This document shows positions 1 through 64,000 of a stretch of 64,000 nucleotides of DNA, piece after piece. The notes beneath the pieces are model-generated. The model had not been told where the DNA came from and did not search any database. It worked only from the letters and a program-made list of their open reading frames with translations. The DNA is taken from assembly GCA_003278125.1 (NCBI GenBank), contig QCGX01000007.1, positions 418 through 64,417 on the forward strand. The letters are read 5' to 3'. The first letter of the stretch is position 1; the number at the start of each line of letters is the position of its first letter. The translations under genes and the position numbers were made by a program. The DNA is from Pelagibacteraceae bacterium AG-390-C22. GTDB lineage: Bacteria; Pseudomonadota; Alphaproteobacteria; Pelagibacterales; Pelagibacteraceae.

Positions 1-1179
1 AAATTATTAAAAAGAATTAATATTTTTAATAAAAAAGAATACCTTTGGAGAACTTTTAGTGCAGATCAATTAGATCTAAATTTTAAAAATCCATCTGTAC
101 TATTAAGATTTATAAAAATAATGATTAATCTTATCAATCATGGAATAACTGTTTTTAGATTGGATGCAATTGCTTATCTTTGGAAAGAAAGCGGTACAAA
201 ATGCATCAATTTAAAACAAACACATGAAATAATAAAACTTTTAAGAACAATTTGTAGTTATCTAAATGTGGAAACTATAATTGTTACAGAAACAAATTTA
301 CCCGAACAAGAAAATCTAAGTTATTTTGGTAAAAATGATGAAGCTAATTGGATTTATAATTTTTCTCTACCACCATTATTAATTCAAGCTTTTTTATTTG
401 AGAATAGTAAATATTTAAATCAATGGAGTAAGAAACTCCCAATGACAAAAAATGGGAATAGTTACTTAAATTTTATATCATCTCATGATGGAATCGGTAT
501 TAGGCCCACAGAAGGAATATTTAATAAAAAAGTATTAAAAAACTTTCTTAAAAGACTAAAAAAAAATGGATCAAAATTTTCTTATAGAAAAATCGAAAAT
601 AAATCAAAAAAAGTCTATGAGGCAAATATAACTGTTTTTGATGCCCTTAAAAAATCAGATTATGACTTAAAAGGAAAATTTTATTTAGAACGATATGTTT
701 CTGCACATTCAATTATGATCTCTTTTGAAGGAATCCCTGCATTATACTTTAATTCTTTGTTTGGAAAATCTAATGATGAAGCTAAGTATATAATAACTGG
801 AAATAATAGAGATGTTAATAGATATAAATGGAATTATAAAAATATTTCAAAAAAACTTAATAACAAAAATTCCAGACAAAGCGTATTTTTTAAAAAAATT
901 TCAAATTTACTTAATGTCAGAAGAAAGCAAAAAGCATTTCACCCTAATGCCTCAAGACACCATATAAACCTTGGGTCAAAAATTTTTTCTTTCAAAAGAA
1001 TAAGTATGGATAAAGCACAAACTATAATTTGTATTACAAATTTATCGTCAAAAATTCAAAGAGCACGCCTAAATAAAACTTATCATAATTGGAATAATTT
1101 AATCAGATCTAAAATTGAAATAAAGAATAAGCTTTTAATATTAAAACCCTTTGAAACTATTTGGTTGAGTAATAGATAG
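1..1179 (+). CDS. GH13 sucrose-phosphorylase-family glycoside phosphorylase (sucrose/glucosylglycerate phosphorylase-like), 5' end outside the window
   Basis: Frame 1 is open from nt 1 (KLLKRINIFNKKEYLWRTFSADQLDLNFKNPSVLLRF...), upstream of the listed ATG at 121. It carries GH13 region II FRLDAIAYLWK (catalytic Asp), VTETN, and region IV SSHDGIG. Confidence 0.75.
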   Translation, partial: KLLKRINIFNKKEYLWRTFSADQLDLNFKNPSVLLRFIKIMINLINHGITVFRLDAIAYLWKESGTKCINLKQTHEIIKLLRTICSYLNVETIIVTETNLPEQENLSYFGKNDEANWIYNFSLPPLLIQAFLFENSKYLNQWSKKLPMTKNGNSYLNFISSHDGIGIRPTEGIFNKKVLKNFLKRLKKNGSKFSYRKIENKSKKVYEANITVFDALKKSDYDLKGKFYLERYVSAHSIMISFEGIPALYFNSLFGKSNDEAKYIITGNNRDVNRYKWNYKNISKKLNNKNSRQSVFFKKISNLLNVRRKQKAFHPNASRHHINLGSKIFSFKRISMDKAQTIICITNLSSKIQRARLNKTYHNWNNLIRSKIEIKNKLLILKPFETIWLSNR

Positions 1180-1247
1180 TTTTAAGTCTTTTGTATCTAC
1201 CAATCATTGAATAAATAGTTTATTCATACTAAAAATAATCAAATTCA

Positions 1248-3074
1248 ATGAACTATAAAATTAAAAATTTAATTTTGGTTTTAAGCATTCTCCTAAGTTT
1301 TATTATCTCAATATTATTTTGGAAAAATATTGCTTTAGATTATAGCAATATAGGAGATGTAATAGGTTATTACTCAGAAAACACGATTAGTGAGAGAAAT
1401 AATCTAATACGATTTGTTTTTTTTACAGGCTTCCCAATTATAGTTTTTTTCATTTTAATTAAAAACTTTTTTTTCATGAATGTAAGTTTAAAAAATTTAT
1501 TTTGTTTAAACTTAAATGAAAAACAAGATGAAAATAATTATTTATTAATTATCTTATTTATTTCTATATTATTCGTAACAATAAACTATTTGGCAACAGA
1601 TTTATTTGTAAACTCTTTAGATTATTTTCATGAGGGTTTAACTCTTAGCATGGCCTTCAATTATTATAAAACTGGTCTAATATGGGAAGGTTCCTATTTA
1701 TCTAATAGTCTGTTTAGTGACATATATACTGCAATTATTCCTTGGAAAATTTTTAATAATATTACAATTGGATCTTATAAAGTTTTTCATTATTTTTTAA
1801 GATATTTAACTGAAATTTTTCTTATACTTTTTATTTATAAATTCTCATTTATTTTTAATTTAAAAAAAAACACTCAAATAATTTTTTTTGTAATAATTAC
1901 TTTAATCTTGTTAAAACTAAACAGAGATTTAACAGAAATATTTTATCCTTTTAGATATCGAGACATACCAATTTTTATTTTACTATATTTAGCTATTGAT
2001 TTTATTAAATTTGAACATCGAAAATTATTTACTCCATTTTTCTTAGGTTTTTTTTCTACTCTTGCTATATTTTGGAGTCTAGACAGAGGAATTTATTATC
2101 TAATTAGTTTAATAATTCTTCTATGTCTAGCAATGGTAAGAAAAAGATATTTAGCAAGCTCATTATTAACAGTGGGAGTATTTTTATCTTTTTTATCTTC
2201 ATATATTTTTTTTGGTCCTTCTGAAACTAAGAGTTTTATTTATAATTCAATGAACATTGTAAAAGATTTTAATCTTTTTGCTGGTTCACCTTATCCAACA
2301 TTATTTGATTTTGAGAACAAACATTCATCAAGAGGAACTATAAATTTATTTGTTATTATATTTAATGGATTTTTAATTTCTTTAATTTTATTAAGTAATA
2401 AATTTAAATTGAACAATAATTCAAAAATATTTTTATTTTTCTTTTTTATTGTTTCGTGTTTGATATACACAAGTGCTTTAAGCAAACCAGATGGATATCA
2501 TATGAAACAATCTATTTTTTTTAGCAAAAGCCTTTTGATTTCCTTATTAACTTTCCTTCTTTTTCAAAAAAACTATTTTGATGATGTAAAAAAATTCAGA
2601 TTAATTTCATATATATTATTAGTTTTATTTGTCTTAAAAGATTTAATCATTATTAATTATTCAAACGTCATATCATTTAAAGAAAGAAACATTAATATTA
2701 TTAAAAAAGAAGACGATTTCTTTTTAGAAAAAAAATACATAGATTTAAAAGATTTTGTATCAAAAAATTACAATCTAAGTTGTGTTCAATTATTCTCTTA
2801 CGACGTAATATTGCCTTACTTACTGAAAAAGAAAAATTGTACAAAGTTTAATTTTTTATATGTAGTTTCTTCAAATAAAGTTCAAAATAAAATGATTTAT
2901 GAGTTAAAGGAAGAAATGCCAAACTTTATTTTTTTGAACGAAAAATATGATTTTTTAACTTTAAAACCAGTTGAATATAGATTTAAAAAAATAGCACTTT
3001 TCATAAATAAAAATTATAAAATTGATAAAAAGATAGACAATTGGAATATTTATATAAGAAAAAAAGTATACTAG
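1248..3074 (+). CDS. Large polytopic membrane protein of unknown function (more than 10 predicted TM helices plus a roughly 130 aa soluble C-terminus)
   Basis: 608 aa ORF with repeated hydrophobic 20-residue stretches and extreme AT and Ile/Phe/Leu/Lys bias. It shares a CTAG stop with the convergent GT2 gene. No recognisable catalytic motif. Confidence 0.55.
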   Translation: MNYKIKNLILVLSILLSFIISILFWKNIALDYSNIGDVIGYYSENTISERNNLIRFVFFTGFPIIVFFILIKNFFFMNVSLKNLFCLNLNEKQDENNYLLIILFISILFVTINYLATDLFVNSLDYFHEGLTLSMAFNYYKTGLIWEGSYLSNSLFSDIYTAIIPWKIFNNITIGSYKVFHYFLRYLTEIFLILFIYKFSFIFNLKKNTQIIFFVIITLILLKLNRDLTEIFYPFRYRDIPIFILLYLAIDFIKFEHRKLFTPFFLGFFSTLAIFWSLDRGIYYLISLIILLCLAMVRKRYLASSLLTVGVFLSFLSSYIFFGPSETKSFIYNSMNIVKDFNLFAGSPYPTLFDFENKHSSRGTINLFVIIFNGFLISLILLSNKFKLNNNSKIFLFFFFIVSCLIYTSALSKPDGYHMKQSIFFSKSLLISLLTFLLFQKNYFDDVKKFRLISYILLVLFVLKDLIIINYSNVISFKERNINIIKKEDDFFLEKKYIDLKDFVSKNYNLSCVQLFSYDVILPYLLKKKNCTKFNFLYVVSSNKVQNKMIYELKEEMPNFIFLNEKYDFLTLKPVEYRFKKIALFINKNYKIDKKIDNWNIYIRKKVY

Positions 3075-3784
3075 CTATTTAATTTATTTTTTAATTTATA
3101 AATTTTATATAAGCCAGTAAGAGATTTAAAAATTTCTTTAAAAGTTACTGAGCTCTCCCCTCTAGTCCTGTTAACAAAAGTAGACTCAACCTCTTTAACC
3201 TTAAAGTTATTATAATAAAGTTGAACTAGTATTTCTGAAAGAATAATAAAACCGTCACCTACTTCTCCACAATTAGCAGTTACGTGTTTTGCTGCTTTAT
3301 TCGAATATATTCTAAAACCGTTTGTATAATCACTAATTGGAACTTTTAAAATACTTCTAGCCAAATTATTAGCTAAAAATGAAAGTAATTTTCTTTGTGG
3401 TGGCCAATTTATAATCTTACTTTTTTTTAAATACCTGCTAGAGATCAATAAATCCATATCTTCATTTAAAAAAAAATTTAAATTACTAATTATCTCATTA
3501 GGCTCATGAGATAAATCAGCATCCATTTCTATTAAATATCTACAACTAAAATTTTCTAAGGCATAATTCATGCCTGCTATTACAGCCGATCCTCTTCCAC
3601 CTTTTTTATCTCTATGTATATAGTGAACATTTTTATACTGGCTTATAATTTCTTTAATATCTTGATTAGGTGAGTCATCTACTATTATAATCTTTATATC
3701 ACTAGATAGCGTATAAATTTTTTCCAATAAAACTCCTATATTATTTTTTTCATTAAAAGTGGGTATTATAATATTTAGTTCCAT
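3071..3784 (-). CDS. GT2 polyprenol-phosphate glycosyltransferase (Dpm1/ArnC/GtrB-like)
   Basis: IIIPTFNE start, IIVDDSPNQD (DxD-type), GRGSAVIAGM, and EMDADLSHEP, typical of dolichol/undecaprenol-phosphate sugar synthases. Soluble, 237 aa. Confidence 0.8.
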   Translation of the reverse strand: MELNIIIPTFNEKNNIGVLLEKIYTLSSDIKIIIVDDSPNQDIKEIISQYKNVHYIHRDKKGGRGSAVIAGMNYALENFSCRYLIEMDADLSHEPNEIISNLNFFLNEDMDLLISSRYLKKSKIINWPPQRKLLSFLANNLARSILKVPISDYTNGFRIYSNKAAKHVTANCGEVGDGFIILSEILVQLYYNNFKVKEVESTFVNRTRGESSVTFKEIFKSLTGLYKIYKLKNKLNS

Positions 3785-3864
3785 ATAATTAATTTATTAG
3801 GTAATTGTACAAACTTACAAATATATATATTTTTATTACATAATTTATACAATATAAACTTCGT

Positions 3865-4818
3865 ATGAAAAAAATTTTATTCTATAACTCTGGTGGAGGT
3901 CTTGGTGATTCAATTCAATTATTCACATTAATATTGAGCCTTAAAAATCACTTTAAAGACTCAGAATTTTATTACCTTGGAGCACATGAGAATCACTTTC
4001 AGGGAAAACTAAAAGAATTTAATATTGATATTAAGACTTTAGATCTGGGTTTAAAATATTTTGGTTTTAGATGGTGGCATTTTCTTTCAGCTAAACGAAA
4101 ATTCATTAATCAAAATTTAGAAAAAATACATCTAATAATCGACTTACAATCTAAATTAAGAAATACAATAATTTTGAAAAAAATACCGCATGAACATTTT
4201 TATTCATCCACTTATGGATTTAAATTTTGCACAAAAAAGACCGAGTATTCATCAAAAGATCATCTTGAAAATTTAAGCAACTTTTTAAATACCAACATTA
4301 AAATATTAAAATTTAATCTAAACGATTTAGAAAAAAAATATAAAGACGAGGCAGAAAGATTGTTGCCTGATAATAATTATATAGGATTTTCATTAACTCA
4401 AGGTAATTTATACAGAGAAAAAAGATGGCCTATAAATAAATTTATGGACCTCGCGACCAAAATTGTTGAACTAAATAAAATTCCCGTTTTCTTTATTGAG
4501 AAAAAAGAAACTGAATTGATTGAAGAAATCAAATCTAAAATACCTAAAGCAATATTTCCTGAATATCACTCTAATATTTCATGCCCTGCTCTAGTGACAG
4601 CATTAGCTTCTAGATTAAGTTTGGCTATATCAATTGATAATGGAGTTATGCACATGATGAGTCTAGCTAATATTCCTATGATTGTTTTGTTTGGGCCTAC
4701 AGACTCAGATAAATTTGCTCCAAAAATTGATAAAATTAAAGTTATAGATAGTAAAAAAATTTATAAATCTAAAAATATTAATACTATAACAGTTCATGAT
4801 GTTTATAAATTGATTTAA
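3865..4818 (+). CDS. Glycosyltransferase family 9 (heptosyltransferase-like)
   Basis: N-terminal GGGLGDSIQ and C-terminal DNGVMHMMS...LFGPTD blocks, characteristic of the GT9 ADP-heptose:LPS heptosyltransferase fold. Confidence 0.7.
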   Translation: MKKILFYNSGGGLGDSIQLFTLILSLKNHFKDSEFYYLGAHENHFQGKLKEFNIDIKTLDLGLKYFGFRWWHFLSAKRKFINQNLEKIHLIIDLQSKLRNTIILKKIPHEHFYSSTYGFKFCTKKTEYSSKDHLENLSNFLNTNIKILKFNLNDLEKKYKDEAERLLPDNNYIGFSLTQGNLYREKRWPINKFMDLATKIVELNKIPVFFIEKKETELIEEIKSKIPKAIFPEYHSNISCPALVTALASRLSLAISIDNGVMHMMSLANIPMIVLFGPTDSDKFAPKIDKIKVIDSKKIYKSKNINTITVHDVYKLI

Positions 4819-5573
4819 ATCTTTAATATTTCAATTTTTTTAAATCTAGCTAACTTAATAAGATCTCGGTTAACTTTTTCTAATTTCATTTTTGATGTAG
4901 ATCTGCTTACAATTGAAACTCCTATTTTTCCTAATCTAAAAAAAGGATAGCTGCCTATATCTACAAATGTTTTATATTTTTTTTGAATGAGACCTAATTT
5001 TTTTGAAATATTGCTCTCAACTGTAAAAAGATTTAATGTTTTACTGTGTACCTTTGAGCCTTTAATTAGGTATCTCTTACAATTTTCAATCATTGAATTC
5101 AAAATAGAAGGTACGCCTGGTAAAGAAATAATATTTTTAATAATAAACCCTGGAGCAGCACTTGAAGGATTATAAATTAACTTTGCTCCTCTCGGCATTT
5201 TAGCCATTTTTTTTCTACCATCATTAAATTTTGATTTACTATAATAATTTTCTAAAATTTTAAATGCTTCTTTATGATATTCGTATTTTACATTTAAGGC
5301 TTTTGAGATTGATTTTGCGGTTATATCATCGTGTGTTGGACCTATCCCTCCAGTTGTAAAAACGTAATTAAAATTTTTTGACAGTTCTAATATGTTTTTA
5401 ACTATTACTCTCTCTAGATCAGGAATAATTCTTACCTCATTTACTGAGATTCCACATTTTAAATTCAACCAATTTGATATAAATGAAACATTTTTATCTT
5501 GAGTTCTTCCTGATAGTATTTCATTGCCTATAACTAAAATTGCAGCATTTACTTTTTTGTTTTTTTTCTTCAT
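4815..5573 (-). CDS. CinA-like molybdopterin-binding (MoCF_BD) domain protein
   Basis: AAILVIGNEILSGRTQDKN and TTGGIGPTHDDIT motifs. At 252 aa it has only the N-terminal CinA domain, with no PncC deamidase domain. Confidence 0.8.
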   Translation of the reverse strand: MKKKNKKVNAAILVIGNEILSGRTQDKNVSFISNWLNLKCGISVNEVRIIPDLERVIVKNILELSKNFNYVFTTGGIGPTHDDITAKSISKALNVKYEYHKEAFKILENYYSKSKFNDGRKKMAKMPRGAKLIYNPSSAAPGFIIKNIISLPGVPSILNSMIENCKRYLIKGSKVHSKTLNLFTVESNISKKLGLIQKKYKTFVDIGSYPFFRLGKIGVSIVSRSTSKMKLEKVNRDLIKLARFKKIEILKI

Positions 5574-5589
5574 AGATTGATAATTATAT

Positions 5590-6285
5590 ATGAACTTTGA
5601 GAATAAACTAATATCAGGAATTTTTATAAAGAGATATAAGCGTTTTTTTGTAGATGTGCAGATAGAGAATAAATTAGTAACAGCTCATTGCCCAAATACT
5701 GGGTCAATGCTAGGTCTTTTAAATGAAGGAAATAAAGTTTGGTTAACCAAATCAGATAATCCTAATAGAAAATTGAAGTATACCTTGCAAATTATTGAGG
5801 ACAATAAATCAAAAGTTGGAGTAAATACTCATTTAACAAATAAAATTGTTTTAAATGCATTAGAAAATAATCTTATAAAAGAATTCAATAAGGATATCAA
5901 AATTAAACCGGAAGTAAGATTTGGTGAGAGTACAAGATTTGACTTCTTAATTTCTAAGAAAAATTATAAGGCTTTCATAGAGGTCAAAAATGTGACATTA
6001 AAAAGAAAGCCTAAAATTGCAGAATTTCCTGATGCAATAACATCAAGAGGAGCTAAACATATACATGAATTAATTAAAGCCAGCAAAAAAGGTTATAAAA
6101 TTTACATTGCTTTTATTATTCAACGTGAAGACTGCGATCAGCTTTCTATTGCAAGTGACATAGATCCTGAATATTCCCAAATATTATCTAAGGCGATTAG
6201 AAATAAACTAAAAGTACTTTGCTATGATTGTAAATTTTCATCAAAAGGAATAAAACTAAATAAAAAAATAAAATTAAAATTTTAA
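5590..6285 (+). CDS. sfsA: SfsA family sugar-fermentation stimulation protein / nuclease
   Basis: FIKRYKRFFVDV and AHCPNTGSM near the N-terminus, then EVKNVTL and ITSRGAKH. Typical SfsA size of 231 aa. Confidence 0.85.
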   Translation: MNFENKLISGIFIKRYKRFFVDVQIENKLVTAHCPNTGSMLGLLNEGNKVWLTKSDNPNRKLKYTLQIIEDNKSKVGVNTHLTNKIVLNALENNLIKEFNKDIKIKPEVRFGESTRFDFLISKKNYKAFIEVKNVTLKRKPKIAEFPDAITSRGAKHIHELIKASKKGYKIYIAFIIQREDCDQLSIASDIDPEYSQILSKAIRNKLKVLCYDCKFSSKGIKLNKKIKLKF

Positions 6286-7040
6286 TGAGTATAGATTTTA
6301 AAGAGTCTTTTGAAAAAACTAGGGTTGCCGGATCTATTGCGGCAGGTACTCTTGATGAAGTGGCTAAAATAATTAAACCAGGTATTACTACAAGTGAAAT
6401 TGATAATTTATGTTATGAATTTATAAATGATCATAATGCCTACTCTGCTCCATTGTATTATAGAGGATTTCCAAAATCATGTTGTACATCAGCAAATCAT
6501 GTTGTGTGTCATGGCATACCGTCAGATAAAACTTTAAAAGAAGGCGATATACTTAATGTAGACGTCACAGCTTTTAAAGATGGTTGGCATGGAGATACTA
6601 GCAGAATGTTTGAAGTTGGAAATGTTTCGGTAAAAGCAAAAAAGTTGATAAAAACAACTTATGAGTCAATGATGAAAGCAATTAAATTGTTAAAAGAAAA
6701 TGTTCAATTGGGAGATATTGGCTCTACTATACAAGAACATGTAGAAGCAAATGGATGTTCAGTTGTTCAAGATTTTTGTGGACATGGAATAGGGAAAAAA
6801 TTTCATGAAGAGCCTACTATTTTACACTTTGGTAAAAAAGGAACTGGAGAAAAAATAAAAGCTGGTATGATTTTTACCATTGAGCCCATGATAAACTTAG
6901 GCAATTATGAAACAAAAACATTGAATGATGGATGGACTGCAGTTACAAAAGATAAGTCGTTATCAGCACAATTTGAACATACTGTTGGTATAACAAAAGA
7001 TGGATACGAAATTTTTACTCATTCAAAAAAATTTGGTTAA
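6285..7040 (+). CDS. map: Methionine aminopeptidase type I
   Basis: Canonical M24A ligand motifs are present: GDILNVDV, FCGHGIG, FTIEPM, QFEHTV. TAATG overlap with sfsA. Confidence 0.95.
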   Translation: MSIDFKESFEKTRVAGSIAAGTLDEVAKIIKPGITTSEIDNLCYEFINDHNAYSAPLYYRGFPKSCCTSANHVVCHGIPSDKTLKEGDILNVDVTAFKDGWHGDTSRMFEVGNVSVKAKKLIKTTYESMMKAIKLLKENVQLGDIGSTIQEHVEANGCSVVQDFCGHGIGKKFHEEPTILHFGKKGTGEKIKAGMIFTIEPMINLGNYETKTLNDGWTAVTKDKSLSAQFEHTVGITKDGYEIFTHSKKFG

Positions 7041-7049
7041 TCTACTAAA

Positions 7050-8345
7050 ATGATTGAAAGATATTCTAGAAAAGAGTTAAAAGATATTTGGAGTGATTAT
7101 AACAAATATTCTATTTGGTTAAACATTGAATTAGCTGCTGCTGAAGCAATGGAAAGATTAAAAATTATTCCAAAAGGTGTTGTCAAAAAAGTTAAATCCA
7201 AAGCAAAAATTAACGTAAAAAGAATTTTATATATTGAGAGCAAAGTAAAGCATGATGTAATTGCATTTTTGACCTCTATAACTGAAAAATCTGGAAAAGA
7301 GTCAAGATATCTTCATAAAGGCATGACTTCCTCTGATGTCCTAGACACGTGTTTCAATCTACAACTAAAACAATCAGGTGAAATTCTTCTAAAAGATATT
7401 GAAGAGTTATTAAAATCTATAAAAAAGCAGTCAATCAAACATAAATTCACTTTATGTATGGGTAGAAGTCATGGAATACATGCTGAACCAATTACTTTTG
7501 GATTAAAATTATTAACTTTTTATCAAGAATTTTTGAGAAATAAAAACAGATTAGAGAATTCAATTAAAGAAATATCAACTTGTAAAATTTCAGGAGCAGT
7601 TGGAACTTTCGCAAATGTTGATCCAAGAATTGAAAACCATGTTGCTAAAAAATTAAAACTTAAGGTAGAGCCTGTTTCAACACAAATCATTCCTAGAGAT
7701 AGACATGCTCAATTTTTTTCTACATTAGGAATTATAGCAAGTTCAATTGAGAGATTTGCAGTAGAAATTCGACATCTTCAAAGAACTGAAGTTTTAGAAG
7801 TAGAAGAATTTTTTGGAAAAAAACAAAAAGGTTCTTCTGCAATGCCGCATAAAAAAAATCCAATTTTAAGTGAAAACTTAACTGGTTTAGCAAGACTAAT
7901 CAGATCGAGTGTGGTGCCAGCATTAGAAAACGTTGCCTTATGGCATGAGAGAGATATTTCACACTCGGCTGTTGAAAGAAATATTGGTCCTGACTCTACA
8001 ATAGCACTCGACTTTGCTCTAAGTAGATTAAACAATGTGGTAAAAAATTTAAATGTTTATCCTAAAAATATGTTGAAAAACCTTAATATTACGAATGGTA
8101 TTTTTTTTTCTCAAAGGGTCTTGCTAGAATTAACTTCAGTTGGACTCACTAGAGAGAAAGCTTACAAAATTGTTCAAAAAAACGCTATGAAATCATGGAA
8201 AAATAATTCTCCTTTTTATGAAAATATTGCTGCTGATAAAAATATTACAAATAAAATACCTGTTAATAAGCTTAAAAAATTATTCAATTTGAGTTATCAT
8301 ACTAAAAAAATTAATATAATTTTTAAAAGAAGTTTAAAAAAATAA
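7050..8345 (+). CDS. purB: Adenylosuccinate lyase
   Basis: MIERYSR start and the fumarate-lyase signature GSSAMPHKKNP. 431 aa, heading the pur gene block. Confidence 0.95.
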   Translation: MIERYSRKELKDIWSDYNKYSIWLNIELAAAEAMERLKIIPKGVVKKVKSKAKINVKRILYIESKVKHDVIAFLTSITEKSGKESRYLHKGMTSSDVLDTCFNLQLKQSGEILLKDIEELLKSIKKQSIKHKFTLCMGRSHGIHAEPITFGLKLLTFYQEFLRNKNRLENSIKEISTCKISGAVGTFANVDPRIENHVAKKLKLKVEPVSTQIIPRDRHAQFFSTLGIIASSIERFAVEIRHLQRTEVLEVEEFFGKKQKGSSAMPHKKNPILSENLTGLARLIRSSVVPALENVALWHERDISHSAVERNIGPDSTIALDFALSRLNNVVKNLNVYPKNMLKNLNITNGIFFSQRVLLELTSVGLTREKAYKIVQKNAMKSWKNNSPFYENIAADKNITNKIPVNKLKKLFNLSYHTKKINIIFKRSLKK

Positions 8346-8351
8346 ATCAAT

Positions 8352-9143
8352 ATGAATAAAGGAAACAAAATATACGAAGGTAAAGCTAAAATTATCTACG
8401 AAACAAAAGATAAAGATTTAATTATTCAACACTTTAAAGACGATGCAACAGCTTTTAATAATTTAAAAAAAGCTAAAGTTGAAGGCAAAGGAGTGTTAAA
8501 TAATAGAATCTCAGAATATATTTTAACAAATCTGGGTCAATGTGGAATAAAAACTCACTTAGTTAAGCGACTTAATATGAGAGAACAATTAATTAGAAAA
8601 GCTGAAATTTTTCCAATAGAATTTATAGTAAGAAATATTGCTACAGGCTCATTAACAAAAAGATTAGATATTTCTGAAGGAACTGTATTAGAAAAACCAT
8701 TATTGGAATATTGCTATAAAAAAGATGAACTTCAAGATCCTCTTATTTCAAAAGAGCATATTTATTCTTTTGGTTGGGCAACCGAAGATGAAATAAAAAT
8801 TATAGATAAGATTACATTAAGAATTAATGACCTGCTCCTAGGACTGTTTCGAGGAATAGGAATTAAGTTGGTAGATTTTAAAATTGAATACGGTAAAGCA
8901 TGGAATAAAGATACAGAAAAAAAAGAAATTGTTCTTGCTGATGAAATTAGCCCTGATACTTGCAGATTATGGGATTTAAAAACAGAAAAAAAATTAGACA
9001 AGGATAGATTTAGAAAAGATCTTGGAAATGTTATTCAAGGTTACCAAGAGATAGCAAGAAGATTAGGTATAATGCCAGAGGAAACAAATATCAGTGAAGT
9101 TAATTTTGGCAAAACGACTTCAATAAAATTTAAAAAAAAATAA
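8352..9143 (+). CDS. purC: Phosphoribosylaminoimidazole-succinocarboxamide (SAICAR) synthase
   Basis: YEGKAKIIY, LADEISPDTCRLWD and KDRFR motifs. Confidence 0.95.
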   Translation: MNKGNKIYEGKAKIIYETKDKDLIIQHFKDDATAFNNLKKAKVEGKGVLNNRISEYILTNLGQCGIKTHLVKRLNMREQLIRKAEIFPIEFIVRNIATGSLTKRLDISEGTVLEKPLLEYCYKKDELQDPLISKEHIYSFGWATEDEIKIIDKITLRINDLLLGLFRGIGIKLVDFKIEYGKAWNKDTEKKEIVLADEISPDTCRLWDLKTEKKLDKDRFRKDLGNVIQGYQEIARRLGIMPEETNISEVNFGKTTSIKFKKK

Positions 9144-9144
9144 A

Positions 9145-9384
9145 TTGAAATTTTCAGTTACAGTTACATTAAAAGAAAATGTGCTAGATCCACAAGGTAA
9201 AGTTGTACAAAACACGTTGCAGAGTCTAGGAATGGATAATTTAAAGAGTATCAGACAGGGTAAATACTTTGAAATAGAGCTAAATGACAATGATCCACAA
9301 AAAGCAGAAAAAAAAGTTGATGATATGTGTAAAAAACTTTTGGCTAATTTGATCATAGAAGACTACAAAGTAAATAAGATTTAA
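9145..9384 (+). CDS. purS: FGAM synthase PurS subunit
   Basis: TTG start one nt after the purC stop. KENVLDPQGKVV and CKKLLANLIIEDY match PurS. 79 aa. Confidence 0.9.
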   Translation: MKFSVTVTLKENVLDPQGKVVQNTLQSLGMDNLKSIRQGKYFEIELNDNDPQKAEKKVDDMCKKLLANLIIEDYKVNKI

Positions 9385-10061
9385 TGAATTCTTCAGTTAT
9401 TGTTTTTCCAGGCTCAAATTGCGACAGGGATATAGCGGTCGCTTTAGAGAAAATGCAATTTAAAAACCAAATGGTTTGGCATAAAGAAACTAAACTTCCC
9501 AAATCGGATCTAATTGTTATCCCTGGTGGTTTCTCCTATGGAGATTATTTAAGATCAGGTGCTATTGCAGGAAAATCATTAATAATTAATGAGGTTATAA
9601 AGTCGGCGAACGATGGTTGTTTAGTTTTAGGGATTTGTAATGGATTTCAAATATTGACAGAAACAGGATTGCTGAAAGGAGTTTTATTAAGAAATAAAAA
9701 ATTAAAATTTATTAATGAAGATGTAAATATTAAAGTTATTAATAATGATACTAAATTTTCGAATAAATATAAAAAGAATCAGGTTCTTAAAATCAATATT
9801 GCACATAATGAAGGTAACTATTTTACAAACTCAGATCATTTAAAGGAGTTAAATAATGAAAACTTAATAGCATTTAAATACTGTAATGAAAGTGGAGACA
9901 TAAATCAAAGCTCTAATCCTAATGGTTCTTTAGAAAATATTGCTGGAATATTTAATTCAAAAAAAAATATCTTAGGTATGATGCCTCATCCTGAGAGAAT
10001 GGTTGATAACTTAATTTCTAACACAGACGGCGTAAATCTATTTTCAAGTTTACTTAATTAA
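9384..10061 (+). CDS. purQ: FGAM synthase glutaminase subunit
   Basis: FPGSNCDRD, the class I GATase nucleophile elbow GICNGFQ, and MMPHPER. TAATG overlap with purS. Confidence 0.95.
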
Positions 10062-10066
10062 TAATA

Positions 10067-12247
10067 ATGAAAATTACTAATCAAGTTGTAGAAAAGCATG
10101 GTCTAAAAATAGAAGAATATTCTAGTATTAAAAAGCTTCTTAAAAGAGAACCTAATTTACTTGAGCTAGGAATTTTTTCTGCTATGTGGAATGAACACTG
10201 CTCCTATAAGTCATCACGAAAACACTTAAAAAATTTACCTACTAAAGGAAAACAAGTTATCCAAGGTCCTGGTGAAAATGCAGGAGTTGTCGATATAGGC
10301 GATAATGATGCTATTGTTTTTAAAATAGAAAGTCATAATCACCCTTCTTATATTGAGCCTTACCAAGGAGCGGCAACGGGTGTTGGTGGAATTCTAAGAG
10401 ATGTGTTTACTATGGGCGCAAGACCTATTGCCCTTTTAAACTCCATACATTTTGGATCACCAAATCATTTTAAAACAAAAAGTTTATTGAACGGAGTTGT
10501 GTCAGGCATTGGAGGGTATGGAAATTGTATTGGAATACCAACAGTTGCTGGAGAAACAAAATTTAATAGCACATATAATGAAAATATTCTTGTCAACGCA
10601 ATGGCTGTAGGTCACGCAAAAAAGGATAAAATTTTTTATTCTAAAGCAAAAGGTCTAAATAAATCTGTGGTTTACGTTGGATCTAAAACAGGTCGTGATG
10701 GTATTCATGGAGCTTCGATGGCCTCCGCAGAGTTTGATGAAAATTCTGAAGAAAAAAAACCTACTGTTCAAGTTGGTGATCCTTTTACAGAAAAATTATT
10801 AATGGAAGCTTGTTTAGAGTTGATGAAAGATAATTCTATTATTTCAATTCAAGATATGGGTGCTGCAGGACTAACTTCCTCAAGTGTTGAAATGGCTTCT
10901 AAGGGTGAATTAGGAATTGAAATTCATCTAGATAAAGTCCCTTGTAGAGAGGAAAACATGACACCTTATGAAATGATGTTATCTGAAAGTCAAGAAAGAA
11001 TGTTAATAATTCTTGAAGATGGAAAAGAAAAACATGCAAGAGAAATATTTAAGAAATGGGATTTGGATTTTGTAGTAATCGGTAAAACAACAGATTCTAA
11101 CAAATTAGTTCTTAAATATAATAATATTATTAAAGGAGAGATTCCAATAAGTGCATTAGCGTCCAAAGCGCCTATTTATGATAGAAAATGGGTTAGAAAA
11201 AAACTAACTAAAAGCAAAGTAGATCTTAAAAAATTAAAAAAGATTAAAATTGAGGAAGCTTTAGTTAAAATCTTATCTTCAGCAAATCATTCAAATAAAA
11301 GATGGATAACAAGTCAGTATGACCAAATGGTTATGTGTGATACTGCTCAAAAATCTGGTTCTGATGCTGCTATTATAAGAATACATGGAAAAGAAAAAGC
11401 TATTGCGGTATCTGTAGATTCGTCTGCGAACTACTGTAAGGCTCACCCAATAAGTGGGGGAAAACAAATTGTTTGTGAAAATTGGCGAAATTTGATTTCT
11501 GTTGGAGCTAAACCTATTGCAATTACTAACTGTTTAAATTTTGGCAATCCTGAGAACCCAGAAGTTATGGGTGAATTTGCTGAATGCTTAATAGGCATTA
11601 AAGAGTCCTGTGAATTCTTAAATTACCCAGTGGTATCAGGAAATGTATCTTTTTATAATGGAACTAACAGAAAAAATATTTCTCCCACTCCAGTAATAGG
11701 TGGAATTGGATTAATAACAAAATTTAAAAAACCAATTAATCATCAATTTAAAAAAAATAATAGTACTATACTTTTAATAGGAAAAACTTTTGGACACTTG
11801 GAACAAAGTTCTTTTCTTGAAGAGATTTACTCAATTTCAGATGGTCAACCTCCAGAAATAAATTTAGTTAATGAGAAAAACAATGGAGAAAGCATTCTAG
11901 AAATAATAAAAAATAATTTAGTAAGTTCAGTCCATGATGTGTCAAGTGGAGGCTTAATTGTGACTCTAGCAGAGATGAGCATGGGGTCAAATTATGGTGC
12001 TAAAATCATCAAGCCAAAAAAATTAACAAATCTATTCAATTATTTTTTTGGTGAAGATCAGAGTAGATATATTTTGGAAATTGAAAAAGGTAATTTAGAA
12101 AAGGTTGAAAAAATATTAAAAAATAACAATATATTCTATGAAAATATAGGGTCTACACAAAAAGATTATTTTGAGATTCAAGGAGAATTAAAAATTAATA
12201 TTAATGCATTATATAAAATTAACAATCAATGGTACAATAACTATTAA
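10067..12247 (+). CDS. purL: FGAM synthase large subunit
   Basis: [17 protein letters not shown] and [12 protein letters not shown] motifs. 726 aa small-type PurL. Confidence 0.95.
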
Positions 12248-12477
12248 TGGCTTTACCAATAGAAGAGATTAAAAAACTTATAATTTCATCAATCCCTGAT
12301 GCATCTATAGAAATTAAAGATCTCATGGGTGACAATAATCATTATTCAGCTATTATAAAATCTAAAATGTTCAATGGTTTAAGTAGAATTGAACAGCATA
12401 AACTAGTATATAAATCTTTAAAAGGTAAAATGGGAAATGAATTACATGCTTTATCAATTACTACAGAGGGGAAATAA
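12247..12477 (+). CDS. BolA family protein
   Basis: 76 aa with the BolA-like pattern (NHYSAIIKSKMFNGLSRIEQHKLVY). TAATG overlaps on both sides. Paired with a monothiol glutaredoxin. Confidence 0.85.
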   Translation: MALPIEEIKKLIISSIPDASIEIKDLMGDNNHYSAIIKSKMFNGLSRIEQHKLVYKSLKGKMGNELHALSITTEGK

Positions 12478-12794
12478 TGGAAATTAAAGAAAAAATTAAA
12501 AATTTAATAGACACTAATGAAGTTTGTTTGTTTATGAAAGGTACTCCTGAGTCACCTCAATGTGGATTCTCTATGGCAGTTTCAAATGTGCTTAAACATT
12601 TAAAAGTAAACTTTAAAGGTGTTAATGTATTAGAAGATGAAAATTTAAGGCAAGGAATAAAAGAATTTAGTGATTGGCCTACTATACCACAATTATATAT
12701 TAAAAGTGAATTCATTGGTGGTTGCGACATAGTAAAAGAGATGTTCGAAAAGGGAGAGCTTAAAACTAAACTTGAGGAAAAAAAAATTATCTAA
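12477..12794 (+). CDS. grxD: Monothiol glutaredoxin (Grx4 type)
   Basis: CGFS active site (PQCGFS), WPTIPQLYI and GGCDI. Confidence 0.9.
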   Translation: MEIKEKIKNLIDTNEVCLFMKGTPESPQCGFSMAVSNVLKHLKVNFKGVNVLEDENLRQGIKEFSDWPTIPQLYIKSEFIGGCDIVKEMFEKGELKTKLEEKKII

Positions 12795-13055
12795 GTGCGA
12801 GAGTATATTTATAAAATTTTAATATTTGTTGTTGCTATCATCGTAGTTTTTGAATTTACAGTAGGCAAGCAAATTTCTCAAATAAATGAAAAAGTAAATT
12901 ACTTCACTTCATCTGATGGCAGAAAACAGATGATAACATCATTAAAAGAGGAAATAAAAAAAGCAAATGAAAAAGAAAATTATTTAGATGAGGATGAAAG
13001 AGTATTAATTAGAGATTTCATTCTCAAAATTAGAAAAGAACTAGAACTGGATTAA
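12795..13055 (+). CDS. Small hypothetical membrane-anchored protein
   Basis: GTG start directly after the grxD stop. One N-terminal TM helix plus a charged coiled tail. No recognisable homology. Confidence 0.4.
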   Translation: MREYIYKILIFVVAIIVVFEFTVGKQISQINEKVNYFTSSDGRKQMITSLKEEIKKANEKENYLDEDERVLIRDFILKIRKELELD

Positions 13056-14632
13056 TCGCATTTAAAAACCCTAGCCATAATTAAACTTTCTTTAGAAAAA
13101 TTAATATTTATTTTTTCATTATGAATATTCTTACAATTGTTAGGTAATCCTTTGTTTATGCCTCTCTCCATTAATGCTACGTAAAAAGGCCTAGCTTTTT
13201 TTTTGTGTAAATCCTGAAAAGGTAGAAAACAATTATCTTTATTTTGAATAAAATCTTTAATTCCTCGATTTCTATTAGAGATAATACACTCATTTGATTT
13301 TATATTTTTTTTGTTAAAAAAATTTGCAATCTTTTTTGAGGAAACTCCCCAATAATCTAATTCAAATTTATTATTCACTTGTGTAAAATGTGTAAGATTA
13401 TTCAACCATACATAGTTATACGGATAAATTTTTATATTTTGAAATATAAAAAATATTATAAAAACTCCTATAAAAGAATAAGAAATTTTCTTTGGTAAAA
13501 TAAATATAGATGCCATTGAAATAATAAAAATTAAAGGAATAAGAAACATTACTTGTCTTATCTCGTCATATAAATTCACATTAAATAAAATTAATAAAAG
13601 AATTATCAACAAAGTTGAGCTCAGTGTTGAGGTGATAATAATTCCATTTAGTGAAGGTGAAAAAAAAGATTTTTCATTTAATATTAAATAGAAAAGACCA
13701 AAAAGAATAAGAATTGGTAGTTTAAAAAATAACCAAATAGGCAAATAAGATGATGGTAAATTTTGTGCTTTCATACATTCGCCCAGAGTAACTGTGCAAA
13801 CTGTTTGTAAATGTTGACTCATCATTATAATTCCGTTTATTACCTCCAATGGATTGCTCCAATAAGATGGGCTAAAAAAATAAAATAGGCTCAAAGTTAA
13901 AAGAAAAAATAAGATTATTTTTTTATAAAATAATTTAAAAAAAACAAAATAATCAAACTTAGAAATATTTATTGTTAAAATAAAAAATATTAAATACTCT
14001 ATAAAAATCAAAATACCTGTAATTCTAATAGACAACAAATAAGCACTCAAAATCCCTAAAATAATAAAATACTTATTTTTGATTTTTTTTTCTTTATAAA
14101 AACTTTTAGCAATAATAATAATATAATATGTACAAATTAGCCAAACAGATAAAAAAGGGATATCTTTAATATTAAAAAAACTATGTCCCAATAGGTAAGG
14201 ATAGATTAGATATAAAACAGTACACAAAGATGAGTAATCTTTATTACTAGTAATAATAAAAATAATTTTTCTAAAATAAATGCCTGATAATGCAAAAAAA
14301 ATAAAAACTGAAGGGTGTTTTATTAATATTGATTGTGACTCTATAGATACATGCTTCAAAGTAAAAAATAAATTTAAAATATAATCTATTGGTAATGATA
14401 AAAGATGAAAACCTGAGCCGTAGTGTAAATTAAGTCCTTCGAGTGGTTTTAATTGGTAATTTGTACTAAAAAAAATATCTAGAATTTTTTTCTTATTAGC
14501 CTCTCCTACAAAAAAATTGTGATACTCATCATGGGTGATCCCAACGTTTAAAGACAAAAAAATTCCACAAATACTATAAAAGTATAGAAAATAGTAAAAA
14601 TAATTTTTTTTAATATTTAAAATTTGACTCAC
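13052..14632 (-). CDS. GT-C fold membrane glycosyltransferase-like protein (PMT/ArnT-like)
   Basis: 526 aa polytopic protein. The first extracytoplasmic loop after TM1 carries ITHDEYHNFF, resembling the essential DE motif (FDEVHF / DExRY) of GT39/GT83 polyprenol-P-sugar-dependent transferases. Confidence 0.55.
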   Translation of the reverse strand: MSQILNIKKNYFYYFLYFYSICGIFLSLNVGITHDEYHNFFVGEANKKKILDIFFSTNYQLKPLEGLNLHYGSGFHLLSLPIDYILNLFFTLKHVSIESQSILIKHPSVFIFFALSGIYFRKIIFIITSNKDYSSLCTVLYLIYPYLLGHSFFNIKDIPFLSVWLICTYYIIIIAKSFYKEKKIKNKYFIILGILSAYLLSIRITGILIFIEYLIFFILTINISKFDYFVFFKLFYKKIILFFLLTLSLFYFFSPSYWSNPLEVINGIIMMSQHLQTVCTVTLGECMKAQNLPSSYLPIWLFFKLPILILFGLFYLILNEKSFFSPSLNGIIITSTLSSTLLIILLLILFNVNLYDEIRQVMFLIPLIFIISMASIFILPKKISYSFIGVFIIFFIFQNIKIYPYNYVWLNNLTHFTQVNNKFELDYWGVSSKKIANFFNKKNIKSNECIISNRNRGIKDFIQNKDNCFLPFQDLHKKKARPFYVALMERGINKGLPNNCKNIHNEKININFSKESLIMARVFKCD

Positions 14633-14669
14633 TTATTGATTATATACGAAAAGAATTTCTTTTAATATT

Positions 14670-15287
14670 TTATCTAGAATAATATTCTATAACAAGATTT
14701 GGTTCCATTATAACAGGATAAGGCACTTCTGAGAATTTTGGAATTCTTACAAGCTTTGCGGTCTTATTTTTATCATCCAATTGAATATACTCCGGCACTT
14801 CTCTTTCTTTGCTTTGAAGAGCGCCATCTATAAAAGTTAGTTTTTTAGATTTTTCTCTAACTTCAATTAAATCAGTATCTTTTACTAAATAACTTGAAAT
14901 ATTAACTTTTTTTTTATTAACTCTAATATGACCATGATTAATCATTTGCCGAGCAGAAAAAACAGTTGTAGCGAACTTGGCTCTGTAAATTACTGTGTCT
15001 AACCTACTTTCAAGCAATGCAACTAAATTCTCAGTGGTGTCACCTTTCTTTGCTAGAGCTTTTCTATAAATATTTCTGAATTGTCTCTCATTTATATTTC
15101 CGTAATAAGCTTTGAGTTTTTGTTTAGCTTGTAATTGAATTCCATAATCTGTTGGTTTCCCTTTTTTACTTTGTCCGTGCTGCCCTGGAGGGTATGCTCT
15201 TGAGTTGAAAGGGCTCTTTGGTCTGCCCCATAGATTTGCTTTTAACCTACGATCAACTTTATGTTTAGATTTAAGTCTTTTTGTCAT
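14670..15287 (-). CDS. rpsD: 30S ribosomal protein S4
   Basis: [31 protein letters not shown] and the S4 RNA-binding domain [11 protein letters not shown]. Confidence 0.97.
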
Positions 15288-15327
15288 ATTTAAATGATGA
15301 GTGTTTATAAGGTTTCAGGGGGTATTG

Positions 15328-16056
15328 TCAATTATGGTTAATATTTTTTTTGCTTAAAGAACTAATAATACTGGCTAAAATCCTTAATTCTTTGTCGTTA
15401 GGTTCTAATCTATAAATTAGATTGTTAATATTCATTAACATAGAGTGTTTTTTTTCGGGAGGTATAAAAAAACCTTTTTTTTCAAGCAATCCTTTAAGAT
15501 GAGATAGAAGAGATGAAATTTTATTTTTAGAAGAAATTTTAATATTTTTACTACCTTTTTTAAATTGCTTCAAATTCATAACTTTAAAAAGTTCGTAACA
15601 TATTATTGTTAGAGAATGTGACAAGTTTAATGATTTAAATTTTTTTGAAGTTGGAATCTTTAGTACAAAATTTGAAAAAGATAAATCTTCATTTGATAAA
15701 CCAGACGCTTCGGGACCAAACATTAGTCCAAATCGAGTATTAGTTTTAAATTTCATCATTTTTAAAAATTGGTTGATAGAAATATGTTTTTTATTGATGT
15801 CTCTTTTTCTTGCACTTAATGATATAACTATATCAAAATCACTTATCGCATCAGACGTATTATCAAAAATTTTAGCTTTTTTAATAATATCATATGCTCC
15901 AACAGAGGTAGCTTTCGTTTTATTATTGGGCCAAGATTGTTTTGGTGAAATTATATGAAGTTTTGAAAATCCAAAATTTTTTAAAGATCTTGCGCAAGCT
16001 CCAATATTCTCACCAATTTGTGGCTTAACTAAAATGAAACCAATCTTATTTTTCAT
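15328..16056 (-). CDS. SpoU/TrmH-family RNA 2'-O-methyltransferase (TrmJ-like)
   Basis: LVKPQIGENIGACARSLKNFGF, FGPEASGLSNED and LNLSHSL motifs of the SPOUT class. Confidence 0.8.
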   Translation of the reverse strand: MKNKIGFILVKPQIGENIGACARSLKNFGFSKLHIISPKQSWPNNKTKATSVGAYDIIKKAKIFDNTSDAISDFDIVISLSARKRDINKKHISINQFLKMMKFKTNTRFGLMFGPEASGLSNEDLSFSNFVLKIPTSKKFKSLNLSHSLTIICYELFKVMNLKQFKKGSKNIKISSKNKISSLLSHLKGLLEKKGFFIPPEKKHSMLMNINNLIYRLEPNDKELRILASIISSLSKKNINHN

Positions 16057-17650
16057 TTAGATTAGCTGGGGCTTTTTCCTTGTATAGCTTATAGTCTAAA
16101 CTATCTATTAACGCTTTAAATGAGGCTTCAATAATGTTTGGAGAAACTCCAACAGTAAACCAACTCATTCCTGTTTTATCTGTGCTTTCTATTAAAACTC
16201 TAGTAGTTGCTTCTGTTCCAGTATTTAAAATTCTTACTTTATAGTCTAATAATTTTAAATCAGAAAAAAAATTATAATATTTTTCAACTTTTTTAAAATT
16301 TGATCTGATTGCATTATCTAACGCGTTAACTGGACCATTCCCTTCACCGTTACATTCAATATTTTTTCCATCAATTAAAAAAACAACATTTGCTTTGGTC
16401 TTAATTGTATCTGATTTAGCAACACTGACATTATAACTTTTAACTTTAAGATATTCAGGGACTTTCCCTAAAAGTCTATTAGCTAGAAGTTCAAAGGAAG
16501 CGTCTGCTCCATCATAAGAATATCCACTAAATTCCCTATCCTTTACTTCATCTAAAATTTTTTGGACTTTAGGATCTTGTGAGTCTATTTTTACTCCATA
16601 TTTTTCTAATCTAGATAAAATATTTGATCTTCCAGCTTGATTAGAGACGATAATGTTTCTGTGATTTCCTACCATTTTAGGATCGACATGCTCATAAGTC
16701 TTAGGATCTTTTTTTACTGCTGAAACGTGCAAACCACCTTTGTGTGAAAAAGCAGAGGCTCCAACATAAGCCATATTTTTATTTGGCTTTCTATTCAGAA
16801 TTTCGTCTAAAAGTCTTGAGCATTCTGTTAACGAAGATAACTTTTCTTTTTTAATCCCAACATCAAACTTATCTTTAAATGATTTTTTTAAACATAATGT
16901 AGGAATTATTGACATTAAATTGGCATTACCACATCTTTCCCCTAAACCATTTATGGTGCCTTGAATGTGTCTTGCGCCAGCCTCAACAGCTGCCAAAGAA
17001 TTTGCTACTGCATTTTCTGTATCATTGTGAGCATGAATACCAAGATTTTTCCCTGGAATTTCTTTTGATACTTTAGATACAATTTCTTTTATCTCGTTTG
17101 GCAAAGTTCCTCCATTGGTATCACAAAGAACCAACCACCTAGCTCCAGAGTCGTATGCTTGTTTTAAACAACTTAATGCATAATTTGGATTAGCTTTATA
17201 TCCATCAAAAAAATGTTCGGCATCAAATAAAAATTCTTTTTTATTTCTAACAAAGTGTTTAGCTGTTTCCTTAATATTTTCCAAATTTTCTTCGTTTTTA
17301 ATGCCTAGTGCTACTTTCACATGAAAATCCCATGTCTTTCCAACAACACATACTGCTGGAGAATTTGCGTTCATTAAAGATGCTAAGCCCGGATCATTAT
17401 CAGCGCTTCTGCCTGTCTTTTTTGTCATACCAAAAGCAGTAAAAATACTTTTTTTTAACTGAGGGGGGTTAGAAAAAAATTTAGTATCATTAGGATTGGC
17501 TCCAGGCCAGCCTCCTTCAATATAATCTACACCGATATCCGATAAAACATTCGCAATTTTATTTTTATCTTCTATGGAAAAATCTACACCCTCAGTTTGA
17601 GCTCCATCTCTAAGAGTAGTATCAAATATATAAATTTTTTCTTTGTTCAT
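16046..17650 (-). CDS. cimA: (R)-citramalate synthase / 2-isopropylmalate synthase family
   Basis: IFDTTLRDGAQTEGV, HAHNDTENAVANSLAAV, and a C-terminal LeuA-dimer-type regulatory domain. I prefer ATG 17650 (ATGA overlap with the cysS stop) over the track's TTG at 17662. Confidence 0.85.
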   Translation of the reverse strand: MNKEKIYIFDTTLRDGAQTEGVDFSIEDKNKIANVLSDIGVDYIEGGWPGANPNDTKFFSNPPQLKKSIFTAFGMTKKTGRSADNDPGLASLMNANSPAVCVVGKTWDFHVKVALGIKNEENLENIKETAKHFVRNKKEFLFDAEHFFDGYKANPNYALSCLKQAYDSGARWLVLCDTNGGTLPNEIKEIVSKVSKEIPGKNLGIHAHNDTENAVANSLAAVEAGARHIQGTINGLGERCGNANLMSIIPTLCLKKSFKDKFDVGIKKEKLSSLTECSRLLDEILNRKPNKNMAYVGASAFSHKGGLHVSAVKKDPKTYEHVDPKMVGNHRNIIVSNQAGRSNILSRLEKYGVKIDSQDPKVQKILDEVKDREFSGYSYDGADASFELLANRLLGKVPEYLKVKSYNVSVAKSDTIKTKANVVFLIDGKNIECNGEGNGPVNALDNAIRSNFKKVEKYYNFFSDLKLLDYKVRILNTGTEATTRVLIESTDKTGMSWFTVGVSPNIIEASFKALIDSLDYKLYKEKAPANLNEK

Positions 17651-18997
17651 TTTAATTTCCAAACTGTTTTATCTTTTTGATCTTCTATTAGAATACCTTT
17701 ATCCAATAAATCCTTTCTTATTTGATCTGCTAAAGTAAAATTTTTATCTTTTTTTGCTTTAGTTCTCTCAGTTATTTTCTTTAGGATATAATCCTCTGAA
17801 ACTTTAATATTAGACTTCTTTATATTTTCCCATTTTTCTTTACTAGTATTAAATAAGCCTATTAATTTACAAGCATTATTAAATAATGATTTGCTTTTTT
17901 TATCTCCGTTGTTAGCATTATTATATAGTTCATGTATTTTAGCTATAAAACCTGGTGTATTTAAATCATCTAATAATGTTTCTGAAATATCTAAAATATC
18001 TTCATCTTTTGTTTCTTCGTAAAGATTGTACCATTTATCAATTGTATTCTTTTGATTTTGTAAAAGTTCATCATTCCAATCTAAAGGCTGACTATAATGA
18101 GCACTTAATAAAGCTAATCTTACAACTTCCCCTGAATATTTTTTCACGGCTTGAGAAATTGTAATTATATTACCTAAAGATTTAGACATCTTTTCATTAT
18201 TAAATGTAACAAATCCATTATGAACCCAATAATTTGCAAAACTATCGCTAGAATTGTTGCTACAGGACTGAGCAATTTCATTTTCATGATGAGGAAAAAT
18301 TAAATCTAAACCTCCGCCATGAATATCAAAATTTTTTCCTAGGTATTTTTCACTCATAACTGAACATTCTAAATGCCAGCCAGGTCTACCTCTTCCCCAC
18401 GGTGAATCCCATCCTGGATCGTCATTATCGGAGGGTTTCCATAAAACAAAATCCATTGGGTTTTTTTTTAAGATCTGAAACTTCTACTCTACTTCCGGCT
18501 TTTAATTCCTCTAAATTTTTGTTTGATAATTTTCCGTAATTTTTAAATGAATTTACTGAAAAATACACGTGACCTTTATTTTCATAAGCAAAACCCTTAG
18601 AAATTAAAGAGGAAGACATTTCTATCATTTCTTTAATGTGCTCAGTGGCTTTAGGTTCTACAGTAGGTTTCAAACAATTTAAACTTTTACAATTTTCATG
18701 AAAAACTTTTGTAACATCGCTTGTGATTTCGTTGATATCTTTTTTATTTCTTTTAGAAGCTTCAATTATTTTATCATCAACATCAGTTATATTTCTTACA
18801 TAGTTTACATTTGGGCCATATATTGCTTTCAACACTCTAAACAAAACATCAAATACCACAAGACTACGAGCATTACCTACATGAGGGTTATCATAAACTG
18901 TGGGACCACAAGCATATAAAGAAACCTTATTTGGGTTAATGGGTTTAAAAACTTCCTTTTTTCTTGATAAAGAATTAGTTAGTTGGAGACTACTCAT
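17647..18997 (-). CDS. cysS: Cysteine--tRNA ligase, reading frame interrupted by one extra A in an A9 run (two ORFs: 18425..18997 and 17647..18456)
   Basis: The N-terminal ORF has YACGPTVYDNPHVGNAR (HIGH). The C-terminal ORF has MDFVLWKPS, GRPGWHLECS and KMSKS. Deleting one A restores ...LKKNPMDFVLWK... Confidence 0.9.
18461..18469 (-). other. A9 homopolymer (T9 on + strand) at the cysS frame break; candidate slippage site or sequencing-error site
   Basis: Minus strand reads CTT AAA AAA AAA CCC AAT GGA. Frame 0 stops 13 codons later, and the continuing CysS frame is +1. Confidence 0.85.
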
Positions 18998-19727
18998 TAA
19001 ATTTGCAAACTGGTATTGGATTCATTTTGTGTAAATTTTTTTCTCTTATTTCTAAATATTTTTTATAATTAGGATCATTTTTATTTTCCATAGCTTTTTC
19101 AAGATCCTCATAGCTCATTCCAAGTTGCTGAACATCGTTCCTTCCATCATCCCACAAACCGTCTGTTGGAGGAGTATTTATTATATCATCTGATATACCA
19201 AGATGTCTTCCGAGTTCCCAAACTTGTGTTTTAGTACAATCAGCTATTGGAGAAATATCAACTCCTCCATCACCGTATTTAGTATAAAAACCGACGCCAA
19301 AATCTTCAACTTTATTTCCTGTCCCCACAACTATTCCATTGTTAGCAGCAGCTACTTGATACAAAGTCGCCATTCTCAATCTTGCTCTAGAATTTGCATA
19401 TCCATGTTCATTGTCAAATTTATTTAAAACTTGAGAAAAGGAGTTAAAAATTTTATCCATTTCTATTAAATGGTGTTCAACATTTTTGTATTTTTCTTTT
19501 AACCATTTAGCGTGAGATATGCTTAAGTCATGTTGAGATTTTATTTGCTTGATTGGCATCGTTAACACAATTGTTTTACGTCCAGTATTTGCACATAATG
19601 TACTAACTACAGAAGAGTCGATTCCTCCAGAAATTCCAACAATTAAAGTCTTTGGTTTATAAGATTGAGAATCACAATAATTATTGATCCAATCTGAGAT
19701 AATTTTTGCTCTTTTTTTTACATCCAT
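18990..19727 (-). CDS. nadE: NH3-dependent NAD+ synthetase
   Basis: PP-loop GISGGIDSSVV. 245 aa with no glutaminase domain. Confidence 0.9.
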   Translation of the reverse strand: MDVKKRAKIISDWINNYCDSQSYKPKTLIVGISGGIDSSVVSTLCANTGRKTIVLTMPIKQIKSQHDLSISHAKWLKEKYKNVEHHLIEMDKIFNSFSQVLNKFDNEHGYANSRARLRMATLYQVAAANNGIVVGTGNKVEDFGVGFYTKYGDGGVDISPIADCTKTQVWELGRHLGISDDIINTPPTDGLWDDGRNDVQQLGMSYEDLEKAMENKNDPNYKKYLEIREKNLHKMNPIPVCKFNE

Positions 19728-19779
19728 AACTAGTATCTACCTCTCTTTTAAGGTCTGCTCTTAATAATTTCAATAATTA

Positions 19780-21162
19780 TTAAGACGCTGCTTTAATAAT
19801 ATTTTTTGAATATTTAGAATTTTTCTTTATTTCTTCAGAAATTAAGAAAGCTAGCTCTAAAGCTTGTGATGCGTTTAATCTAGGATCACAATGAGTTCTA
19901 TATCTATTGGATAAATCGCTATCCGATATTTTTTGAGCTCCGCCAGTACATTCTGTGACATCTTGGCCAGTCATTTCAACATGTAAACCTCCTGCATAAG
20001 TGCCTTCGGCTTGATGGATGCCAAATACATTTTTTACTTCTTTTAAGACATTATCAAAAGGTCTTGTTTTCAATCCACTAGTTGCTTTTATAGTGTTGCC
20101 GTGCATTGGGTCACATGACCAAATTACATTTAATCCTTCTTTTTTAACTGCTTTAATTAATTTTGGCAAAAACTCTTCGGCTTTGTTTGCTCCAAATCTA
20201 GAAATTAAAGTAAGTCTTCCAGCTTCATTATCAGGATTTAAAATATTACAAAGTTTTATTAGTTCATCAGGCTTAAGAGATGGTCCGCATTTTAACCCTA
20301 TAGGATTTTTAATACCTCTACAAAATTCAACATGTGCTCCATCTGGTTGTCTTGTTCTATCTCCAATCCAAACAAAATGTGCAGATGTATCGTGATATTC
20401 TCCAGTTGTTGAGTCAACTCTTGTCATGGCCTCTTCAAAAGGAAGTAAAAGGGCTTCGTGTGATGTATAAAAATTAACTGTTCTTAATCTTCTATTATTT
20501 TCAGGAGTTATTCCACAAGCTTCCATAAAAGATAAGGCATCACTAATCTTATCTTCTATCTCTTTATATTTCCCTTTTGTTTTTTTGTTAATAAAACCTA
20601 AGTTCCACAAATGCACCTGTCTTAAATCTGCAAATCCTCCTTGTGAAAATGCTCTAATTAAATTTAGTGTAGATGCTGACTGAGCATAAGCTCTAAATAA
20701 TCTTTTTGCATCTGGAATTCTTGCTTTTTCAGAAAATTCCATTCCATTAATATTATCACCTAAATAACTAGGTAGCTCTTTACCATCTTTTTTTTCGACC
20801 GGAGAGCTTCTTGGTTTTGAAAATTGACCAGCAATTCTTCCGACTTTAATTACTGGCATTGATGCTGAATGAGTCAAAACTAGAGACATTTGAAGAATAG
20901 CTTTAAATGTATCTCTTATATTATCAGGATTAAACTCTTCGAAACTTTCAGCACAATCTCCTCCTTGTAATAAGAAAGCTTTACCCTTAACAACTTCTGC
21001 TAAAGATTTTTTCAAAGATCTTGTTTCTCCGGCAAAAACTAATGGTGGATATTTTTTTACTTTACTTAATACTAAATCCAATTCTTTTTTATCCTGATAT
21101 TCAGGTAAGTGTTTTGCAGGATATTTAGTCCAACTATTTAAATTCCATTTTTTCATATTCAA
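19780..21162 (-). CDS. 3-deoxy-7-phosphoheptulonate (DAHP) synthase, class II (plant-like)
   Basis: 460 aa with W..NSW...PA.HLPEY at the N-terminus, GRIAGQFSKPRS and WIGDRTRQPDGAHVEF, typical of class II DAHPS. Confidence 0.9.
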   Translation of the reverse strand: MNMKKWNLNSWTKYPAKHLPEYQDKKELDLVLSKVKKYPPLVFAGETRSLKKSLAEVVKGKAFLLQGGDCAESFEEFNPDNIRDTFKAILQMSLVLTHSASMPVIKVGRIAGQFSKPRSSPVEKKDGKELPSYLGDNINGMEFSEKARIPDAKRLFRAYAQSASTLNLIRAFSQGGFADLRQVHLWNLGFINKKTKGKYKEIEDKISDALSFMEACGITPENNRRLRTVNFYTSHEALLLPFEEAMTRVDSTTGEYHDTSAHFVWIGDRTRQPDGAHVEFCRGIKNPIGLKCGPSLKPDELIKLCNILNPDNEAGRLTLISRFGANKAEEFLPKLIKAVKKEGLNVIWSCDPMHGNTIKATSGLKTRPFDNVLKEVKNVFGIHQAEGTYAGGLHVEMTGQDVTECTGGAQKISDSDLSNRYRTHCDPRLNASQALELAFLISEEIKKNSKYSKNIIKAAS

Positions 21163-21217
21163 CCTGAGATATATATAAGTTATAAAAAAGACTTTTTAAA
21201 GACTTTTAAAAAAAAAA

Positions 21218-23035
21218 TTACTCTACAGTGACAGATTTAGCTAAATTTCTTGGTTTATCTATATCGCAACCTTTTAATAAAGCAACATGATAAGCCAATA
21301 ACTGAACGGGTATGGTGAGCAGTATGGGAGAAAGTAAATTGTCTAGAGAAGGAACTCTAATACCAAATCTTATATTTTCATTAATTAATTCTTTTTTATG
21401 GTCTGTAATAAATAAAATCTTTCCTCCTCTTGCAATGACTTCTTGCATATTCGAAAGAGTTTTCTCAAAATATTTATCTTTTGGGGCTAATACAATTACT
21501 GGTAAACCTTCTTCGATTAGAGCTAAAGGCCCATGTTTCATTTCTCCTGCTGGATAACCCTCAGCGTGTAAATAAGACAGTTCTTTCAACTTCAGTGCTC
21601 CTTCGAGAGCAATTGGAAAGGATAGACCTCTTCCTAAAAACATAGATCCTTTTGCATCAAGGAATTCTTTTGCCATCGCTTGAATGCTGTTTTCTACTTT
21701 CAAACTTTTTTTGATTGCTTCTGGAAGAGTTTTTAAGTTTTTTATATTAGTTTGATAAGATGAGTTGCTTATATCTTTTCTGATTTGAGCTAATTTTAAA
21801 CATAAAATATAAAGAACTAACATTTGACCTAAAAAAGCTTTTGTTGACGCCACTCCAATCTCTGGACCCGCATGAATAGGAAGAACCCAATCAGAACTTC
21901 TTGCTATTGTGCTTTCTACAGAGTTCACAACAGAGCAAGTTTTTACCTTATTTTTTTTACATATATCTAATGCTGCTGCTGTATCAGCAGTTTCACCAGA
22001 TTGAGAAACAAAAACATATAAGTTGTTAGAGTTAAATTTTAATTTTCTGTATCTAAACTCTGAAGCTATATCAATTTCAACATCAATAGTTGTAAGTTCT
22101 TCAAACCAGTATTTTGCCACAAGGCATGAATGGTAAGCTGTCCCGCACCCTATTAAAATAATCTTATTAATTTTTTCTGGTTTAATTGGAAAATTATAAA
22201 TATTGATATCTTTTTTTAAACTATCAGTATATTCATTTATACAATTTTTTGCTGTAATTGATTGTTCAAATATCTCTTTTGACATAAAATTTTTATAATC
22301 GCCCTTATCACTAGTATTTTTATCATCAGATAAAATGTGTACTTTTTTATTAATTTTTTTTTTCTTTACATCATAAAATTCAACCTTGTCTTTAGATAGG
22401 ACACACAAGTCTCCATCATCTAAATAAGAAATTTTATTGGTCATAGATTTAAGTGCATAAGAGTCTGAGCCAAGATAATTTTCTATATTTGAATAACCTA
22501 CAGCTAGCGGACTTCCTCTTCGCGCTCCTATAATAATATTCTTATAGTTCTTAAAGATAATACCTAAAGCAAAACTTCCTTTTAATTGTTTAAGTGTATT
22601 AAAAACTGATTCTAAAGGTTTGTTGTCTTTTAGGGCTTCTGTAATTAATAGTGTTATAACTTCTGTATCTGTCTGAGATTTAAACTTTAAGCCTTTTGAC
22701 TCTAATTTTTTTTTTAATTCATCTGAATTTTCAATTATTCCATTATGAACTACTGATACAATTTCTGAAGAATGAGGATGAGCATTTAAAATGTTTGGCA
22801 CGCCATGTGTAGCCCATCTCACGTGACCAATGCCAAGATGTCCATTAGATGGAGATTTAAATAAAATTTTTTCTAACTCCTCTACTCTACCTGAACATTT
22901 TTTTTCACTTATTTCATCATTGTCTAGTGTAGCCAGACCAGCTGAGTCGTACCCTCTGTATTCTAGTTTTTTTAATGAATTTATAATATTCATTGAAACT
23001 GGTTTATTACTAGCTATTCCTATAATTCCACACAT
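21218..23035 (-). CDS. glmS: Glutamine--fructose-6-phosphate aminotransferase
   Basis: MCGIIG N-terminal nucleophile, two SIS domains, and the C-terminal KPRNLAKSVTVE. Confidence 0.97.
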   Translation of the reverse strand: MCGIIGIASNKPVSMNIINSLKKLEYRGYDSAGLATLDNDEISEKKCSGRVEELEKILFKSPSNGHLGIGHVRWATHGVPNILNAHPHSSEIVSVVHNGIIENSDELKKKLESKGLKFKSQTDTEVITLLITEALKDNKPLESVFNTLKQLKGSFALGIIFKNYKNIIIGARRGSPLAVGYSNIENYLGSDSYALKSMTNKISYLDDGDLCVLSKDKVEFYDVKKKKINKKVHILSDDKNTSDKGDYKNFMSKEIFEQSITAKNCINEYTDSLKKDINIYNFPIKPEKINKIILIGCGTAYHSCLVAKYWFEELTTIDVEIDIASEFRYRKLKFNSNNLYVFVSQSGETADTAAALDICKKNKVKTCSVVNSVESTIARSSDWVLPIHAGPEIGVASTKAFLGQMLVLYILCLKLAQIRKDISNSSYQTNIKNLKTLPEAIKKSLKVENSIQAMAKEFLDAKGSMFLGRGLSFPIALEGALKLKELSYLHAEGYPAGEMKHGPLALIEEGLPVIVLAPKDKYFEKTLSNMQEVIARGGKILFITDHKKELINENIRFGIRVPSLDNLLSPILLTIPVQLLAYHVALLKGCDIDKPRNLAKSVTVE

Positions 23036-23682
23036 TATTTTTTCTTTTTTCTTTTATAATTTTTAACATCAATTTGGGGTGATCTTGTGATCGCTAATGA
23101 ATTTTTTTTAACATTTCTAGTAATCACAGATCCTGCACCAATTGTAGAATTTTTTTCTAATTTAACAGGAGCTACTAAAGATGAATTAGAACCTACAAAA
23201 ACATTATCAGATATTTTGGTTTTATGTTTTTTAACTCCATCATAATTACAAGTTATTGTACCCGCTCCTATATTAGAATTTTTTCCTATTATTGTATCGC
23301 CAATATAGGAAAGATGATTTATTTTTGAGTTAGTGTTGATTGTCGCTTTTTTTGTTTCAACAAAATTTCCAATCTTAGCATTAGATTTTAAAATAGTGCC
23401 CGGTCTCAATCTTGCATATGGTCCTACTACTACATTCTTTTCAATTTTAGTTCCTTCGATGTGGGTAAAAGATTTTATATAAGCATTGTCTCCAATTTTT
23501 ACTTTTGAACCAATCACAACGTAGGGTTCAATAGTTACATTTTTTCCAAAAATAGTATCTTTAGATAAATAGATGCTTTCCGGCGCGATTAAATTTACTC
23601 CTTTTGAAAGAGCTTTATTTCTAAGTTTTTCCTGCACTGCTCTATAAGCATAAGCTTTTTTTAATTTATTATTTGTATTCAT
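23035..23682 (-). CDS. Glucosamine-1-phosphate N-acetyltransferase: stand-alone C-terminal (LbetaH) half of GlmU
   Basis: 215 aa. It starts in the helical arm that links the two GlmU domains and continues through hexapeptide repeats (NHLSYIGDTIIGKNSNIGAGTITCNYDG). No uridylyltransferase domain is present, and a divergent gene starts 70 bp upstream. Confidence 0.8.
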   Translation of the reverse strand: MNTNNKLKKAYAYRAVQEKLRNKALSKGVNLIAPESIYLSKDTIFGKNVTIEPYVVIGSKVKIGDNAYIKSFTHIEGTKIEKNVVVGPYARLRPGTILKSNAKIGNFVETKKATINTNSKINHLSYIGDTIIGKNSNIGAGTITCNYDGVKKHKTKISDNVFVGSNSSLVAPVKLEKNSTIGAGSVITRNVKKNSLAITRSPQIDVKNYKRKKKK

Positions 23683-23752
23683 AAAAATTTCTCTTTACAT
23701 TAATAATGCTTTTGAAATAAGTCACAAAATATTTCTTTTTAATACTTTAAAA

Positions 23753-24415
23753 ATGACTCAAATTTACACAATTCTTTTTGATTTAGACGGAACTTTAGTT
23801 GATACCGCTCCAGATTTGATGGATGCACATAACCATGTAATGAAAAAATTTGGACATAAAGAAAAAAAATTATCTGACATTAAATCTTTAGCAGGTAAAG
23901 GTGCTTGGGTAATGATGCAAAGATCCTTTAGGCAAGAAATAGAAAATGAAAAATTGAAAAAAGAAATGACTAAAGAGTTTGTTGATTTCTATTCTCAAAA
24001 TATTGATCGAGGTAGTAAGCCAATCAATGGTGTAATGGAATTTTTAAAATGGGCTAAAAGTAAAAATATTTCCATGGCCGTTTGCACTAATAAACAGGAG
24101 CGTCTGGCGGTTGATTTATTAAAAAAATTAAAAATGTATGATTATTTTGAATACATTGCTGGTTCAGATACTTTTTCATTCAATAAACCGGATCCTAGGC
24201 ATTTAACAAATGTAGTTGAAATCATTCAAGGTGATATAAAAAAAACAATAATGATTGGAGATAGTGAAGTTGATGGAAAATCAGCAGAGAATGCGAACAT
24301 ACCTTTTGTTTTAGTAAAAGATGGTTACACTGAAAAATCATCTGAAGAGATCAAACACGATGAGCTAATCAAAGATTTTAAAAATTTTGATAAAATAATT
24401 GAAAAATATTTATGA
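23753..24415 (+). CDS. gph: HAD-superfamily phosphatase (phosphoglycolate phosphatase-like)
   Basis: FDLDGTLVDT motif I, CTNK motif II, and GDSEVD motif IV. Confidence 0.75.
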   Translation: MTQIYTILFDLDGTLVDTAPDLMDAHNHVMKKFGHKEKKLSDIKSLAGKGAWVMMQRSFRQEIENEKLKKEMTKEFVDFYSQNIDRGSKPINGVMEFLKWAKSKNISMAVCTNKQERLAVDLLKKLKMYDYFEYIAGSDTFSFNKPDPRHLTNVVEIIQGDIKKTIMIGDSEVDGKSAENANIPFVLVKDGYTEKSSEEIKHDELIKDFKNFDKIIEKYL

Positions 24416-25011
24416 TAAATTTTGCTTTATTTTCTGCTTTATCAGCATTCTATTTTACAATGTTTATAACCCCGGGACCCAATAACGCAATGCTAACTAC
24501 TTCAGGAATGAAGTTTGGTTTTATTAAAACATTACCTCACCTAATAGGTATTCCTTTGGGCCATATATTTCAAATTGCTTTAGTATGCTTTGGTTTTGCA
24601 AACCTTTTTCTTATTTACCCTCAAATACAAGTTTATATGAAAATATTATGTTTCTTATATTTGCTTTATCTAAGTTGGAAAATGATTGGTTCTTTTAGTC
24701 TTGATAAAAAAGATTCAGGAAGACCTTTAAAATTTTATGAAGCATCACTCTTTCAATTTATAAATCCTAAAGCATGGTCTATCGCAATTGCTGTAGCATC
24801 AGGATTTTTTCCAACAGAGGAGAATATCTTTATTGGCATTTCATTTGTAACTATAACTGCTGCGATTATATGTTTTCCTTCTATAAGTTTGTGGGCTCTT
24901 TTTGGAAGTGGATTAAGAGCATTTATCAACAATGAAAAAATAAAAAAAATGACAGAATATTTTCTTGCTTTGCTATTAGTTTTAACTGGATTATTTATTT
25001 TAATTAAATAA
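24412..25011 (+). CDS. LysE/RhtB family amino-acid exporter
   Basis: 199 aa with six TM helices, an N-terminal TPGPNN motif and FINPKAW. ATGA overlap with gph. Confidence 0.8.
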   Translation: MINFALFSALSAFYFTMFITPGPNNAMLTTSGMKFGFIKTLPHLIGIPLGHIFQIALVCFGFANLFLIYPQIQVYMKILCFLYLLYLSWKMIGSFSLDKKDSGRPLKFYEASLFQFINPKAWSIAIAVASGFFPTEENIFIGISFVTITAAIICFPSISLWALFGSGLRAFINNEKIKKMTEYFLALLLVLTGLFILIK

Positions 25012-25052
25012 TCTTTGATTTTTGTACCCCCCTCTAATATAAGTCTGTTGAA

Positions 25053-25949
25053 ATGCATTTCACAAAAAAAAGCGCATTAGAAAAAAGATCAGATTTTGTA
25101 AAAAAATTACAATCTAAAAAGTTATTGAGATTTCCTGGCGCCTACAACCCTTTATGTGCAAAACTAATTTCTGAGATAGGTTTTGATGGAGTTTATATTT
25201 CAGGTGGAGTGATGTCCAACGATTTGGGTCTACCTGATATTGGCCTTACAACTTTAGATCATGTTAGTTATAGAGCTAATCAAATTAGTCGAGTCACTGA
25301 CTTACCTACCATAGTCGATGCCGATACTGGCTTTGGTGATTGTAAAAAAACAATATCTACATTTGAAAATAAGGGATTAGCTGGATGTCATATAGAAGAT
25401 CAAATAGCTGAAAAAAGATGCGGACATTTGGATAATAAGGAATTAATTACAAAAGAAGAGATGGTAAAAAAAATCAAAGAATCTGTTATCTCAAGAAATG
25501 ATAAAAATTTTTTAATTATTGTAAGAACTGATGCAAATACTGTTGAGGGAATCGACAAAACATTAGATAGAATTAAGGCTTACGAAGACGCTGGAGCGGA
25601 TATGATTTTTCCTGAGGCAATGAAAGATGAAAAAGAATTTGAAAAAGTAAGAAATATTTCAAAAGGATATTTATTAGCTAACATGACTGAATTTGGAAAA
25701 TCAAAGCTTTTAAATAAAAAAGAATTAGAAAATTTAGGTTATAATTTAGTTATTTATCCTGTCTCTACTCAAAGATTAGCAATGCAGAATGTTGAGGTGG
25801 GACTAAAATCAATATTTAAAGATGGAGACCAAAACAATATTATTAATAAAATGCAAACTAGAAAAAGGTTGTACGAATTAGTAGAATATGAGAAGTACAA
25901 TACCCCAGGGAAAAAAATTACAGATTTTTCAACTGAAGGGCATGAATAA
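25053..25949 (+). CDS. prpB: 2-methylisocitrate lyase (ICL/PEP mutase family)
   Basis: Family signature EDQIAEKRCGH, and DADTGFG. Adjacent to a citrate-synthase homologue. Confidence 0.8.
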   Translation: MHFTKKSALEKRSDFVKKLQSKKLLRFPGAYNPLCAKLISEIGFDGVYISGGVMSNDLGLPDIGLTTLDHVSYRANQISRVTDLPTIVDADTGFGDCKKTISTFENKGLAGCHIEDQIAEKRCGHLDNKELITKEEMVKKIKESVISRNDKNFLIIVRTDANTVEGIDKTLDRIKAYEDAGADMIFPEAMKDEKEFEKVRNISKGYLLANMTEFGKSKLLNKKELENLGYNLVIYPVSTQRLAMQNVEVGLKSIFKDGDQNNIINKMQTRKRLYELVEYEKYNTPGKKITDFSTEGHE

Positions 25950-27073
25950 TGAGTGAAGAAATAAAAAAAGGATTATTAGGAATTGTTGTTGATGAAACAA
26001 CAATTTCTCATGTTGTGCCCGAACTAAGTACCCTTACTTATCGAGGTTATACGGTACAAGAATTATGTGACAAATGTGATTTTGAAGAAGTCGCATACTT
26101 AGTTTTAAACGGCGACCTACCAAATAAAAAACAATTAAAAAAATTTATTAAAGAAGAAAGATCAGAAAGAAAACTGTCTAAACAAATTTTAAAGAACATT
26201 CAGTCTATGCCAAAAAATGCTCATCCCATGGATGTTATAAGAACTTGCGTTAGTTTGATGGCTCTAGAAGATAAAGACACTAAAGATAATTCTCCTAAAG
26301 CTAATATGAGAAAAACTATGAGAATTTTTGCTAAAACTCCTACAGCAGTTTCGGCTTATTTTAGATATAGAAAAGGTAAAAAAATCATTTCACCTAGTAA
26401 AAATTTATCATTTTCAGAGAACTTTTTCAAAATGATGTTTAATAAAGTACCAGATAAAGAAATTGTCAGGGCTTTTGATATATCTCTGATTTTATACGCG
26501 GAACATAGCTTCAACGTTTCAACTTTTACAGCTAGAACTATAACAAGTAGTTTATCAGATTTGCACGGAGCAATAACAGGTGCGATAGCTTCATTGAAGG
26601 GGCCATTACATGGCGGCGCTAATGAAGCTGTGATGCACATGATGAAAGAGATAGGGAAACCTGAAAAAGCTAAAGCTTGGATAGAAAATGCTTTAGCTAA
26701 GAAAAAAGTTGTAATGGGTTTTGGCCATAGAGTTTATAGAACTGGTGACTCAAGAGTTCCAACTATGAAACATTACATGTTTAAAGTTGCAAAACTTTTA
26801 AAAAAAGAAAAATACACTAAAATGTATGAAATTTTAGAGAAAGTAATGCTAGAAAGAAAAAACATACATCCTAATGTTGATTTCCCATGCGGCCCTACTT
26901 ATTACATGATGGGAATCGATATAGATTTTTATACTCCAATATTTGTAATGTCCCGAATTACTGGCTGGTCAGCTCATATCATGGAACAACATACTTCGAA
27001 TAAATTAATTAGGCCTTTATCTAAATATAAAGGAAAAGAAGTAAGAGAAGTAATGCTGTTAAACCAAAGATAA
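25949..27073 (+). CDS. prpC: 2-methylcitrate synthase / citrate synthase family
   Basis: GPLHGGANE and the citrate synthase signature GFGHRVYRTGDSR. 374 aa short type. TAATG overlap with prpB. Confidence 0.85.
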   Translation: MSEEIKKGLLGIVVDETTISHVVPELSTLTYRGYTVQELCDKCDFEEVAYLVLNGDLPNKKQLKKFIKEERSERKLSKQILKNIQSMPKNAHPMDVIRTCVSLMALEDKDTKDNSPKANMRKTMRIFAKTPTAVSAYFRYRKGKKIISPSKNLSFSENFFKMMFNKVPDKEIVRAFDISLILYAEHSFNVSTFTARTITSSLSDLHGAITGAIASLKGPLHGGANEAVMHMMKEIGKPEKAKAWIENALAKKKVVMGFGHRVYRTGDSRVPTMKHYMFKVAKLLKKEKYTKMYEILEKVMLERKNIHPNVDFPCGPTYYMMGIDIDFYTPIFVMSRITGWSAHIMEQHTSNKLIRPLSKYKGKEVREVMLLNQR

Positions 27074-28249
27074 ATGATTGACAAAATATTTTCTGAAACG
27101 ATAAAAATTTTATCTGATCTTATAAAATTTCAAACAACATCAGGTGCTTCGAATCTTGAGCTAATTAAATATTGTGAAAAAAAATTAGAAAAAGCTGGAG
27201 CAACATCCTTTAAAACTTTTAATGATTCCGGCTCTCAAGCTAATTTATTTTCGACAATTAAAGGTAAAGATAATTCTAATAATAAAGGAATTATCTTATC
27301 AGGACATACAGATGTAGTTCCTGCTGTATCTAGCGAATGGACTTCTGATCCTTATGTAGCTAGGGAAAAAGATAATAAAGTTTATGGTCGAGGAACATGT
27401 GATATGAAAGGTTTTATTGCTTGCACTTTAGCTGTTGCACCTTTATTTGCTTCTAAAAAACTAAAAGCACCAATACATTTTTCTTATACCTTTGATGAAG
27501 AAACTGGTTGTCTAGGAGCTCCATTAGTCTTGGCTGATTTAAAAAAAAGAAATATTAATTTCTCAGCCTGTATAATTGGAGAACCAACAAATATGAAAAC
27601 AATAAATGCCCATAAAGGTTACAATGAATACATAACTCATTTTACTGGCTTATCTGGACACGCTTCAAATCCTGAAAGTGGTGTTAGCGCTATAGAATAT
27701 GCGATTCAATACAGCAATAAGCTTTTAGAATTAAGAGATGAATTGAAAAAAAGAAACTCAAGGAAAACTATTTTTTCTCCATCATACTCTACTCTTCAAA
27801 TAGGAAAAATCTCTGGAGGATTAAGTGCAAATGTAATCGCAGATCAATGTTCTCTAGAATGGGAAGTAAGACCAATCAATAAAGAAGATGGTGAATTCAT
27901 CAGTAATAATATTGATGCTTATGCAAAAGATATTTTAATACCAAAAATAAAAAAGAATAATCCTAAAGGAGATATAAAGAAAGAAGTTGTCGGTGAAGTA
28001 GTTGGTTTCAATAAAAAAGAGTCGTCAGAGGCTGTAAATCTAGTTTGTAATCTTACCGGAGATAATGAAAAAAATACGATGTCATTTGGTACTGAGGCAG
28101 GTTTATTTCAGAACTCAGGAATTAGCACTGTCATTTGTGGGCCAGGATCTATTAAGCAAGCCCACACAGTGGACGAATATATCACGTTTGATCAATTAAA
28201 GAAGTGTCTTACTATGCTTGTTTCTCTTCAAGAGAAAATGACTAATTAA
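27074..28249 (+). CDS. M20 family deacylase (acetylornithine deacetylase ArgE-like)
   Basis: LSGHTDVVP, WTSDPY, GRGTCDMKG and GEPT motifs. Confidence 0.75.
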   Translation: MIDKIFSETIKILSDLIKFQTTSGASNLELIKYCEKKLEKAGATSFKTFNDSGSQANLFSTIKGKDNSNNKGIILSGHTDVVPAVSSEWTSDPYVAREKDNKVYGRGTCDMKGFIACTLAVAPLFASKKLKAPIHFSYTFDEETGCLGAPLVLADLKKRNINFSACIIGEPTNMKTINAHKGYNEYITHFTGLSGHASNPESGVSAIEYAIQYSNKLLELRDELKKRNSRKTIFSPSYSTLQIGKISGGLSANVIADQCSLEWEVRPINKEDGEFISNNIDAYAKDILIPKIKKNNPKGDIKKEVVGEVVGFNKKESSEAVNLVCNLTGDNEKNTMSFGTEAGLFQNSGISTVICGPGSIKQAHTVDEYITFDQLKKCLTMLVSLQEKMTN

Positions 28250-28268
28250 AGATCTTTAAAATATTGAT

Positions 28269-29009
28269 ATGAAAATATTCGTTGCTGTCCTTCTGTTGAT
28301 TAGTTCTTTTTCTACACTCTACGCTAATACAATCTTCTATTTAACTAAAATACCAAATTTAGAAATATATGATTTAAACTCTTCTAATAATATTAAATAT
28401 CTTACAGCAGAAAAAGCTTTTAGAGTAGGTTTTAGAGAAAATAATGTTCAATGTGATAAAACAGATAAAAACAATATCAAAAAGAAATTCGATCTCATTA
28501 AAAAAAATTTTGATATATATGATAAAAATTTTTTAAAAAAAATCAATCTTAAATATGTTGTGCTTTGTGAAGATTTAAAAGTTGCAGAGATTAAAACTGC
28601 TGGAGTCCCAAATCATAAAGTAAAAACATTAATTGTTGATATTAATTTTGATAAAAGATATTTTGAGAGATCAATCCACCATGAAATATTTCATATGATT
28701 GATGATAGCTATAAAGAATTATTCTCTTACGAAAAATGGGAAAAATTTAATACTCCTAAATTCAAATATGCTGAATGTTCTACGTGCACAAATAAATTAG
28801 ATTTATCCCTAAACAATGAGTCGAGGGGATTTCTAACAGAATATTCTATGTCTACTGCTTCAGAAGATATGGCTGAAATATTTTCATTTTTAATGACTGA
28901 CAGTGAAAATTTAGATAAAATTCTTTTAAAAGATACTATATTGAATAAAAAAACACTTTTTTTAAAAAGTGCAATTCTAAAAATTGATAATAATTTTAAA
29001 TTTAATTAA
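28269..29009 (+). CDS. Secreted hypothetical protein with an HExxH zinc-metallopeptidase-like motif
   Basis: N-terminal signal-like segment MKIFVAVLLLISSFSTLYA, and HHEIFHMID (HExxH) with a downstream SEDMAE. Confidence 0.45.
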   Translation: MKIFVAVLLLISSFSTLYANTIFYLTKIPNLEIYDLNSSNNIKYLTAEKAFRVGFRENNVQCDKTDKNNIKKKFDLIKKNFDIYDKNFLKKINLKYVVLCEDLKVAEIKTAGVPNHKVKTLIVDINFDKRYFERSIHHEIFHMIDDSYKELFSYEKWEKFNTPKFKYAECSTCTNKLDLSLNNESRGFLTEYSMSTASEDMAEIFSFLMTDSENLDKILLKDTILNKKTLFLKSAILKIDNNFKFN

Positions 29010-29657
29010 ATGATAGAAAAAGTTAAACAGACAACCTCTGAAAAGTTATTATTAGCTGTATTTATTATTCTAGGAATTGTTGCTTTTTATATTTTTTTAA
29101 TTTTACCTCAAAAATGTTTATTTATTAAGAGTTACGATCCACAAGAAATTCGTTTTGATAATCCAGAAAATATTGCAGTTCTAAATGTTAATTGTGGAAA
29201 TGTTATCATTAAACTTTATCCAGACATTTCCCCTAAATCAGTTGAAAGATTTAGAATGTTAATAAACTCAGGTAAATATAATAATATTGCTTTTCATAGA
29301 GTTGTAAAAAATGTCATCGTTCAAGCAGGAGATCTAGAGTTTGGGAGGAAAGATAATCTCAATTATCTTTATATAGGAACCGGAAAATCTGGATTTGGAA
29401 CTATTAAATCAGAACTCAATGATGAGATTGAATTTAGAGCAGGAACAGTTGGTATGGCGAGAACAAATAAACTTAATACTGAAGATAGTCAGTTTTTTAT
29501 TCTTCTTGAAGATGCTCCTTTATTTAAAGGAGAATATACTCCTATTGGCCAAGTTGTTTATGGTTTGGAAGTTTTAGATACAATTGCAGATGATTACAAA
29601 AGAGAATATGTCCTTCGACCTGATTTTATTAATAGCTTTAAATTGCTTATCGATTAA
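29010..29657 (+). CDS. Membrane-anchored cyclophilin-type peptidyl-prolyl isomerase
   Basis: One N-terminal TM helix, then a cyclophilin core (FHRVVKNVIVQAGD, GTVGMARTN, SQFFI). Confidence 0.85.
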   Translation: MIEKVKQTTSEKLLLAVFIILGIVAFYIFLILPQKCLFIKSYDPQEIRFDNPENIAVLNVNCGNVIIKLYPDISPKSVERFRMLINSGKYNNIAFHRVVKNVIVQAGDLEFGRKDNLNYLYIGTGKSGFGTIKSELNDEIEFRAGTVGMARTNKLNTEDSQFFILLEDAPLFKGEYTPIGQVVYGLEVLDTIADDYKREYVLRPDFINSFKLLID

Positions 29658-30501
29658 TTCCTCTTATTCTTTCTGACCTTCGTCTTAAAAGTTCTGCAGC
29701 AACTAGGACTAATGTAGAAAGTAAAATTAAACAAGTAGCAACTGATAATATGGTTGGACTTAATTGTTCCCTTAATCCCGTCCACATTTGAATTGGAATT
29801 GTTGTATTATCTAACCCAGCTAAAAATAAAACAATTACAACTTCATCAAATGAAGTTACGAAAGCAAATAATGCACCTGATATAACGCCTGGTAATATTA
29901 GTGGCAAAGTTATTTTCATGAAAGTATTTACAGGATTACTTCCTAAGCTTGCTGCGGCTCTTGTAACGCTATGATCAAACCCAGATAAAGTTGCTGTTAC
30001 AGTAATTACCACAAAAGGAGTTCCTAATATTATATGAGCTAAAACTATTCCAGTGTGTGTTGCTGCTAAGCCTGCTTTAGCCATAAAAAAGAAAATTGCT
30101 ACTCCTGAAATAATTAAAGGAACAATCATAGGAGAAATTAAAGTTGCCATAATAATTCCTTTGTAGGGCATATATCTACTGCTTAGTCCTAATGCTGCAA
30201 CTGTTCCAAGAATAACTGCTCCGATTGTCGCAAATATTGCTATAAAAAAACTATTTTTTGCTGCTAATCCCCAAGGATTCTTTGTTCCATAAACCATATC
30301 CTTGTACCATCTTAAAGAGAAAGCATCTGGGTCTAGCCTCTTCATTCCATCTGTTATTACTAAAAATTCTTCTGCATTAAACGATAATGGAAAAATTACA
30401 AACAAAGGAGCAATTAAAAAAAAGAATACACATCCGCAAATAAATAAATATATATAATGCCATACTCTATAATGTGGTTCTGTATATTTTGGTAAAGCCA
30501 T
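29647..30501 (-). CDS. ABC transporter permease (PotC/PotI-like)
   Basis: Six TM helices. EAA loop AAASLGSNPVNTFMKITLP. Confidence 0.85.
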   Translation of the reverse strand: MALPKYTEPHYRVWHYIYLFICGCVFFFLIAPLFVIFPLSFNAEEFLVITDGMKRLDPDAFSLRWYKDMVYGTKNPWGLAAKNSFFIAIFATIGAVILGTVAALGLSSRYMPYKGIIMATLISPMIVPLIISGVAIFFFMAKAGLAATHTGIVLAHIILGTPFVVITVTATLSGFDHSVTRAAASLGSNPVNTFMKITLPLILPGVISGALFAFVTSFDEVVIVLFLAGLDNTTIPIQMWTGLREQLSPTILSVATCLILLSTLVLVAAELLRRRSERIRGINR

Positions 30502-30503
30502 AA

Positions 30504-31757
30504 TTATCCTAATTTAATATTATCTATTCCAACTAATTTGTTATAAATCCAATAGACAGCTAAAACCCCTGTTAACAACATTAGTCCCATTGCTGAGGCA
30601 AAACTCCAATCTAAAGTATATTTCATATGATAAGCGATTTGATTACTTATAAGTGTCCCTGAAGCTCCTCCAACTAATTCTGGAGTAATGTAGTAACCTA
30701 TCGCAAGAATAAAAACTAAAAGAGAACCAGCCCCTATTCCTGGTATTGTTAATGGAAAATATACCTTCCAAAATGTAATAAATGGTGTTCCTCCAAGTGA
30801 TTTACCTGCTCGAACTAAACTTGGTGAAATAGTTTTCATTACACTATAAAGAGGCAAAACCATGAATGGTAACAAAATTTGAGTCATAGCAATATAAGTG
30901 CCTGTTTCATTGTACATCATCACTAATCTTTTATCGTCTGCTACCAAACCAATCCAAACTAAAAAATCATTAACTACTCCTTGTTGTTGGAGCAAAATCA
31001 TCCAGCTAGCTGTTCTTACAAGGAGAGATGTCCAAAAAGGTAGAAGAACGCAAATCATCAGTAGATTGCTATACTTCATTGGAAGAGTTGCTAATAAATG
31101 CGCTATTGGGTAAGCCATCAAAAAACAAAATAGGGTGACATAAAAAGCTATTTTTAAAGTTCTAACCCATAATTTTTTATAAATTCTTCGATCTTCTTCA
31201 ACTTGAACTATTTTTCCATCTTCATTTTGATACATGTCGACGCCCTTTAAATATTTAGAATATGAATAAGCTGGCGCACGTCTTTGAATTGCTCTCCAAT
31301 ATTCAACGTTTCCCCATCTTTCATGGACAGCCATAATTTGCTCTTTATAATTTCCTTCTTCAAAAGATTTTGATTTTCGTCTTAATTTTTTAATAATACT
31401 TTTAAAACCATTTTTTTCAAAGTTAAGCTGAGTTGATAATTTTCCCTCTCTCTCTTCTTCGGTCAATTTTCGAAAATCAAAATAAAAAGCTTCGAATACT
31501 TTTTCTGATGGAAGTTCTTTGCCATCCCAATCTTCCATTGCTTTGAATGTTTTTGGAAGCGCATTAGTTACCATTCGGTCATCAACACTATTAAAAAGCA
31601 TTCCAACTATTGGGGAAATGTAAACGATTAATAGAAAAAACAATAAAGGTGCCACTAATAAAAAAGCCTTAAGTTTATTTCTTTTCTCAACTTTCTTAAG
31701 GCTTACCTCTAGAGGTATTCCATCAGTTGTTAAAATTTTTTGTGTTTCACTGCTCAT
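30504..31757 (-). CDS. ABC transporter permease (PotB/PotH-like) with a roughly 140 aa hydrophilic insertion after TM1
   Basis: EAA loop RAGKSLGGTPFITFWKVYFP. 417 aa, against about 285 aa for plain PotB. Residues about 55-195 are charged and non-membrane. Confidence 0.8.
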   Translation of the reverse strand: MSSETQKILTTDGIPLEVSLKKVEKRNKLKAFLLVAPLLFFLLIVYISPIVGMLFNSVDDRMVTNALPKTFKAMEDWDGKELPSEKVFEAFYFDFRKLTEEEREGKLSTQLNFEKNGFKSIIKKLRRKSKSFEEGNYKEQIMAVHERWGNVEYWRAIQRRAPAYSYSKYLKGVDMYQNEDGKIVQVEEDRRIYKKLWVRTLKIAFYVTLFCFLMAYPIAHLLATLPMKYSNLLMICVLLPFWTSLLVRTASWMILLQQQGVVNDFLVWIGLVADDKRLVMMYNETGTYIAMTQILLPFMVLPLYSVMKTISPSLVRAGKSLGGTPFITFWKVYFPLTIPGIGAGSLLVFILAIGYYITPELVGGASGTLISNQIAYHMKYTLDWSFASAMGLMLLTGVLAVYWIYNKLVGIDNIKLG

Positions 31758-31766
31758 AAATAAAAA

Positions 31767-31789
31767 GGGCGGTTAGTTAATAACCGCCC
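31767..31789 (-). terminator. Intra-operon Rho-independent terminator/attenuator downstream of the binding-protein gene
   Basis: GGGCGGTTA / TAACCGCCC 9 bp stem with a 5 nt loop. On the minus strand it is followed by TTTTTATTT. It lies between the SBP stop (31826) and the permease start (31757). Confidence 0.6.
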
Positions 31790-31825
31790 CTAATATAATA
31801 TATCATCAAAGTCTTTAAAAACTAA

Positions 31826-32944
31826 TTAAAGACCAGATTTCATAGCTTCCCATTTTTCGCCAATTTCTGTACCGTTGTCAGCCCAGAATAATGCATCAAT
31901 TAGGATATAGCTTTTTGTATTGTTTGGATGAGTTGGCATTTGAGACATCATGTTTGTCTTACCATCTTTATACCAAGGCTCACCTGCTTCAATAACTTTT
32001 AGAGAAGATTTTCTCCAAGGTGCGTATGCGATGTACTTCGCAGAACCAGCTAAACCTTCTGTGCTAGTCATTTCTGCAATAGCTTTCATAGCATCAGCTT
32101 CGTTTGGTCCACCTTTAACAACTACCATGTATTGGTAATCTAAACCTTGAGCATCCCAAACTTGTTTTAATGGTGCGCCTTCTCCAATTTCTGCGTTGAA
32201 GAATCTACCATTCCAACCTGTTGCCATTACAACTTCACCCTGCATAAGTAGTTCTGGTGGTTTAGCACCAGCTGACCAAAATACGCATCCGCCGTTAGGG
32301 TCTGAACAAAGCGCTTTCATCTTATCCATTGCTTGTTGAAGACCTTTTTCCTTTGAAAGTTTTTTGTAGATATTTTTTCCACCTTTACCTGGCTTAGTAC
32401 CAGAAGCTGCTAATGCCATCTCTAGATTGTGCATAGCACTTTTGTAAACGCCTCTTTTACCTGGCCATGTTTTAGTGTCAAAGAAATCTTTTATAGTTTT
32501 TGGTTTTTTGCTACCAATTTTTGCATCATGGTAAGCATACGTCCAAGAATATAAAATATTTCCTACAGCACATTTACTAGGCATTGACGTAAAGAAGTCT
32601 TTGCTCGCTTTAGTTCCATCTGGAGCTGGCGGAAAGTCTTTGTCAAAATTAAATTTAACAAATAAACCTTCGTCACATCCATTGATAGTGTCCATAGCGA
32701 AAACGTCCATTATGTCCCAAGTAATTTTTCCTGCTGCTTTTTGAGCTTTAACTTCAGATAATCCACCTGAATAGTCTACCCAATTAATAGGTATACCTAA
32801 TTTTTTTGCGGCTGGATCACCGTAACCTAATTTTTGACTTTCTGTATAAGCTCCACCCCAAGATGCAACTGTAACTGCATAAGAAGTTGAAGAAATTGAA
32901 AGTGCAAAAACTAAAGTAAGTAATAGTTTACTTAATTTTCTCAT
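31826..32944 (-). CDS. Periplasmic substrate-binding protein, PotD/PotF-type (SBP family 1)
   Basis: Signal peptide MRKLSKLLLTLVFALSISSTSYA, then VASWGGAY. 372 aa. Noticeably higher G+C than neighbouring genes, which suggests high expression. Strong GGAGGGG SD. Confidence 0.85.
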   Translation of the reverse strand: MRKLSKLLLTLVFALSISSTSYAVTVASWGGAYTESQKLGYGDPAAKKLGIPINWVDYSGGLSEVKAQKAAGKITWDIMDVFAMDTINGCDEGLFVKFNFDKDFPPAPDGTKASKDFFTSMPSKCAVGNILYSWTYAYHDAKIGSKKPKTIKDFFDTKTWPGKRGVYKSAMHNLEMALAASGTKPGKGGKNIYKKLSKEKGLQQAMDKMKALCSDPNGGCVFWSAGAKPPELLMQGEVVMATGWNGRFFNAEIGEGAPLKQVWDAQGLDYQYMVVVKGGPNEADAMKAIAEMTSTEGLAGSAKYIAYAPWRKSSLKVIEAGEPWYKDGKTNMMSQMPTHPNNTKSYILIDALFWADNGTEIGEKWEAMKSGL

Positions 32945-33063
32945 TTATTCCCCTCCGTTTAAACGTTTATTATTCTTTTATTACAACAATTAACAAAAAT
33001 TAAGTCAACCTCTGATTTGTGCTAATTCTTGTTTAAAATTAAGATTTTTTGATTGAATCAATC

Positions 33064-34158
33064 TCAGATTGATTTTGGATCTAAAGCTCTAGCGTCATGG
33101 CTGTTCCAGCCAACATTAATATCATTACCTGGTTTTATATCCATTCTCGCAGAGCTGTTAGGAACTTTTAAAATGAATTCTCTGTTGCCCAACAAATTTA
33201 ATCTAACTCTTGCGTGATCTCCGTGATAAATAACTTCTTCTATTTTTCCCTTATGTTTGTTATCCATTTTTTCATCAGGATCAATAATCGCTCTTTCAGG
33301 TCTTAAAGAAACTTTTGTTTTTTCTCCTTTTGTTTTGACTCTTATAGGATTAGAAATTATTTCAGTCCCAGTATCTAATTTAACTTTACATTTTCCTCCA
33401 GAGATATCTGTGACTTGTCCGGAAAACGTATTGTTCTCACCAATAAATTCTGCAACAAATGAGTTTACAGGTTCTTCATATAATTTATCTGGGCTTGATA
33501 ATTGTTGCACTTTTCCATCATTAAAAACTGCAATTCTACTCGACATAGTAAGAGCTTCGCTTTGATCGTGAGTAACATAAACTACTGTTACGCCAATATT
33601 TTCATGAATGTGTTTAATTTCATACTGCATACTTTCTCTTAAATTTTTATCTAAAGCTCCTAACGGTTCATCCATTAAAACTAATTGAGGATCAAATACT
33701 AGAGATCTTGCAACAGCGACTCTTTGTTGTTGTCCTCCTGATAGTTGATTGGGCATTCTTTTTTCAAATCCAGATAAAGAAACCATAGATAAAGCTTTAT
33801 CAACTTTTTTATCAATATCATCTTTTGAAAGTTTTCTAACTTTTAAAGGAAAAGCTAAATTTTCATAAACTGTTAGATGAGGAAACAAAGCGTAATTTTG
33901 AAAAACCATTCCTATCCCTCTTTTGTGTGGAGGAATTCTAGAAATAGGTTTTGAGTCTAAATAAATTTCACCATTAGTAGGCGTTTCAAAACCTGCTAAC
34001 ATCATTAGGCAAGTTGTTTTTCCTGAACCAGATGGCCCCAACATTGTAATAAATTCGCCTTCATTAATGTCAAGATTCAGGTCTTTAACGACTAAAACTT
34101 TACCGTCATAACTTTTGTCTACCTTATCAAATTTTACAAAACTTTTTGAAGACGTCAT
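33064..34158 (-). CDS. ABC transporter ATP-binding protein (PotA-like, with a C-terminal TOBE-type domain)
   Basis: Walker A GPSGSGKTT, signature LSGGQQQR, Walker B LVLMDEP. Confidence 0.92.
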   Translation of the reverse strand: MTSSKSFVKFDKVDKSYDGKVLVVKDLNLDINEGEFITMLGPSGSGKTTCLMMLAGFETPTNGEIYLDSKPISRIPPHKRGIGMVFQNYALFPHLTVYENLAFPLKVRKLSKDDIDKKVDKALSMVSLSGFEKRMPNQLSGGQQQRVAVARSLVFDPQLVLMDEPLGALDKNLRESMQYEIKHIHENIGVTVVYVTHDQSEALTMSSRIAVFNDGKVQQLSSPDKLYEEPVNSFVAEFIGENNTFSGQVTDISGGKCKVKLDTGTEIISNPIRVKTKGEKTKVSLRPERAIIDPDEKMDNKHKGKIEEVIYHGDHARVRLNLLGNREFILKVPNSSARMDIKPGNDINVGWNSHDARALDPKSI

Positions 34159-34205
34159 ATAATGATTATTTAAAGCATTTAAGAAAATTTATTTCAAGGT
34201 TTTTA

Positions 34206-35372
34206 TTATTTAATATGTAATTCTCTAGATAAATTGCAGAATAATTCTGAACCACTTTCAGTTACTCTGATTGCTTCGCTAGCTTCTACGCCCCAATCAC
34301 CGAATTGCATCACTGCAATCATATGAAAAGTAACGTTAGGTTGTAAAATGGTTTTATCACCTTTCAGTATATTAAATGTTTGTTCTCCCCAATCTGGAGG
34401 GTAACCAATACCAATTGAATATCCGGTTCTAGAGTCTTTTTTAATTTTATATTTATCTAAAACTCCCCAAAATTTTTGCGCAACATCATCAACAGTATTT
34501 CCAGGTCTTGTAACAGCAATACCAGCATCTAATGCTTCATTGGTAGCTTTCATAGTATCTATTTTTTTTTGATCTTTTTCACCTAATAAAACTGTACGAG
34601 CCATAGGGCAGTGATATCTTTTATAAGCACCGGCAATTTCAATAATTGTTGCATCACCTGAAACAAACTTTTCATCTGTAGCGGTTAAATGGGAGGCCGA
34701 AGTTCCTTTTCCAGTCGGTAGTAGAGTTGTAATACTTGGATAATCTCCACCGAATTCATCTGTGCCATTAAATAAAGCTTTTTGAATATCTGCTACAGCA
34801 TCGCATTGTCTTACTCCAGGATTAATACTTTTAAAAGCCATTTTCATTCCACTCTCAACTATACGAGCTGCTGATTGCATTAATTTAATTTCTGAATTTG
34901 ATTTAACAACTCTTACCCAGTTAACTAATCTTTCAGCATCCTTAAGTTTTGCGTTAGGTAAACCTTTTTTAAGAGTTTCATAGCAAAAAGCTGTAAAGTA
35001 ATGACTGTCCATCTCTAAACCAATATTTAGACTATCCCATTTTCTGTTTGTTATTATTTCAGCTAAATACTTATAAGGATGTAGAGGCCAAGTATGAATG
35101 TACTTTTCATGGTACTCTATAATATTTTTATCCTGTAAATATGTTTTAATGTATGCGCCTCCTCCATCCTGCGCTCTTACAAAGCAAATAGGCTCGTCTT
35201 CATTTATGTGAACTAGGACACATTGGGCATAATAAAAAGACCAAGCATCATAACCTGTTAAGTAATTCATATTAGCTGGGTCGTGAGAAACTAATAGATC
35301 AATGCCTTTTTTTTGCATACTAATCTTTACTTTTTTTAAACGGTCTTTGTACTCTTGTTTTTCAAAAAGCAT
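34206..35372 (-). CDS. M24-fold (creatinase/prolidase) hydrolase, EutD/DoeA ectoine-hydrolase-like
   Basis: N-terminal creatinase_N-like GIDLLVSHDPANMNYLTGYDAWSFYYAQCVLV. The pita-bread domain has GDATIIEIAG, GYSIGIGYPPDWGE and TFHMIAV in place of the GDxxxxDxG / GHGIG / TIEP ligand motifs. Confidence 0.7.
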   Translation of the reverse strand: MLFEKQEYKDRLKKVKISMQKKGIDLLVSHDPANMNYLTGYDAWSFYYAQCVLVHINEDEPICFVRAQDGGGAYIKTYLQDKNIIEYHEKYIHTWPLHPYKYLAEIITNRKWDSLNIGLEMDSHYFTAFCYETLKKGLPNAKLKDAERLVNWVRVVKSNSEIKLMQSAARIVESGMKMAFKSINPGVRQCDAVADIQKALFNGTDEFGGDYPSITTLLPTGKGTSASHLTATDEKFVSGDATIIEIAGAYKRYHCPMARTVLLGEKDQKKIDTMKATNEALDAGIAVTRPGNTVDDVAQKFWGVLDKYKIKKDSRTGYSIGIGYPPDWGEQTFNILKGDKTILQPNVTFHMIAVMQFGDWGVEASEAIRVTESGSELFCNLSRELHIK

Positions 35373-36125
35373 TTAGTTTTCTAAAAGTTTTCCGTATCCT
35401 TTAATTGAAGATTTGTATCCAGTTGATCTAATACTATCCCAAATTAAAGTTTGATTGCTAGATAATACTGGCTTTTCTATTTTATTTTCTAATTTTTCTA
35501 GAATATTTAATACCGGTAAAGCGGTGCAAGAAATAAACAAAGCATCTGCATTTTTTATTTCTAACTTTGAGGATATTTCTAAAATATAATTAGGATCAAC
35601 ATTAGCAAATTCAGAGTCTAAATTTAAGTTTAAACTAGCAAGCGATGAAACCTCTATATCCTTTAGGTTAAAGTAATCTAAGATTATTTTGTTTACCTTC
35701 TCTGGGTAAGGAGTAAATAAAGCAATCTTTTTAATATTCATAAGTTTAAAAGCTTTAATTGCAGAAGTTACCGGCGTAGTTACATAACTACCGGGTTTAC
35801 CCAGTAATATTCTTTCTTTTACTTTATCCTCACCTATAGCAATTGTTCCTGATGTGCAGCCGTAAGCGATGGTGTTTACTTTTTCATTAGGCAATATTTT
35901 ATTTGATACAGACTCTAGATCATCTTGCATCTTTAATAGGTTTTCTGTTGTTAGTGGATTTTGGTTATGAATACGATTAACAAAAATATCTATAGACAAA
36001 TTTTTATAAATATTATTAAAATCCTTCTCTATAGTTTGGTCAGTTGATAATGCAATTAAACCTACTCTTGGCTTTAAATCTTTTTTAAACCTCGGAGTAA
36101 AATTTTTATTAATATCTATAGACAT
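35373..36125 (-). CDS. Asp/Glu/hydantoin racemase-fold protein (maleate isomerase / arylmalonate decarboxylase / EutA-like)
   Basis: RVGLIALSTDQTIEKDF, and two catalytic-position cysteines (AYGCTSGT and FISCTALP). 250 aa. Confidence 0.7.
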   Translation of the reverse strand: MSIDINKNFTPRFKKDLKPRVGLIALSTDQTIEKDFNNIYKNLSIDIFVNRIHNQNPLTTENLLKMQDDLESVSNKILPNEKVNTIAYGCTSGTIAIGEDKVKERILLGKPGSYVTTPVTSAIKAFKLMNIKKIALFTPYPEKVNKIILDYFNLKDIEVSSLASLNLNLDSEFANVDPNYILEISSKLEIKNADALFISCTALPVLNILEKLENKIEKPVLSSNQTLIWDSIRSTGYKSSIKGYGKLLEN

Positions 36126-36175
36126 ATGTTTTGCAATATTATTGTAACATTTATTTGGCTATAAGACTTGTCTTT

Positions 36176-36793
36176 TTAATTGTTCAATTTTGCTAACATA
36201 TTTTCACTATCGATCTCTTCTAATAAATAGTTGCTGTCTAATAGTTTTTTTTTTACTTCTTCGAGCTTTTTACCTTCTTTGAAAAGACCGTCAAAATGTT
36301 TTTTTTCAAAAAAAATTTCTTTAATAATTATTTGATTTAAATTTATTGATTTTAGTATCTTATATTCAGCTCCTTCAACGTCTAGCATCAATTTATCTAT
36401 TTTTTTAATTGAATATTTTTTTATTAAACTTGAAAAACTTAAACACTTAATATTGAGTATTTCTATATCATTTTCGGAAACTAAAAATCTTTTGCTTCGG
36501 TGTTTTAATAAATGAGTTTTATCAAATGAGCCTATTCCACTTGCCCAGTGTTTTTTTAACTTACCAATTGAATCTCTTTTAATAAAATAGAAAGGTACTA
36601 ACTCATCTTTGTCACTTATTGCGGATTCCTCAATAATTATATTGTTAAAATTTTTAATATTATCTCTTAATTCAACTAAATTGTAAGGAACCGGCTCTAT
36701 TAGAATATTTTTTTTGTTTTTAAATTTTTTTAATTCTTCTTGTAGCCAAAAACCAGTATGAGAGCCTATAGAGACTAGTCCATACTCTTGCAT
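36176..36793 (-). CDS. FkbM-family SAM-dependent methyltransferase
   Basis: IGSHTG..., LMLDVEGAEYKIL block typical of Methyltransf_21/FkbM. Confidence 0.7.
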   Translation of the reverse strand: MQEYGLVSIGSHTGFWLQEELKKFKNKKNILIEPVPYNLVELRDNIKNFNNIIIEESAISDKDELVPFYFIKRDSIGKLKKHWASGIGSFDKTHLLKHRSKRFLVSENDIEILNIKCLSFSSLIKKYSIKKIDKLMLDVEGAEYKILKSINLNQIIIKEIFFEKKHFDGLFKEGKKLEEVKKKLLDSNYLLEEIDSENMLAKLNN

Positions 36794-36799
36794 ATTTAT

Positions 36800-37810
36800 T
36801 TATTGAACAAAAACCTCTCCCCAAGTTCCTCTTGTAGAAGCTTTAGAGTATTCCGTTGCTCTACCTTCAAAGAAGTTCATGTGTTCTACTCCATTTAACA
36901 TTGTGTCTAACCAAGTTAAAGGATTTTTCTTAACATCATAAATTGGATCAAGACCTAACTGTTCAAGTCTTCTATTTCCAATGAATCTAATGTATTGCTT
37001 AATTTCGTTTGCTGTTAAGCCTTCCAGAGGACCCATTTGAAAAGCTAAATCAATGAATGCATCTTCATGTGTTACAATAGTTTTGCACGCGTCAACTATT
37101 TCTTTTTTAAGTTTATCATTCCAGATTTGTGGTTCCTCTTTAATGAAATCTCTGAATAATCTAATCATAGAATTACAATGTAAGGTTTCATCTCTTACCG
37201 ACCATGTTACTATTTGGCCCATTCCTTTCATTTTATTAAATCTTGGGAAATTTAGAAGTATTGCAAAACTAGCAAATAGTTGCAGCCCTTCAGTAAAAGC
37301 AGAGAACACAGCCATTGTCATTGCTATATTATGTTTTGATTTAACATCAAAGCCTTGCATGTAATCATATTTATCTTTCATTTCTTTGTATTGTAAGAAA
37401 GCTGAATACTCTGTTTCAGGCATTCCAATTGTATCTAATAAATGAGAGTAAGCAGCAATATGAACTGTTTCCATTGCAGCAAATGCTGTCATCATCATTA
37501 AAACTTCGGTCGGTTTAAAAACAGTTGTATAATGTCTTAAATAACAATTGTTAACTTCCACATCAGCTTGAGTAAAAAATCTAAATATATGTGTTAAGAG
37601 ATTCTTTTCTTCTGGCGTTAAGTTTTTTTGCCAATCCTTAACATCATCTCCTAGAGGAACTTCTTCTGGTAACCAGTGAATTCTTTGTTGTGTTAACCAT
37701 GCGTCATAGCACCATGGATATCTAAAGGGTTTATAGACTGGGTTTTCTACTAACAGACCCATTTTTTTTGGCTGAATAATTCCTGGCTTAATTTCTTTTG
37801 CTACTGACAT
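36800..37810 (-). CDS. nrdB: Ribonucleotide reductase class Ia beta subunit
   Basis: Di-iron/radical motif METVHIAAYSHLL (E..H...Y), a second EGLQLFASFA, and RDETLH. I prefer ATG 37810, preceded by GAGGAG at 8 nt, over the track's GTG at 37819. Confidence 0.93.
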   Translation of the reverse strand: MSVAKEIKPGIIQPKKMGLLVENPVYKPFRYPWCYDAWLTQQRIHWLPEEVPLGDDVKDWQKNLTPEEKNLLTHIFRFFTQADVEVNNCYLRHYTTVFKPTEVLMMMTAFAAMETVHIAAYSHLLDTIGMPETEYSAFLQYKEMKDKYDYMQGFDVKSKHNIAMTMAVFSAFTEGLQLFASFAILLNFPRFNKMKGMGQIVTWSVRDETLHCNSMIRLFRDFIKEEPQIWNDKLKKEIVDACKTIVTHEDAFIDLAFQMGPLEGLTANEIKQYIRFIGNRRLEQLGLDPIYDVKKNPLTWLDTMLNGVEHMNFFEGRATEYSKASTRGTWGEVFVQ

Positions 37811-39750
37811 GATAAACACTCCTCATAGTTGTTGTCTTTATTATTTGATTCTTGTTCTTTAGAATAAACGTTTTTAGTCACATCTGTTGATGATCCAGCC
37901 TGTACATTTTCTGCTCTTTGAATAGATTTAGATCTGCAGTAGTAAAGACTTTTAAGGCCTTTTTTCCATGCTTGAAAATGAATGGCGTGAAGTTCTTTCT
38001 TATGTATATCAGCAGGCACAAAAACGTTTATAGATTGAGCTTGTGAAATATGAGGAGTTCTATCTGCGCCTAACTCAACAATCCATCTTTGATCAATCTC
38101 AAAAGCTGTTTTAAAAGTATCTTTTTCCTCTGCTGTTAAAAAATCTAAATGTGAAACTGAGCCTTGATTTGTAGTAATACTGGACCAAACTTCATCTGTA
38201 TTCTTTTTATATTTTTCAAGAATTTTTTTTAAATATTTATTTCTTACATTAAAAGAACCCGATAAAGTTTTATGAGTATAGCTATTAGCTGCAATCGGTT
38301 CAATTCCAGGCGAAGATCCGCCACAGATAATTGAGATTGATGCTGTTGGAGCTATTGCTGTTTTATTAGAAAACCTTTCTTTAATTCCGTATTCTTCAGC
38401 ATCAGGGCAAGATCCTCTCTCTTCTGCCAGTGAAACTGATGCCGCATCTACTTTTTCTTGAATATTTTTAAATATCTTCTTATTCCAAACTTTACTCATA
38501 ACAGAGCCAAAAGGAATGTTTTTTTGTTGGAAAAAAGAATGTAAGCCCATAACTCCAAGACCTACGCTTCTTTCTCTCATTGCAGAATATTTAGCATGAG
38601 CAAATTCATCTGGAGCTCTATTAATAAAATCAGTCATAACGTTGTCCAAAAATCTCATTACATCTTCTACGAATTGAGAATCATCTTTCCATTGATCATA
38701 GGTATCGATGTTCAAGGATGAAAGACAGCAAACTGCCGTTCTTTGTTTACCATCATTATCCATTCCTGTCGGAAGGGTAATCTCGCTACAAAGATTTGAA
38801 GTTTTAACTTTTAAACCGGCTAGCTTATGATGTTGAGGTATTTGTCTATTAACAGTATCAATGTATATTATATATGGTTCTCCAGTTTCAATTCTCGCTG
38901 TAAGAAGTCTTATCCATAAATTTCTTGCTGGAAGAGTTGACTGAACAGTTCCATCGTAAGGACTTCGAAGTGCCCATTGACCATCTGTTTCTACTGCTCT
39001 CATAAAGTCATCAGTGACAAGAACTCCATGGTGTAGATTCAAAGATCTTCTATTAACATCTCCTCCAGTCGGTCTTCTCATTTCAATAAATTCTTCAATT
39101 TCTGGATGATCTATTTGTAAATAACAAGCTGCTGATCCTCTTCTTAGAGAACCTTGGCTAATTGCTAAAGTTAAAGAGTCCATAACTTTTATAAAAGGAA
39201 TAATTCCAGATGTCTTACCAACTTTACCTATTTTTTCTCCTATTGATCTCAAGTTGCCCCAATAACTTCCGATACCTCCCCCTCTTGCTGCTAACCAAAC
39301 ATTTTCTTCCCATAAATCTGTAATACCTTCTAAACTGTCATTTGCTTCATTTAAAAAACAAGAAATTGGCAAACCTCTTTCAGTTCCACCGTTTGATAAG
39401 ACAGGAGTTGCTGGCATAAACCAAAGATTGCTTATGTAATTATAAATTCTTTGAGCATGAAGATTGTCATCTGCATAAACACTTGCCACTCTAGCGAATA
39501 GATCTTGGAAACTCTCGCTCTGTCCTAGATACCTATCTTTAAGAGTTGCCTTACCAAAATCAGTTAAATTAGAGTCTCTAGATCGATCTATTTTAATTGT
39601 TATTCCTCTTTCGTTTTGAAAAAGTTCCGTTTCTCCCGATAAGGAAAATAAATCCGGTTTTTTTGGACCATTATTCTTTAATTCAACTTGATTTTTATGG
39701 TTTATGCTGCCGACAGCTTTCTCTATTGCCAATGATACATTTTTATTCAT
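37801..39750 (-). CDS. nrdA: Ribonucleotide reductase class I alpha subunit, short form without a recognisable ATP-cone
   Basis: FMPATPVLSNGG, NLCSEI (active-site Cys/Glu), PTASIS, and a C-terminal redox pair CLSCQ. 649 aa. Confidence 0.93.
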   Translation of the reverse strand: MNKNVSLAIEKAVGSINHKNQVELKNNGPKKPDLFSLSGETELFQNERGITIKIDRSRDSNLTDFGKATLKDRYLGQSESFQDLFARVASVYADDNLHAQRIYNYISNLWFMPATPVLSNGGTERGLPISCFLNEANDSLEGITDLWEENVWLAARGGGIGSYWGNLRSIGEKIGKVGKTSGIIPFIKVMDSLTLAISQGSLRRGSAACYLQIDHPEIEEFIEMRRPTGGDVNRRSLNLHHGVLVTDDFMRAVETDGQWALRSPYDGTVQSTLPARNLWIRLLTARIETGEPYIIYIDTVNRQIPQHHKLAGLKVKTSNLCSEITLPTGMDNDGKQRTAVCCLSSLNIDTYDQWKDDSQFVEDVMRFLDNVMTDFINRAPDEFAHAKYSAMRERSVGLGVMGLHSFFQQKNIPFGSVMSKVWNKKIFKNIQEKVDAASVSLAEERGSCPDAEEYGIKERFSNKTAIAPTASISIICGGSSPGIEPIAANSYTHKTLSGSFNVRNKYLKKILEKYKKNTDEVWSSITTNQGSVSHLDFLTAEEKDTFKTAFEIDQRWIVELGADRTPHISQAQSINVFVPADIHKKELHAIHFQAWKKGLKSLYYCRSKSIQRAENVQAGSSTDVTKNVYSKEQESNNKDNNYEECLSCQ

Positions 39751-39936
39751 ATTTTCTTTTTTTTTAGACGACTTATTAACAAAACAACTACATGTTGTGT
39801 TACACTTATGTTAATATACTATATAACATCAAAATCAATAGAACATTATAAGAACATTTAAATAAATTAGCAAGTGGAAAGTTTTGTTAATAAACATTTA
39901 ATAACAAATCATTATATTCTCTAGTATTTATAACTA

Positions 39937-41379
39937 ATGAAAATCAATCCAAACGGTTTTAGAGAGTATGATGCTAGATGGGTCTTTGAAAAGGAGATTG
40001 ATATTGAGGGAATCGCTAATTTAGGCAAGGGTTTGGGAACTCAAATTATAAATCATACAAAAAAAAATAATCCGAGAGTAATTGTTGGCCATGATTACAG
40101 GTCTTATAGTGAAAAAATCAAAAAAGCTCTTACAGAAGGTTTGATTTCAACTGGATGTAATGTTGAAGATGTGGGTTTATCTCTTTCACCAATGGTGTAC
40201 TTCGCGCAATTTAATTTAAATTCTGATGCGATAGCGATGGTTACAGCTAGTCATAATGAAAATGGATGGACTGGTGTGAAAATGGGTATCAAAAAAGGTT
40301 TAACACATGCTCCAGATGAAATGTCTGAGTTAAAAGAGATAACATTGAATAAAAAGTTTAAAAACGGCAAAGGCGACATTAAAAAAATTGATGATTTTAA
40401 AAATATATACATACAAGATTTAGTTCAAAAAAATAAAATTAGTAAAAAAATGAAAGTTGTAGTTGCTTGTGGAAATGGCACAGCTGGAGTTTTTGCACCA
40501 GATATTTTAAGAGGAATAGGTTGTGAAGTAATTGAATTAGATTGTGAATTAGATTGGTCGTTCCCGAAGTATAATCCAAATCCTGAGGATCTAGAAATGC
40601 TTCACGCTATATCGAAAGTAGTAAAAGATAATAATGCAGATATTGGATTTGGTTTTGATGGAGATGGAGACAGATGTGGTTTTATAGATGATAAAGGAAA
40701 TGAAATATTTTCAGACAAAATAGGTTTACTTATAGCCAGAAATCTTTCTGAAAATCATAAAAATTCCAAGTTTATTGTAGATGTAAAATCAACTGGACTT
40801 TTTACAAATGATAAAGTTCTAGCAAATAATAAATGTAAAACCATTTACTGGAAAACAGGTCATTCTCATATCAAAAGAAAAGTAAATATGGAAAAAGCAC
40901 TCGCAGGTTTTGAAAAGAGTGGACACTTTTTCTTCAATAAACCTTTAGGATATGGATATGACGACGGAATAAATTCTGCAATCCAAGTTTGTCATCTTTT
41001 AGCAAATCAAAATAAAAAAATTAGTGAAATTATTAAGGAATTGCCAAATACTTATCAAACCCCAACTATGGCACCTTTTTGTAAAGATGAAGAAAAATAT
41101 AAAGTTGTTGATGACATGGTTAAAAAAGTTCAAGAATTAAAACAAAAAGATACTAAAATAGATGGTCAATCAATTACAGAAGTTTTAACGGTTAATGGAA
41201 TAAGATTTTCTCTGGAAGACGGATCTTGGGGTTTAATTAGAGCATCTTCAAACAAACCATCTTTAGTAGTTGTTACGGAAAGCACAACATCAGAGGATAG
41301 AAAGAAAAAAATATTTGATTTTATTGACGGTCTGCTTCAAAAAACTGGAAAAATTGGTAAGTACGATCAAAAAATTTAA
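39937..41379 (+). CDS. Phosphomannomutase/phosphoglucomutase (alpha-D-phosphohexomutase family)
   Basis: Active-site TASHNENGWTG, metal loop GFDGDGDRCG, sugar loop GFEKSGH, and the phosphate-binding RASSNKP. Confidence 0.88.
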   Translation: MKINPNGFREYDARWVFEKEIDIEGIANLGKGLGTQIINHTKKNNPRVIVGHDYRSYSEKIKKALTEGLISTGCNVEDVGLSLSPMVYFAQFNLNSDAIAMVTASHNENGWTGVKMGIKKGLTHAPDEMSELKEITLNKKFKNGKGDIKKIDDFKNIYIQDLVQKNKISKKMKVVVACGNGTAGVFAPDILRGIGCEVIELDCELDWSFPKYNPNPEDLEMLHAISKVVKDNNADIGFGFDGDGDRCGFIDDKGNEIFSDKIGLLIARNLSENHKNSKFIVDVKSTGLFTNDKVLANNKCKTIYWKTGHSHIKRKVNMEKALAGFEKSGHFFFNKPLGYGYDDGINSAIQVCHLLANQNKKISEIIKELPNTYQTPTMAPFCKDEEKYKVVDDMVKKVQELKQKDTKIDGQSITEVLTVNGIRFSLEDGSWGLIRASSNKPSLVVVTESTTSEDRKKKIFDFIDGLLQKTGKIGKYDQKI

Positions 41380-42206
41380 AGTCTAAAGTATTCAAATAAA
41401 AACCTTGTACCAATAACTACTAAAAATAAACCAAAGTACTTTGTCATTTTCTTTTTATTTATTCTATGGCTGGCTTTTGCGCCTATTCTAGCCATGAAAG
41501 TAGTAATAGGAAAAAATATTAAGAACGCTGGTATATTTAAGAAACCAATACTCAAAGGTAAATTAGCATTTAAATAAGATCCTGAGATCAAAAAGCCTAC
41601 AGCTCCAAATAATGCAATTATAAAACCAATAGCTGCAGCACTTCCTATTGCTTTATTAATAGGATATCCAAAGAATTTTAAAATGGGCACATTCATTACC
41701 GCTCCTCCTATTCCCATAGGAGCAGAAATAAATCCACTTATTACACCCGACAATCCTTTAGCTAATAATCCCATTTTTATTTCTAATTTTTCTTCCTTTT
41801 CTTTAAGGAATAACAAATAAAAAGCTAAAAAATAGACAACTACAGTGAAGAATAAAATTAAAGGTTTAGTTTTTAAACTTGCAGCCAGAAAGGTTCCTAA
41901 AATAACTCCTATGGCTACAAAAAAACCATAACCTTTCACAATGCTAAAATCTACAGCTTTATGTTGGTGGTGAGTTAAAACTGAAACTATTGAGGTTGGA
42001 ATAATAATTCCAAAAGACGTTCCTACCGCTAAGTGCATTAAATAAGCTGGCTCAATTCCTAAAGCGCTAAAAATATAAAATAAAATAGGAACTGTAATTA
42101 AACCTCCACCTATTCCAAATAATCCAGCTGCGAAACCTGCAGGTATCGCAGTTGCAACCATTATAAGAATTAAATAAATTATTTCTGACTGTGAAAGAAT
42201 ATCCAA
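41376..42206 (-). CDS. TauE/SafE family sulfite/anion exporter-like membrane protein
   Basis: 276 aa with 7-8 TM helices. Duplicated G(I/L)GGG motifs (FGIGGGLITVP, GIGGAVMNVP). Confidence 0.8.
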   Translation of the reverse strand: MDILSQSEIIYLILIMVATAIPAGFAAGLFGIGGGLITVPILFYIFSALGIEPAYLMHLAVGTSFGIIIPTSIVSVLTHHQHKAVDFSIVKGYGFFVAIGVILGTFLAASLKTKPLILFFTVVVYFLAFYLLFLKEKEEKLEIKMGLLAKGLSGVISGFISAPMGIGGAVMNVPILKFFGYPINKAIGSAAAIGFIIALFGAVGFLISGSYLNANLPLSIGFLNIPAFLIFFPITTFMARIGAKASHRINKKKMTKYFGLFLVVIGTRFLFEYFRL

Positions 42207-42208
42207 AA

Positions 42209-43192
42209 TTATCTTTCTAATGACACTGGATTGGTTTTTTTAATCTGATCCATTATATGATTTACTTTTTGAAGATCAGCATCTCTAATACACATATTTT
42301 TTGAAAGGTATTGTTTCCAAGTTCTTGAACCATTTTGTCCATGAAATAAACCGACGGTATGTCTCATTATATGATTTAATTGTGTTCCTTTAGATGTTTC
42401 TTCCTGGATATAAGGTATTAAATTTTCCATAATCTCAGTTCTTGTAGGAACGTTTTGATTGTTAAATATTTCTTTTTCTATTTCAGCTAAAAAATAAGGA
42501 GAGTGATAAATAGCTCTACCAATCATAACACCATCAACTTTTAAAAAATGATTTTTAATATCATCAGTTGTTTTAACTCCACCATTTATAATTATTTCAT
42601 CATTTTTAAAATGATCTTTGAGCTTATAAACAAAATCATACTTCAATGGTGGGATATTTAAATTTTCTTTTGGGCTTAATTTCTTTAATAAAGCTTTTCT
42701 TGCGTGAATAATAAATTCTTTTGATCCAGCGTCTTTGGTCGTTTGAATAAAAGATTTTAAGAACTCAAAATTCTCAACTTCGTTGTAACCAATTCTTGTT
42801 TTAATTGTTACTGGTAGCTTTGTTGATTTTGCCATGGCTTCAATACACTTTGCTACAAGGTCAGGCTCTTGCATTAAACAAGCGCCAAATTTATTTTTTT
42901 GAACTTTTTTACTTGGGCAACCTAAATTAAAATTAATTTCTTTATATCCATAATCTTCAGCGATATTGCAAGCTTCTGCTAATTCTGATGGATTAGATCC
43001 ACCTATCTGCAAAGTCACAGGATTAGATATTTTTTTAAATGATAAAAGTTTATTTCTATCTCCTCTAATGATTGCATTAGCAACAATCATCTCTGAGAAA
43101 AGATGAACATTTTTACTAATTAAACTTAAAAAATATATTGCATGCTTATCAGTGCAATCCATCATTGGCGCCACTGAGACAGTCTTAATCAT
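42209..43192 (-). CDS. dusA: tRNA-dihydrouridine synthase A
   Basis: VAPMMDCTDKH, NFNLGCPS, HARKA and IINGG motifs. Confidence 0.9.
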   Translation of the reverse strand: MIKTVSVAPMMDCTDKHAIYFLSLISKNVHLFSEMIVANAIIRGDRNKLLSFKKISNPVTLQIGGSNPSELAEACNIAEDYGYKEINFNLGCPSKKVQKNKFGACLMQEPDLVAKCIEAMAKSTKLPVTIKTRIGYNEVENFEFLKSFIQTTKDAGSKEFIIHARKALLKKLSPKENLNIPPLKYDFVYKLKDHFKNDEIIINGGVKTTDDIKNHFLKVDGVMIGRAIYHSPYFLAEIEKEIFNNQNVPTRTEIMENLIPYIQEETSKGTQLNHIMRHTVGLFHGQNGSRTWKQYLSKNMCIRDADLQKVNHIMDQIKKTNPVSLER

Positions 43193-43195
43193 AAT

Positions 43196-43696
43196 TTATT
43201 CTGGCTTGTCGTCCTCTTCTACTGGAGCTTCTTCATTTAATTCAAGAGGAGCTTCTTCTGTTTCTAGATTTTCTTCTTTAATTTCTGGTTGTTCAGCTTT
43301 TAATTCAGATAAAGCTTCGTCTGCTAGGCTAGGTTTTTTTACTTCTGGGATTCTTCTAGTTCTCTTTGAAGGTAAAATCGCAACACCACTCTTAGAAATT
43401 TGACCTTTATAAAGGTTTTCAAAATCATCGTTAGTTTCTTCCTCTATCTCTTCTTGTTGTTCAGCCTCATCAGGTTCTTTTCTTAATCGTTTAATTGCAC
43501 TTTCTTCCAGCTCTTTTACTGAAACTTTTCCATCTCCTATCTCTCTCAGAGATATAATAGTTCTTTTGTCATTGTCTTCATCAACTAACATTGGAGCTCC
43601 AGCATTTAATTGAGCTGTTCTCTCTTTAGCTAACAAAACTAAGTCATATTGATTATCAATTTTTTCTAAACAGTCTTCGACGGTAATTCTTGCCAT
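43196..43696 (-). CDS. rpoZ: DNA-directed RNA polymerase omega subunit with a long acidic C-terminal extension
   Basis: MARITVEDCLEKIDNQYDLVLLAKERTAQL core. Residues about 75-166 are Glu/Asp/Pro-rich. Confidence 0.88.
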   Translation of the reverse strand: MARITVEDCLEKIDNQYDLVLLAKERTAQLNAGAPMLVDEDNDKRTIISLREIGDGKVSVKELEESAIKRLRKEPDEAEQQEEIEEETNDDFENLYKGQISKSGVAILPSKRTRRIPEVKKPSLADEALSELKAEQPEIKEENLETEEAPLELNEEAPVEEDDKPE

Positions 43697-43734
43697 GATG
43701 GTGAGTATATATTCAAATAATCTAAATAAATCAA

Positions 43735-44949
43735 TTATTTTTTGAGCTTAATTGGCTCTAAAGTTTTTCTTATCATTATTAAAAGAATTAATGAAATAAG
43801 GATATATGCACCTGAAATAAAAGCAATATTTTCAATGGTATAACCGTTATCAATTAATAATCCAAAAATCGCTGTTCCGAATGCTGTTGAAAAAACCATA
43901 AAAGCAGTTGTTAAAGCCTTAATAGAGCCAATAAATTTTACACCATAAATCTCAGCCCAGGTAGAAGAGCCAAGAACGTTTGCTAGTCCGTTAGATATAC
44001 CTATTAAACCTAGAAAAATAAAAGCAGAGACTTCATGTTGGTAATGAAACAAGACAATCATTGCCAAAAGCAAAGGAATATTCATTAAAGGAATTAACTT
44101 TCTGCTCGTAAATCTATCAACTAAAAAACCAGAAAAAAATAAAGTTATTATAGAGGCTATGGAATAAACCATAAAAGCTTTAGGTATAGTGTATATGCTC
44201 CACATTTTTGATTCAGAAATATAGGATTGATATACGAATACGCCTGTAGCTATCCAAGGCATAGCTAACATATTTAATGAAACAATATAAAATCTATAAT
44301 CTTTGATGACTTCTTTTCTCCTCCAGTTTTTAATTTTAATTTTTTTAAAATAGCTTTGATCTTTTTCTCTAGAGTCTAATTTAATATGTCTAATTGTATT
44401 TAAAACTATGAGTGGTAAAAATAAAATTATTAATATTGCAATTCCTTGCCAAACAGTCCTCCAAGAATAAATTACAAATAAATAAGTTATTAATACTGGT
44501 AAAATAAATTCTGCAGATGATAAGCCAAACCAGATTGTGCTGAGTGCTTTTCCTCTTGATCTTTCAAAAAATCTTGAGATTGTAGTTGTAGAGGCATGAC
44601 TCATTAAACCTTGACCAGAGAACCTCATTAAAAATATTCCAGCTGCTAAAAAATAGATGCTGTTTATAAGAGAAAAAAATATAGATGATAAAAACAATAA
44701 CAAAATAACAAAAAAAGAATAATAAATTATTTCATAATCATCAATTTTTTTACCAACCCAAATTAATAAAAGACTAGAAAAAATTGTTGCTGTTGCATAA
44801 ATATTTCCAAATTGGCCGTGGGTGATGCCTAATTCATTTCTAATTGGTGCGTTAAACAATCCCAGAAAAAAGCTCTGTCCAAAACTAGAAAAAAATGTAA
44901 ATATAAATCCAAATATAATTACTTTTTTATTTAAAGAGAGGTTAATCAT
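43735..44949 (-). CDS. MFS transporter
   Basis: 404 aa with about 12 TM helices in a 6+6 layout and a charged central loop. Confidence 0.75.
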   Translation of the reverse strand: MINLSLNKKVIIFGFIFTFFSSFGQSFFLGLFNAPIRNELGITHGQFGNIYATATIFSSLLLIWVGKKIDDYEIIYYSFFVILLLFLSSIFFSLINSIYFLAAGIFLMRFSGQGLMSHASTTTISRFFERSRGKALSTIWFGLSSAEFILPVLITYLFVIYSWRTVWQGIAILIILFLPLIVLNTIRHIKLDSREKDQSYFKKIKIKNWRRKEVIKDYRFYIVSLNMLAMPWIATGVFVYQSYISESKMWSIYTIPKAFMVYSIASIITLFFSGFLVDRFTSRKLIPLMNIPLLLAMIVLFHYQHEVSAFIFLGLIGISNGLANVLGSSTWAEIYGVKFIGSIKALTTAFMVFSTAFGTAIFGLLIDNGYTIENIAFISGAYILISLILLIMIRKTLEPIKLKK

Positions 44950-44951
44950 TT

Positions 44952-45821
44952 ATGACTTGTAAAGTTGCTTTCATAGGTTTGGGTGTTATGGGTTACCCTA
45001 TGGCAGGTTATATATCAAAAGCAGGTCACGATGTAACTGTTTATAATCGTACGAAAGCTAAAGCAGAAAAATGGACTAAAGAATATAAAGGTAAAATAGC
45101 TGATACTCCCGCAGATGCTGCAAAAGATTGTGATTTTATATTTACATGTGTTGGGAATGATAACGATCTAAGAGAAGTGACACTTGGTAATAAAGGGCTA
45201 TTCAATACAGCTAAAAAAGACTCGATCTATATAGATAATACAACAGCATCAGCAAATATAGCTAGAGAACTTTATAAAGAGGCAAAATCAAAAAGTTTTG
45301 ATTTCTTAGATGCCCCAATCTCAGGCGGACAAGCTGGCGCTGAAGGTGGAACTTTAACAGTTATGGTTGGTGGAGACGAAGCTCCATTTAAGAAAGCTGA
45401 GCCAGTAATAGACAGTTATAGTAAAAAAATTAAATTACTTGGGCCTTCTGGAAGTGGGCAGTTAACTAAAATGGTCAATCAAATTTGTATTGCTGGTTTA
45501 GTTCAAGGTTTGTCTGAAGGAATAAATTTTGGAATGAATGCTGGATTAAATATGCATGATGTTATCGAAGTAATATCAAAAGGAGCTGCTCAGTCTTGGC
45601 AAATGGATAATAGACATAAGACAATGATAGAAGATAAATTTGATTATGGTTTTGCAGTTGATTGGATGAGAAAAGATTTAAAAATAGCAATGGATGAAGC
45701 AAAAAAAAATAACTCACCCTTGCCAATTACAAAATTAATAGACGAGTACTACAGTGAAGTTCAAAAGATGGGCGGTCAAAGATGGGATACATCGAGCTTA
45801 ATTAAAAGATTTAGGAAATAA
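44952..45821 (+). CDS. NAD(P)-dependent 3-hydroxyisobutyrate / beta-hydroxyacid dehydrogenase family
   Basis: Rossmann fold AFIGLGVMGYPMA, DAPISGG and the catalytic Lys region LTKMVNQ. Confidence 0.85.
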   Translation: MTCKVAFIGLGVMGYPMAGYISKAGHDVTVYNRTKAKAEKWTKEYKGKIADTPADAAKDCDFIFTCVGNDNDLREVTLGNKGLFNTAKKDSIYIDNTTASANIARELYKEAKSKSFDFLDAPISGGQAGAEGGTLTVMVGGDEAPFKKAEPVIDSYSKKIKLLGPSGSGQLTKMVNQICIAGLVQGLSEGINFGMNAGLNMHDVIEVISKGAAQSWQMDNRHKTMIEDKFDYGFAVDWMRKDLKIAMDEAKKNNSPLPITKLIDEYYSEVQKMGGQRWDTSSLIKRFRK

Positions 45822-45824
45822 AGT

Positions 45825-46424
45825 ATGCAGCCAGCATACTATGAAAATTTAGAAGAAATTCAAAAAAAATTTTGGTCAATGTTGGATGATGCTGTGGTTA
45901 ATAGAAGTTCGCCTTTTAGGATACCAGTTTTCATTTGTACTGATCAAAATGATATTGATGGAAGGATAGTAGTTTTAAGAAAGTCAGATAAAGAAAAAAA
46001 TGTATTGCAATTTCACACTGATCTTAGGTCTCCAAAAGTAGATATCCTAAAGAAAAATAATAATGCTTCTTTAGTTTTTTACGATAAAGAGGAAAAAATC
46101 CAATTAAGAGTAAAAGTTACTTGTAAAATTAATAATAAAAATTCAATAGCTGAAGAATCCTGGAAAAAAACTCAACACATAAGTAGACGTTGTTACCTTA
46201 CAGATAGTGGGCCTGGATCTATATCAGAGAGTCCAACATCGGGAATGATTTCTAAATTAGAAGATTTTGATTACACAATGGAGCAAAGTGAAAAAGGTTA
46301 TGAAAATTTTACAGTTATCAAATGTAAAATTAAATCTATTGAGTGGCTATACTTAGCTGCTAAAGGTCACCGTAGAGCTATATTTGATTTTGAAAATAAT
46401 AAAAAAAATTGGTTAGTTCCCTAA
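45825..46424 (+). CDS. Pyridoxamine 5'-phosphate oxidase-like FMN-binding protein
   Basis: Size and split-barrel pattern (RIVVLRK...LQFHTDLRSPK) resemble PNPOx-related proteins. Confidence 0.6.
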   Translation: MQPAYYENLEEIQKKFWSMLDDAVVNRSSPFRIPVFICTDQNDIDGRIVVLRKSDKEKNVLQFHTDLRSPKVDILKKNNNASLVFYDKEEKIQLRVKVTCKINNKNSIAEESWKKTQHISRRCYLTDSGPGSISESPTSGMISKLEDFDYTMEQSEKGYENFTVIKCKIKSIEWLYLAAKGHRRAIFDFENNKKNWLVP

Positions 46425-46441
46425 AAACCCTATTGCCCTAA

Positions 46442-47458
46442 TTACTTACATTGAATTTTTAGTTTAAAATAAGCATTAGCATTGCCACATGCTATTAGTG
46501 ATGCAGTATTTTCATTTAAAGAGGCAAGAGCTTTACGCCAAAAATAAACTCTTTGCTTGTAATTTTTCTTCCAATGGTGATCAAATACGTTATCAATAGC
46601 AAATACAAATCGATGAGGGTTTTCATTCATCAAAGTCTTCCATTTGTTTTTTAAATTATCTTTTTTATTGAACAAAGTTATCCATCCTGTTTGTGCTTTA
46701 CCTAATCTTTTTCTTTTCTCATTTTTTGCTCTATAGGGGTCAGAATGTGAAGTAATAAAATGAACATTTTTTGTATTTTTTAAAATAAACTTTGCTTCTT
46801 TAAACTCAATTTGCGCCATATGCATTAGTAGAAAAATTTTATTTGGGTGTTCATTACCTATTTCTACTAGTTGGTCTAATATTTTTTTTGAGTCTTCCTC
46901 ATAATCATTCAATTCAACATGTAAAATTACAGGCACGTCATCCTTAAAAACAATATCTATTGCCTTCTTTATTCTATAAGACTTTAAATCAAGATTTATC
47001 CCCGCATATTTAAGCTTTTCATGATCATGGGGAGCATGCTGCACTATGATTTCTCCAAAACCTACATAGTTAATTTTACTATTGACCGCTTGTCTTTTTA
47101 ATTCTTTAATTCCTCTTATAGCTTCATTTGCGTCTTTATTCTTTCTAGCAAAACCTTTTAATTTTGTTGAAATTAAGTACCTTACCTTACCTTGTGTTTG
47201 TTTTTGAATTGATTTGTATCTTTTAGTAGCATTTTCATGTTTTCCTCTCATTGATAATAGAGTTAGATAAACATCATTATTATTTATCTCTTTAGATACT
47301 TCTTCATTGCTTATTAAAATTCCAACCTGACTATGAGCGTCGATTAATGTTCCATTATAAATGGTTTCTCCATTAGCTGTTTTGAAATTAAATAATAAAA
47401 AAGTTAAGAAAAAAATAACAAAGCAACTATTTTTTATACTTTTTATAGTTCTCAACAT
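46442..47458 (-). CDS. Secreted hypothetical protein (possible TIM-barrel metal-dependent hydrolase fold)
   Basis: Signal-like N-terminus. LIDAHSQ, ILHVE, LLMHMAQ and FAIDN spaced like amidohydrolase beta-strand ends; this evidence is weak. Confidence 0.4.
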   Translation of the reverse strand: MLRTIKSIKNSCFVIFFLTFLLFNFKTANGETIYNGTLIDAHSQVGILISNEEVSKEINNNDVYLTLLSMRGKHENATKRYKSIQKQTQGKVRYLISTKLKGFARKNKDANEAIRGIKELKRQAVNSKINYVGFGEIIVQHAPHDHEKLKYAGINLDLKSYRIKKAIDIVFKDDVPVILHVELNDYEEDSKKILDQLVEIGNEHPNKIFLLMHMAQIEFKEAKFILKNTKNVHFITSHSDPYRAKNEKRKRLGKAQTGWITLFNKKDNLKNKWKTLMNENPHRFVFAIDNVFDHHWKKNYKQRVYFWRKALASLNENTASLIACGNANAYFKLKIQCK

Positions 47459-47930
47459 AATGTTCCGCGTTTTCTTTAATGCTTTTTATTTCTTCTTCTG
47501 TGACTTGTCTTATAATCTTGCCAGGGCTACCAATAACTAGGGATCTTTCTGGAATTACTTTATTTTCAGTTACGAGAGCATTTGCTCCTATAATAGAATT
47601 CTTTCCAATCTTAGCTTTATTTAAAATAGTGCTTCCTATGCCAATTAAACAATCATCTTCAATTACACATCCGTGAAGCATTACTAAATGACCAATTGTA
47701 ACATTCTTGCCAATAATAGCAGGGCAACCAGGATCGGTATGTATTACACTGCCATCTTGAACATTTGAACCTTCCCCAATGGTAATAGGTTCTACATCCC
47801 CTCTTAATGTTACATTAAACCAAATATTCGAATCCTTTTTTAATTCAACCTTGCCGATAAGCACAGCATTAGATGCAGCCCAACTATTTGGATCCATTTT
47901 TGGTGTGTGGCCTTCAAAATCGTAAATCAT
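47427..47930 (-). CDS. Gamma-carbonic-anhydrase-like hexapeptide-repeat protein (YrdA/PaaY family)
   Basis: LbetaH repeats with the His triad context (IWFNVTLRGD, GSVIHTD, IGHLVMLHGC). Confidence 0.85.
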   Translation of the reverse strand: MIYDFEGHTPKMDPNSWAASNAVLIGKVELKKDSNIWFNVTLRGDVEPITIGEGSNVQDGSVIHTDPGCPAIIGKNVTIGHLVMLHGCVIEDDCLIGIGSTILNKAKIGKNSIIGANALVTENKVIPERSLVIGSPGKIIRQVTEEEIKSIKENAEHYVENYKKYKK

Positions 47931-47971
47931 AAATTTGCTGTATAATTAATATATAACTCTTATAATATATT

Positions 47972-48529
47972 ATGGCTTTAACAAAAACACCAATTTGTGA
48001 CTTCGGTAAAAAAGCTGAAAACTTTAAGCTCAAATCTATAAATGGTAAATCAGTCTCTTTGGAGGATATTAAAGGAAAAAACGGAACCTTAATAATGTTT
48101 ATTTGCAATCATTGTCCTTACGTTAAAGCTATTATTAAAGATTTAGTTGAAGATTGTAAAAAATTGAAATTGGAAGGAATTAATTCTGTAGCTATTATGT
48201 CTAATGATACAAAGAACTACCCAGAGGACTCCTTTGACAAAATGATAGATTTTGCAAAAGATAATGAATTTGGCGACTTAAATTATCTAATTGATGAAAC
48301 TCAAGAAGTTGCAAAAAAATATGGAGCGGTATGTACTCCAGACTTTTTTGGATACAATAAGAATTTAGAACTTCAATACAGGGGTAGAATAAGAGAGCTA
48401 AAAAATTTAAAACCTGTAAGAAATGGAGATAGCGATTTGAAATTAGCTATGAGGATGATTGGAAAGACTCAAAAAGGTCCAATGGAACAAATTCCAAGTA
48501 TGGGATGTAATATTAAGTGGTTTAATTAA
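47972..48529 (+). CDS. Thioredoxin-fold (AhpC/TSA-like redoxin) protein
   Basis: FICNHCPYV CxxC-type centre within a redoxin-sized 185 aa protein. Confidence 0.7.
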   Translation: MALTKTPICDFGKKAENFKLKSINGKSVSLEDIKGKNGTLIMFICNHCPYVKAIIKDLVEDCKKLKLEGINSVAIMSNDTKNYPEDSFDKMIDFAKDNEFGDLNYLIDETQEVAKKYGAVCTPDFFGYNKNLELQYRGRIRELKNLKPVRNGDSDLKLAMRMIGKTQKGPMEQIPSMGCNIKWFN

Positions 48530-49620
48530 TGTTTTTAATTTCAACTAGAAACTTTCCTCCTGATGTTGGTGGGATTCAAAATTTAATGGAAGGCTTGTCT
48601 AATGCTCTTCTTAATCATGGTCCTGTAAAAGTTTTTGCTGATAATTTTGAAAATTCAGAAAGTTACGATCAAACTTCTAAATTAAATATACAAAGAATTT
48701 CAGGTTTTAAAATTTTTAAAAAATATAGAAAAGCTAACCTTGTTAAAGAATTTATAAATAATAATGATCTAAGAGCTGCCTTTTTTGACCACTGGAAAAG
48801 TATAGAAAATTTAGACTCAATTGTTTTAAAAAAAACAAAAACTTTTTGCTTGATACACTCTAAAGAGATTAATCACCCTCAAGGATCATCATTAAACAAG
48901 AGAATGGTTAAAGCATTAAATAAAGCAAATTTTATAATTGCAAATTCTAATTTTACAAAACAATTAATTATAAAATTAGGTTTTGAAAATAAGAATATTA
49001 AAGTTATAAATCCTGGCTGTAATTACCCGATTAAAGTAAATAAAGAAGGAAAAAAGTTTGCAGAAACAATTTATGGTGATGCTTTCCCAAAATTAATAAC
49101 CATTTCTAGATTAGATGCACGAAAAAGTCACCAAAATATTTTAATGACTATTAAAAATCTTCTACCTAAATTTCCAAAATTAAAATATGTTTCAATTGGA
49201 ACTGGTGATGAGAAAGGAAATTTAGAAAAACTAAAAAAAGAACTGGGTTTAAATGAAGAAGTAACTTTTATCTATAAGTCTAGTGAGCAAGAAAAAATAG
49301 GTTTACTAGAAAAATCAGATATTCTTGTAATGCCTTCTGTAATTTATAAAAAATCAGTAGAAGGATTTGGAATTACTTTTATCGAAGCTGCATCCTATGG
49401 AAAGCCTTCCATAGGTGGAATATTTGGTGGGGAAGCTGATGCAATACTGGATGGAGAAACTGGTTATCTTTGTGATGGAAATGATTTAAATGCTCTTTAT
49501 GAAACATTATTAAAGACTTTAAATAATGATCAATATAAAAAATTAGGTGCTAATGCTTTAGAATTTTCAAAAAAATTTAATTGGGATAAAATTGTTAAAA
49601 AATATATAGAATTAATTTAA
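48529..49620 (+). CDS. Glycosyltransferase family 4 (GT-B, RfaG/WbuB-like)
   Basis: C-terminal EGFGITFIEAASYGKPSIG...E..DGETG (EX7E-type motif). Confidence 0.8.
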   Translation: MFLISTRNFPPDVGGIQNLMEGLSNALLNHGPVKVFADNFENSESYDQTSKLNIQRISGFKIFKKYRKANLVKEFINNNDLRAAFFDHWKSIENLDSIVLKKTKTFCLIHSKEINHPQGSSLNKRMVKALNKANFIIANSNFTKQLIIKLGFENKNIKVINPGCNYPIKVNKEGKKFAETIYGDAFPKLITISRLDARKSHQNILMTIKNLLPKFPKLKYVSIGTGDEKGNLEKLKKELGLNEEVTFIYKSSEQEKIGLLEKSDILVMPSVIYKKSVEGFGITFIEAASYGKPSIGGIFGGEADAILDGETGYLCDGNDLNALYETLLKTLNNDQYKKLGANALEFSKKFNWDKIVKKYIELI

Positions 49621-50544
49621 CTTCTTTTTCACTTCTTTCATTACCGTATCAGCATTTAAATCAACTAAATTTTTTACAGTTATTGCTTTAAAATTTGAAC
49701 TTTCAATACTTACTTTTTTTGCAGAAGTATGGCTTCCAAAAAGAACTAAGCCTTTTTTTTTAAGATGTGAGGCTATGTGTGCTGGACCTGTATCATTGGC
49801 GATAATAAATTTTGCATCATTTATTAATGAGATTAACATTTTTATACTGATAGACTCTCCGTTATCCATGACTACTTTTGCATTTAATTCATTAGCTTCT
49901 TCAAACTCATCCGGACCTGGAGCAACTAAAATTGAATAATTATTTTTATATTCCCTTCTTATTTTTGAAATTAAGTCTTTAAAAAAAGGCCATTTTTTAT
50001 TTTGATGTTTTTTTGAACAAAATGGAAAAATTAAGATATAGTCTCTGTTCGTATACTGATCAGTCAATTTTGATAGATCTTGATTGGCCCATTCTAAATC
50101 AATATTTTTTACGTATTTAGTGGGTATATTGCTTTTATTTAATTGTAATTCCATTCTATCTAGTACTGGATAATTGTCGAAATCTTTCTTGCTTTGTCCT
50201 GGTTCTAAAGTGTCTATAGATGAAGACCATTCTGCTTTACTTAAAATAAAATTTTTATAAAATTTTGTTCGTCTAGAATTTTGTAAATCAAAAACTTTGC
50301 TAAAATTATATTTAGACAATAGTTTTTTTAATTTATATAAAAAAAATAAATTCCAGCGTGGCAATCTTTTATCAGTAATTACTCCATCAATATAAGGACA
50401 TTCTGACATAAATATTGAATAAGGCGCTGATGTTAACAAGAATACTTTTCTATTCATGTAAAATTCTTTAATATCTTTAATAGCCCCATTAGCTTGTATT
50501 AAATCTCCAAGAGAACCATGTTTAATTATTAATATATTTGACAT
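49612..50544 (-). CDS. Glycosyltransferase family 9 (heptosyltransferase-like)
   Basis: ILIIKHGSLGDLIQ at the N-terminus and NDTGPAHIAS...LFG near the C-terminus. Paralogous in architecture to 3865..4818. Confidence 0.8.
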   Translation of the reverse strand: MSNILIIKHGSLGDLIQANGAIKDIKEFYMNRKVFLLTSAPYSIFMSECPYIDGVITDKRLPRWNLFFLYKLKKLLSKYNFSKVFDLQNSRRTKFYKNFILSKAEWSSSIDTLEPGQSKKDFDNYPVLDRMELQLNKSNIPTKYVKNIDLEWANQDLSKLTDQYTNRDYILIFPFCSKKHQNKKWPFFKDLISKIRREYKNNYSILVAPGPDEFEEANELNAKVVMDNGESISIKMLISLINDAKFIIANDTGPAHIASHLKKKGLVLFGSHTSAKKVSIESSNFKAITVKNLVDLNADTVMKEVKKKLN

Positions 50545-50594
50545 TATTTAATCTGCGTATATTTATTATCCTAGTATAGTCAAAAAACATTAAT

Positions 50595-50990
50595 ATGAAT
50601 ACTAAATTAGACAAAATATTGGCAGAAATTTCAGCGGGAGAATTAATAGACAAGATAACTATCTTGGAAATAAAAAAAGTAAAGATTATAAATAATGATA
50701 AATTAATAGAAATTGAAAAAGAATTATTTTCTTTAAATGAGACGATGAAAAAATTTATTCCCGATCATGCTAAAATTTCAAAATTTAAAGATAATCTCAA
50801 ACAGATTAATTTAAAACTTTGGGATATTGAAGATGCCAAAAGATCTGCTGAAAAAAACAATGAATTTGGAAAAGAATTTATCGAACTAGCTAGAAACGTT
50901 TATAAATTTAATGATGAAAGAGCTAAAATTAAATTAGCCATCAATAACGCTCTTGGGTCTAATATTAAAGAAGTTAAATCTTACGAATAA
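50595..50990 (+). CDS. Small hypothetical cytoplasmic protein
   Basis: 131 aa, helical and charged, with no recognisable motif. Sits between envelope GT genes. Confidence 0.45.
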   Translation: MNTKLDKILAEISAGELIDKITILEIKKVKIINNDKLIEIEKELFSLNETMKKFIPDHAKISKFKDNLKQINLKLWDIEDAKRSAEKNNEFGKEFIELARNVYKFNDERAKIKLAINNALGSNIKEVKSYE

Positions 50991-51788
50991 CTAATCTTCT
51001 TTTAAGCTTGGAATAATAGATCTTAATTTTTTAGGTAAACTTGGGTCAATTGATACTGTAATAACACCTTCCTTTTTATTTAATGATTTTAAAATTTTTC
51101 CATCTGGAGAGACAATTAATGAATTTCCATATGTTTTCCTTCCATTATAATGTTTTCCAGCCTGAGCTGGCGCAAAGATATAGCTAAAGTTTTCTATAGC
51201 TCTAGCTTTAAGCAAACTATGCCAATGTCTTTTGCCAGTTGTTTCAGTAAATGCTGAAGGAACTGATAAAAATATTGATCCTTGTTTTGATAATCTTCGA
51301 TATAAATTTGGAAATCTTAAATCATAACAAATAGTTAAACCTATTTTACCCCAAGGCAGTTTGAAAGATTTTATTTTTTTGCCAGCTGAATAAGTTTTAG
51401 ATTCAAAATATCTTTCTTTTTTACTTAAGATAACATCATACATGTGAATCTTATCATAGTAGCATCTGATTTTTCCATTCTTATCAATCAAAACAGATCT
51501 GTTTACTAGCTTATTTTTTGAAACTTTTATTGTTAAAGAACCAACTAAGATCCATTTTTTATATTTTTTTGCTAATTTTTTTATTCCTTTTAGATAAATA
51601 TCCTTATTCATTGAGGTGCAAATTTTCAATAATTTTTTTTTATTTAATAAAAATAAAGAAGAAATTTCAGGAGTTAAAATAAAATCTGTTTTGTGCTTTA
51701 CAGCTTTCAAAATTAATCGCTTTGTACATTTTAAATTATATTCAATATTATTATTTGAACGTAGTTGGATACATGAAACTTTAAACAT
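50991..51788 (-). CDS. Carbon-nitrogen hydrolase (nitrilase superfamily; Nit/omega-amidase-like)
   Basis: Glu (TPE), Lys (YDKIHMYD) and Cys (TICYDLRFP) catalytic-triad contexts. Confidence 0.85.
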   Translation of the reverse strand: MFKVSCIQLRSNNNIEYNLKCTKRLILKAVKHKTDFILTPEISSLFLLNKKKLLKICTSMNKDIYLKGIKKLAKKYKKWILVGSLTIKVSKNKLVNRSVLIDKNGKIRCYYDKIHMYDVILSKKERYFESKTYSAGKKIKSFKLPWGKIGLTICYDLRFPNLYRRLSKQGSIFLSVPSAFTETTGKRHWHSLLKARAIENFSYIFAPAQAGKHYNGRKTYGNSLIVSPDGKILKSLNKKEGVITVSIDPSLPKKLRSIIPSLKED

Positions 51789-51852
51789 ATTAATATAATT
51801 TAACTATTTGTTGTAATATGCAAGATTTAATTGTATTAAATTATTATTCATT

Positions 51853-52728
51853 ATGAACGGCAATAAATCCATAACTTTGGTCTTTGGCGCATATTTTAGT
51901 CATAAGCATATATATAGAATTTGTAAAAATATTAACAAAAAATTTAAGATAATTGTTGTAGAAAATTCTTTAGATAAAAAATTCAAAAAAGATTTAGAAA
52001 AAAAATATAAAAATACAAAAGTAATAATTCCAAAAGAAAATGTTGGACTTGCTAAAAGTTTTAACATTGGAATTAAAAATTCAAAAACTAAGTATGTTTA
52101 TCTAAATTGTCCAGATATGGCTATTTCCAACAAATCTTTAAATGAACTTATTGATTGCGCAGAAAAACTAAAAAATTTTTGTATTTTGGCTCCAAATTAT
52201 AAAGATACCTCTAATTTCAATAATTATGTTGGAAATGACTATGTTTTAAAGAAAACACCATCAAAAATTTTAAAATATCGCCTAAAGAAAGTAGATTTCA
52301 TAGATAATAGTTTTTTTATGTTAACAAAAAATGCAAAAAAATACTTATTTGATGAAAAATACTTTCTATATTCGGAAACAATGGATTTTTGTTTTAAATT
52401 AAAAAAATTTAATGAAAAAAATTATGTTTCAGATAAAATAAGATTTAAACACTACGTATCTGATTCAGTTGATAATAAATATTCTTTATTATCAAAATTA
52501 ACTAGAGCCTGGCATTATAATTGGTCAAAATTTTATTATTACAAAAAAAATTATAATTATTTCTTTGCTTTAAAAAAGATTATTCCAAATATTATTAAAT
52601 CAATTAAGAAAATAATCTTTGGTTTAATTACATTTAATAAAGAAAATACAATGTTTGGATTAGTTGAACTTTATGGAATTATTTGCTCTATTTTAACTTT
52701 AAAATCTTTTTATAGACCAAAAATGTAA
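51853..52728 (+). CDS. Glycosyltransferase family 2 with a C-terminal membrane-associated tail
   Basis: IVVENS..., NVGLAKSFNIGI, NCPDM (DxD-like). Paralogue of 62549..63412, sharing the WH(Y/W)NWSKFY block. Confidence 0.75.
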   Translation: MNGNKSITLVFGAYFSHKHIYRICKNINKKFKIIVVENSLDKKFKKDLEKKYKNTKVIIPKENVGLAKSFNIGIKNSKTKYVYLNCPDMAISNKSLNELIDCAEKLKNFCILAPNYKDTSNFNNYVGNDYVLKKTPSKILKYRLKKVDFIDNSFFMLTKNAKKYLFDEKYFLYSETMDFCFKLKKFNEKNYVSDKIRFKHYVSDSVDNKYSLLSKLTRAWHYNWSKFYYYKKNYNYFFALKKIIPNIIKSIKKIIFGLITFNKENTMFGLVELYGIICSILTLKSFYRPKM

Positions 52729-52739
52729 AAATTCTGGGA

Positions 52740-53417
52740 TTAATTTGTACGCATTTTTTTTTCACTAAATTTAATGAAATTATGTATTAAAAAGGTCAAA
52801 AATAGATAAATTCCTCCAGCAACAATAAAAACTTCTACAGGTTTAAAAGTAGTGGAAATTATATATTTTGCTACTCCTGTTAAATCCATTAAGGTAACCG
52901 TGCTTGCTAACGAAGTGCCTTTTAACATTAGAATTATTTCATTTCCATAAGCGGGCAAGGACTGTCTGATAGCTATAGGTACCTGAATTTTATAAAATAT
53001 TATCTTACTTGAAATCCCTAGGCTTTTTCCAGCTTCTATATAGCCAGGCTTAATTGTTTGAAAAGCTGATCTTAAAATTTCAGAGGTATAGGCTCCAGTA
53101 TTAAGAGAAAATGCTATGATAGCACACCAATACGGCTCCTTTAAAATAACCCATAAAAAAGTTGTTCTTAAATATTCAATTTGTCCTAATCCAAAATAAA
53201 TAATAAATATTTGAACCAAAAGTGGTGTTCCTCTAAATACATAAGAAAAACCATAAGAAAAATTACTAACAAACTTATTTTTACTTAATCTCATGATAGC
53301 AAAAATTAAACCAATGATTAGACCAAAAACTAGCGATAAGGATAAAAGTTTTAAAGTTGTCAAAGTAGCACTTAATAACTTTGGTAAACTATCAATCATT
53401 AAATTTAGATCCATCAA
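52740..53417 (-). CDS. Polar amino-acid ABC transporter permease (HisM-like)
   Basis: His/Glu/Gln/Arg/opine permease family. EAA loop IEAGKSLGISSKIIFYKIQVP. Confidence 0.88.
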   Translation of the reverse strand: MMDLNLMIDSLPKLLSATLTTLKLLSLSLVFGLIIGLIFAIMRLSKNKFVSNFSYGFSYVFRGTPLLVQIFIIYFGLGQIEYLRTTFLWVILKEPYWCAIIAFSLNTGAYTSEILRSAFQTIKPGYIEAGKSLGISSKIIFYKIQVPIAIRQSLPAYGNEIILMLKGTSLASTVTLMDLTGVAKYIISTTFKPVEVFIVAGGIYLFLTFLIHNFIKFSEKKMRTN

Positions 53418-54106
53418 AAACCTCTACTGTAATTTTTTTCTAATTTATTAAGTATTTTCATACTCAGAAAAGTTAAAATTAAATATAAAAGCGCAGCAAA
53501 AGAATAAAAAAATAAAGGATCTCTTGTAGATCCTGCTGCAATATAAGATTGTCTCATTATTTCAACTAGTCCAGTAACTGAAATAAGAGAGGTGTCTTTC
53601 AACGTAATCTGCCAAACATTACTTAAGTTTGGTATCGCTAATCTCAACATTTGAGGAATTATAACTTTAAAAAAATAAATATATTTTTTAAATCCTAAAG
53701 CTTTACTGGCTTCGAATTGACCTTGATCTATTGATTGAATCGCTCCTCTAAAGACCTCCGTGGAATAAGCTCCAGAAATTATTCCAATTGCAAATGAACC
53801 AGTAATAAAAGCATTAATTTCTATATATTCATTGTACCCAAATATGCTAGCAACAAACATAACGGCACCGCTACCTCCAAAAAAAAACAAATAGATTACT
53901 AATAATTCAGGAACGCCTCTAATAACTGTAGTGTATGAATTTGCAATAAAGTTAAATAATTTATTATTTGATAATTTTAAGGGAGTAAAAATTATTGAAA
54001 ATAATATTCCTATAAACATAGCTGTTATTGAAACAGCTATTGTCATTAAAAATGCTGTAAATAATTCGTCACCCCAACCTTTTGAACCAAAATAAAGAAG
54101 TTCCAT
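53414..54106 (-). CDS. Polar amino-acid ABC transporter permease (HisQ-like)
   Basis: EAA loop FEASKALGFKKYIYFFKVIIP. ATGA overlap with the downstream permease. Confidence 0.88.
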   Translation of the reverse strand: MELLYFGSKGWGDELFTAFLMTIAVSITAMFIGILFSIIFTPLKLSNNKLFNFIANSYTTVIRGVPELLVIYLFFFGGSGAVMFVASIFGYNEYIEINAFITGSFAIGIISGAYSTEVFRGAIQSIDQGQFEASKALGFKKYIYFFKVIIPQMLRLAIPNLSNVWQITLKDTSLISVTGLVEIMRQSYIAAGSTRDPLFFYSFAALLYLILTFLSMKILNKLEKNYSRGF

Positions 54107-54114
54107 AAAGAAAA

Positions 54115-54135
54115 GGCGGTTATTTTATAACCGCC
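54115..54135 (-). terminator. Intra-operon Rho-independent terminator/attenuator downstream of the binding-protein gene
   Basis: GGCGGTTAT / ATAACCGCC 9 bp stem with a 3 nt loop. On the minus strand it is followed by TTTTCTTT. It lies between the SBP stop (54151) and the permease start (54106). Confidence 0.6.
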
Positions 54136-54150
54136 ATTTCAAAACATTAA

Positions 54151-55005
54151 CTACATAGAGGCGTCAAAGCCAAAATGTTTGATAGCTAGTTCGCTAATTA
54201 TTCCATTTTTTCTAGCGGTATTAATAGCTCTATTAAAATCTTTTAATAGTTTTGCGTCTCTTTTGCCAACAGTGCTAGAGTTGTCACCTTTTCTTATTCC
54301 AATTCCAACCCCATTACCAAAAGCACCTCCAGAAAAAGTAGGTCCAACAAGAACTACAGGCTTTTTAGATTTAGCTGCATAGTCTGTAAAAGCAACTGCT
54401 GCGGCTAGTGCAGCATCAATTCTTCCTGCTGCTAAGTCTAAATTTACCTCATCCTGAGTTTTATATTTTCTTACAGTCACATTTCCAACATCGCCTGACT
54501 CTAAAAAGTTTTGGTGAATTGTTCCTGTTTGAACCCCAATAGTTTTGCCAGCTAAAGCTTTGGTCAGTTGATCTAAAGTTTTTTTAGCTGAGTTCTTGTT
54601 AGATAAACTAAGAGATTCTACTGTTTGTAAATTTTCAAGACTTGAACCTTTCATTACAGCTAGAGATGCTACTTCGTCAGCATATCCTTGTGAAAAATTA
54701 ATTGTTTTTAATCTTTCTTCAGTAATAGACATTCCAGCCATGATTAAATCGAATTTTCTCATTAATAATGCTGGTATCATTCCATCCCAGTCCTGCTCCA
54801 CTATAGTACATTCATGCTTTAAAATAGCACAAAGTTCTTTCGCTAAATCTACTTCAAATCCAATTAAGTTTCCTGAAGAATCTTTGGCGTTCCATGGTGG
54901 GTAAGCTCCCTCTGTACCAATCCTAACTTTGTCAGAATACGCATTTCCAACTAATAGAAAAGATATAGTAACAAAAGAGATAAATAGTTTTTGTAATTTA
55001 CTCAT
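54151..55005 (-). CDS. Periplasmic polar amino-acid/opine binding protein (SBP family 3, LAO/HisJ/OccT-like)
   Basis: Signal peptide, then RIGTEGAYPPWN, GFEVDL, DGMIPAL and DLIMAGMSIT. Confidence 0.9.
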   Translation of the reverse strand: MSKLQKLFISFVTISFLLVGNAYSDKVRIGTEGAYPPWNAKDSSGNLIGFEVDLAKELCAILKHECTIVEQDWDGMIPALLMRKFDLIMAGMSITEERLKTINFSQGYADEVASLAVMKGSSLENLQTVESLSLSNKNSAKKTLDQLTKALAGKTIGVQTGTIHQNFLESGDVGNVTVRKYKTQDEVNLDLAAGRIDAALAAAVAFTDYAAKSKKPVVLVGPTFSGGAFGNGVGIGIRKGDNSSTVGKRDAKLLKDFNRAINTARKNGIISELAIKHFGFDASM

Positions 55006-55082
55006 ATGTCCCCCTTTTTTTTTACTATTGTAAATAAAAAGAAAAGATTTACTAGAGATTAATTAATCAATTAGATCTGAGG

Positions 55083-56123
55083 TTATTTCATGATCGAAGA
55101 GGCAAAATTCCAATTACAGTCAAAACTTGGTATATAAGCACCTGAAACTTTTACGTTGCCAAAACTTTTATCTAGCACTTTACACCAATTTTCTACCTGC
55201 TTTGGTTTCTTGTCTTTGCTACCTACCTGAGCGGTAATAATCCCACCTTTTTTTAGTATTCTCTTAAGACCCTTCATATTCTTTTTGGCTAGATCAATAC
55301 AATACTGATCATCATTTAAATCTACAAAAATTTTATCATATTTAGAGTCTTCTATTGATTTAATGCTCTCAAAAGCATCTCCCCAGAAAGTTTTGACTTT
55401 ATTACTTTTCTTAACTTTAGAGCAAACTTTTGGAAGGTGTTTAAAACAAGTTTCTACAATTTCTGGGTCTAGTTCATACCAGTCTATATAATTGGCATTA
55501 TTTTCTAGACATTCTCTAGCGACTCCACCATCACCTCCTCCTATAATAGCAACATTCGAATTCTTTTTACTTAAATCATAACTAGATTTAAAAAAGTTAG
55601 AACTATAAATTTTCTCATCTTTTTCAGCCACTTGAATTTCATGGTCAATAAATAGAGCATTTCCAAACTCTTCCAGCTTCATGATCTCAACGAACTGACC
55701 TACTTTTGATGTAAAAGTTTCAAGTACATCATTCACAACGTAAAATTTTTTCTGACCCGGGGTGCTATAAATATCATCATACAGACCCACGCTGCTTCTA
55801 TCGAAACTATTAGTTACAACTCTTTCATGTTGAATTTCTTTTTTTAATATTTTTAAAGCAATCTTAGGATGAACTTTGCCACAAGTAAAAAAGTCAAAAC
55901 TAATAACCTCTCTTTCAGGAAAAGTATGAAAACTAAAATGACTTTCTGCTAGTAAAGCAACTAAAGTAAAACCCTGGGGTTCAAATTTATGAGTGCTAAC
56001 ATTGAGTATTTCAACTTTTGCTGCTTTAGCAATTTTATAGATTACTTTTTCATAGAAAGAAGTAGAATAGTCTTTCTTTACACCTAGAAAATCTATTGTG
56101 ATATGCTCACCTACTTTTATCAT
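55083..56123 (-). CDS. Fusion protein: pyruvoyl S-adenosylmethionine decarboxylase (N-terminal ~110 aa) + aminopropyltransferase/spermidine synthase
   Basis: N-terminus: GEHITIDF, the LLAE|SHFSFHTFPE self-processing site (E60-S61), and FDFFTCG. C-terminus: LFIDHEIQVAEKDEKIY and IIGGGDGGVARE (SAM/dcSAM site). Confidence 0.8.
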   Translation of the reverse strand: MIKVGEHITIDFLGVKKDYSTSFYEKVIYKIAKAAKVEILNVSTHKFEPQGFTLVALLAESHFSFHTFPEREVISFDFFTCGKVHPKIALKILKKEIQHERVVTNSFDRSSVGLYDDIYSTPGQKKFYVVNDVLETFTSKVGQFVEIMKLEEFGNALFIDHEIQVAEKDEKIYSSNFFKSSYDLSKKNSNVAIIGGGDGGVARECLENNANYIDWYELDPEIVETCFKHLPKVCSKVKKSNKVKTFWGDAFESIKSIEDSKYDKIFVDLNDDQYCIDLAKKNMKGLKRILKKGGIITAQVGSKDKKPKQVENWCKVLDKSFGNVKVSGAYIPSFDCNWNFASSIMK

Positions 56124-56129
56124 TAAAAA

Positions 56130-56774
56130 TTACCCTCTTTTATAATTTTTAAACTTACCTAAAACAATTTTCATTTCTTTTTTTGAAAGAATTTTAGGTA
56201 TTCCGATTCTTAGGGCATTTATATATTGATGGCAAATATTTTCTATTTCTTGAGCAAGCTCAAAAGCTTTCACAATATCATCTCCAAAAGCAACTTGACC
56301 GTGATTAGCAATTAAACATGCAGACCTACCTTTAAGAGCTTTAATAATATTTCTTGATAAATTTTTGGTTCCAAACGTAGCGTATTTACTGCATTTTATG
56401 TCTTCTCCGCCAGCAACTGCAACCATATAGTGAAAGGCTGGAATATTTTTTTGATGAGTTGAGATGGCAGTTGCACACGTTGAATGCGCATGAACTATGG
56501 CTTTAGCCTCTTTTTTATTCACATAAATATCTTGATGAAATCTCCATTCAGAGGAAGGTTTTCCTTTTTTTTTATCAAAAACGCCCTTTAAAGAAACAAA
56601 CACAATATCTTTGGTTTTTAAAGATGAATACTTTCTACCTGATGGAGTTATATAGAAACCATCTACGCCCTTTTCTTTAGCTCTTGCTGATATATTTCCT
56701 GATCTTAAGGCAGATAAATTGGTAATGTTTAATTTTTTTGAAAACTTTATAACTTCAGCTTTTAACTTGCTCAC
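56130..56774 (-). CDS. Class II aldolase/adducin-family protein, FucA-like (candidate 5-methylthioribulose-1-phosphate aldolase or dehydratase)
   Basis: GTG start overlapping the upstream TAG by 1 nt. PSSEWRFHQDIY, VHAHS, IPAFHYMVAVAGG, YATFGT and LGKFKNY align block-for-block with E. coli FucA as I remember it. Confidence 0.8.
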   Translation of the reverse strand: MSKLKAEVIKFSKKLNITNLSALRSGNISARAKEKGVDGFYITPSGRKYSSLKTKDIVFVSLKGVFDKKKGKPSSEWRFHQDIYVNKKEAKAIVHAHSTCATAISTHQKNIPAFHYMVAVAGGEDIKCSKYATFGTKNLSRNIIKALKGRSACLIANHGQVAFGDDIVKAFELAQEIENICHQYINALRIGIPKILSKKEMKIVLGKFKNYKRG

Positions 56775-57904
56775 TATAATAAATTATCTTTAAAAAATTT
56801 AATAAATTGAGGCATATAAGCATCTGCGTTATCTCCTCCTATGGTAACTCCTTTTGAAATACATTTTTCTTTTTTCATAATTTTAAAACCAGATTTCCAT
56901 GCTTTTCTTGGATCCTTTTGAGCCATTTCATAAAACGCTTCTACTGAAGGGTAAACTTTGTGTTTATTTACCATCCACTCTACCCATATCGGATTAGTAA
57001 ATCGACCTTCGTTATCAACATAAAAATCAGGACAATCATGAAGAGTCATTGCCATTTTTTCTCTCCAAGGTTTTTTGCCAGCAGCCCAAGCATGATACCA
57101 TCCCTCCTTAATATCAACTTTTACTTTTCCTGGCGGAGATTTAATTCTTTCAGCATGCTCCTTACAAAACTTGGCTAAAGTGTAATCATCTGCGCCACCA
57201 TGCACTACAAGCATTGTTGTATTAGATGTTAATTCTGGTTCTGCAAAAAACCCCGCCATCCTACATTCTGCTGCTTCTGGAAGAATTGCATCAAAACCTT
57301 TTGTGCCTCCAAGAAACTTGGATGTAAGTTTAACGTCTGCTAAGAAAAAAGAATTAGTTCCACCCCTTGAATGACCGGTTGTTCCAAATTTTCCATTAGA
57401 TCTTGAATGAGATTGTAAAACTTTTAAGGCCATTAATGCATCAATTGCTCCATTTATTAGAGGAACTTTAGATTGATCCCTCCATGTAGATCTGGCGCCT
57501 CTTGGACAAAAATTATCTATATACATTACGCCTATACCTTCTTTCAAAAGATTTTGTGTAGAATGATAAACAAAATCATCCCAAACATAATCTCCAGGAC
57601 CACCGCTACTATGGGTGTGGATTACTATTGGAACTTTACCTGTTCCTTTTGGTAATTGAAGATATCCTGTAATTTCAATAGGATTATTTAAATGACCGTC
57701 TATTAAAACTGTTCTTTGATCAAATCCAGTATAAGAATTGAATTTTATTATTTCACCGCCTTCATAACCTTTTAATTTAGCAATGCCTTGAAGCATTGAA
57801 TGTTTTTTCCTACAGTTTTTTTTAGAGTCAAAATTTGGAGATGAATGAGCTAATAAGCTAGTTGAAAATAAAACTGAAAATATTATTAATAGTATTTTTC
57901 TCAT
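56774..57904 (-). CDS. Secreted alpha/beta-hydrolase-fold protein (dienelactone hydrolase / PAF-acetylhydrolase-like)
   Basis: Start moved to ATG 57904 (MRKILLIIFSVLFSTSLLAHS signal peptide). Nucleophile elbow GHSRGG, then VVHGGADD and WYHAW. Confidence 0.6.
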   Translation of the reverse strand: MRKILLIIFSVLFSTSLLAHSSPNFDSKKNCRKKHSMLQGIAKLKGYEGGEIIKFNSYTGFDQRTVLIDGHLNNPIEITGYLQLPKGTGKVPIVIHTHSSGGPGDYVWDDFVYHSTQNLLKEGIGVMYIDNFCPRGARSTWRDQSKVPLINGAIDALMALKVLQSHSRSNGKFGTTGHSRGGTNSFFLADVKLTSKFLGGTKGFDAILPEAAECRMAGFFAEPELTSNTTMLVVHGGADDYTLAKFCKEHAERIKSPPGKVKVDIKEGWYHAWAAGKKPWREKMAMTLHDCPDFYVDNEGRFTNPIWVEWMVNKHKVYPSVEAFYEMAQKDPRKAWKSGFKIMKKEKCISKGVTIGGDNADAYMPQFIKFFKDNLL

Positions 57905-57915
57905 TAAAATATTAT

Positions 57916-59118
57916 TTATAATATATGATCTTTCATAAAAAGTGAAAAATTTTTTTTGATATAATCTAAATCTTTTTTGTTGAGTCCATGATGGCATCCT
58001 ATCAAAACACCGTTACGCATTATATTATTGCTATTTGACTCTGCATTTTTAACTTTTTTGTAAAGTCTTTTTTTCATTATGGGCTGTCTTAATATATTTC
58101 CTGTGAAGATAGTTCTTGTTTGAATTCCTTTTTTTTCTAAAAAAATTTGTAATTTTTGTCTGTTTAATTTTACTCCATTTTTTATGATAATTGGATATGC
58201 TAACCATGCGGTGATAAGGCCTTTTTGTTGGGAAGGTAACTCAAAATAATTAGGAAAGTTTGAAAAAAAATTTTTTAAATTAACAAAATTACTATTTCTC
58301 TTTTTTATACTTTTTGGAAGTTTTTTTAATTGTTCTAATGCGAAAGCTGCAGATATTTCTGATGGTAAAAAATTATATCCCATATCTGAGAATATATATT
58401 TTCCGTCATATGGTATGCCGTCAACTTTTATGTTGAACCTCTTATTTATACCTTCAGACTCATTAAATATTGCCGATGACCTACCCCATCCTCTAAGAAG
58501 TTTTGCTCTTTCATAAGTTTTTTTATCATTAAAACAAACCATACCACCAAATCCAGCTCCTGTTATTATATGTGAAGCATACATACTGTTAGTAGTGATG
58601 TCCGAATATTTTCCAAGGTTTTTATTGTGAACCCGATATCCAATAGTATCAGCAGAGTCTTCGATTAGTTTTATGTTTTTCTTTTTCGCTATTTGAAAAA
58701 TATGTTTCCAATTAGGTACATTTCCTAATAAGTTTGGAACCATTATAGCTTTCGTTTTTTTATTAATTGCGTTTTTAATTTGATCAATTTTTGCAACAAA
58801 TGAATTACTTTCAACATCAATAAAATGAGGTGTTAAACCCAATTGATAAATTGGTGCAACAGTTGTTGAAAAAGTTAAAGTTGGAGTTATAACCTCATCT
58901 CCTTTTTTAAGATTTAATGATGCAAGAGCTAATAAATTAGCCGACGATCCTGAGTTAACCATCAAACCATATTTTTTCCCGAACAATTTAGAAATTTTTT
59001 TTTCTAATTCCTTTACTAAAGGACCGTCTATAAGCGTTAAAGACTTACTTTTTAGTACAGAAAGTGATGCATTAATTTCTTTTTTGTCGTATATGGCTTT
59101 ACCGTAATATATTTTCAT
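57916..59118 (-). CDS. DegT/DnrJ/EryC1 fold PLP/PMP enzyme of the RfbH(E1)/ColD sugar 3-dehydratase type
   Basis: VNSGSSANLLAL, GDEVITP, IEDSADTIG. The SMYASHIIT block has His183 (codon 58570-58572) where aminotransferases carry the Schiff-base Lys. LLRGWGRSS also present. Confidence 0.75.
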   Translation of the reverse strand: MKIYYGKAIYDKKEINASLSVLKSKSLTLIDGPLVKELEKKISKLFGKKYGLMVNSGSSANLLALASLNLKKGDEVITPTLTFSTTVAPIYQLGLTPHFIDVESNSFVAKIDQIKNAINKKTKAIMVPNLLGNVPNWKHIFQIAKKKNIKLIEDSADTIGYRVHNKNLGKYSDITTNSMYASHIITGAGFGGMVCFNDKKTYERAKLLRGWGRSSAIFNESEGINKRFNIKVDGIPYDGKYIFSDMGYNFLPSEISAAFALEQLKKLPKSIKKRNSNFVNLKNFFSNFPNYFELPSQQKGLITAWLAYPIIIKNGVKLNRQKLQIFLEKKGIQTRTIFTGNILRQPIMKKRLYKKVKNAESNSNNIMRNGVLIGCHHGLNKKDLDYIKKNFSLFMKDHIL

Positions 59119-60185
59119 TTAAATATTTTTCTCAAACCTTTTTCAGATGCTTCGCAAATTCCTTTTTCTGTGATTAAACCAGTAACATATTTTGCTGGGG
59201 TGATGTCAAATGCTAAATTTAAAGCTTTGCTTTTTTCTGGATAGATTCTTACTGTTGCGACATTATTATTTTCATCAACTCCTTCTACATGGGATAGTTC
59301 TTCAGAGTTTCTTTCCTCTATAGGAATTTTTTTAAAATCTTTGATGCTCCAGTCTATAGTCGAGCTTGGAAGTGCTACGTAAAAAGGAACATTGTTATCT
59401 TTCGCAGCTAAAGCCTTTAAATATGTTCCAATTTTATTTGCTACATCTCCTGTCGATAAAGTTCTGTCAGTTCCTACAATGCATAAGTCGACTTCACCTC
59501 TTTGCATTAAAATTCCTCCTGCATTGTCAGTAATAATTGTATTTGGTATCCCTTCTTCATTTAACTCATAAGAAGTTAGATTGGCACCTTGATTTCTTGG
59601 TCTTGTTTCATCCACCCAAACATGAACTTTAATTCCTTTTTGATGAGCATGATAAATAGGTGAAGTAGCTGTTCCCCAATCAATTGTTGCAAGCCAACCA
59701 GCGTTGCAATGGGTTAAAATATTTACTGTATCTTTTTTTTTACTGGCTATTTCTTGAATTATCTTTAAGCCATTTTCACCTATGCTTTTACAAAATGCAA
59801 CGTCCTCTTCTACAATCGCCTTAGCTTCCTCTAAAGCTACTTTTAAAATTTCATCACTATTTATGCCAGATAATTTTTTTATCATTCTATCTACTGCCCA
59901 TTTTAAATTAATTGCCGTAGGTCTAGAAGATATTAAATCTTCACTGGATTTTTTTAAAAAAGATTGGTCATTCTTTTCAATAATAGATAAAACTATCCCA
60001 TAAGCAGCCGTAGCCCCAATTAAAGGAGCTCCTCTTACTTCCATTGTTTTAATTGCGTTAATTGAATCTTTAACTGTTTTTAAATCTTTAATAATAAATT
60101 GATGAGGCAGCTTTGTTTGATCTATTATCTTTACTGTATTATTTTCAAACCAAATTGTTCTATAGGCTTTACCGTTAATTTGCAT
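59115..60185 (-). CDS. mtnA: S-methyl-5-thioribose-1-phosphate isomerase
   Basis: eIF-2B-like family: IIDQTKLPH, MEVRGAPLIGATAAYG, CNAG, ETRPRNQG, VGTDR. I prefer ATG 60185 (MQINGKAYRTIWFENN) over 60212. Confidence 0.9.
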   Translation of the reverse strand: MQINGKAYRTIWFENNTVKIIDQTKLPHQFIIKDLKTVKDSINAIKTMEVRGAPLIGATAAYGIVLSIIEKNDQSFLKKSSEDLISSRPTAINLKWAVDRMIKKLSGINSDEILKVALEEAKAIVEEDVAFCKSIGENGLKIIQEIASKKKDTVNILTHCNAGWLATIDWGTATSPIYHAHQKGIKVHVWVDETRPRNQGANLTSYELNEEGIPNTIITDNAGGILMQRGEVDLCIVGTDRTLSTGDVANKIGTYLKALAAKDNNVPFYVALPSSTIDWSIKDFKKIPIEERNSEELSHVEGVDENNNVATVRIYPEKSKALNLAFDITPAKYVTGLITEKGICEASEKGLRKIFK

Positions 60186-61062
60186 TATTTTTAATAAGTG
60201 CTCTTCCTGCAATATGTTTTAATTTTTTTATAGTTTTTTTGGATCTTAATTTTGGATCTGTAATGATAGCGGTATCTAAACAATTATTTGCAGGATCTTT
60301 ATCTATTGAAAAATCTTTAAAAGTTTTGATAATTTCTTTAATCATGTTTTGTGCATTTGAAGCATTTTTTTGCAATGTTTGAACTACCATTGCTACATCA
60401 ACTTCATCATGATCTGGATGCCAACAATCATAATCAGTTACCATAGCGACTGTGCAATATCTAATTTCTGCTTCTCTGGCTAATTTTGCTTCAGGCATAT
60501 TTGTCATTCCAATCACGTCTGAATTCCATGATCTATATAAATTAGACTCTGCTAAAGTAGAAAATTGAGGACCTTCCATTACAACATAAGTTCCACCAAT
60601 TTGATGATTAATATTCAATTTTTTCAATGCTACCTCGCAACATTGAGATAGACCAGGACTAGTTGGTTTAGCCATTGAAACATGAGCTACAATTTCTTCA
60701 TCAAAAAAAGTTTTTACTCTTGAAAAAGTTCTATCAATGAATTGATCAACAATTACAAATTTTCCCGGATTAAGATCTTCCTTTAAAGAACCAACTGCTG
60801 AGACAGAAATAATATCAGTTACTCCTAATTGTTTCATAGCGTCTATATTTGCTCTAAAATTTATTTTAGTAGGATTGATTTTATGTCCTCTTGAATGTCG
60901 AGGGATAAAACAAATTTCTTCTTTTCCTAATTTTGCTATTAGAATTTCATCGGATGGTTTTCCCCAAGGAGTATTAATTTTTTTCCATTTAGTCTTTTCA
61001 AAGCCTTCCATTTTATAAAGACCACTACCACCAATTATCCCAAGTTTTCTTTTTTTCATCAT
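60175..61062 (-). CDS. mtnP: S-methyl-5'-thioadenosine phosphorylase
   Basis: LGIIGGSG, FIPRHSRGH, GPQFST and VIGMTNMPEAKLAREAE, typical of MTAP-type PNP. Confidence 0.9.
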   Translation of the reverse strand: MMKKRKLGIIGGSGLYKMEGFEKTKWKKINTPWGKPSDEILIAKLGKEEICFIPRHSRGHKINPTKINFRANIDAMKQLGVTDIISVSAVGSLKEDLNPGKFVIVDQFIDRTFSRVKTFFDEEIVAHVSMAKPTSPGLSQCCEVALKKLNINHQIGGTYVVMEGPQFSTLAESNLYRSWNSDVIGMTNMPEAKLAREAEIRYCTVAMVTDYDCWHPDHDEVDVAMVVQTLQKNASNAQNMIKEIIKTFKDFSIDKDPANNCLDTAIITDPKLRSKKTIKKLKHIAGRALIKNNAN

Positions 61063-61102
61063 TTAATTATTAATGCTTTTTTGTTAGAACTTGAAGCTAA
61101 AT

Positions 61103-61630
61103 ATGGATTTAAAAAAATATATCAGATCTATTCCAGACTACCCTAAAAAAGGCATTTTATTCCGAGATATTACTACTCTAATTAAAAATCCTGAGGCCTT
61201 TAAATATACAAATGACAAGATAATAGAATTATCAAAAAAATTAGAATTTGATAAAGTTTCAGCTATAGAGTCTAGAGGTTTTATTTTTGCATCTACAGTG
61301 TCCTACATTTTAAACAAACCTTTTATTTTACTAAGAAAGAAAAACAAACTTCCATCAGAAACTCATTCGGTTGATTTTAAACTCGAATATGGTGAGGCAA
61401 CTATTGAAGTGCATAAAGACTCTATTTCTAAAGGAGAAAAAATCCTTGTAATAGATGACTTGATCGCTACTGGCGGAACGGCTGAAGCTGCTGGGAAATT
61501 AATAGAAATATCTGGCGGAATAGTTGCTGGATTTATTTTTGTAATTAACCTATTTGACTTAGAGGGCAATAACCTCTTAAAAAAAAAGGGATACAAAGCT
61601 GAAAGTTTAATTGAATTTCCTGGTCATTAA
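61103..61630 (+). CDS. apt: Adenine phosphoribosyltransferase
   Basis: IPDYPKKGILFRDIT and the PRPP loop VIDDLIATGGTA. The track's alternative TTG start is at 61091. Confidence 0.92.
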   Translation: MDLKKYIRSIPDYPKKGILFRDITTLIKNPEAFKYTNDKIIELSKKLEFDKVSAIESRGFIFASTVSYILNKPFILLRKKNKLPSETHSVDFKLEYGEATIEVHKDSISKGEKILVIDDLIATGGTAEAAGKLIEISGGIVAGFIFVINLFDLEGNNLLKKKGYKAESLIEFPGH

Positions 61631-62517
61631 GAATTCTTTTTTAAAAACTCTTCAATATAACTCTTTAAGCTTATTTTACCGTAATATCTATAAATTTTAT
61701 TAGATAAATTTTTTTTGACCAATGCAGAAGCATATCTTTCTCCGTCTCTAGAAGGCAAATATTTAATTTTTGTTTTAAACATTTTAGCTACTTCTAGAAC
61801 TGAATAAGCTTTTGTATTTGCTATAATATAGTGTCTGTTTAATTTTTTTTTCCAGGCTTGATAAACTATTTTAATAGTATCTTCAATATGAGTAAATCTT
61901 CTTGTTTGTGTTCCAGGTCTTACAACAGGTAGAGGTTTTTTTCTTAAATAATGATCTTCAAAGATACCTATAACCGTCGACATAAATCCCTTGGAAATTT
62001 GATTGGGTCCATACACATTATAAAAATATATAATCTCATATTTTAGATTAAAATGTCGTTTAAAATTTTCTAATTGTTCAAGATTTTTTGCTTTACTAAA
62101 AGCATAAGGAGATAAATTTTTATCTTTCCCTTTATTTCCTAATGAAGCTGATGTAGCTGAATAAATAAGTTTAATATTGTTCTTTAAACAAAAATTAAAT
62201 ACTGCGTTTGAACCAGTAAAGTTAGATTCGATACACTCATTCATTTTAAGAAAGCTCTGATAAATTCTCGCAAATTCGCCAAAATGGAAAACTGAATGAA
62301 TATACTTAGGATTTTTTACTAAACTAATAATATCTTTTGTATGACCATTTATATATTTAACTCTATTGCTTTTTATATGATTTTTTTTTGCTCCTGAAGA
62401 GTAGTTATCTAAACTAATAATGCTAAATTTTGTTTTTTTAAGTAAAAAATTAATTAGATTTGATCCTACAAATCCTGCTCCACCCGTGACTAAAATTTTT
62501 TTTTTACTATTTAACAT
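61627..62517 (-). CDS. NAD-dependent nucleotide-sugar epimerase/dehydratase (short extended SDR)
   Basis: VTGGAGFVGSNL Rossmann motif and the YAFSK catalytic YxxxK. Confidence 0.85.
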   Translation of the reverse strand: MLNSKKKILVTGGAGFVGSNLINFLLKKTKFSIISLDNYSSGAKKNHIKSNRVKYINGHTKDIISLVKNPKYIHSVFHFGEFARIYQSFLKMNECIESNFTGSNAVFNFCLKNNIKLIYSATSASLGNKGKDKNLSPYAFSKAKNLEQLENFKRHFNLKYEIIYFYNVYGPNQISKGFMSTVIGIFEDHYLRKKPLPVVRPGTQTRRFTHIEDTIKIVYQAWKKKLNRHYIIANTKAYSVLEVAKMFKTKIKYLPSRDGERYASALVKKNLSNKIYRYYGKISLKSYIEEFLKKNS

Positions 62518-62548
62518 TAGAACTAAATATATCTTTGAAATAATTAAA

Positions 62549-63412
62549 TCAATCTAATCTTGGTCTAAACCACGAGCTTTTATTTAATGCTGCATTCATA
62601 AATCCTGATGCTCTACAATAATAAATTTTACTTTTAAATTTATTATTAATAATTAAAAAAAATAGACTTTTTAAAATTGATTTAAAAAATATGAAGAATC
62701 CAGAAACAAATGCTTTTACAAAACCATAATGCTTTTTTCTAAAATAAAACTTTGACCAATTCCAATGCCAGTTTCTAGAAAATTCTAATTCATTTAAATA
62801 TTTTTTGTCAACTGCTTTTGCTCCGAGATGTGAAATTAAAGAATAACTGTAAATATAAATCTTTTTATTATCTTTTTTAGTTCTCAAGCAAAGATCATCA
62901 TTTTCTAAATACATAAATATTTTTTCATCAAAAAAATTATCATTAAATTGGTGTTTATCTAAAATCATTGCATAGCCGTCAATTTGATCAACTTCAAATA
63001 AACCCTTTTTTTTATTTGTTAATTCTTTTTGCACTTTGTAGTTTGGATAATCTTTGTTGTCACTTAGTGGACTTAAAATGGCAAATTCTAGATTTTTAGA
63101 TATTTCAAAAATTTGATTTAAAGTATTTGGCTTTAAGACAGTATCTGGATTTAAAATCATTACATATCTAGTTTTTGATTTTTCTATTCCAAAATTATTT
63201 CCAGATCCCATACCTAAATTTTTACCTGTAAGATAGCACTCAATATTTTTGTACTTTTCTTTCAAATAATTTGTAAACTCACGATTAGAAGAGTTTTCTA
63301 CTATTATCTTCTTGATATCTGGATCAATTGATCTTAAACATCCATCAATAATTTTTTGACTTTTGATTGTTACTATAATTATTGTTAAATTTTCTTTAGT
63401 TATTTGCATCAA
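62549..63412 (-). CDS. Glycosyltransferase family 2 with a C-terminal membrane-associated tail
   Basis: IIIVTIKS, IIVENSSN, NLGMGSGNNFGI, LNPDT. Paralogue of 51853..52728. Confidence 0.8.
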   Translation of the reverse strand: MMQITKENLTIIIVTIKSQKIIDGCLRSIDPDIKKIIVENSSNREFTNYLKEKYKNIECYLTGKNLGMGSGNNFGIEKSKTRYVMILNPDTVLKPNTLNQIFEISKNLEFAILSPLSDNKDYPNYKVQKELTNKKKGLFEVDQIDGYAMILDKHQFNDNFFDEKIFMYLENDDLCLRTKKDNKKIYIYSYSLISHLGAKAVDKKYLNELEFSRNWHWNWSKFYFRKKHYGFVKAFVSGFFIFFKSILKSLFFLIINNKFKSKIYYCRASGFMNAALNKSSWFRPRLD

Positions 63413-63474
63413 AAAAATGCCTTCATTATGATAGAAAGTATACTTCCAAACATAAATAATATAAATAGTAGCAA

Positions 63475-64000
63475 ATGAAAAGGTTTATCGTAACAGGGGG
63501 GTATGGTTTTATTGGTAGTAACTTAATAAAACTATTGTTAAAAAAAAAATTTAAAGTCCTTAATATTGATAAACTATCATACTCAGCTCAAAAATATAAT
63601 TTAAAGGATATTAAAAGTAAAAACTACTTTTTCAAAAAGACTGATATTAATAATAAAAAAGAAATTTTAAAAATTCTAAAAAGATATAAACCCCACGGAA
63701 TTTTTAATTTAGCAGCAGATACTCATGTGGATAGATCAATAGACGATTCCTCTAACTTTATTAAAAATAATATTCTAGGTGTTTATAATTTACTAGAAGC
63801 TATTATAAATTATAAAAAAAAAGTTAGGCTAGTTCATATTTCTACTGATGAAGTTTATGGAGATATTTCAGGTTCAAAAAGATCTGATGAGAGTTTTCCA
63901 TATATTCCGAGCTCTCCTTATTCTGCCTCAAAAGCTTCTTCTGATCATTTGGTTAATGCTTATATTAGAACACATAAAATTGATGCTGTGATATCAAATT
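63475..64000 (+). CDS. rfbB: dTDP-glucose 4,6-dehydratase, 3' end outside the window (not in the ORF track because it has no stop)
   Basis: My translation from ATG 63475: MKRFIVTGGYGFIGSNLIKLL...NLAADTHVDRSI...HISTDEVYGD...YSASKASSDHLV. The frame is open to nt 64000. Confidence 0.88.
   Translation, partial: MKRFIVTGGYGFIGSNLIKLLLKKKFKVLNIDKLSYSAQKYNLKDIKSKNYFFKKTDINNKKEILKILKRYKPHGIFNLAADTHVDRSIDDSSNFIKNNILGVYNLLEAIINYKKKVRLVHISTDEVYGDISGSKRSDESFPYIPSSPYSASKASSDHLVNAYIRTHKIDAVISN

What the first reader, a model, noticed from the sequence alone, without database searches (positions are those of the whole stretch)
29647..36125. Pot-type ABC importer in one operon with EutA-like and EutD/DoeA-like enzymes: candidate uptake-and-ring-opening module for an ectoine-like or other cyclic/amidino N-compound
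Six co-directional minus-strand genes appear in this order: racemase-fold protein (35373-36125), M24 hydrolase (34206-35372, abutting with 0 nt), ATPase, binding protein and two permeases. From memory of the ectoine-utilisation (eut/doe) families, the pair resembles EutA (Asp/Glu racemase fold with two Cys) and EutD/DoeA (ectoine hydrolase; blocks LTGYDAWSFY and YPPDWGE).

The known ectoine systems use Ehu (family-3 SBP) or TRAP transporters and also carry eutB/eutC/eutE (doeB). Here the transporter is polyamine/opine-type (family-1 SBP starting VASWGGAY), and eutB, eutC and eutE are absent. The substrate is therefore probably not handled as in the described pathway and may be a different compatible solute or guanidino/amidino compound.

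An ArgE-like M20 deacylase lies 1.4 kb beyond the operon end (27074-28249). It could in principle supply a deacetylation step.
Basis: partly seen in the sequence, partly recalled or inferred. Interest (0 to 1): 0.7.

Follow-up and report, generated by a model that had tools for sequence, protein, structure and literature searches.

The report
SAR11 osmolyte importer with ectoine-hydrolase-like enzymes
In the ocean's most abundant bacterium (SAR11), the very highly expressed "polyamine" transporter, which experiments show takes up glycine betaine and DMSP, is always preceded by two enzyme genes that look like the ring-opening step of ectoine breakdown, so SAR11 may consume ectoine or a related nitrogen-rich osmolyte, though nobody has tested it.

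Summary
Six co-directional minus-strand genes sit exactly where stated. The window is SAR11 (Pelagibacteraceae).

- **Transporter:** it is the well-known SAR11 "PotABCD". Its binding protein is 72% identical to solved structure 8JV1. The HTCC1062 potD product (SAR11_1336) was shown to bind glycine betaine and DMSP, not polyamines.
- **M24 protein:** it is not a prolidase. It lacks the metal ligands, best matches ectoine hydrolase DoeA (43% identity; TIGR02993 480 bits, cut-off 613), and groups beside an EutD that lies in a true eutB-eutC cluster.
- **Racemase-fold protein:** it best matches EutA (210 bits, cut-off 318) and keeps two invariant cysteines.
- **Conservation:** the order eutA-like, M24, potA, potD, potB, potC holds in nearly all of 80 Pelagibacteraceae species genomes, while the upstream neighbours vary.
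- **Transcription:** potD has its own conserved promoter and terminator.
- **New clue:** lineages with a divergent transporter allele carry a creatinase or an arginine:glycine amidinotransferase homologue fused to the front of the operon.

Best reading (about 0.5): an uptake-and-ring-opening module for ectoine-type cyclic amidines. Main rival (about 0.3): another amidino or guanidino zwitterion. Nothing has been tested biochemically. I rate it a new variant of a known kind.

The parts
35373..36125 (-). EutA-like protein of the Asp/Glu-racemase, maleate-isomerase and arylmalonate-decarboxylase fold (250 aa). It is the first gene of the conserved module.
   Evidence: Best hit is TIGR02990 ectoine_eutA at 209.6 bits, below the 318 cut-off; Pfam Amdase 74.5 bits. 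The best solved structure is maleate isomerase, and both of its catalytic Cys positions align. C90 and C200 are invariant in 75 SAR11 orthologues down to 44% identity.
34206..35372 (-). EutD/DoeA-like M24 hydrolase (388 aa), predicted to be metal-independent and a candidate ectoine-type amidine ring-opening enzyme.
   Evidence: TIGR02993 scores 479.8 bits (cut-off 613) against PepQ 70. PDB hits: DoeA 6TWK 343 bits, prolidase 70, creatinase 48. Identity to H. elongata DoeA is 43%. The prolidase metal-ligand positions are E245, P256 and no His, the same pattern as in DoeA. Of 46 family-conserved columns, 42 are kept. The gap to the eutA-like gene is 0 nt.
33064..34158 (-). ABC transporter ATPase of the PotA type, with a TOBE_2 domain.
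   Evidence: TIGR01187 potA scores 372.2, above the 355.6 cut-off; Pfam ABC_tran plus TOBE_2. The gap to the M24 gene is 47 nt here, with a median of 44 nt across 76 loci.
32980..33008 (-). Sigma-70-like promoter TTGACT-17 nt-TGTAAT in the potA-potD spacer, followed by the ribosome-binding site GGAGGGG at 32950-32956.
   Evidence: Located. The identical motif is present in 44 of 72 related loci. potD of HTCC7211 is the strongest SAR11 transcription start site in Red Sea mdRNA-seq (PMC5069720).
31826..32944 (-). Periplasmic solute-binding protein, the SAR11 'PotD' (family SBP_bac_8), with signal peptide MRKLSKLLLTLVFALSISSTSYA.
   Evidence: It scores 580 bits and is 72% identical to PDB 8JV1-8JV4. 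It has no NCBIfam match. The next solved relatives bind GABA, mannopine or agropine. The HTCC1062 potD product SAR11_1336, the presumed orthologue, binds glycine betaine (Kd 2 nM), DMSP and other osmolytes (PMC11485210).
31765..31791 (-). Intrinsic-terminator-like GC-rich hairpin (GGGGCGGTTA..TAACCGCCC plus a T-run) directly after potD.
   Evidence: Found with an 11-bp stem and 6 GC pairs. It is conserved in 62 potD-potB spacers, median MFE -19.4 kcal/mol, in a genome of about 30% GC.
30504..31757 (-). Permease, PotB/PotH-like, carrying an N-terminal extension of about 190 aa (417 aa in total).
   Evidence: PotB 164 bits and PotH 163 bits, both matching residues about 181-409 only. The length of 417 aa recurs in 53 loci.
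29647..30501 (-). Permease, PotC/PotI-like (284 aa).
   Evidence: PotC 136.5 bits. The gap to potB is 2 nt.
27074..28249 (+). ArgE-type M20 deacetylase. It is a candidate, not a demonstrated, N-alpha-acetyl-diaminobutyrate deacetylase, and it lies outside the operon.
   Evidence: NF005710 scores 449.5 (cut-off 412) and TIGR01892 359.9 (cut-off 297.7). It abuts prpC and follows prpB on the plus strand. It is 42% identical over 343 aa to the M20 that follows EutD-EutB in the true ectoine operon L086.

Best explanation
This is the conserved SAR11 osmolyte-uptake locus. [quoted passage not shown]

Two catabolic genes head it:
- an EutD/DoeA-family M24 hydrolase that has lost the M24 metal ligands (so is probably metal-independent);
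- an EutA-family two-cysteine racemase-fold protein, translationally coupled to the hydrolase.

Proposed mechanism, with status of each step:
1. Ectoine, hydroxyectoine or a very similar cyclic amidine zwitterion is bound by the abundant periplasmic binding protein and imported (inferred).
2. The DoeA-like enzyme adds water across the cyclic amidine and opens the ring to N-alpha-acetyl-2,4-diaminobutyrate (inferred).
3. The EutA-like enzyme performs an epimerisation or isomerisation on the substrate or product. Its reaction is also unknown in canonical pathways (inferred).
4. A non-clustered ArgE-type M20 deacetylase and general transaminases carry the carbon and nitrogen on to aspartate semialdehyde (inferred).

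Shown here: the family relationships, the loss of metal ligands, the conserved gene order, and the separate promoter and terminator of potD.

Inferred: the substrate, the coupling to this transporter, and every downstream step.
For: **Organism and transporter**
- The organism is SAR11. An orthologue 94% identical is named Pelagibacterales. All 80 best genome loci are Pelagibacteraceae, and at least 534 species genomes hold a relative.
- The SBP is 72% identical to 8JV1. A 97%-identical relative of 8JV1 lies in the same Amdase-M24-ABC-SBP-permease-permease cluster.
[quoted passage not shown] SAR11 has a single Pot system (PMC8437039).

**The M24 protein**
- DoeA is by far the best family and structure match, and the metal-ligand pattern is the same as in DoeA.
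- 42 of 46 family-conserved columns are kept.
- In an NJ tree the SAR11 clade sits next to P0122. P0122 scores similarly low (472 bits) yet lies directly after EutB and EutC.
- P0124 (469 bits) sits in a haloarchaeal cluster with M20, PALP, a class-III aminotransferase and a BCCT transporter. Sub-cut-off scores are therefore normal for divergent ectoine-context members.

**The pairing and its conservation**
- The partner gene's best match is EutA. The pair recurs in the nearest non-SAR11 relative, P0121.
- The six-gene order is kept across 80 species, while the upstream neighbour varies among at least 10 different genes in both orientations.
- The same enzyme pair is kept with two transporter alleles that are only about 40% identical in the SBP.

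**Downstream step and ecology**
- M20 deacetylases replace EutE in real ectoine operons.
- Ectoine is among the top phytoplankton exometabolites (PMC13012070).
Against: - Both enzymes fall below NCBI's equivalog cut-offs: 479.8 against 613, and 209.6 against 318.
- No eutB, eutC, eutE, doeC or doeD lies in the window or in the 80 loci.
- A Trp that is nearly invariant in the family, directly after the HLT motif, is Ala in 63 of 81 SAR11 sequences.
- The accessory genes found at the operon front in some lineages are creatinase, an amidinotransferase homologue, and an extra M24 with a CN-hydrolase. They point to guanidino or ureido compounds rather than ectoine.
- The word ectoine does not occur in the main text of the SBP study, and its ligand tables were not available.
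- SAR11 genomes are tightly packed and highly syntenic, so adjacency alone is weak evidence.
- potD is transcribed from its own promoter.
Confidence: 0.5

Rival explanations
1. The conserved M24 and EutA-like pair acts on a different amidino, guanidino or ureido zwitterion, for example guanidinoacetate, a creatine or creatinine relative, or an unrecognised cyclic guanidine. The module would supply glycine, sarcosine or arginine nitrogen to glycine-auxotrophic SAR11.
For: - A creatinase (515.7 bits to 1CHM) or a homologue of arginine:glycine amidinotransferase (291 bits to 1JDW) is translationally coupled upstream of the eutA-like gene, 5 loci each.
- These additions go with the divergent transporter allele: 7 of 8 loci against 1 of 61, Fisher p = 6e-8.
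- L034 inserts an unassigned M24 and a CN-hydrolase between the pair.
- L054 couples the amidinotransferase homologue directly to the DoeA-like gene, with no EutA-like gene and no transporter.
- M24 creatinase is a precedent for amidine-carbon hydrolysis.
- A 'creatinase, core SG1a' SAR11 gene cluster is listed in the older literature (PMC3686209).
- The W-to-A change lies next to the HLT motif.
- Both proteins score below the equivalog cut-offs.
Against: - The protein is only 22% identical to the true SAR11 creatinase and scores 48 bits to 1CHM against 343 bits to DoeA.
- The true creatinase is a separate gene in the same operon, so the conserved M24 is not itself creatinase.
- The EutA-like partner has no role in any known guanidino-acid pathway.
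- The nearest characterised or context-assigned relatives are all ectoine-linked.
Confidence: 0.3
2. The enzyme pair and the transporter are merely neighbours in a compact, highly syntenic genome. The enzymes serve an internal or unrelated function, and their substrate is not imported by this transporter.
For: - SAR11 spacers are short everywhere. The unrelated genes fkbM and nrdAB lie on the same strand, with fkbM only 50 nt upstream.
- potD has its own promoter and terminator.
- P0121 and L054 carry the M24 gene without an adjacent transporter.
Against: - The upstream flank is highly variable while the six genes stay together.
- The linkage survives replacement of the transporter by an allele about 40% identical, and survives two enzyme-pair types.
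- Lineage-specific catabolic genes are inserted exactly at this operon head and co-vary with the transporter allele.
- potA, which the transporter needs, follows the M24 gene by only about 44 nt.
Confidence: 0.15
3. The public annotation is right as it stands: an Xaa-Pro dipeptidase or creatinase next to a spermidine/putrescine importer.
For: - Names given by public sources include 'M24 family metallopeptidase', 'Xaa-Pro dipeptidase/ectoine hydrolase' and 'putative spermidine/putrescine transport system substrate-binding protein'.
- SAR11 cultures do take up polyamines (PMC8437039).
Against: - At most one of the five prolidase metal-ligand positions keeps a carboxylate.
- PepQ scores 70 bits against a cut-off of 630.
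- The SBP has no PotD or PotF model match.
- The HTCC1062 potD product was shown to bind osmolytes rather than polyamines (PMC11485210).
Confidence: 0.03

Closest known systems
Ectoine/hydroxyectoine catabolic clusters: eutABCDE of Sinorhizobium meliloti and Ruegeria pomeroyi, doeABCD of Halomonas elongata (EutD/DoeA structures 6TWJ, 6TWK, 6YO9)
   Same: - It has homologues of EutA and EutD side by side, in the same order (A before D).
- The M24 fold lacks the metal ligands, as in DoeA.
- It is fused to a binding-protein-dependent importer, as in ehuABCD-eutABCDE.
- The M24 protein is 43% identical to H. elongata DoeA.
   Different: - It has no eutB, eutC or eutE, and no ssd, atf, doeC or doeD.
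- It has no EnuR or AsnC regulator.
- The transporter has an SBP_bac_8 'Pot-type' binding protein, not EhuB (family 3) or a TRAP system.
- Both enzymes score below the equivalog cut-offs.
- The Trp after the HLT motif is mostly replaced by Ala.
SAR11 PotABCD, SAR11_1336 (Clifton et al. 2024, Nature; PDB 8JV1-8JV4)
   Same: It appears to be the same transporter. The SBP is 72% identical to 8JV1, and close relatives of 8JV1 sit in the same gene cluster.
   Different: The papers I could read treat the binding protein and transporter alone (searched for ectoine, eutA, eutD, doeA, M24). They do not discuss the two upstream enzyme genes or the second, divergent transporter allele.
Creatinase (creatine amidinohydrolase, M24; P. 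putida 1CHM)
   Same: It shares the creatinase/prolidase N-terminal domain plus the M24 pita-bread fold. It shares hydrolysis at an amidine-type carbon without the dinuclear metal centre. A creatinase gene occurs in the same operon in some SAR11 lineages.
   Different: It scores only 48 bits to 1CHM. It carries the DoeA-type WSFY block where creatinase has CSFGR.
Hydantoin-utilisation modules (hydantoin racemase, ring-opening hydrolase, N-carbamoylase)
   Same: The logic is similar: a racemase-fold enzyme plus a ring-opening hydrolase. The L034 variant adds a CN-hydrolase, as in carbamoylase pathways.
   Different: The hydrolase is an M24 enzyme, not a dihydropyrimidinase-type amidohydrolase. 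The resemblance is one of logic only and was not tested.

Membership tests
EutD/DoeA ectoine hydrolase (NCBIfam TIGR02993) | Whole-protein score at or above the curated equivalog cut-off of 613 bits | tested here: not met
   The window protein scores 479.8 bits, and other SAR11 variants 446 and 461. P0122, which sits in a true eutB-eutC context, also fails at 472 bits. Failing the cut-off is therefore not decisive.
EutD/DoeA ectoine hydrolase (NCBIfam TIGR02993) | Closest solved structure and closest family is DoeA rather than prolidase or creatinase | tested here: met
   DoeA 343 bits, prolidase 70 and creatinase 48; 43% identity over 385 aa.
EutD/DoeA ectoine hydrolase (NCBIfam TIGR02993) | Loss of the five M24 metal ligands in the DoeA pattern, and retention of the family-conserved columns | tested here: met
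   E245 and P256 replace D209 and D220 of prolidase 1PV9, and there is no His ligand, identical to H. elongata DoeA. Of 46 columns conserved at 90% or more, 42 are retained; the exception of note is W to A at position 231.
EutD/DoeA ectoine hydrolase (NCBIfam TIGR02993) | Genomic linkage to a deacetylase (EutE/DoeB) and to other eut or doe genes | tested here: not met
   None was found in the window or in 80 loci. Only an ArgE-type M20 lies 1.4 kb away in another operon.
EutD/DoeA ectoine hydrolase (NCBIfam TIGR02993) | Hydrolysis of ectoine or hydroxyectoine to N-alpha-acetyl-diaminobutyrate | not testable with these tools
   Needs an enzyme assay.
EutA (NCBIfam TIGR02990) | Score at or above the 318-bit cut-off | tested here: not met
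   209.6 bits for the window protein, 194 for other SAR11 types and 164 for the P0121-linked one. EutA is still the best-scoring family in every case.
EutA (NCBIfam TIGR02990) | Racemase/isomerase-type pair of catalytic cysteines | tested here: met
   C90 and C200 align with the two catalytic Cys of maleate isomerase and are invariant in 75 orthologues.
Spermidine/putrescine ABC importer PotABCD | ATPase and permeases of the Pot subfamily | tested here: met
   potA TIGR01187 scores 372.2, above 355.6. PotB/PotH and PotC are the best hits for the permeases but fall below their equivalog cut-offs.
Spermidine/putrescine ABC importer PotABCD | Binding protein of the PotD/PotF type that binds polyamines | tested here: not met
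   No NCBIfam model matches the SBP. Its solved relatives bind GABA, mannopine or agropine. The HTCC1062 potD product was shown experimentally to bind glycine betaine and DMSP (PMC11485210).
Canonical ectoine importers (EhuABCD; UehABC/TeaABC TRAP) | EhuB-type family-3 SBP or a TRAP DctP-type SBP | tested here: not met
   The SBP is Pfam SBP_bac_8. For contrast, the true EhuB in L086 scores 223.6, above 190.9.
Creatinase (EC 3.5.3.3) | High similarity to characterised creatinases | tested here: not met
   48 bits to 1CHM, and 22% identity to the SAR11 creatinase of L010, which itself scores 515.7 bits to 1CHM.
ArgE acetylornithine deacetylase subfamily (ORF 27074-28249) | Score above the curated cut-offs | tested here: met
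   NF005710 scores 449.5, above 412; TIGR01892 scores 359.9, above 297.7. Activity on N-acetyl-diaminobutyrate was not tested.

The most novel reading that the evidence does not exclude
The conserved EutA-like and DoeA-like pair is not an ectoine system at all. It is the core of an unrecognised SAR11 pathway for an abundant amidino, guanidino or cyclic ureide zwitterion.

In this reading the head of the operon is a plug-in site. Lineages add matching first-step enzymes there (creatinase, an amidinotransferase homologue, or an extra M24 with a CN-hydrolase) together with a second transporter allele. This would define a new dissolved-organic-nitrogen currency and a new route to glycine, sarcosine and arginine in the ocean's most abundant heterotroph.
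Probability: 0.25. Interest if true: 0.8.

Novelty: new variant of a known kind. Interest (0 to 1): 0.6.

Why it matters
SAR11 is the most abundant heterotroph in the surface ocean. This binding protein is among its most abundant proteins and transcripts.

Ectoine was recently ranked among the largest identified phytoplankton exometabolites (PMC13012070). The known consumers are copiotrophs with eut/doe clusters. The ectoine-catabolism surveys I could read do not mention SAR11.

If the two genes at the head of the SAR11 osmolyte-importer operon open the ectoine ring, or hydrolyse another amidino osmolyte, then a large and unaccounted sink for nitrogen-rich osmolytes becomes assignable to a specific, globally countable gene pair. 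The claim is directly testable with existing cultures (HTCC1062, HTCC7211) and with proteins that have already been expressed.

It also corrects three public annotations:
- 'polyamine transporter'
- 'Xaa-Pro dipeptidase'
- probably the old 'creatinase, core SG1a' label.

Tried and rejected
- **Ordinary prolidase:** rejected. The metal ligands are missing and the PepQ score is 70 bits.
- **Creatinase:** rejected for the conserved M24. True creatinase is a distinct gene in some SAR11 genomes.
- **DMSP lyase DddP (M24):** considered because the transporter binds DMSP. The model scores 30.8 bits against a cut-off of 600, and there are no metal ligands.
- **Riboswitch or other known RNA upstream:** no Rfam family reached its gathering score anywhere in the window.
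- **Paper for PDB 8JV1-8JV4:** none is in the library, so its ligands remain unknown to me.
- **Supplementary ligand tables of Clifton et al.:** not held. The word ectoine is absent from the main text and from the preprint.
- **Mais et al. 2020 (DoeA active-site residues):** not held, so I could not compare named substrate-contact residues and used family-wide conservation instead.
- **HTCC1062 locus tags:** searches for SAR11_1335 and SAR11_1337 to 1339 found nothing. HTCC1062 itself was not among the 80 loci returned, so the identity 8JV1 = SAR11_1336 is inferred, not shown.
- **ArgE-like gene as part of the module:** rejected as an operon member, because it belongs with prpB-prpC and its adjacency is not conserved. 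Kept only as a candidate enzyme acting in trans.
- **Structure prediction:** not run. Only near-identical homologues could be submitted, and the sequence evidence was already unambiguous about the fold.
- **NJ tree:** it is star-like and has no support values, so I used it only for nearest-neighbour statements.

Full report
**1. The observation**

They are 35373-36125 (250 aa), 34206-35372 (388 aa, 0-nt gap to the first), 33064-34158, 31826-32944, 30504-31757 and 29647-30501.

The window has about 30% G+C. An orthologue of the M24 protein that is 94% identical is named Pelagibacterales by NCBI. All 80 best genome loci come from Pelagibacteraceae, and at least 534 species-level genomes hold a relative. 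The organism is therefore SAR11.

- The 250-aa protein hits TIGR02990 ectoine_eutA best (209.6 bits, cut-off 318), and Pfam Amdase.
- The 388-aa protein hits TIGR02993 ectoine_eutD/DoeA best (479.8 bits, cut-off 613). PepQ reaches only 70 bits.
- The ATPase passes the potA subfamily cut-off.
- The binding protein is SBP_bac_8 with no NCBIfam match.
- The permeases are PotB-like and PotC-like.

**2. What the transporter is**

The binding protein scores 580 bits against PDB 8JV1-8JV4, 'Spermidine/putrescine-binding periplasmic protein'. Identity is 72%. 8JV1 is itself 86% identical to the potD genes of loci L052 and L072, which lie in the same cluster. A 97%-identical relative, P0288, also lies in an Amdase-M24-ABC-SBP-permease-permease cluster.

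Three papers fix the identity and importance of this system:
- SAR11 has one Pot system, and its PotD is among the most abundant proteins detected (PMC8437039).
- Clifton et al. 2024 (PMC11485210) showed that SAR11_1336 (potD) does not have its annotated polyamine function. It binds glycine betaine (Kd 2 nM), DMSP and 'other osmolytes'. This matches the multifunctional glycine betaine transporter measured in vivo.
- In Red Sea mdRNA-seq, potD of HTCC7211 carries the strongest SAR11 transcription start site (PMC5069720).

I could not prove that 8JV1 is SAR11_1336 itself. No paper for it is held, and HTCC1062 was not among the returned loci.

**3. What the M24 protein is**

It is not a prolidase. 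I aligned it to P. furiosus prolidase 1PV9, whose metal ligands (from my own knowledge of that structure) are D209, D220, H284, E313 and E327. The window protein has E245 and P256 at the first two positions and no His ligand. H. elongata DoeA shows the same pattern.

Other comparisons agree:
- DoeA structures are the best PDB match at 343 bits, against 70 for prolidase and 48 for creatinase. Identity to DoeA is 43% over 385 aa.
- Of 46 alignment columns conserved at 90% or more in 19 non-SAR11 DoeA-like proteins, 42 are conserved in 81 SAR11 sequences.
- The notable exception is the Trp directly after the HLT motif. It is Ala in 63 SAR11 sequences, Trp in 14, His in 3 and Ser in 1.

The sub-threshold TIGR02993 score is not disqualifying:
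- Among family representatives, only P0123 passes the cut-off, at 636.7 bits.
- P0122 scores 472 bits, yet lies immediately after EutB and EutC.
- P0124 scores 469 bits and sits in a haloarchaeal cluster with M20, PALP, a class-III aminotransferase and a BCCT transporter.
- In a neighbour-joining tree (star-like, no support values), the SAR11 clade plus P0121 is sister to P0122.
- The second known ectoine-hydrolase type, NF038259, is more distant from canonical EutD than the SAR11 protein is.

**4. The EutA-like protein**

EutA is the best family for all three SAR11 sequences scored and for the partner of P0121, at 164-210 bits, always below the cut-off. Its closest structures are maleate isomerases. 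Both catalytic cysteines align. They are invariant (C90, C200) in 75 SAR11 orthologues that have diverged to 44% identity. This favours a two-base racemase or isomerase mechanism over an arylmalonate-decarboxylase-like one. The reaction of EutA itself is unknown even in canonical pathways (PMC5924519).

**5. Conservation and architecture**

In 80 Pelagibacteraceae species loci, the order eutA-like, M24, potA, potD, potB, potC is kept wherever the contig allows. The median gaps are 1, 44, 119, 68 and 2 nt.

The gene upstream of the eutA-like gene differs among at least ten types, in both orientations. The eutA-like gene is therefore the 5' boundary of a conserved module.

There are two enzyme-pair types (EutA-like identity to the window of 63-81% or 45-52%). 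There are also two transporter alleles (SBP identity of at least 68%, or about 40%). All four combinations occur.

Within the module, potD is its own expression unit:
- A TTGACT-17-TGTAAT promoter lies at window 33008-32980 and is present in 44 of 72 loci.
- A GC-rich terminator hairpin lies at 31791-31765 and is conserved in 62 loci.

The likely layout is [eutA-like, M24, potA], then [P-potD-terminator], then [potB, potC]. Co-transcription of the enzymes with potA is inferred from spacing only.

**6.

In loci with the divergent 'type B' transporter, an extra gene is translationally coupled to the front of the eutA-like gene, with a gap of 4 or -1 nt.
- One version is a creatinase, at 515.7 bits to P. 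putida creatinase (L010, L016, L017, L018, L021).
- The other is a homologue of L-arginine:glycine amidinotransferase, at 291 bits to human AGAT (L012, L014, L015, L019, L054).
- The association with type B is 7 of 8 loci against 1 of 61, Fisher p = 6e-8. This is not corrected for shared ancestry.
- L034 instead inserts an unassigned M24 and a CN-hydrolase between the eutA-like and DoeA-like genes.
- L054 has the amidinotransferase homologue directly before the DoeA-like gene, with no eutA-like gene and no transporter.

This shows that first-step catabolic enzymes for amidino compounds are recruited to this operon head and co-vary with the transporter. That supports functional coupling in general. 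It also keeps a non-ectoine amidino or guanidino substrate seriously in play for the conserved pair.

The conserved M24 is itself not creatinase. It is 22% identical to the SAR11 creatinase. An older listing of a 'Creatinase, core SG1a' gene cluster in SAR11 (PMC3686209) probably refers to this gene. That is my inference.

**7. Downstream steps**

No EutB, EutC, class-III aminotransferase or AstE/AspA-type deacetylase is present in the window or in the 80 loci.

The ArgE-like gene passes the ArgE cut-offs. It abuts prpC in a HAD, LysE, prpB, prpC, argE plus-strand operon. It neighbours the pot operon in only about 18 of 80 loci.

Its candidacy has some comparative support:
- In the bona fide ectoine operon L086 (EhuB 223.6, above 190.9; EutD 636.7, above 613; then an EutB-like gene), the next gene is an ArgE-type M20.
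- That M20 passes TIGR01892 (328.7, above 297.7) and is 42% identical to the window protein.
- NCBIfam also holds an M20-type N-acetyl-diaminobutyrate deacetylase model, DoeB2.

N-alpha-acetyl-diaminobutyrate is the lower homologue of N-acetylornithine (chemistry, my own knowledge).

**8. Literature**

Searches of the held library found no paper on ectoine catabolism in SAR11. SAR11 papers mention only 'ectoine transporters' from automatic annotation. The EutD phylogenomic surveys do not mention SAR11 in their text. JGI automatically names some orthologues 'ectoine hydrolase'. Ectoine is among the top phytoplankton exometabolites (PMC13012070).

**9. Verdict**

| Reading | Probability |
|---|---|
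| SAR11's osmolyte importer operon is headed by an EutA/EutD-type pair that opens ectoine-type cyclic amidines | about 0.5 |
| The pair acts on another amidino or guanidino zwitterion | about 0.3 |
| Mere adjacency, no functional link | about 0.15 |
| Public annotation correct as it stands | about 0.03 |

It is a new variant of a known kind: an ectoine-type catabolic bimodule stripped of eutB, eutC and eutE, and attached to a non-canonical, extremely abundant transporter. Interest is moderately high because of SAR11's abundance and because the claim can be tested directly.

Noticed in passing
L010, L016, L017, L018 at about 8039-9242 and L021 at 6-758 (partial, on a 2974-nt contig); L012, L014, L015, L019 (about 8144-9248): In SAR11 lineages with a divergent transporter allele (SBP about 40% identical), an extra gene is translationally coupled upstream of the eutA-like gene. 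It is either a creatinase (515.7 bits to 1CHM) or a homologue of arginine:glycine amidinotransferase (291 bits to human AGAT). The association with the allele is 7 of 8 loci against 1 of 61.
   Followed up: partly
L034 6592-10511: One lineage has eutA-like, an unassigned third M24 type (about 83 bits to both prolidase and creatinase), a nitrilase-superfamily CN-hydrolase, then the DoeA-like gene and the type-B pot genes. The layout recalls the logic of racemase, ring-opening hydrolase and carbamoylase.
   Followed up: partly
L054 4980-7261: The amidinotransferase homologue sits 5 nt before a DoeA-like M24 gene. There is no eutA-like gene and no transporter; cell-shape genes (rodA, mrdA, mreBCD) follow on the other strand.
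   Followed up: no
window 34680-34682 (M24 residue 231, after the HLT motif): A Trp that is nearly invariant in non-SAR11 DoeA-like proteins is Ala in 63 SAR11 sequences, Trp in 14, His in 3 and Ser in 1. This may mark a change in the substrate pocket.
   Followed up: partly
window 23753-28249 (+): The ArgE-type deacetylase is the last gene of a plus-strand run: a HAD phosphatase-like gene, a LysE-type exporter, prpB (methylisocitrate lyase), prpC (2-methylcitrate synthase) and argE-like. It abuts prpC with a 0-nt gap, an unexplained pairing.
   Followed up: partly
window 30504-31757 (-): The PotB-like permease is 417 aa. Only residues about 181-409 match PotB/PotH models. The N-terminal extension of about 190 aa (one predicted membrane helix plus a long hydrophilic stretch) recurs at the same total length of 417 aa in 53 related loci.
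   Followed up: no
window 55083-56123 (-), with neighbours 59115-60212 and 60175-61062: A single ORF fuses an S-adenosylmethionine decarboxylase domain to a spermidine synthase domain. Nearby lie an IF-2B-family gene (methylthioribose-1-phosphate isomerase-like) and a PNP_UDP_1 phosphorylase (MTA phosphorylase-like).
   Followed up: no
window 23035-23682 (-): This 215-aa ORF matches only the C-terminal acetyltransferase half of GlmU (profile positions about 223-452). No uridyltransferase half is adjacent, and glmS follows directly.
   Followed up: no
window 36176-36793 (-): An FkbM-family methyltransferase lies between nrdB and the eutA-like gene. Among the 80 related loci it was found only in L011, so it looks like a small insertion.
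   Followed up: no
window 1-6000, 48000-53000, 62000-64000: These stretches have very low G+C (22-26%). They are rich in glycosyltransferase genes (GT9, GT1/GT4, GT2) and sugar epimerase genes, and also hold ORFs without Pfam matches. They are probably cell-envelope hypervariable regions.
   Followed up: no

Follow-up and report, generated by a model that had tools for sequence, protein, structure and literature searches.

A conserved mtnP-mtnA-aldolase-speDE operon of SAR11 and its probable role in coupling polyamine synthesis to by-product disposal through a DHAP shunt

Six tightly packed minus-strand genes in the window, by which we mean the whole 64-kb stretch of SAR11 (Pelagibacteraceae) DNA that was analysed, raise the question of how a SAR11 cell disposes of the 5'-methylthioadenosine (MTA) arising in polyamine synthesis, and which of the six genes take part. 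The first-pass annotation had described the run at 55083-61062 as co-directional, its genes overlapping or at most 11 nt apart, with apt divergent about 30-40 bp away; the ORF list and the junction sequences bear out both descriptions, apt lying 28-40 bp from mtnP.

Gene layout and the conserved core

54135-54115, minus strand: terminator-like hairpin, 9-bp stem (5 GC pairs) and then a T run
54151-55005: gene for a basic-amino-acid ABC substrate-binding protein, between speDE and the hairpin
55083-56123, minus strand: speDE, AdoMetDC-aminopropyltransferase fusion (Pfam/NCBIfam)
56130-56774, minus strand: ald, FucA-like class II aldolase, GTG start (Pfam Aldolase_II)
56774-57904, minus strand: secreted hydrolase, alpha/beta-fold serine hydrolase with signal peptide
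57916-59118, minus strand: ColD-like DegT gene (Pfam DegT)
59115-60185, minus strand: mtnA, 5-methylthioribose-1-phosphate isomerase, ATG start; the ORF reaches TTG at 60212
60175-61062, minus strand: mtnP, 5'-methylthioadenosine phosphorylase (Pfam PNP_UDP_1 and NCBIfam)
61063-61090: divergent apt/mtnP intergenic region, 28 bp (40 bp with the 61103 start of apt)
61091 (TTG) or 61103 (ATG, the likely start) to 61630, plus strand: apt (NCBIfam TIGR01090)

Families were called from Pfam and NCBIfam profile matches judged against curated cut-offs. The junction sequences show mtnA and mtnP overlapping by 11 nt and the ColD-like gene joined to mtnA through an ATGA overlap; 11 nt separate the hydrolase from the ColD-like gene, the GTG start of the aldolase overlaps the hydrolase stop by 1 nt, and 6 nt lie between the aldolase and fusion genes. 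No intrinsic terminator was predicted on the minus strand between 55083 and 61062, the hairpin at 54135-54115 being the first strong terminator-like element 3' of the operon on that strand. Taken by themselves, the gene overlaps and the absence of predicted terminators suggest that the run is co-transcribed. No Rfam family was found in 50000-64000, and promoter-like sites were not enriched (39 found, 44 expected).

Gene order was compared across 80 other Pelagibacteraceae (SAR11) genome loci, with the loci covering each junction as denominator. The fusion gene comes directly after the aldolase gene in 79/79, mtnA stands upstream of ald in 78/78 and mtnP upstream of mtnA in 76/76, and a divergent apt begins less than 100 bp from mtnP in 74/75; since the order is kept in this way across the sample, the arrangement is not due to chance. 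Nothing intervenes between mtnA and ald in 56 of 78 loci, and in the insert-free genomes the stop codon of mtnA and the start codon of ald overlap as GTGA. The conserved unit is thus one of four genes, mtnP-mtnA-aldolase-fusion, plus the divergent apt.

Identity of the third enzyme

The aldolase matches Pfam Aldolase_II (PF00596) with 160 bits. Against FucA-type NCBIfam models it reaches 175 bits (TIGR01086, cut-off 400) and 195 bits (NF005302, cut-off 264), every such match falling below its curated cut-off, and it scores 166 bits with the NCBIfam model for ribulose-1-phosphate aldolase. The four MtnB models among the matches listed give 47-67 bits versus cut-offs of 137-281 (TIGR03328, 67.2 versus 137; NF006672, 59 versus 226; NF005244, 47 versus 281). 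With 67 bits set against a 137-bit cut-off, and 175-195 bits from the FucA-type models, the protein is not an MtnB by profile score. Every one of the E. coli FucA residues N29, S71, S72, E73, H92, H94, Y113, F131, H155, F206 and Y209 is kept, covering the metal (zinc), phosphate, catalytic and aldehyde-pocket positions; we take Y113, F131, F206 and Y209 to be those of the aldehyde pocket. Profile scores and the complete retention of the FucA catalytic residues thus uphold the earlier view of a third-step enzyme unlike MtnB and similar to FucA. The sequence blocks PSSEWRFH, IPAFHYMVAVAGG and YATFGT, to which that view had appealed, are present in the translation, but they do not define Ald2, since they also occur in both FucA and Ald2 of E. 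coli and in a DrdA-like protein from Bacillus.

A phylogeny had been proposed in the first-pass annotation as a means of placing the protein. In a neighbour-joining tree (100 bootstraps), E. coli Ald2 comes out as sister to FucA of the same species, and the Bacillus DrdA-like protein as sister to Streptococcus pneumoniae FucA; the SAR11 aldolase, which shares 38-41% identity with each of the two E. coli enzymes, forms a clade of its own with the relative P0362 (97%), its deep placement being without bootstrap support. The characterised shunt aldolases are polyphyletic in this tree and the groups do not separate: because Ald2 and DrdA each branch beside a local FucA, phylogeny cannot settle Ald2 against FucA. 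FucA, Ald2 and DrdA are indistinguishable by sequence, and it is gene context that decides.

Context was read for the nearest 50%-identity cluster representatives, and among the seven relatives that come closest without being identical, five adjoin mtnA or mtnP: mtnA-ald-speDE (P0362), mtnA-ald (P0368), mtnP-ald-mtnA (P0374), mtnP-ald (P0397) and mtnA-ald-SDR-adenosine deaminase (P0366). The closest plasmid-borne homologues (41-48%) lie in sugar ABC-transporter/FGGY-kinase clusters, not in mtn clusters. FucA cleaves D-ribulose-1-P, so that substrates of the D-ribulose-1-P type suit a FucA-like stereochemistry. From family, catalytic residues and gene context, we infer that the SAR11 enzyme is a 5-methylthioribulose-1-P (MTRu-1-P)/5-deoxyribulose-1-P aldolase, an analogue of Ald2.

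A DHAP shunt fed by polyamine synthesis

The other members of the core are assigned with profile scores above cut-off. MtnP passes both NF006492 (442.6 bits, cut-off 437) and TIGR01694 (317, cut-off 275), and by family assignment is predicted to convert MTA and Pi into adenine and 5-methylthioribose-1-phosphate (MTR-1-P). MtnA (TIGR00512, 426 bits, cut-off 279) shares 58% identity with its counterpart in the DHAP-shunt operon mtnK-mtnA-ald2 of extraintestinal pathogenic (ExPEC) E. coli, its top match among all matches in the plasmid collection, and only 38% with the MtnA encoded in a Klebsiella mtnK/mtnA locus, presumably of the canonical-pathway type. Apt (TIGR01090, 199.5 bits, cut-off 185.85) would recycle the adenine that MtnP releases.

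The fusion holds AdoMet_dc (residues 7-109), Spermine_synt_N and Spermine_synth (171-339) in one ORF, laid out as a class 1b AdoMetDC (residues 1-110) and an aminopropyltransferase (about 120-346). Its AdoMetDC domain passes TIGR03330 (94.9 bits, cut-off 75.65), and the self-processing site E60-S61 as well as H66 and C81 are intact. SpeD homologues can acquire a new function as ADC/ODC (PMC10407285); the Pelagibacter fusion is a bona fide AdoMetDC by experiment, the enzymes from HTCC1062 and HTCC7211 having a working AdoMetDC domain and making spermidine, spermine and thermospermine in E. coli speD/speE mutants (PMC11107197). The fusion enzyme as such is therefore already known. Since the window's protein shares with the Pelagibacter fusions (WP_011282223, WP_008544956) the N-terminal class 1b AdoMetDC and the C-terminal divergent aminopropyltransferase, architecture and taxon argue for orthology with those assayed, and by analogy it may be regarded as a putative AdoMetDC with spermidine, spermine and thermospermine synthase activity.

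We consider it likely that the mtnP-mtnA-ald-speDE operon, together with the divergent apt, couples polyamine synthesis to the disposal of its by-product via a DHAP shunt in which the inserted genes have no part. The SpeD-SpeE fusion would decarboxylate SAM and move aminopropyl groups, releasing one MTA per transfer; MtnP would cleave MTA to adenine and MTR-1-P, with Apt converting the adenine to AMP; MtnA would isomerise MTR-1-P to MTRu-1-P; and the FucA-like aldolase would split the latter into DHAP and 2-(methylthio)acetaldehyde, a step suggested by its family, catalytic residues and context. Analogy with Rhodospirillum rubrum and ExPEC E. coli suggests that 5'-deoxyadenosine from radical-SAM enzymes, which MtnP probably also accepts, is cleared as well, to DHAP and acetaldehyde. 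The combination of mtnP, mtnA and a class II aldolase is indeed the published DHAP-shunt gene set (PMC12632272; E. coli operon L082), as had been proposed for this locus. What endures of that proposal is a FucA-like third enzyme locked between mtnA and the fusion gene across SAR11; what does not is the unit of six genes and the use of motifs as an Ald2 signature. The shunt is a known bacterial pathway, apparently undescribed so far for SAR11, the ocean's most abundant bacterium. If it operates, the sulfur of MTA would leave as 2-(methylthio)acetaldehyde and not return to methionine, which is of relevance to the SAR11 sulfur economy.

Compared with the shunts of R. rubrum and Rhodopseudomonas palustris (MtnP-MtnA-Ald2) and of ExPEC E. 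coli (MtnN plus MtnK-MtnA-Ald2), the SAR11 locus likewise sets nucleoside cleavage, MTR-1-P isomerase and FucA-like class II aldolase side by side. Entry in R. rubrum is, we assume, through the phosphorylase MtnP, as in SAR11. The SAR11 operon differs in adding the MTA producer and the divergent apt, in having no kinase, transporter or MtnR-type regulator nearby, and in an aldolase that branches apart from E. coli Ald2, with which it shares only 38% identity; no alcohol dehydrogenase or methylthio-alkane reductase gene for the fate of the aldehyde was found linked to it. The 5-deoxyribose salvage system DrdK-DrdI-DrdA of Bacillus thuringiensis (PDB 6BTD; PMC6079011) similarly combines an isomerase with a FucA-like aldolase to yield DHAP and an aldehyde (SAR11 aldolase versus 6BTD, E = 1.9e-35), but there the free sugar enters through a kinase instead of a phosphorylase, and aldolase identity is 35%. 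A Bacillus kinase-isomerase-aldolase cluster is present at locus L085.

A scavenging function, by which SAR11 would import phytoplankton MTA and 5'-deoxynucleosides for their adenine, DHAP carbon and perhaps sulfur, is compatible with disposal of the internal by-product and is possible, although we regard it as unlikely. E. coli equipped with the three shunt activities can grow on MTA/5'-deoxyadenosine (PMC10986504), MTA is a measured dissolved metabolite exuded by Prochlorococcus (10.1101/2024.02.09.579562), and the tight linkage of apt would fit; yet the conserved core has no nucleoside or MTA transporter in or beside it, whereas the E. coli operon has its own sugar transporter, and in 79/79 loci the core is joined to speDE, an internal source of MTA.

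That the enzyme is an ordinary aldolase for L-fuculose-1-P or D-ribulose-1-P, its mtn neighbourhood coincidental, appears improbable. FucA is its top similarity among HMMs and PDB entries, with about 41% identity to the E. coli enzyme (PDB 1FUA) and shared catalytic, zinc, phosphate and aldehyde-pocket residues, and both the ribulose-1-phosphate aldolase score (166 bits) and the plasmid homologues in sugar clusters are in keeping with such a role. However, where E. coli has its fucPI/fucAO locus (L091), the SAR11 gene sits in an mtn/speDE operon, with no fucI, fucK, fucP or fucO found in the window and no sugar kinase or isomerase nearby; its place between mtnA and speDE, with overlapping start and stop codons, is invariant in 78-79 genomes, and its nearest relatives in other marine lineages adjoin mtnA or mtnP.

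Very improbable is canonical methionine salvage (MtnB-MtnC-MtnD or MtnW/X, MtnE), with the aldolase-like protein as MtnB dehydratase and mtnC/mtnD elsewhere in the genome: the first steps, MtnP and MtnA, are the same, MtnB belongs to PF00596 and a 2026 preprint, in which the genes counted are unstated, rates 135 Pelagibacter genomes as having complete methionine salvage, but the profile scores favour FucA-type over MtnB models, the four aldehyde-pocket residues are kept, and the downstream genes are absent from the window. The absence of mtnC, mtnD, mtnW and mtnX noted in the first pass extends to mtnB and mtnE: a scan covering nearly all ORFs of 110 aa or more in the 64 kb gave no homologue of any of the six. 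A lone HAD protein (23753-24415) scores as phosphoglycolate phosphatase.

The genes inserted between mtnA and the aldolase

The claim that all six genes form one unit is unsupported, the ColD-like gene and the hydrolase being rare, strain-specific insertions. The former occupies the operon site in 1/78 other loci (L039, 96% identity) and the latter in about 12/78. It is accordingly highly improbable that the two enzymes act on the ribose or methylthio moiety, even though the inserts are packed with translational coupling in the window's strain and ColD-type enzymes use PMP chemistry to dehydrate keto-sugars.

The ColD-like protein (Pfam DegT, 260 bits; nine members in its 90% cluster) has E1 and ColD as its best solved relatives, with ColD structures at E of about 1e-56. 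The PLP lysine is replaced by His, SMYASH aligning on SFYPAH of E1 (3BCX). It does not reach the RfbH/E1 model NF011936 (317.5 bits, cut-off 423), and the E1 region CYCAPGCDNTC, presumably the Fe-S site, aligns to a Cys-free stretch, which makes the protein ColD-like rather than E1-like. DegT homologues in related loci accompany genes for GDP-mannose dehydratase and C-methyltransferase. The protein is probably a PMP-dependent nucleotide-sugar 3-dehydratase, encoded by a glycan deoxysugar gene outside MTA metabolism.

For the hydrolase, the start that yields the signal peptide (MRKILL...) is the one called on an identical public contig. It had no match in Pfam or NCBIfam at default thresholds; DLH and Peptidase_S15 matched below threshold (E about 0.02), and its AlphaFold model (pLDDT 90.3) gave only generic matches to lipases, feruloyl esterases and dienelactone hydrolases. 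Invariant residues are S179 (GHSRGG), D239, H271 and four Cys. The signal peptide and conserved cysteines point to the periplasm, whereas the MTA pathway is cytoplasmic, and divergent homologues (64% and 51% identity) occur in unrelated contexts, for example between SDR and folB. Both inserts most likely belong to the neighbouring cell-surface glycan and flexible gene pool and, contributing no pathway steps, would use the transcription and translational coupling of the operon.

Layout and conservation of the core operon

The tight co-directional packing and divergent apt described in the first-pass annotation are confirmed by the ORF coordinates: six minus-strand ORFs occupy 55083-61062, their junctions are overlaps of 1-11 nt or spacers of 6-11 nt, and apt lies divergent, 28-40 bp upstream of the run.

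60175-61062, minus strand: mtnP
59115-60185, minus strand: mtnA
57916-59118, minus strand: ColD-like gene of the DegT family
56774-57904, minus strand: secreted hydrolase
56130-56774, minus strand: aldolase (ald)
55083-56123, minus strand: speD-speE fusion

MtnP, MtnA, Apt and the AdoMetDC domain of the fusion protein score above the curated NCBIfam cut-offs. The window is Pelagibacteraceae (SAR11) DNA of low GC (about 22-35%), and an NCBI contig with a length of 65,181 bp carries the exact window proteins. The aldolase is 87-94% identical to the aldolases of 80 SAR11 genomes (single cells, MAGs and isolates), Ca. P. ubique HIMB058 among them. Core and accessory genes were called by mapping the window proteins with tblastn onto 80 related SAR11 loci. 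The fusion gene directly follows the aldolase (79 of 79 loci), mtnA lies upstream of the aldolase (78 of 78), mtnP upstream of mtnA (76 of 76), and apt is divergent at less than 100 bp in 74 of 75 loci. In 56 of the 78 loci mtnA abuts the aldolase, the two being joined at a GTGA junction where the mtnA stop overlaps the GTG start. The operon is real and strongly conserved, and it represents another case of a known pathway type. We infer co-transcription from the overlaps together with the absence of any terminator predicted within the operon; promoter-like sites did not exceed the level of shuffled sequence. An Rfam scan of 50000-64000 at E ≤ 1 gave no riboswitch or other RNA regulator.

Family, phylogeny and gene context of the third-step enzyme

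Judged from its sequence, the SAR11 third-step enzyme is an aldolase rather than a dehydratase. The protein belongs to PF00596 and scores 175-195 bits with FucA-type NCBIfam models and 166 bits with the haloarchaeal ribulose-1-P aldolase model, compared to 47-67 bits with the four MtnB models shown, whose cut-offs are 137-281. It reaches no curated NCBIfam equivalog cut-off, hence the public names ("class II aldolase/adducin family protein" at NCBI; "L-fuculose-phosphate aldolase" at JGI). Upon alignment to E. coli FucA (1FUA), every residue checked is conserved.

FucA-type residues conserved in the SAR11 aldolase (alignment to 1FUA)
N29, T/S43-G44, S71 and S72: taken here to form the phosphate site
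E73: presumably the catalytic residue
H92, H94 and H155: presumably the zinc ligands
Y113, F131, F206 and Y209: taken here to line the aldehyde pocket

Given the roles that we assign to them, retention of these residues argues for aldolase chemistry and, together with the low MtnB scores, upholds the earlier proposal that the enzyme is not MtnB-like. The three FucA motifs listed there cannot tell Ald2 from FucA: E. coli Ald2 and a Bacillus DrdA-like protein keep the same FucA residues.

A neighbor-joining tree with bootstraps was built from 50 sequences, among them E. coli Ald2, E. coli FucA, the Bacillus DrdA-like protein and S. pneumoniae FucA; plasmids contributed four homologues, and 39 further sequences each represent a 50%-identity cluster of aldolase homologues. 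Reference loci were the ExPEC E. coli operon (L082) of the DHAP shunt, in which MTA is converted into adenine, DHAP and 2-(methylthio)acetaldehyde, with genes ordered mtnK-mtnA-ald2-transporter as published (PMC12632272); E. coli fucA (L091); a Bacillus kinase-isomerase-aldolase cluster (L085); and a Caballeronia locus (L090) where mtnA precedes the aldolase and a kinase-sized ORF lies upstream. In this tree the partner of E. coli Ald2 is E. coli FucA (58% identity), and that of the Bacillus DrdA-like protein is S. pneumoniae FucA (52%). Shunt aldolases evidently arose repeatedly from local FucA-like stock. The SAR11 aldolases form a clade of their own with the cluster representative P0362 (97% support), and their deeper placement is unsupported. 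The tree placement suggested in the first-pass annotation as a check was therefore not decisive, and phylogeny was set aside as a means of assigning Ald2 against FucA, the characterized shunt aldolases being polyphyletic and the deep nodes lacking support. The top-scoring cluster representative, P0361 (512 aa), is a tandem duplication, a single polypeptide with two complete FucA-like aldolase domains.

Gene context, not phylogeny, is decisive for the proposed assignment. The cluster representatives nearest to the SAR11 aldolase sit mostly beside mtn genes; P0364 and P0415 have none on their short contigs.

Gene context of cluster representatives (identity to the SAR11 aldolase)
P0362 (66%): mtnA-ald-speDE
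P0366 (50%): mtnA-ald-SDR-adenosine deaminase (L103/L104, loci of another lineage)
P0368 (47%): mtnA-ald
P0374 (47%): mtnP-ald-mtnA
P0397 (45%): mtnP-ald

The SDR of the P0366 cluster is a candidate for the enzyme that reduces the aldehyde product, and the SAR11 operon has no linked counterpart. On plasmids, the aldolase's closest homologues (41-48%) were considered as contextual support for the shunt and rejected as such, for they are located in sugar ABC/FGGY-kinase clusters; they are retained as evidence against the shunt reading. SAR11 MtnA is closest (55-58%) to the MtnA of non-canonical clusters, namely the E. coli shunt and a rhizobial mtnK-mtnA-transketolase-like-RLP arrangement, and only 38% identical to that of a Klebsiella mtnK/mtnA locus, which we take to be of the canonical-pathway type and which has no mtnB/C/D within 7 kb. 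In the rhizobial example (L084:3733-9164, a Pararhizobium plasmid; MtnA 58% identical to SAR11), what follows mtnK-mtnA is not an aldolase gene but a split DXP-synthase/transketolase-like pair with a RuBisCO-like protein.

Proposed route from MTA and the sulfur economy

The MTA producer is a fusion protein of 346 aa in which a class 1b AdoMetDC domain with intact E60-S61 processing site is joined to a divergent aminopropyltransferase. Its activity is already known from orthologues: expressed in E. coli, the HTCC1062 and HTCC7211 fusions have a working AdoMetDC domain and make spermidine, spermine and thermospermine, plus norspermidine from diaminopropane (Li et al. 2024, PMC11107197). Synthesis of tri- and tetra-amines by the fusion implies release of up to three MTA per tetra-amine. 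In the proposed route, MTA thus formed by SpeD-SpeE, an activity demonstrated for the orthologues, would be cleaved by MtnP to adenine and MTR-1-P, with Apt converting adenine into AMP (both assigned at family level, above cut-offs). MtnA would then give MTRu-1-P, from which the aldolase is predicted to release DHAP and 2-(methylthio)acetaldehyde. By analogy with the published shunts, 5'-deoxyadenosine might yield acetaldehyde by the same route. The earlier statement that mtnC and mtnD are missing holds for the 64-kb window, which contains none of mtnB/C/D; an aldehyde-handling gene was likewise found neither in the operon nor in the window. The same window carries a polyamine transporter.

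29647-34158, minus strand: PotABCD-like polyamine ABC transporter (SBP_bac_8 binding protein; PotB/PotH-like permease with long N-terminal extension; ATPase with TOBE domain)

Unable to reduce sulfate, SAR11 is a reduced-sulfur auxotroph and depends on a scarce supply. For each tri- or tetra-amine, the cell gives up two or three sulfur atoms from methionine in the form of MTA. If MTA has no other route than the DHAP shunt then, barring a recovery step, this sulfur is drained from the methionine pool in 2-(methylthio)acetaldehyde or 2-(methylthio)ethanol, perhaps volatilized or excreted. The most abundant heterotroph of the sea would in that case have a sulfur leak that can be quantified, or a new kind of organosulfur export. 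A 148-aa tautomerase-superfamily protein (Pfam Tautomerase_3, Pro-1 "MPTYTVK"; 62-100% identity) is encoded between mtnP and mtnA in 40 of the 80 SAR11 loci (e.g., L003:5565-6011) and is absent from the window. About 1,000 homologues exist; among those listed, all 120 are short, SAR11-like sequences with an identity of at least 80%, and a search for the protein beyond SAR11 brought up SAR11-like sequences only. It may bear on what becomes of an intermediate derived from MTA. That the methylthio fragment is not discarded strikes us as improbable in either of two forms: recapture by a step not yet described, with the tautomerase as a candidate for turning the enol of 2-(methylthio)acetaldehyde into methanethiol for methionine synthesis, or a shunt that feeds SAR11 on dissolved phytoplankton MTA as a source of adenine, carbon and sulfur. 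If true, either option would connect the handling of polyamine by-products with the need of the ocean's most abundant bacterium for reduced sulfur.

Papers exist on SAR11 or Pelagibacter together with methylthioadenosine, methionine salvage, methylthioribose or mtn genes, and none of those found describes the pathway in SAR11. We found no paper linking SAR11 or Pelagibacter with the DHAP shunt, or acireductone with SAR11; an earlier mention is possible in a shunt-distribution survey outside this search. North et al. 2020 reportedly surveyed the distribution of shunt clusters. A 2026 preprint ("Pelagibacter, resolved") scores "methionine salvage" in 135 Pelagibacter genomes as complete to at least 98%, the genes counted not being listed; there is no conflict with the shunt reading if only steps of the metK/speD/speE/mtaP/mtnA type were counted. 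The shunt reading would correct pathway scoring that equates mtnP plus mtnA with "methionine salvage".

Strain-specific cargo at the edge of a glycan region

The view of the six genes as one unit does not survive the mapping: the ColD-like gene and the hydrolase are unrelated, strain-specific insertions that inflate the list, present in one and about 12 of the mapped loci, respectively. Insertions concentrate at two junctions, mtnP|mtnA and mtnA|ald. The latter holds the 376-aa hydrolase in about 12 loci, another secreted alpha/beta hydrolase, of 308 aa, in 12, and the ColD-like gene in one (L039, 96% identical). The former holds cassettes of 4-4.7 kb in three loci (L031, L060, L063), encoding a GDP-mannose 4,6-dehydratase, a sugar C-methyltransferase, a cupin and a 299-aa protein, with a DegT homologue in L060; this is flexible glycan biosynthesis DNA within a core metabolic operon. 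No insertion-element signature was seen at the junctions, only conserved stop/start overlaps. The context downstream of the fusion gene also varies between loci. In 28 related loci (L004 and 27 others) a nitrilase-superfamily amidase gene begins 3 nt after the fusion; in the window it is displaced by an inserted transporter and a glycosyltransferase.

52740-55005: amino-acid ABC transporter, inserted
51853-52728: glycosyltransferase, inserted
50991-51788, minus strand: nitrilase-superfamily amidase (NCBIfam: deaminated-glutathione amidase, best, 206 bits; N-carbamoylputrescine amidase, 86 bits)

Glycosyltransferase and epimerase genes occur on both sides of the operon region and, with the variable insertions, show that the operon borders a flexible region of cell-surface glycan genes; of the six genes, two are strain-specific cargo. 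The operon illustrates how flexible genes become wedged, frame-coupled, into core-operon junctions at the edge of a glycan island.

It is likely that neither cargo enzyme acts on MTA derivatives. The DegT-family protein aligns best with the PMP-dependent 3-dehydratases E1 and ColD; its Schiff-base Lys is replaced by His and it is without the Cys-rich stretch of E1 (presumably the Fe-S site), which together indicate a ColD-like deoxysugar enzyme. Only 9 members make up its 90% cluster, a size used here only to show rarity; cluster size was dropped as a core-versus-accessory measure, not being comparable between genes. The hydrolase has a signal peptide, an invariant triad S179 (GHSRGG)-D239-H271 and four invariant cysteines. 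A specific function was sought through sequence searches, homologues, an AlphaFold model (pLDDT 90.3) and Foldseek against the PDB, and only generic matches to the esterase, lipase and dienelactone hydrolase fold emerged. Homologues at 64% and 51% identity are located elsewhere, away from the mtn operon, and the family seems to move between operon junctions. The 64% homologue (L092:5249-7559, another SAR11 genome) has an SDR gene on one side and folB on the other, with overlaps of 4 nt and 1 nt, and so resembles the hydrolase wedged into the mtn operon here.

Elsewhere in the window, cysteinyl-tRNA synthetase appears to be split into two overlapping minus-strand ORFs (17647-18456 and 18425-18997) that match positions 2-169 and 166-300 of the Pfam tRNA-synt_1e profile in separate frames. 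Either misassembly or a genuine disruption of the gene accounts for this frameshift.

Follow-up and report, generated by a model that had tools for sequence, protein, structure and literature searches.

A histidine-type DegT-fold protein beside mtnA in a Pelagibacteraceae genome: a predicted nucleotide-sugar 3-dehydratase gene at an insertion hot spot

SAR11 is the ocean's most abundant bacterium. In a stretch of 64,000 nucleotides from Pelagibacteraceae bacterium AG-390-C22 (contig QCGX01000007.1; hereafter, the window), a gene for a DegT-fold protein with a histidine in the block of the Schiff-base lysine overlaps mtnA, a gene of MTA salvage. The locus raises the question of whether a PMP-dependent enzyme has been drawn into MTA recycling or whether a salvage operon has taken up a glycan gene, the two options that a preliminary description of this DNA had put forward, the former as speculation.

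The DegT-fold ORF (57916..59118, minus strand) encodes 400 aa, and its start codon (ATG, 59118-59116) shares the four nucleotides ATGA with the stop codon of mtnA (59115..59118, minus strand; plus strand 'tcat'); both features, noted previously, can be read directly from the sequence. On the minus strand, the gene order is mtnP, mtnA (59115..60212, minus strand; S-methyl-5-thioribose-1-phosphate isomerase, 426 bits with TIGR00512 at a cut-off of 279), the DegT gene, a gene for a secreted hydrolase, a class II aldolase gene, and a fusion gene for SAM decarboxylase and spermidine synthase (speH-speE). The alpha/beta-hydrolase-like ORF (56774..57904, minus strand) encodes a signal peptide and a GHSRGG motif and had no match in Pfam or NCBIfam; its translation probably begins with the Met codon at 57904, which is 12 nt past the stop of the DegT gene. 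The class II aldolase (56130..56774, minus strand) is fuculose-1-P-aldolase-like (PF00596, E 7e-47) and scored 194.8 bits with aldolase models versus 67 bits with mtnB (dehydratase) models. The DegT gene had been placed between mtnA and the aldolase gene; it does adjoin mtnA, but in the window the hydrolase gene separates it from the aldolase gene. A promoter scan returned sites at chance level (30 sites versus 31.0 expected). The G+C content is ~30%, and the close relatives are all Pelagibacterales single-cell or metagenome genomes.

His183 and the active-site columns

Residues 178-186 of the protein read S-M-Y-A-S-H-I-I-T. In tblastn alignments, the lysine of the four Lys-type DegT paralogues encoded in the same genome falls opposite His183 (codon 58570..58572, minus strand; plus-strand 'atg', CAT on the coding strand). 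By phmmer, His183 is a match in wild-type E1 (3bcx) and a mismatch in the E1 mutant H220K (3bb8), and it is the sole position that switches to a mismatch between the two structures. A histidine occupies this column in 96/96 full-length representatives, drawn from the best 150 representatives in a library of 1.8 billion proteins. We also used a 56-sequence alignment in which the ColD and E1 clusters were represented by proteins labelled via PDB searches (P0258 for ColD, with 503 bits to 2gms; P0240 for E1, with 433 bits to 3bcx). Here, His183 is one of 12 columns that are invariant in 56/56 sequences, and S56, G57, D154, S178, W211, N249, and R335 are likewise the same in all three clades (ColD, E1, and query). 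The phmmer alignment to ColD pairs H189 with His183 while the multiple alignment pairs the first histidine, H188, a one-residue shift that we regard as alignment noise. The paralogue, E1-mutant, and multiple alignments agree in placing His183 in the column of the Schiff-base lysine, which is where the preliminary description had put it. In ColD, E1, and SpnQ, the corresponding histidine serves as the acid/base and thereby initiates the loss of the C3 hydroxyl (PMC8987622).

Family placement of the protein

The protein matched Pfam family PF01041 (DegT_DnrJ_EryC1; E 3.9e-77, residues 11-389). The best NCBIfam model was RfbH with 317.5 bits, which is under its cut-off of 423, and the PseC model scored 191.7 bits. 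Among PDB entries, phmmer gave 204.8 bits for E1 (2.2e-59), 195.8 bits for ColD (1.1e-56), and 138 bits for the best aminotransferase (4e-39). Because representatives of ColD and E1 score ~180-206 bits against each other, the distance from the query to either enzyme is about that between the two. An AlphaFold (AF2) model of the protein had a pLDDT of 96.1 and a pTM of 0.93, and Foldseek with this model returned E1 as the best match (TM 0.91; 32-33% identity) and ColD with a TM of 0.86.

In a tree rooted on the four Lys-type paralogues of the genome, the split between these paralogues and the His-type side has an SH-aLRT support of 97%. A 37-row clade (99%) branching among the E1-like lineages contains the window protein, while a ColD-like clade (99%), which includes P0258, excludes this protein and holds the second His-type paralogue of the window genome, encoded on contig C6. 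This tree and the tree of orthologues considered below were both built in a quick mode with LG+G4, their branch supports are SH-aLRT values only, and the deep branching of the E1-like lineages is left unresolved. Based on HMM scores, tree, and predicted fold, the protein belongs to the family of His-type, PMP-dependent NDP-4-keto-6-deoxyhexose 3-dehydratases. The ColD/E1-type assignment made from the His-for-Lys exchange is thus upheld by the comparison with ColD, E1/RfbH, and PseC-type proteins that had been proposed as a check.

E1 and SpnQ contain a four-cysteine [2Fe-2S] motif and require a reductase; ColD has no Fe-S motif, and in this enzyme the intermediate is hydrolysed and PMP is regenerated by transamination (PMC8987622). 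The window protein reads WGRSSAIFNESEG where E1-type proteins have WGRxCxC...C, and thus has no Cys there; likewise, its sequence at the position of the [2Fe-2S] motif, WGRSSAIFNESEGINKRF, is without Cys. The motif is absent from all 37 members of the clade. True RfbH was found in none of 14 control genomes, and our search found no solved or described member of the cysteine-less branch. Sequence and tree together place the window protein in a cysteine-less clade to which neither ColD nor the Fe-S enzyme E1/RfbH belongs, and mark out a large uncharacterised branch of E1-related 3-dehydratases.

E1 (RfbH/AscC/DdhC; CDP-6-deoxy-L-threo-D-glycero-4-hexulose 3-dehydrase; 3bcx and 3bb8) shares the DegT fold with the window protein, its H220 corresponds to His183, the ED..D..G cofactor motif is similar, and E1 is the nearest lineage in the tree. 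Unlike E1, the window protein lacks the [2Fe-2S] cysteines and has an N-terminus that is ~35 residues shorter, and its orthologues keep company with dTDP (rml) genes and not with CDP genes. ColD/WbdK (GDP-4-keto-6-deoxy-D-mannose 3-dehydratase; 2gms and 3b8x) resembles the window protein in being a PMP enzyme of the His type that has no Fe-S cluster, and this makes its product release and its regeneration of PMP from glutamate the likely model for the window protein. Yet, ColD falls into a well-supported clade of its own, marked by an HGW motif, outside of which the window protein lies; the neighbours of the window orthologues are rml or glycosyltransferase genes and not the GDP-mannose pathway genes (ManC, Gmd, and ColC) expected for ColD, and the ColD-clade paralogue on contig C6 stands in a GDP-heptose cluster. 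SpnQ-type enzymes act on TDP-linked 4-keto-6-deoxy sugars, and this is the nucleotide that the RmlA and RmlB neighbours of the orthologues suggest here; by its description, with an Fe-S motif, the need for a reductase, and a 2,6-dideoxy substrate, SpnQ is set apart from the window protein (PMC8987622).

These comparisons bear on the possibility that the protein is a sugar 3-dehydratase that works reductively in the manner of E1 and SpnQ, with electrons from a separate reductase or ferredoxin. E1 being the best match in both sequence and structure would fit this possibility, as would the position of the cysteine-less clade, which branches among the Fe-S (E1-like) lineages and not with ColD. However, the reductive route relies on the [2Fe-2S] cluster (PMC8987622), the WGRxCxC...C motif is found in 0/37 clade members, and no gene for an E3-type reductase was seen adjoining any of the orthologues examined. 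We consider a reductive mechanism unlikely.

Glycan genes around the orthologues and the proposed reaction

Orthologues with at least 50% identity were present in 9/60 other genomes in our sample of relatives. The flanks of the orthologues fall into three contexts, i.e. an rml operon, a five-gene islet, and the mtnA-aldolase junction. The rml operon is exemplified by genome G033 with the order rmlB-rmlA-X-rmlC-DUF4422-rmlD-like, in which X is a 68%-identical orthologue and the NCBIfam scores are above the cut-offs (in brackets) for RmlB with 413.5 (365), RmlA with 362.9 (360.65), and RmlC with 167.3 (155.75) bits. The core rmlB-rmlA-X is common to L041 (with a 68% orthologue), L159, L164, L165, and L167. 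The islet is found in ~60 loci and has the order GT1 (709 aa)-X-343-aa GT9-like-methyltransferase-GT2; it is flanked by core genes and adjoins an integrase-family gene. One variant of the islet has an additional RmlB-like SDR gene, and most islet-type loci are without an adjacent 4,6-dehydratase gene.

The third context comprises at least nine loci with copies that are 84-100% identical, namely the window, G005 (93%), L030 (96%), L101/L102 (95-96%), L103-L105 (84-86%), and L124. By contrast, all orthologues at 62-82% identity are in glycan clusters. In G033 and L041, mtnP-mtnA-aldolase and the rml cluster with the orthologue are a few kb apart, and in G016, G010, G015, G029, G022, and G033 the orthologue is elsewhere in the genome than the mtnA-aldolase junction. 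The preliminary description had asked whether the gene is found beside mtnA in this strain only and travels with dideoxyhexose genes in relatives. The copies of relatives do travel with glycan genes; confinement of the mtnA-linked gene to one strain is rejected by the loci at 84-96% identity.

In the window itself, the sugar gene nearest to the DegT gene is an SDR gene (61627-62517), 2.5 kb off, as previously stated. The statement that partner genes are lacking nearby holds for directly adjacent genes but not beyond them. The 5' part of rmlB, coding for dTDP-glucose 4,6-dehydratase, is located 4.4 kb from the DegT gene (63475..63999, plus strand); the full ORF (L230:93-1097) scored 414.6 bits with TIGR01181 (cut-off 365) and is followed by the start of an RmlD-like gene at the contig end (L230:1069-1380). 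The next contig, C18, opens with RmlC (L228:1-510; 156.4 bits, cut-off 155.75) and then DUF4422, and the same order is found in L030. RfbA (glucose-1-phosphate thymidylyltransferase) was found neither in the 90%-complete window genome nor beside rmlB in the relative L030, and a GalU-like gene on contig C10 came closest to one, which makes dTDP no more than a probable nucleotide carrier.

Altogether, we consider it likely that the protein is a PMP-dependent nucleotide-sugar 3-dehydratase for the 3,6-dideoxyhexose precursor of a variable SAR11 surface glycan, and that its location reflects a single relocation into a hot spot and no role in MTA recycling. In the reaction that we propose, the RmlB 4,6-dehydratase encoded at 63475 likely supplies the substrate, an NDP-4-keto-6-deoxyhexose in which the nucleotide would most likely be dTDP. 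Enzyme-bound PMP would form a ketimine with C4 of the sugar, and His183, in the stead of the lysine, would take the C4' proton of PMP so that the C3 hydroxyl is expelled. Because the protein lacks the cysteine motif for a [2Fe-2S] cluster, the resulting ene-amine would most likely be released by hydrolysis as in ColD, giving a 4-keto-3,6-dideoxy sugar and ammonia, and PLP would be re-aminated by L-glutamate to regenerate PMP. Because the protein misses the RfbH cut-off and lies outside the ColD clade, this release mechanism would be an extrapolation from the known enzymes. Finally, RmlC-like and RmlD-like enzymes would convert the product to a 3,6-dideoxy-L-hexose for use by the neighbouring glycosyltransferases.

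We also considered that the protein may catalyse another reaction on a nucleotide sugar, such as a lysine-independent transamination or an isomerisation, rather than C3 deoxygenation. SpnQ supplied with PLP and glutamate can transaminate (PMC8987622), and a different activity would be compatible with an RfbH score under the cut-off in a clade that contains no characterised member. Arguing against this, the histidine and the other active-site columns are invariant across ColD, E1, and the cysteine-less clade, and the gene in G033 lies between rmlA and rmlC, where the 4-keto-6-deoxy intermediate is available. Such a reaction is in our view very unlikely, and 3-deoxygenation is the activity that we predict for the protein. 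The cysteine-less branch probably supplies a 3,6-dideoxyhexose to a strain-variable SAR11 surface glycan. A sugar of this kind bears on recognition by phages and grazers and is expected content of the flexible genome; that flexible islands of SAR11 are rich in genes for glycosyltransferases and O-antigen sugars has been described (PMC11796062).

The mtnA-aldolase junction and the relocation of the DegT gene

The arrangement of mtnP, mtnA, and the fuculose-aldolase-like class II aldolase gene around the DegT gene matches the layout of the DHAP shunt, which consists of MtnP, MtnA, and the MTRu-1-P aldolase Ald2. An explanation that takes the location at face value is that the enzyme of the mtnA-linked subclade was recruited to an MTA pathway resembling this shunt, either for PMP-dependent deoxygenation of MTRu-1-P beside the C2 keto group or for transamination of 2-(methylthio)acetaldehyde. 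It would account for the ATGA overlap and for the tight co-directional packing with mtnP, mtnA, the aldolase gene, and the speH-speE fusion gene in a gene row within which no minus-strand terminator-like site was found; moreover, the packing beside mtnA is kept over 84-100% identity in at least nine loci, which is compatible with co-expression with salvage genes, and the gene is under strong purifying selection in this context. The known DHAP shunt, however, has no DegT-fold component, and most SAR11 relatives have the three shunt genes in the order mtnP-mtnA-aldolase without a DegT gene. A literature search returned no paper tying SAR11 to the DHAP shunt or to methylthioribulose chemistry.

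The content of the junction in relatives also argues against recruitment. The aldolase gene is a core gene, present in 94/121 genomes of the genus and in 8/8 of the high-quality ones. Among 29 aldolase loci sampled, mtnA abuts the aldolase gene directly in 18, a 0.93-kb insert is present in six, and a secreted 376-aa hydrolase is encoded in four, one of which does not reach mtnA, while the remaining locus is too short to judge. Conservation of the DegT gene at this position across SAR11 relatives, which had been suggested as a check, was therefore not observed, with 18/29 junctions empty and 10/29 containing other cargo. In G033, mtnA and the aldolase gene themselves overlap by 4 nt. The 0.93-kb insert codes for a secreted 308-aa hydrolase with a signal peptide and a GHSCGG motif that is unrelated to the DegT gene. 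In locus L200, the 308-aa ORF starts at 575 and mtnA ends at 578, giving the same 4-nt ATGA overlap as in the window, and its stop meets the start of the aldolase gene. The window-type hydrolase gene, which is a second and independent cargo of the junction, is found in 21/121 genomes of the genus; in G016, G135, G010, G019, G093, and G075 it is located between mtnA and the aldolase gene without a DegT gene, and two of these genomes, G016 and G010, have the DegT orthologue in an islet instead. Thus, the junction occurs in at least five states: empty, with the window-type hydrolase gene, with a second hydrolase gene, with the DegT gene, or, as in the window, with the DegT gene and the window-type hydrolase gene. 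Because the cargo varies and an unrelated hydrolase gene has the same overlap, adjacency to mtnA and the ATGA sequence are properties of the slot and not evidence for a shared pathway. We conclude that the mtnA-aldolase junction, with mtnA as its upstream and the aldolase gene as its downstream flank, is a small, general hot spot of insertion that borders a flexible glycan region.

The phylogeny of the orthologues points in the same direction. When the 107 orthologues are placed in a tree, all eight mtnA-linked rows group together with 99% support, and the clade that they make up is nested in a 96%-supported and otherwise islet-type group that is itself nested among rml-linked and other glycan-linked rows. 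By this tree, the DegT gene reached the mtnA-aldolase junction once. The stem branch of the mtnA-linked clade (0.069) does not exceed those of neighbouring subclades in length. Over the 107 orthologues, conservation reaches at least 97% in 117 columns irrespective of context, and the only substitutions that are fixed in the mtnA-linked clade and rare elsewhere, S74D and P304A, are both outside of these columns. Residue D74 is part of a G-D-E stretch that is identical in E1 and ColD by phmmer, and S74D restores the residue of these two enzymes. Values for dN/dS were 0.037-0.064 in the mtnA-linked clade versus 0.055-0.086 in the islet clade, with the deeper pairs being near synonymous saturation; from these values, we infer equally strong constraint in both settings.

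With a single origin among island copies, two clade-specific substitutions, no rate acceleration on the mtnA-linked branch, unchanged active-site columns, and a slot that is empty or filled by hydrolase genes in most relatives, recruitment of the mtnA-linked enzyme to MTA degradation, which the preliminary description had offered as its own speculation, has nothing but position in its favour, and we judge it highly improbable. A related possibility is that the mtnA-linked enzyme moonlights on an intermediate of the MTA shunt, i.e. in MTRu-1-P deoxygenation or 2-(methylthio)acetaldehyde amination. If true, MTA metabolism would gain a new branch that conserves sulfur, in an organism unable to reduce sulfate; we regard this possibility as likewise highly improbable. 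The other option of the preliminary description, insertion of a glycan gene into a salvage operon, agrees with the rml and glycosyltransferase genes beside all orthologues of up to 82% identity and with one move into the hot spot. These findings remove a tempting but unsupported tie between a PMP-dependent dehydratase and MTA recycling. More generally, in the streamlined genomes of SAR11 a 4-nt start/stop overlap and adjacency in an operon can stem from insertion at a hot spot, and because of this they are on their own no sign of a shared function.

The hydrolase gene and the DegT gene of the window did not arrive jointly at the junction. In L030 and L101-L105, the aldolase gene directly follows the DegT gene and the hydrolase gene is missing, and G016 and others have the hydrolase gene only.

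The mtnA–aldolase junction as an insertion hot spot

The genes at window 55083-61062 form a core row, in which mtnP and mtnA are joined by a class II aldolase of the fuculose-aldolase-like type and by a speH-speE fusion. The row resembles the DHAP shunt, not classical methionine salvage. Of 121 genomes, 94 carry the class II aldolase of this row. A literature search found no paper tying SAR11 to the DHAP shunt.

Within the genus, the junction between mtnA (59115-60212, minus strand) and the aldolase (56130-56774, minus strand) is a hot spot for the insertion of one or two genes. At least five occupancy states were found (window 56774-59118; L200:575-1501; fetched loci L188-L196 and L198-L226). 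Specifically, the junction is empty, or holds a 376-aa secreted hydrolase, a 308-aa secreted hydrolase-like protein with a GHSCGG motif (L200:575-1501), the DegT gene (57916-59118 in the window, minus strand), or, as in the window (56774-59118), the DegT gene together with the hydrolase. The 308-aa protein is unrelated to the 376-aa hydrolase; its gene and the DegT gene have the identical ATGA overlap with mtnA.

The product of window 56774-57904 is alpha/beta-hydrolase-like and secreted, with a signal peptide and a GHSRGG motif, and has no match in Pfam or NCBIfam. Its gene occurs in 21 of the 121 genomes (89-95% identity, with one at 62%). Because the homologue lies far from the aldolase in several of these genomes (e.g., those of the relatives G084, G136, and G002), this gene has at least two genomic homes.

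Nucleotide-sugar partner genes

In the whole AG-390-C22 genome, RmlB, RmlC, and an RmlD-like gene were all found. RfbA was found neither in this assembly, which is 90% complete, nor next to rmlB in L030, the close relative's locus. The sole nucleotidyltransferase candidate in its place is GalU-like (L229:1045-1857) and scores 237.7 bits, below the cut-off of 326.8. Either RfbA is encoded in a stretch missing from the assembly, or a different nucleotide serves the pathway.

Other His-type proteins

AG-390-C22 encodes a second His-type paralogue, of the ColD clade, with the motif FSFYYAHHMTT. The surrounding cluster (L227; contig C6:13000-25000) is of the GDP-heptose type and includes GmhA, an HddA-like kinase, an HddC-GmhB fusion, a B12-binding radical SAM enzyme, an RmlC-like gene, an SDR, and a WecA-like transferase; it has the look of a route to a heptose that is deoxygenated or methylated.

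A His-type dehydratase also occurs in a common SAR11 islet adjoining an integrase-family gene (L021:4698-11461 and ~60 metagenome loci, L106-L157), in the order GT2, methyltransferase, 343-aa GT9-like protein (no Pfam match), His-type dehydratase, and 709-aa double GT1. Core genes flank the islet, with an aldehyde dehydrogenase and recJ to one side, and a variant has an additional RmlB-like SDR and an altered gene order.
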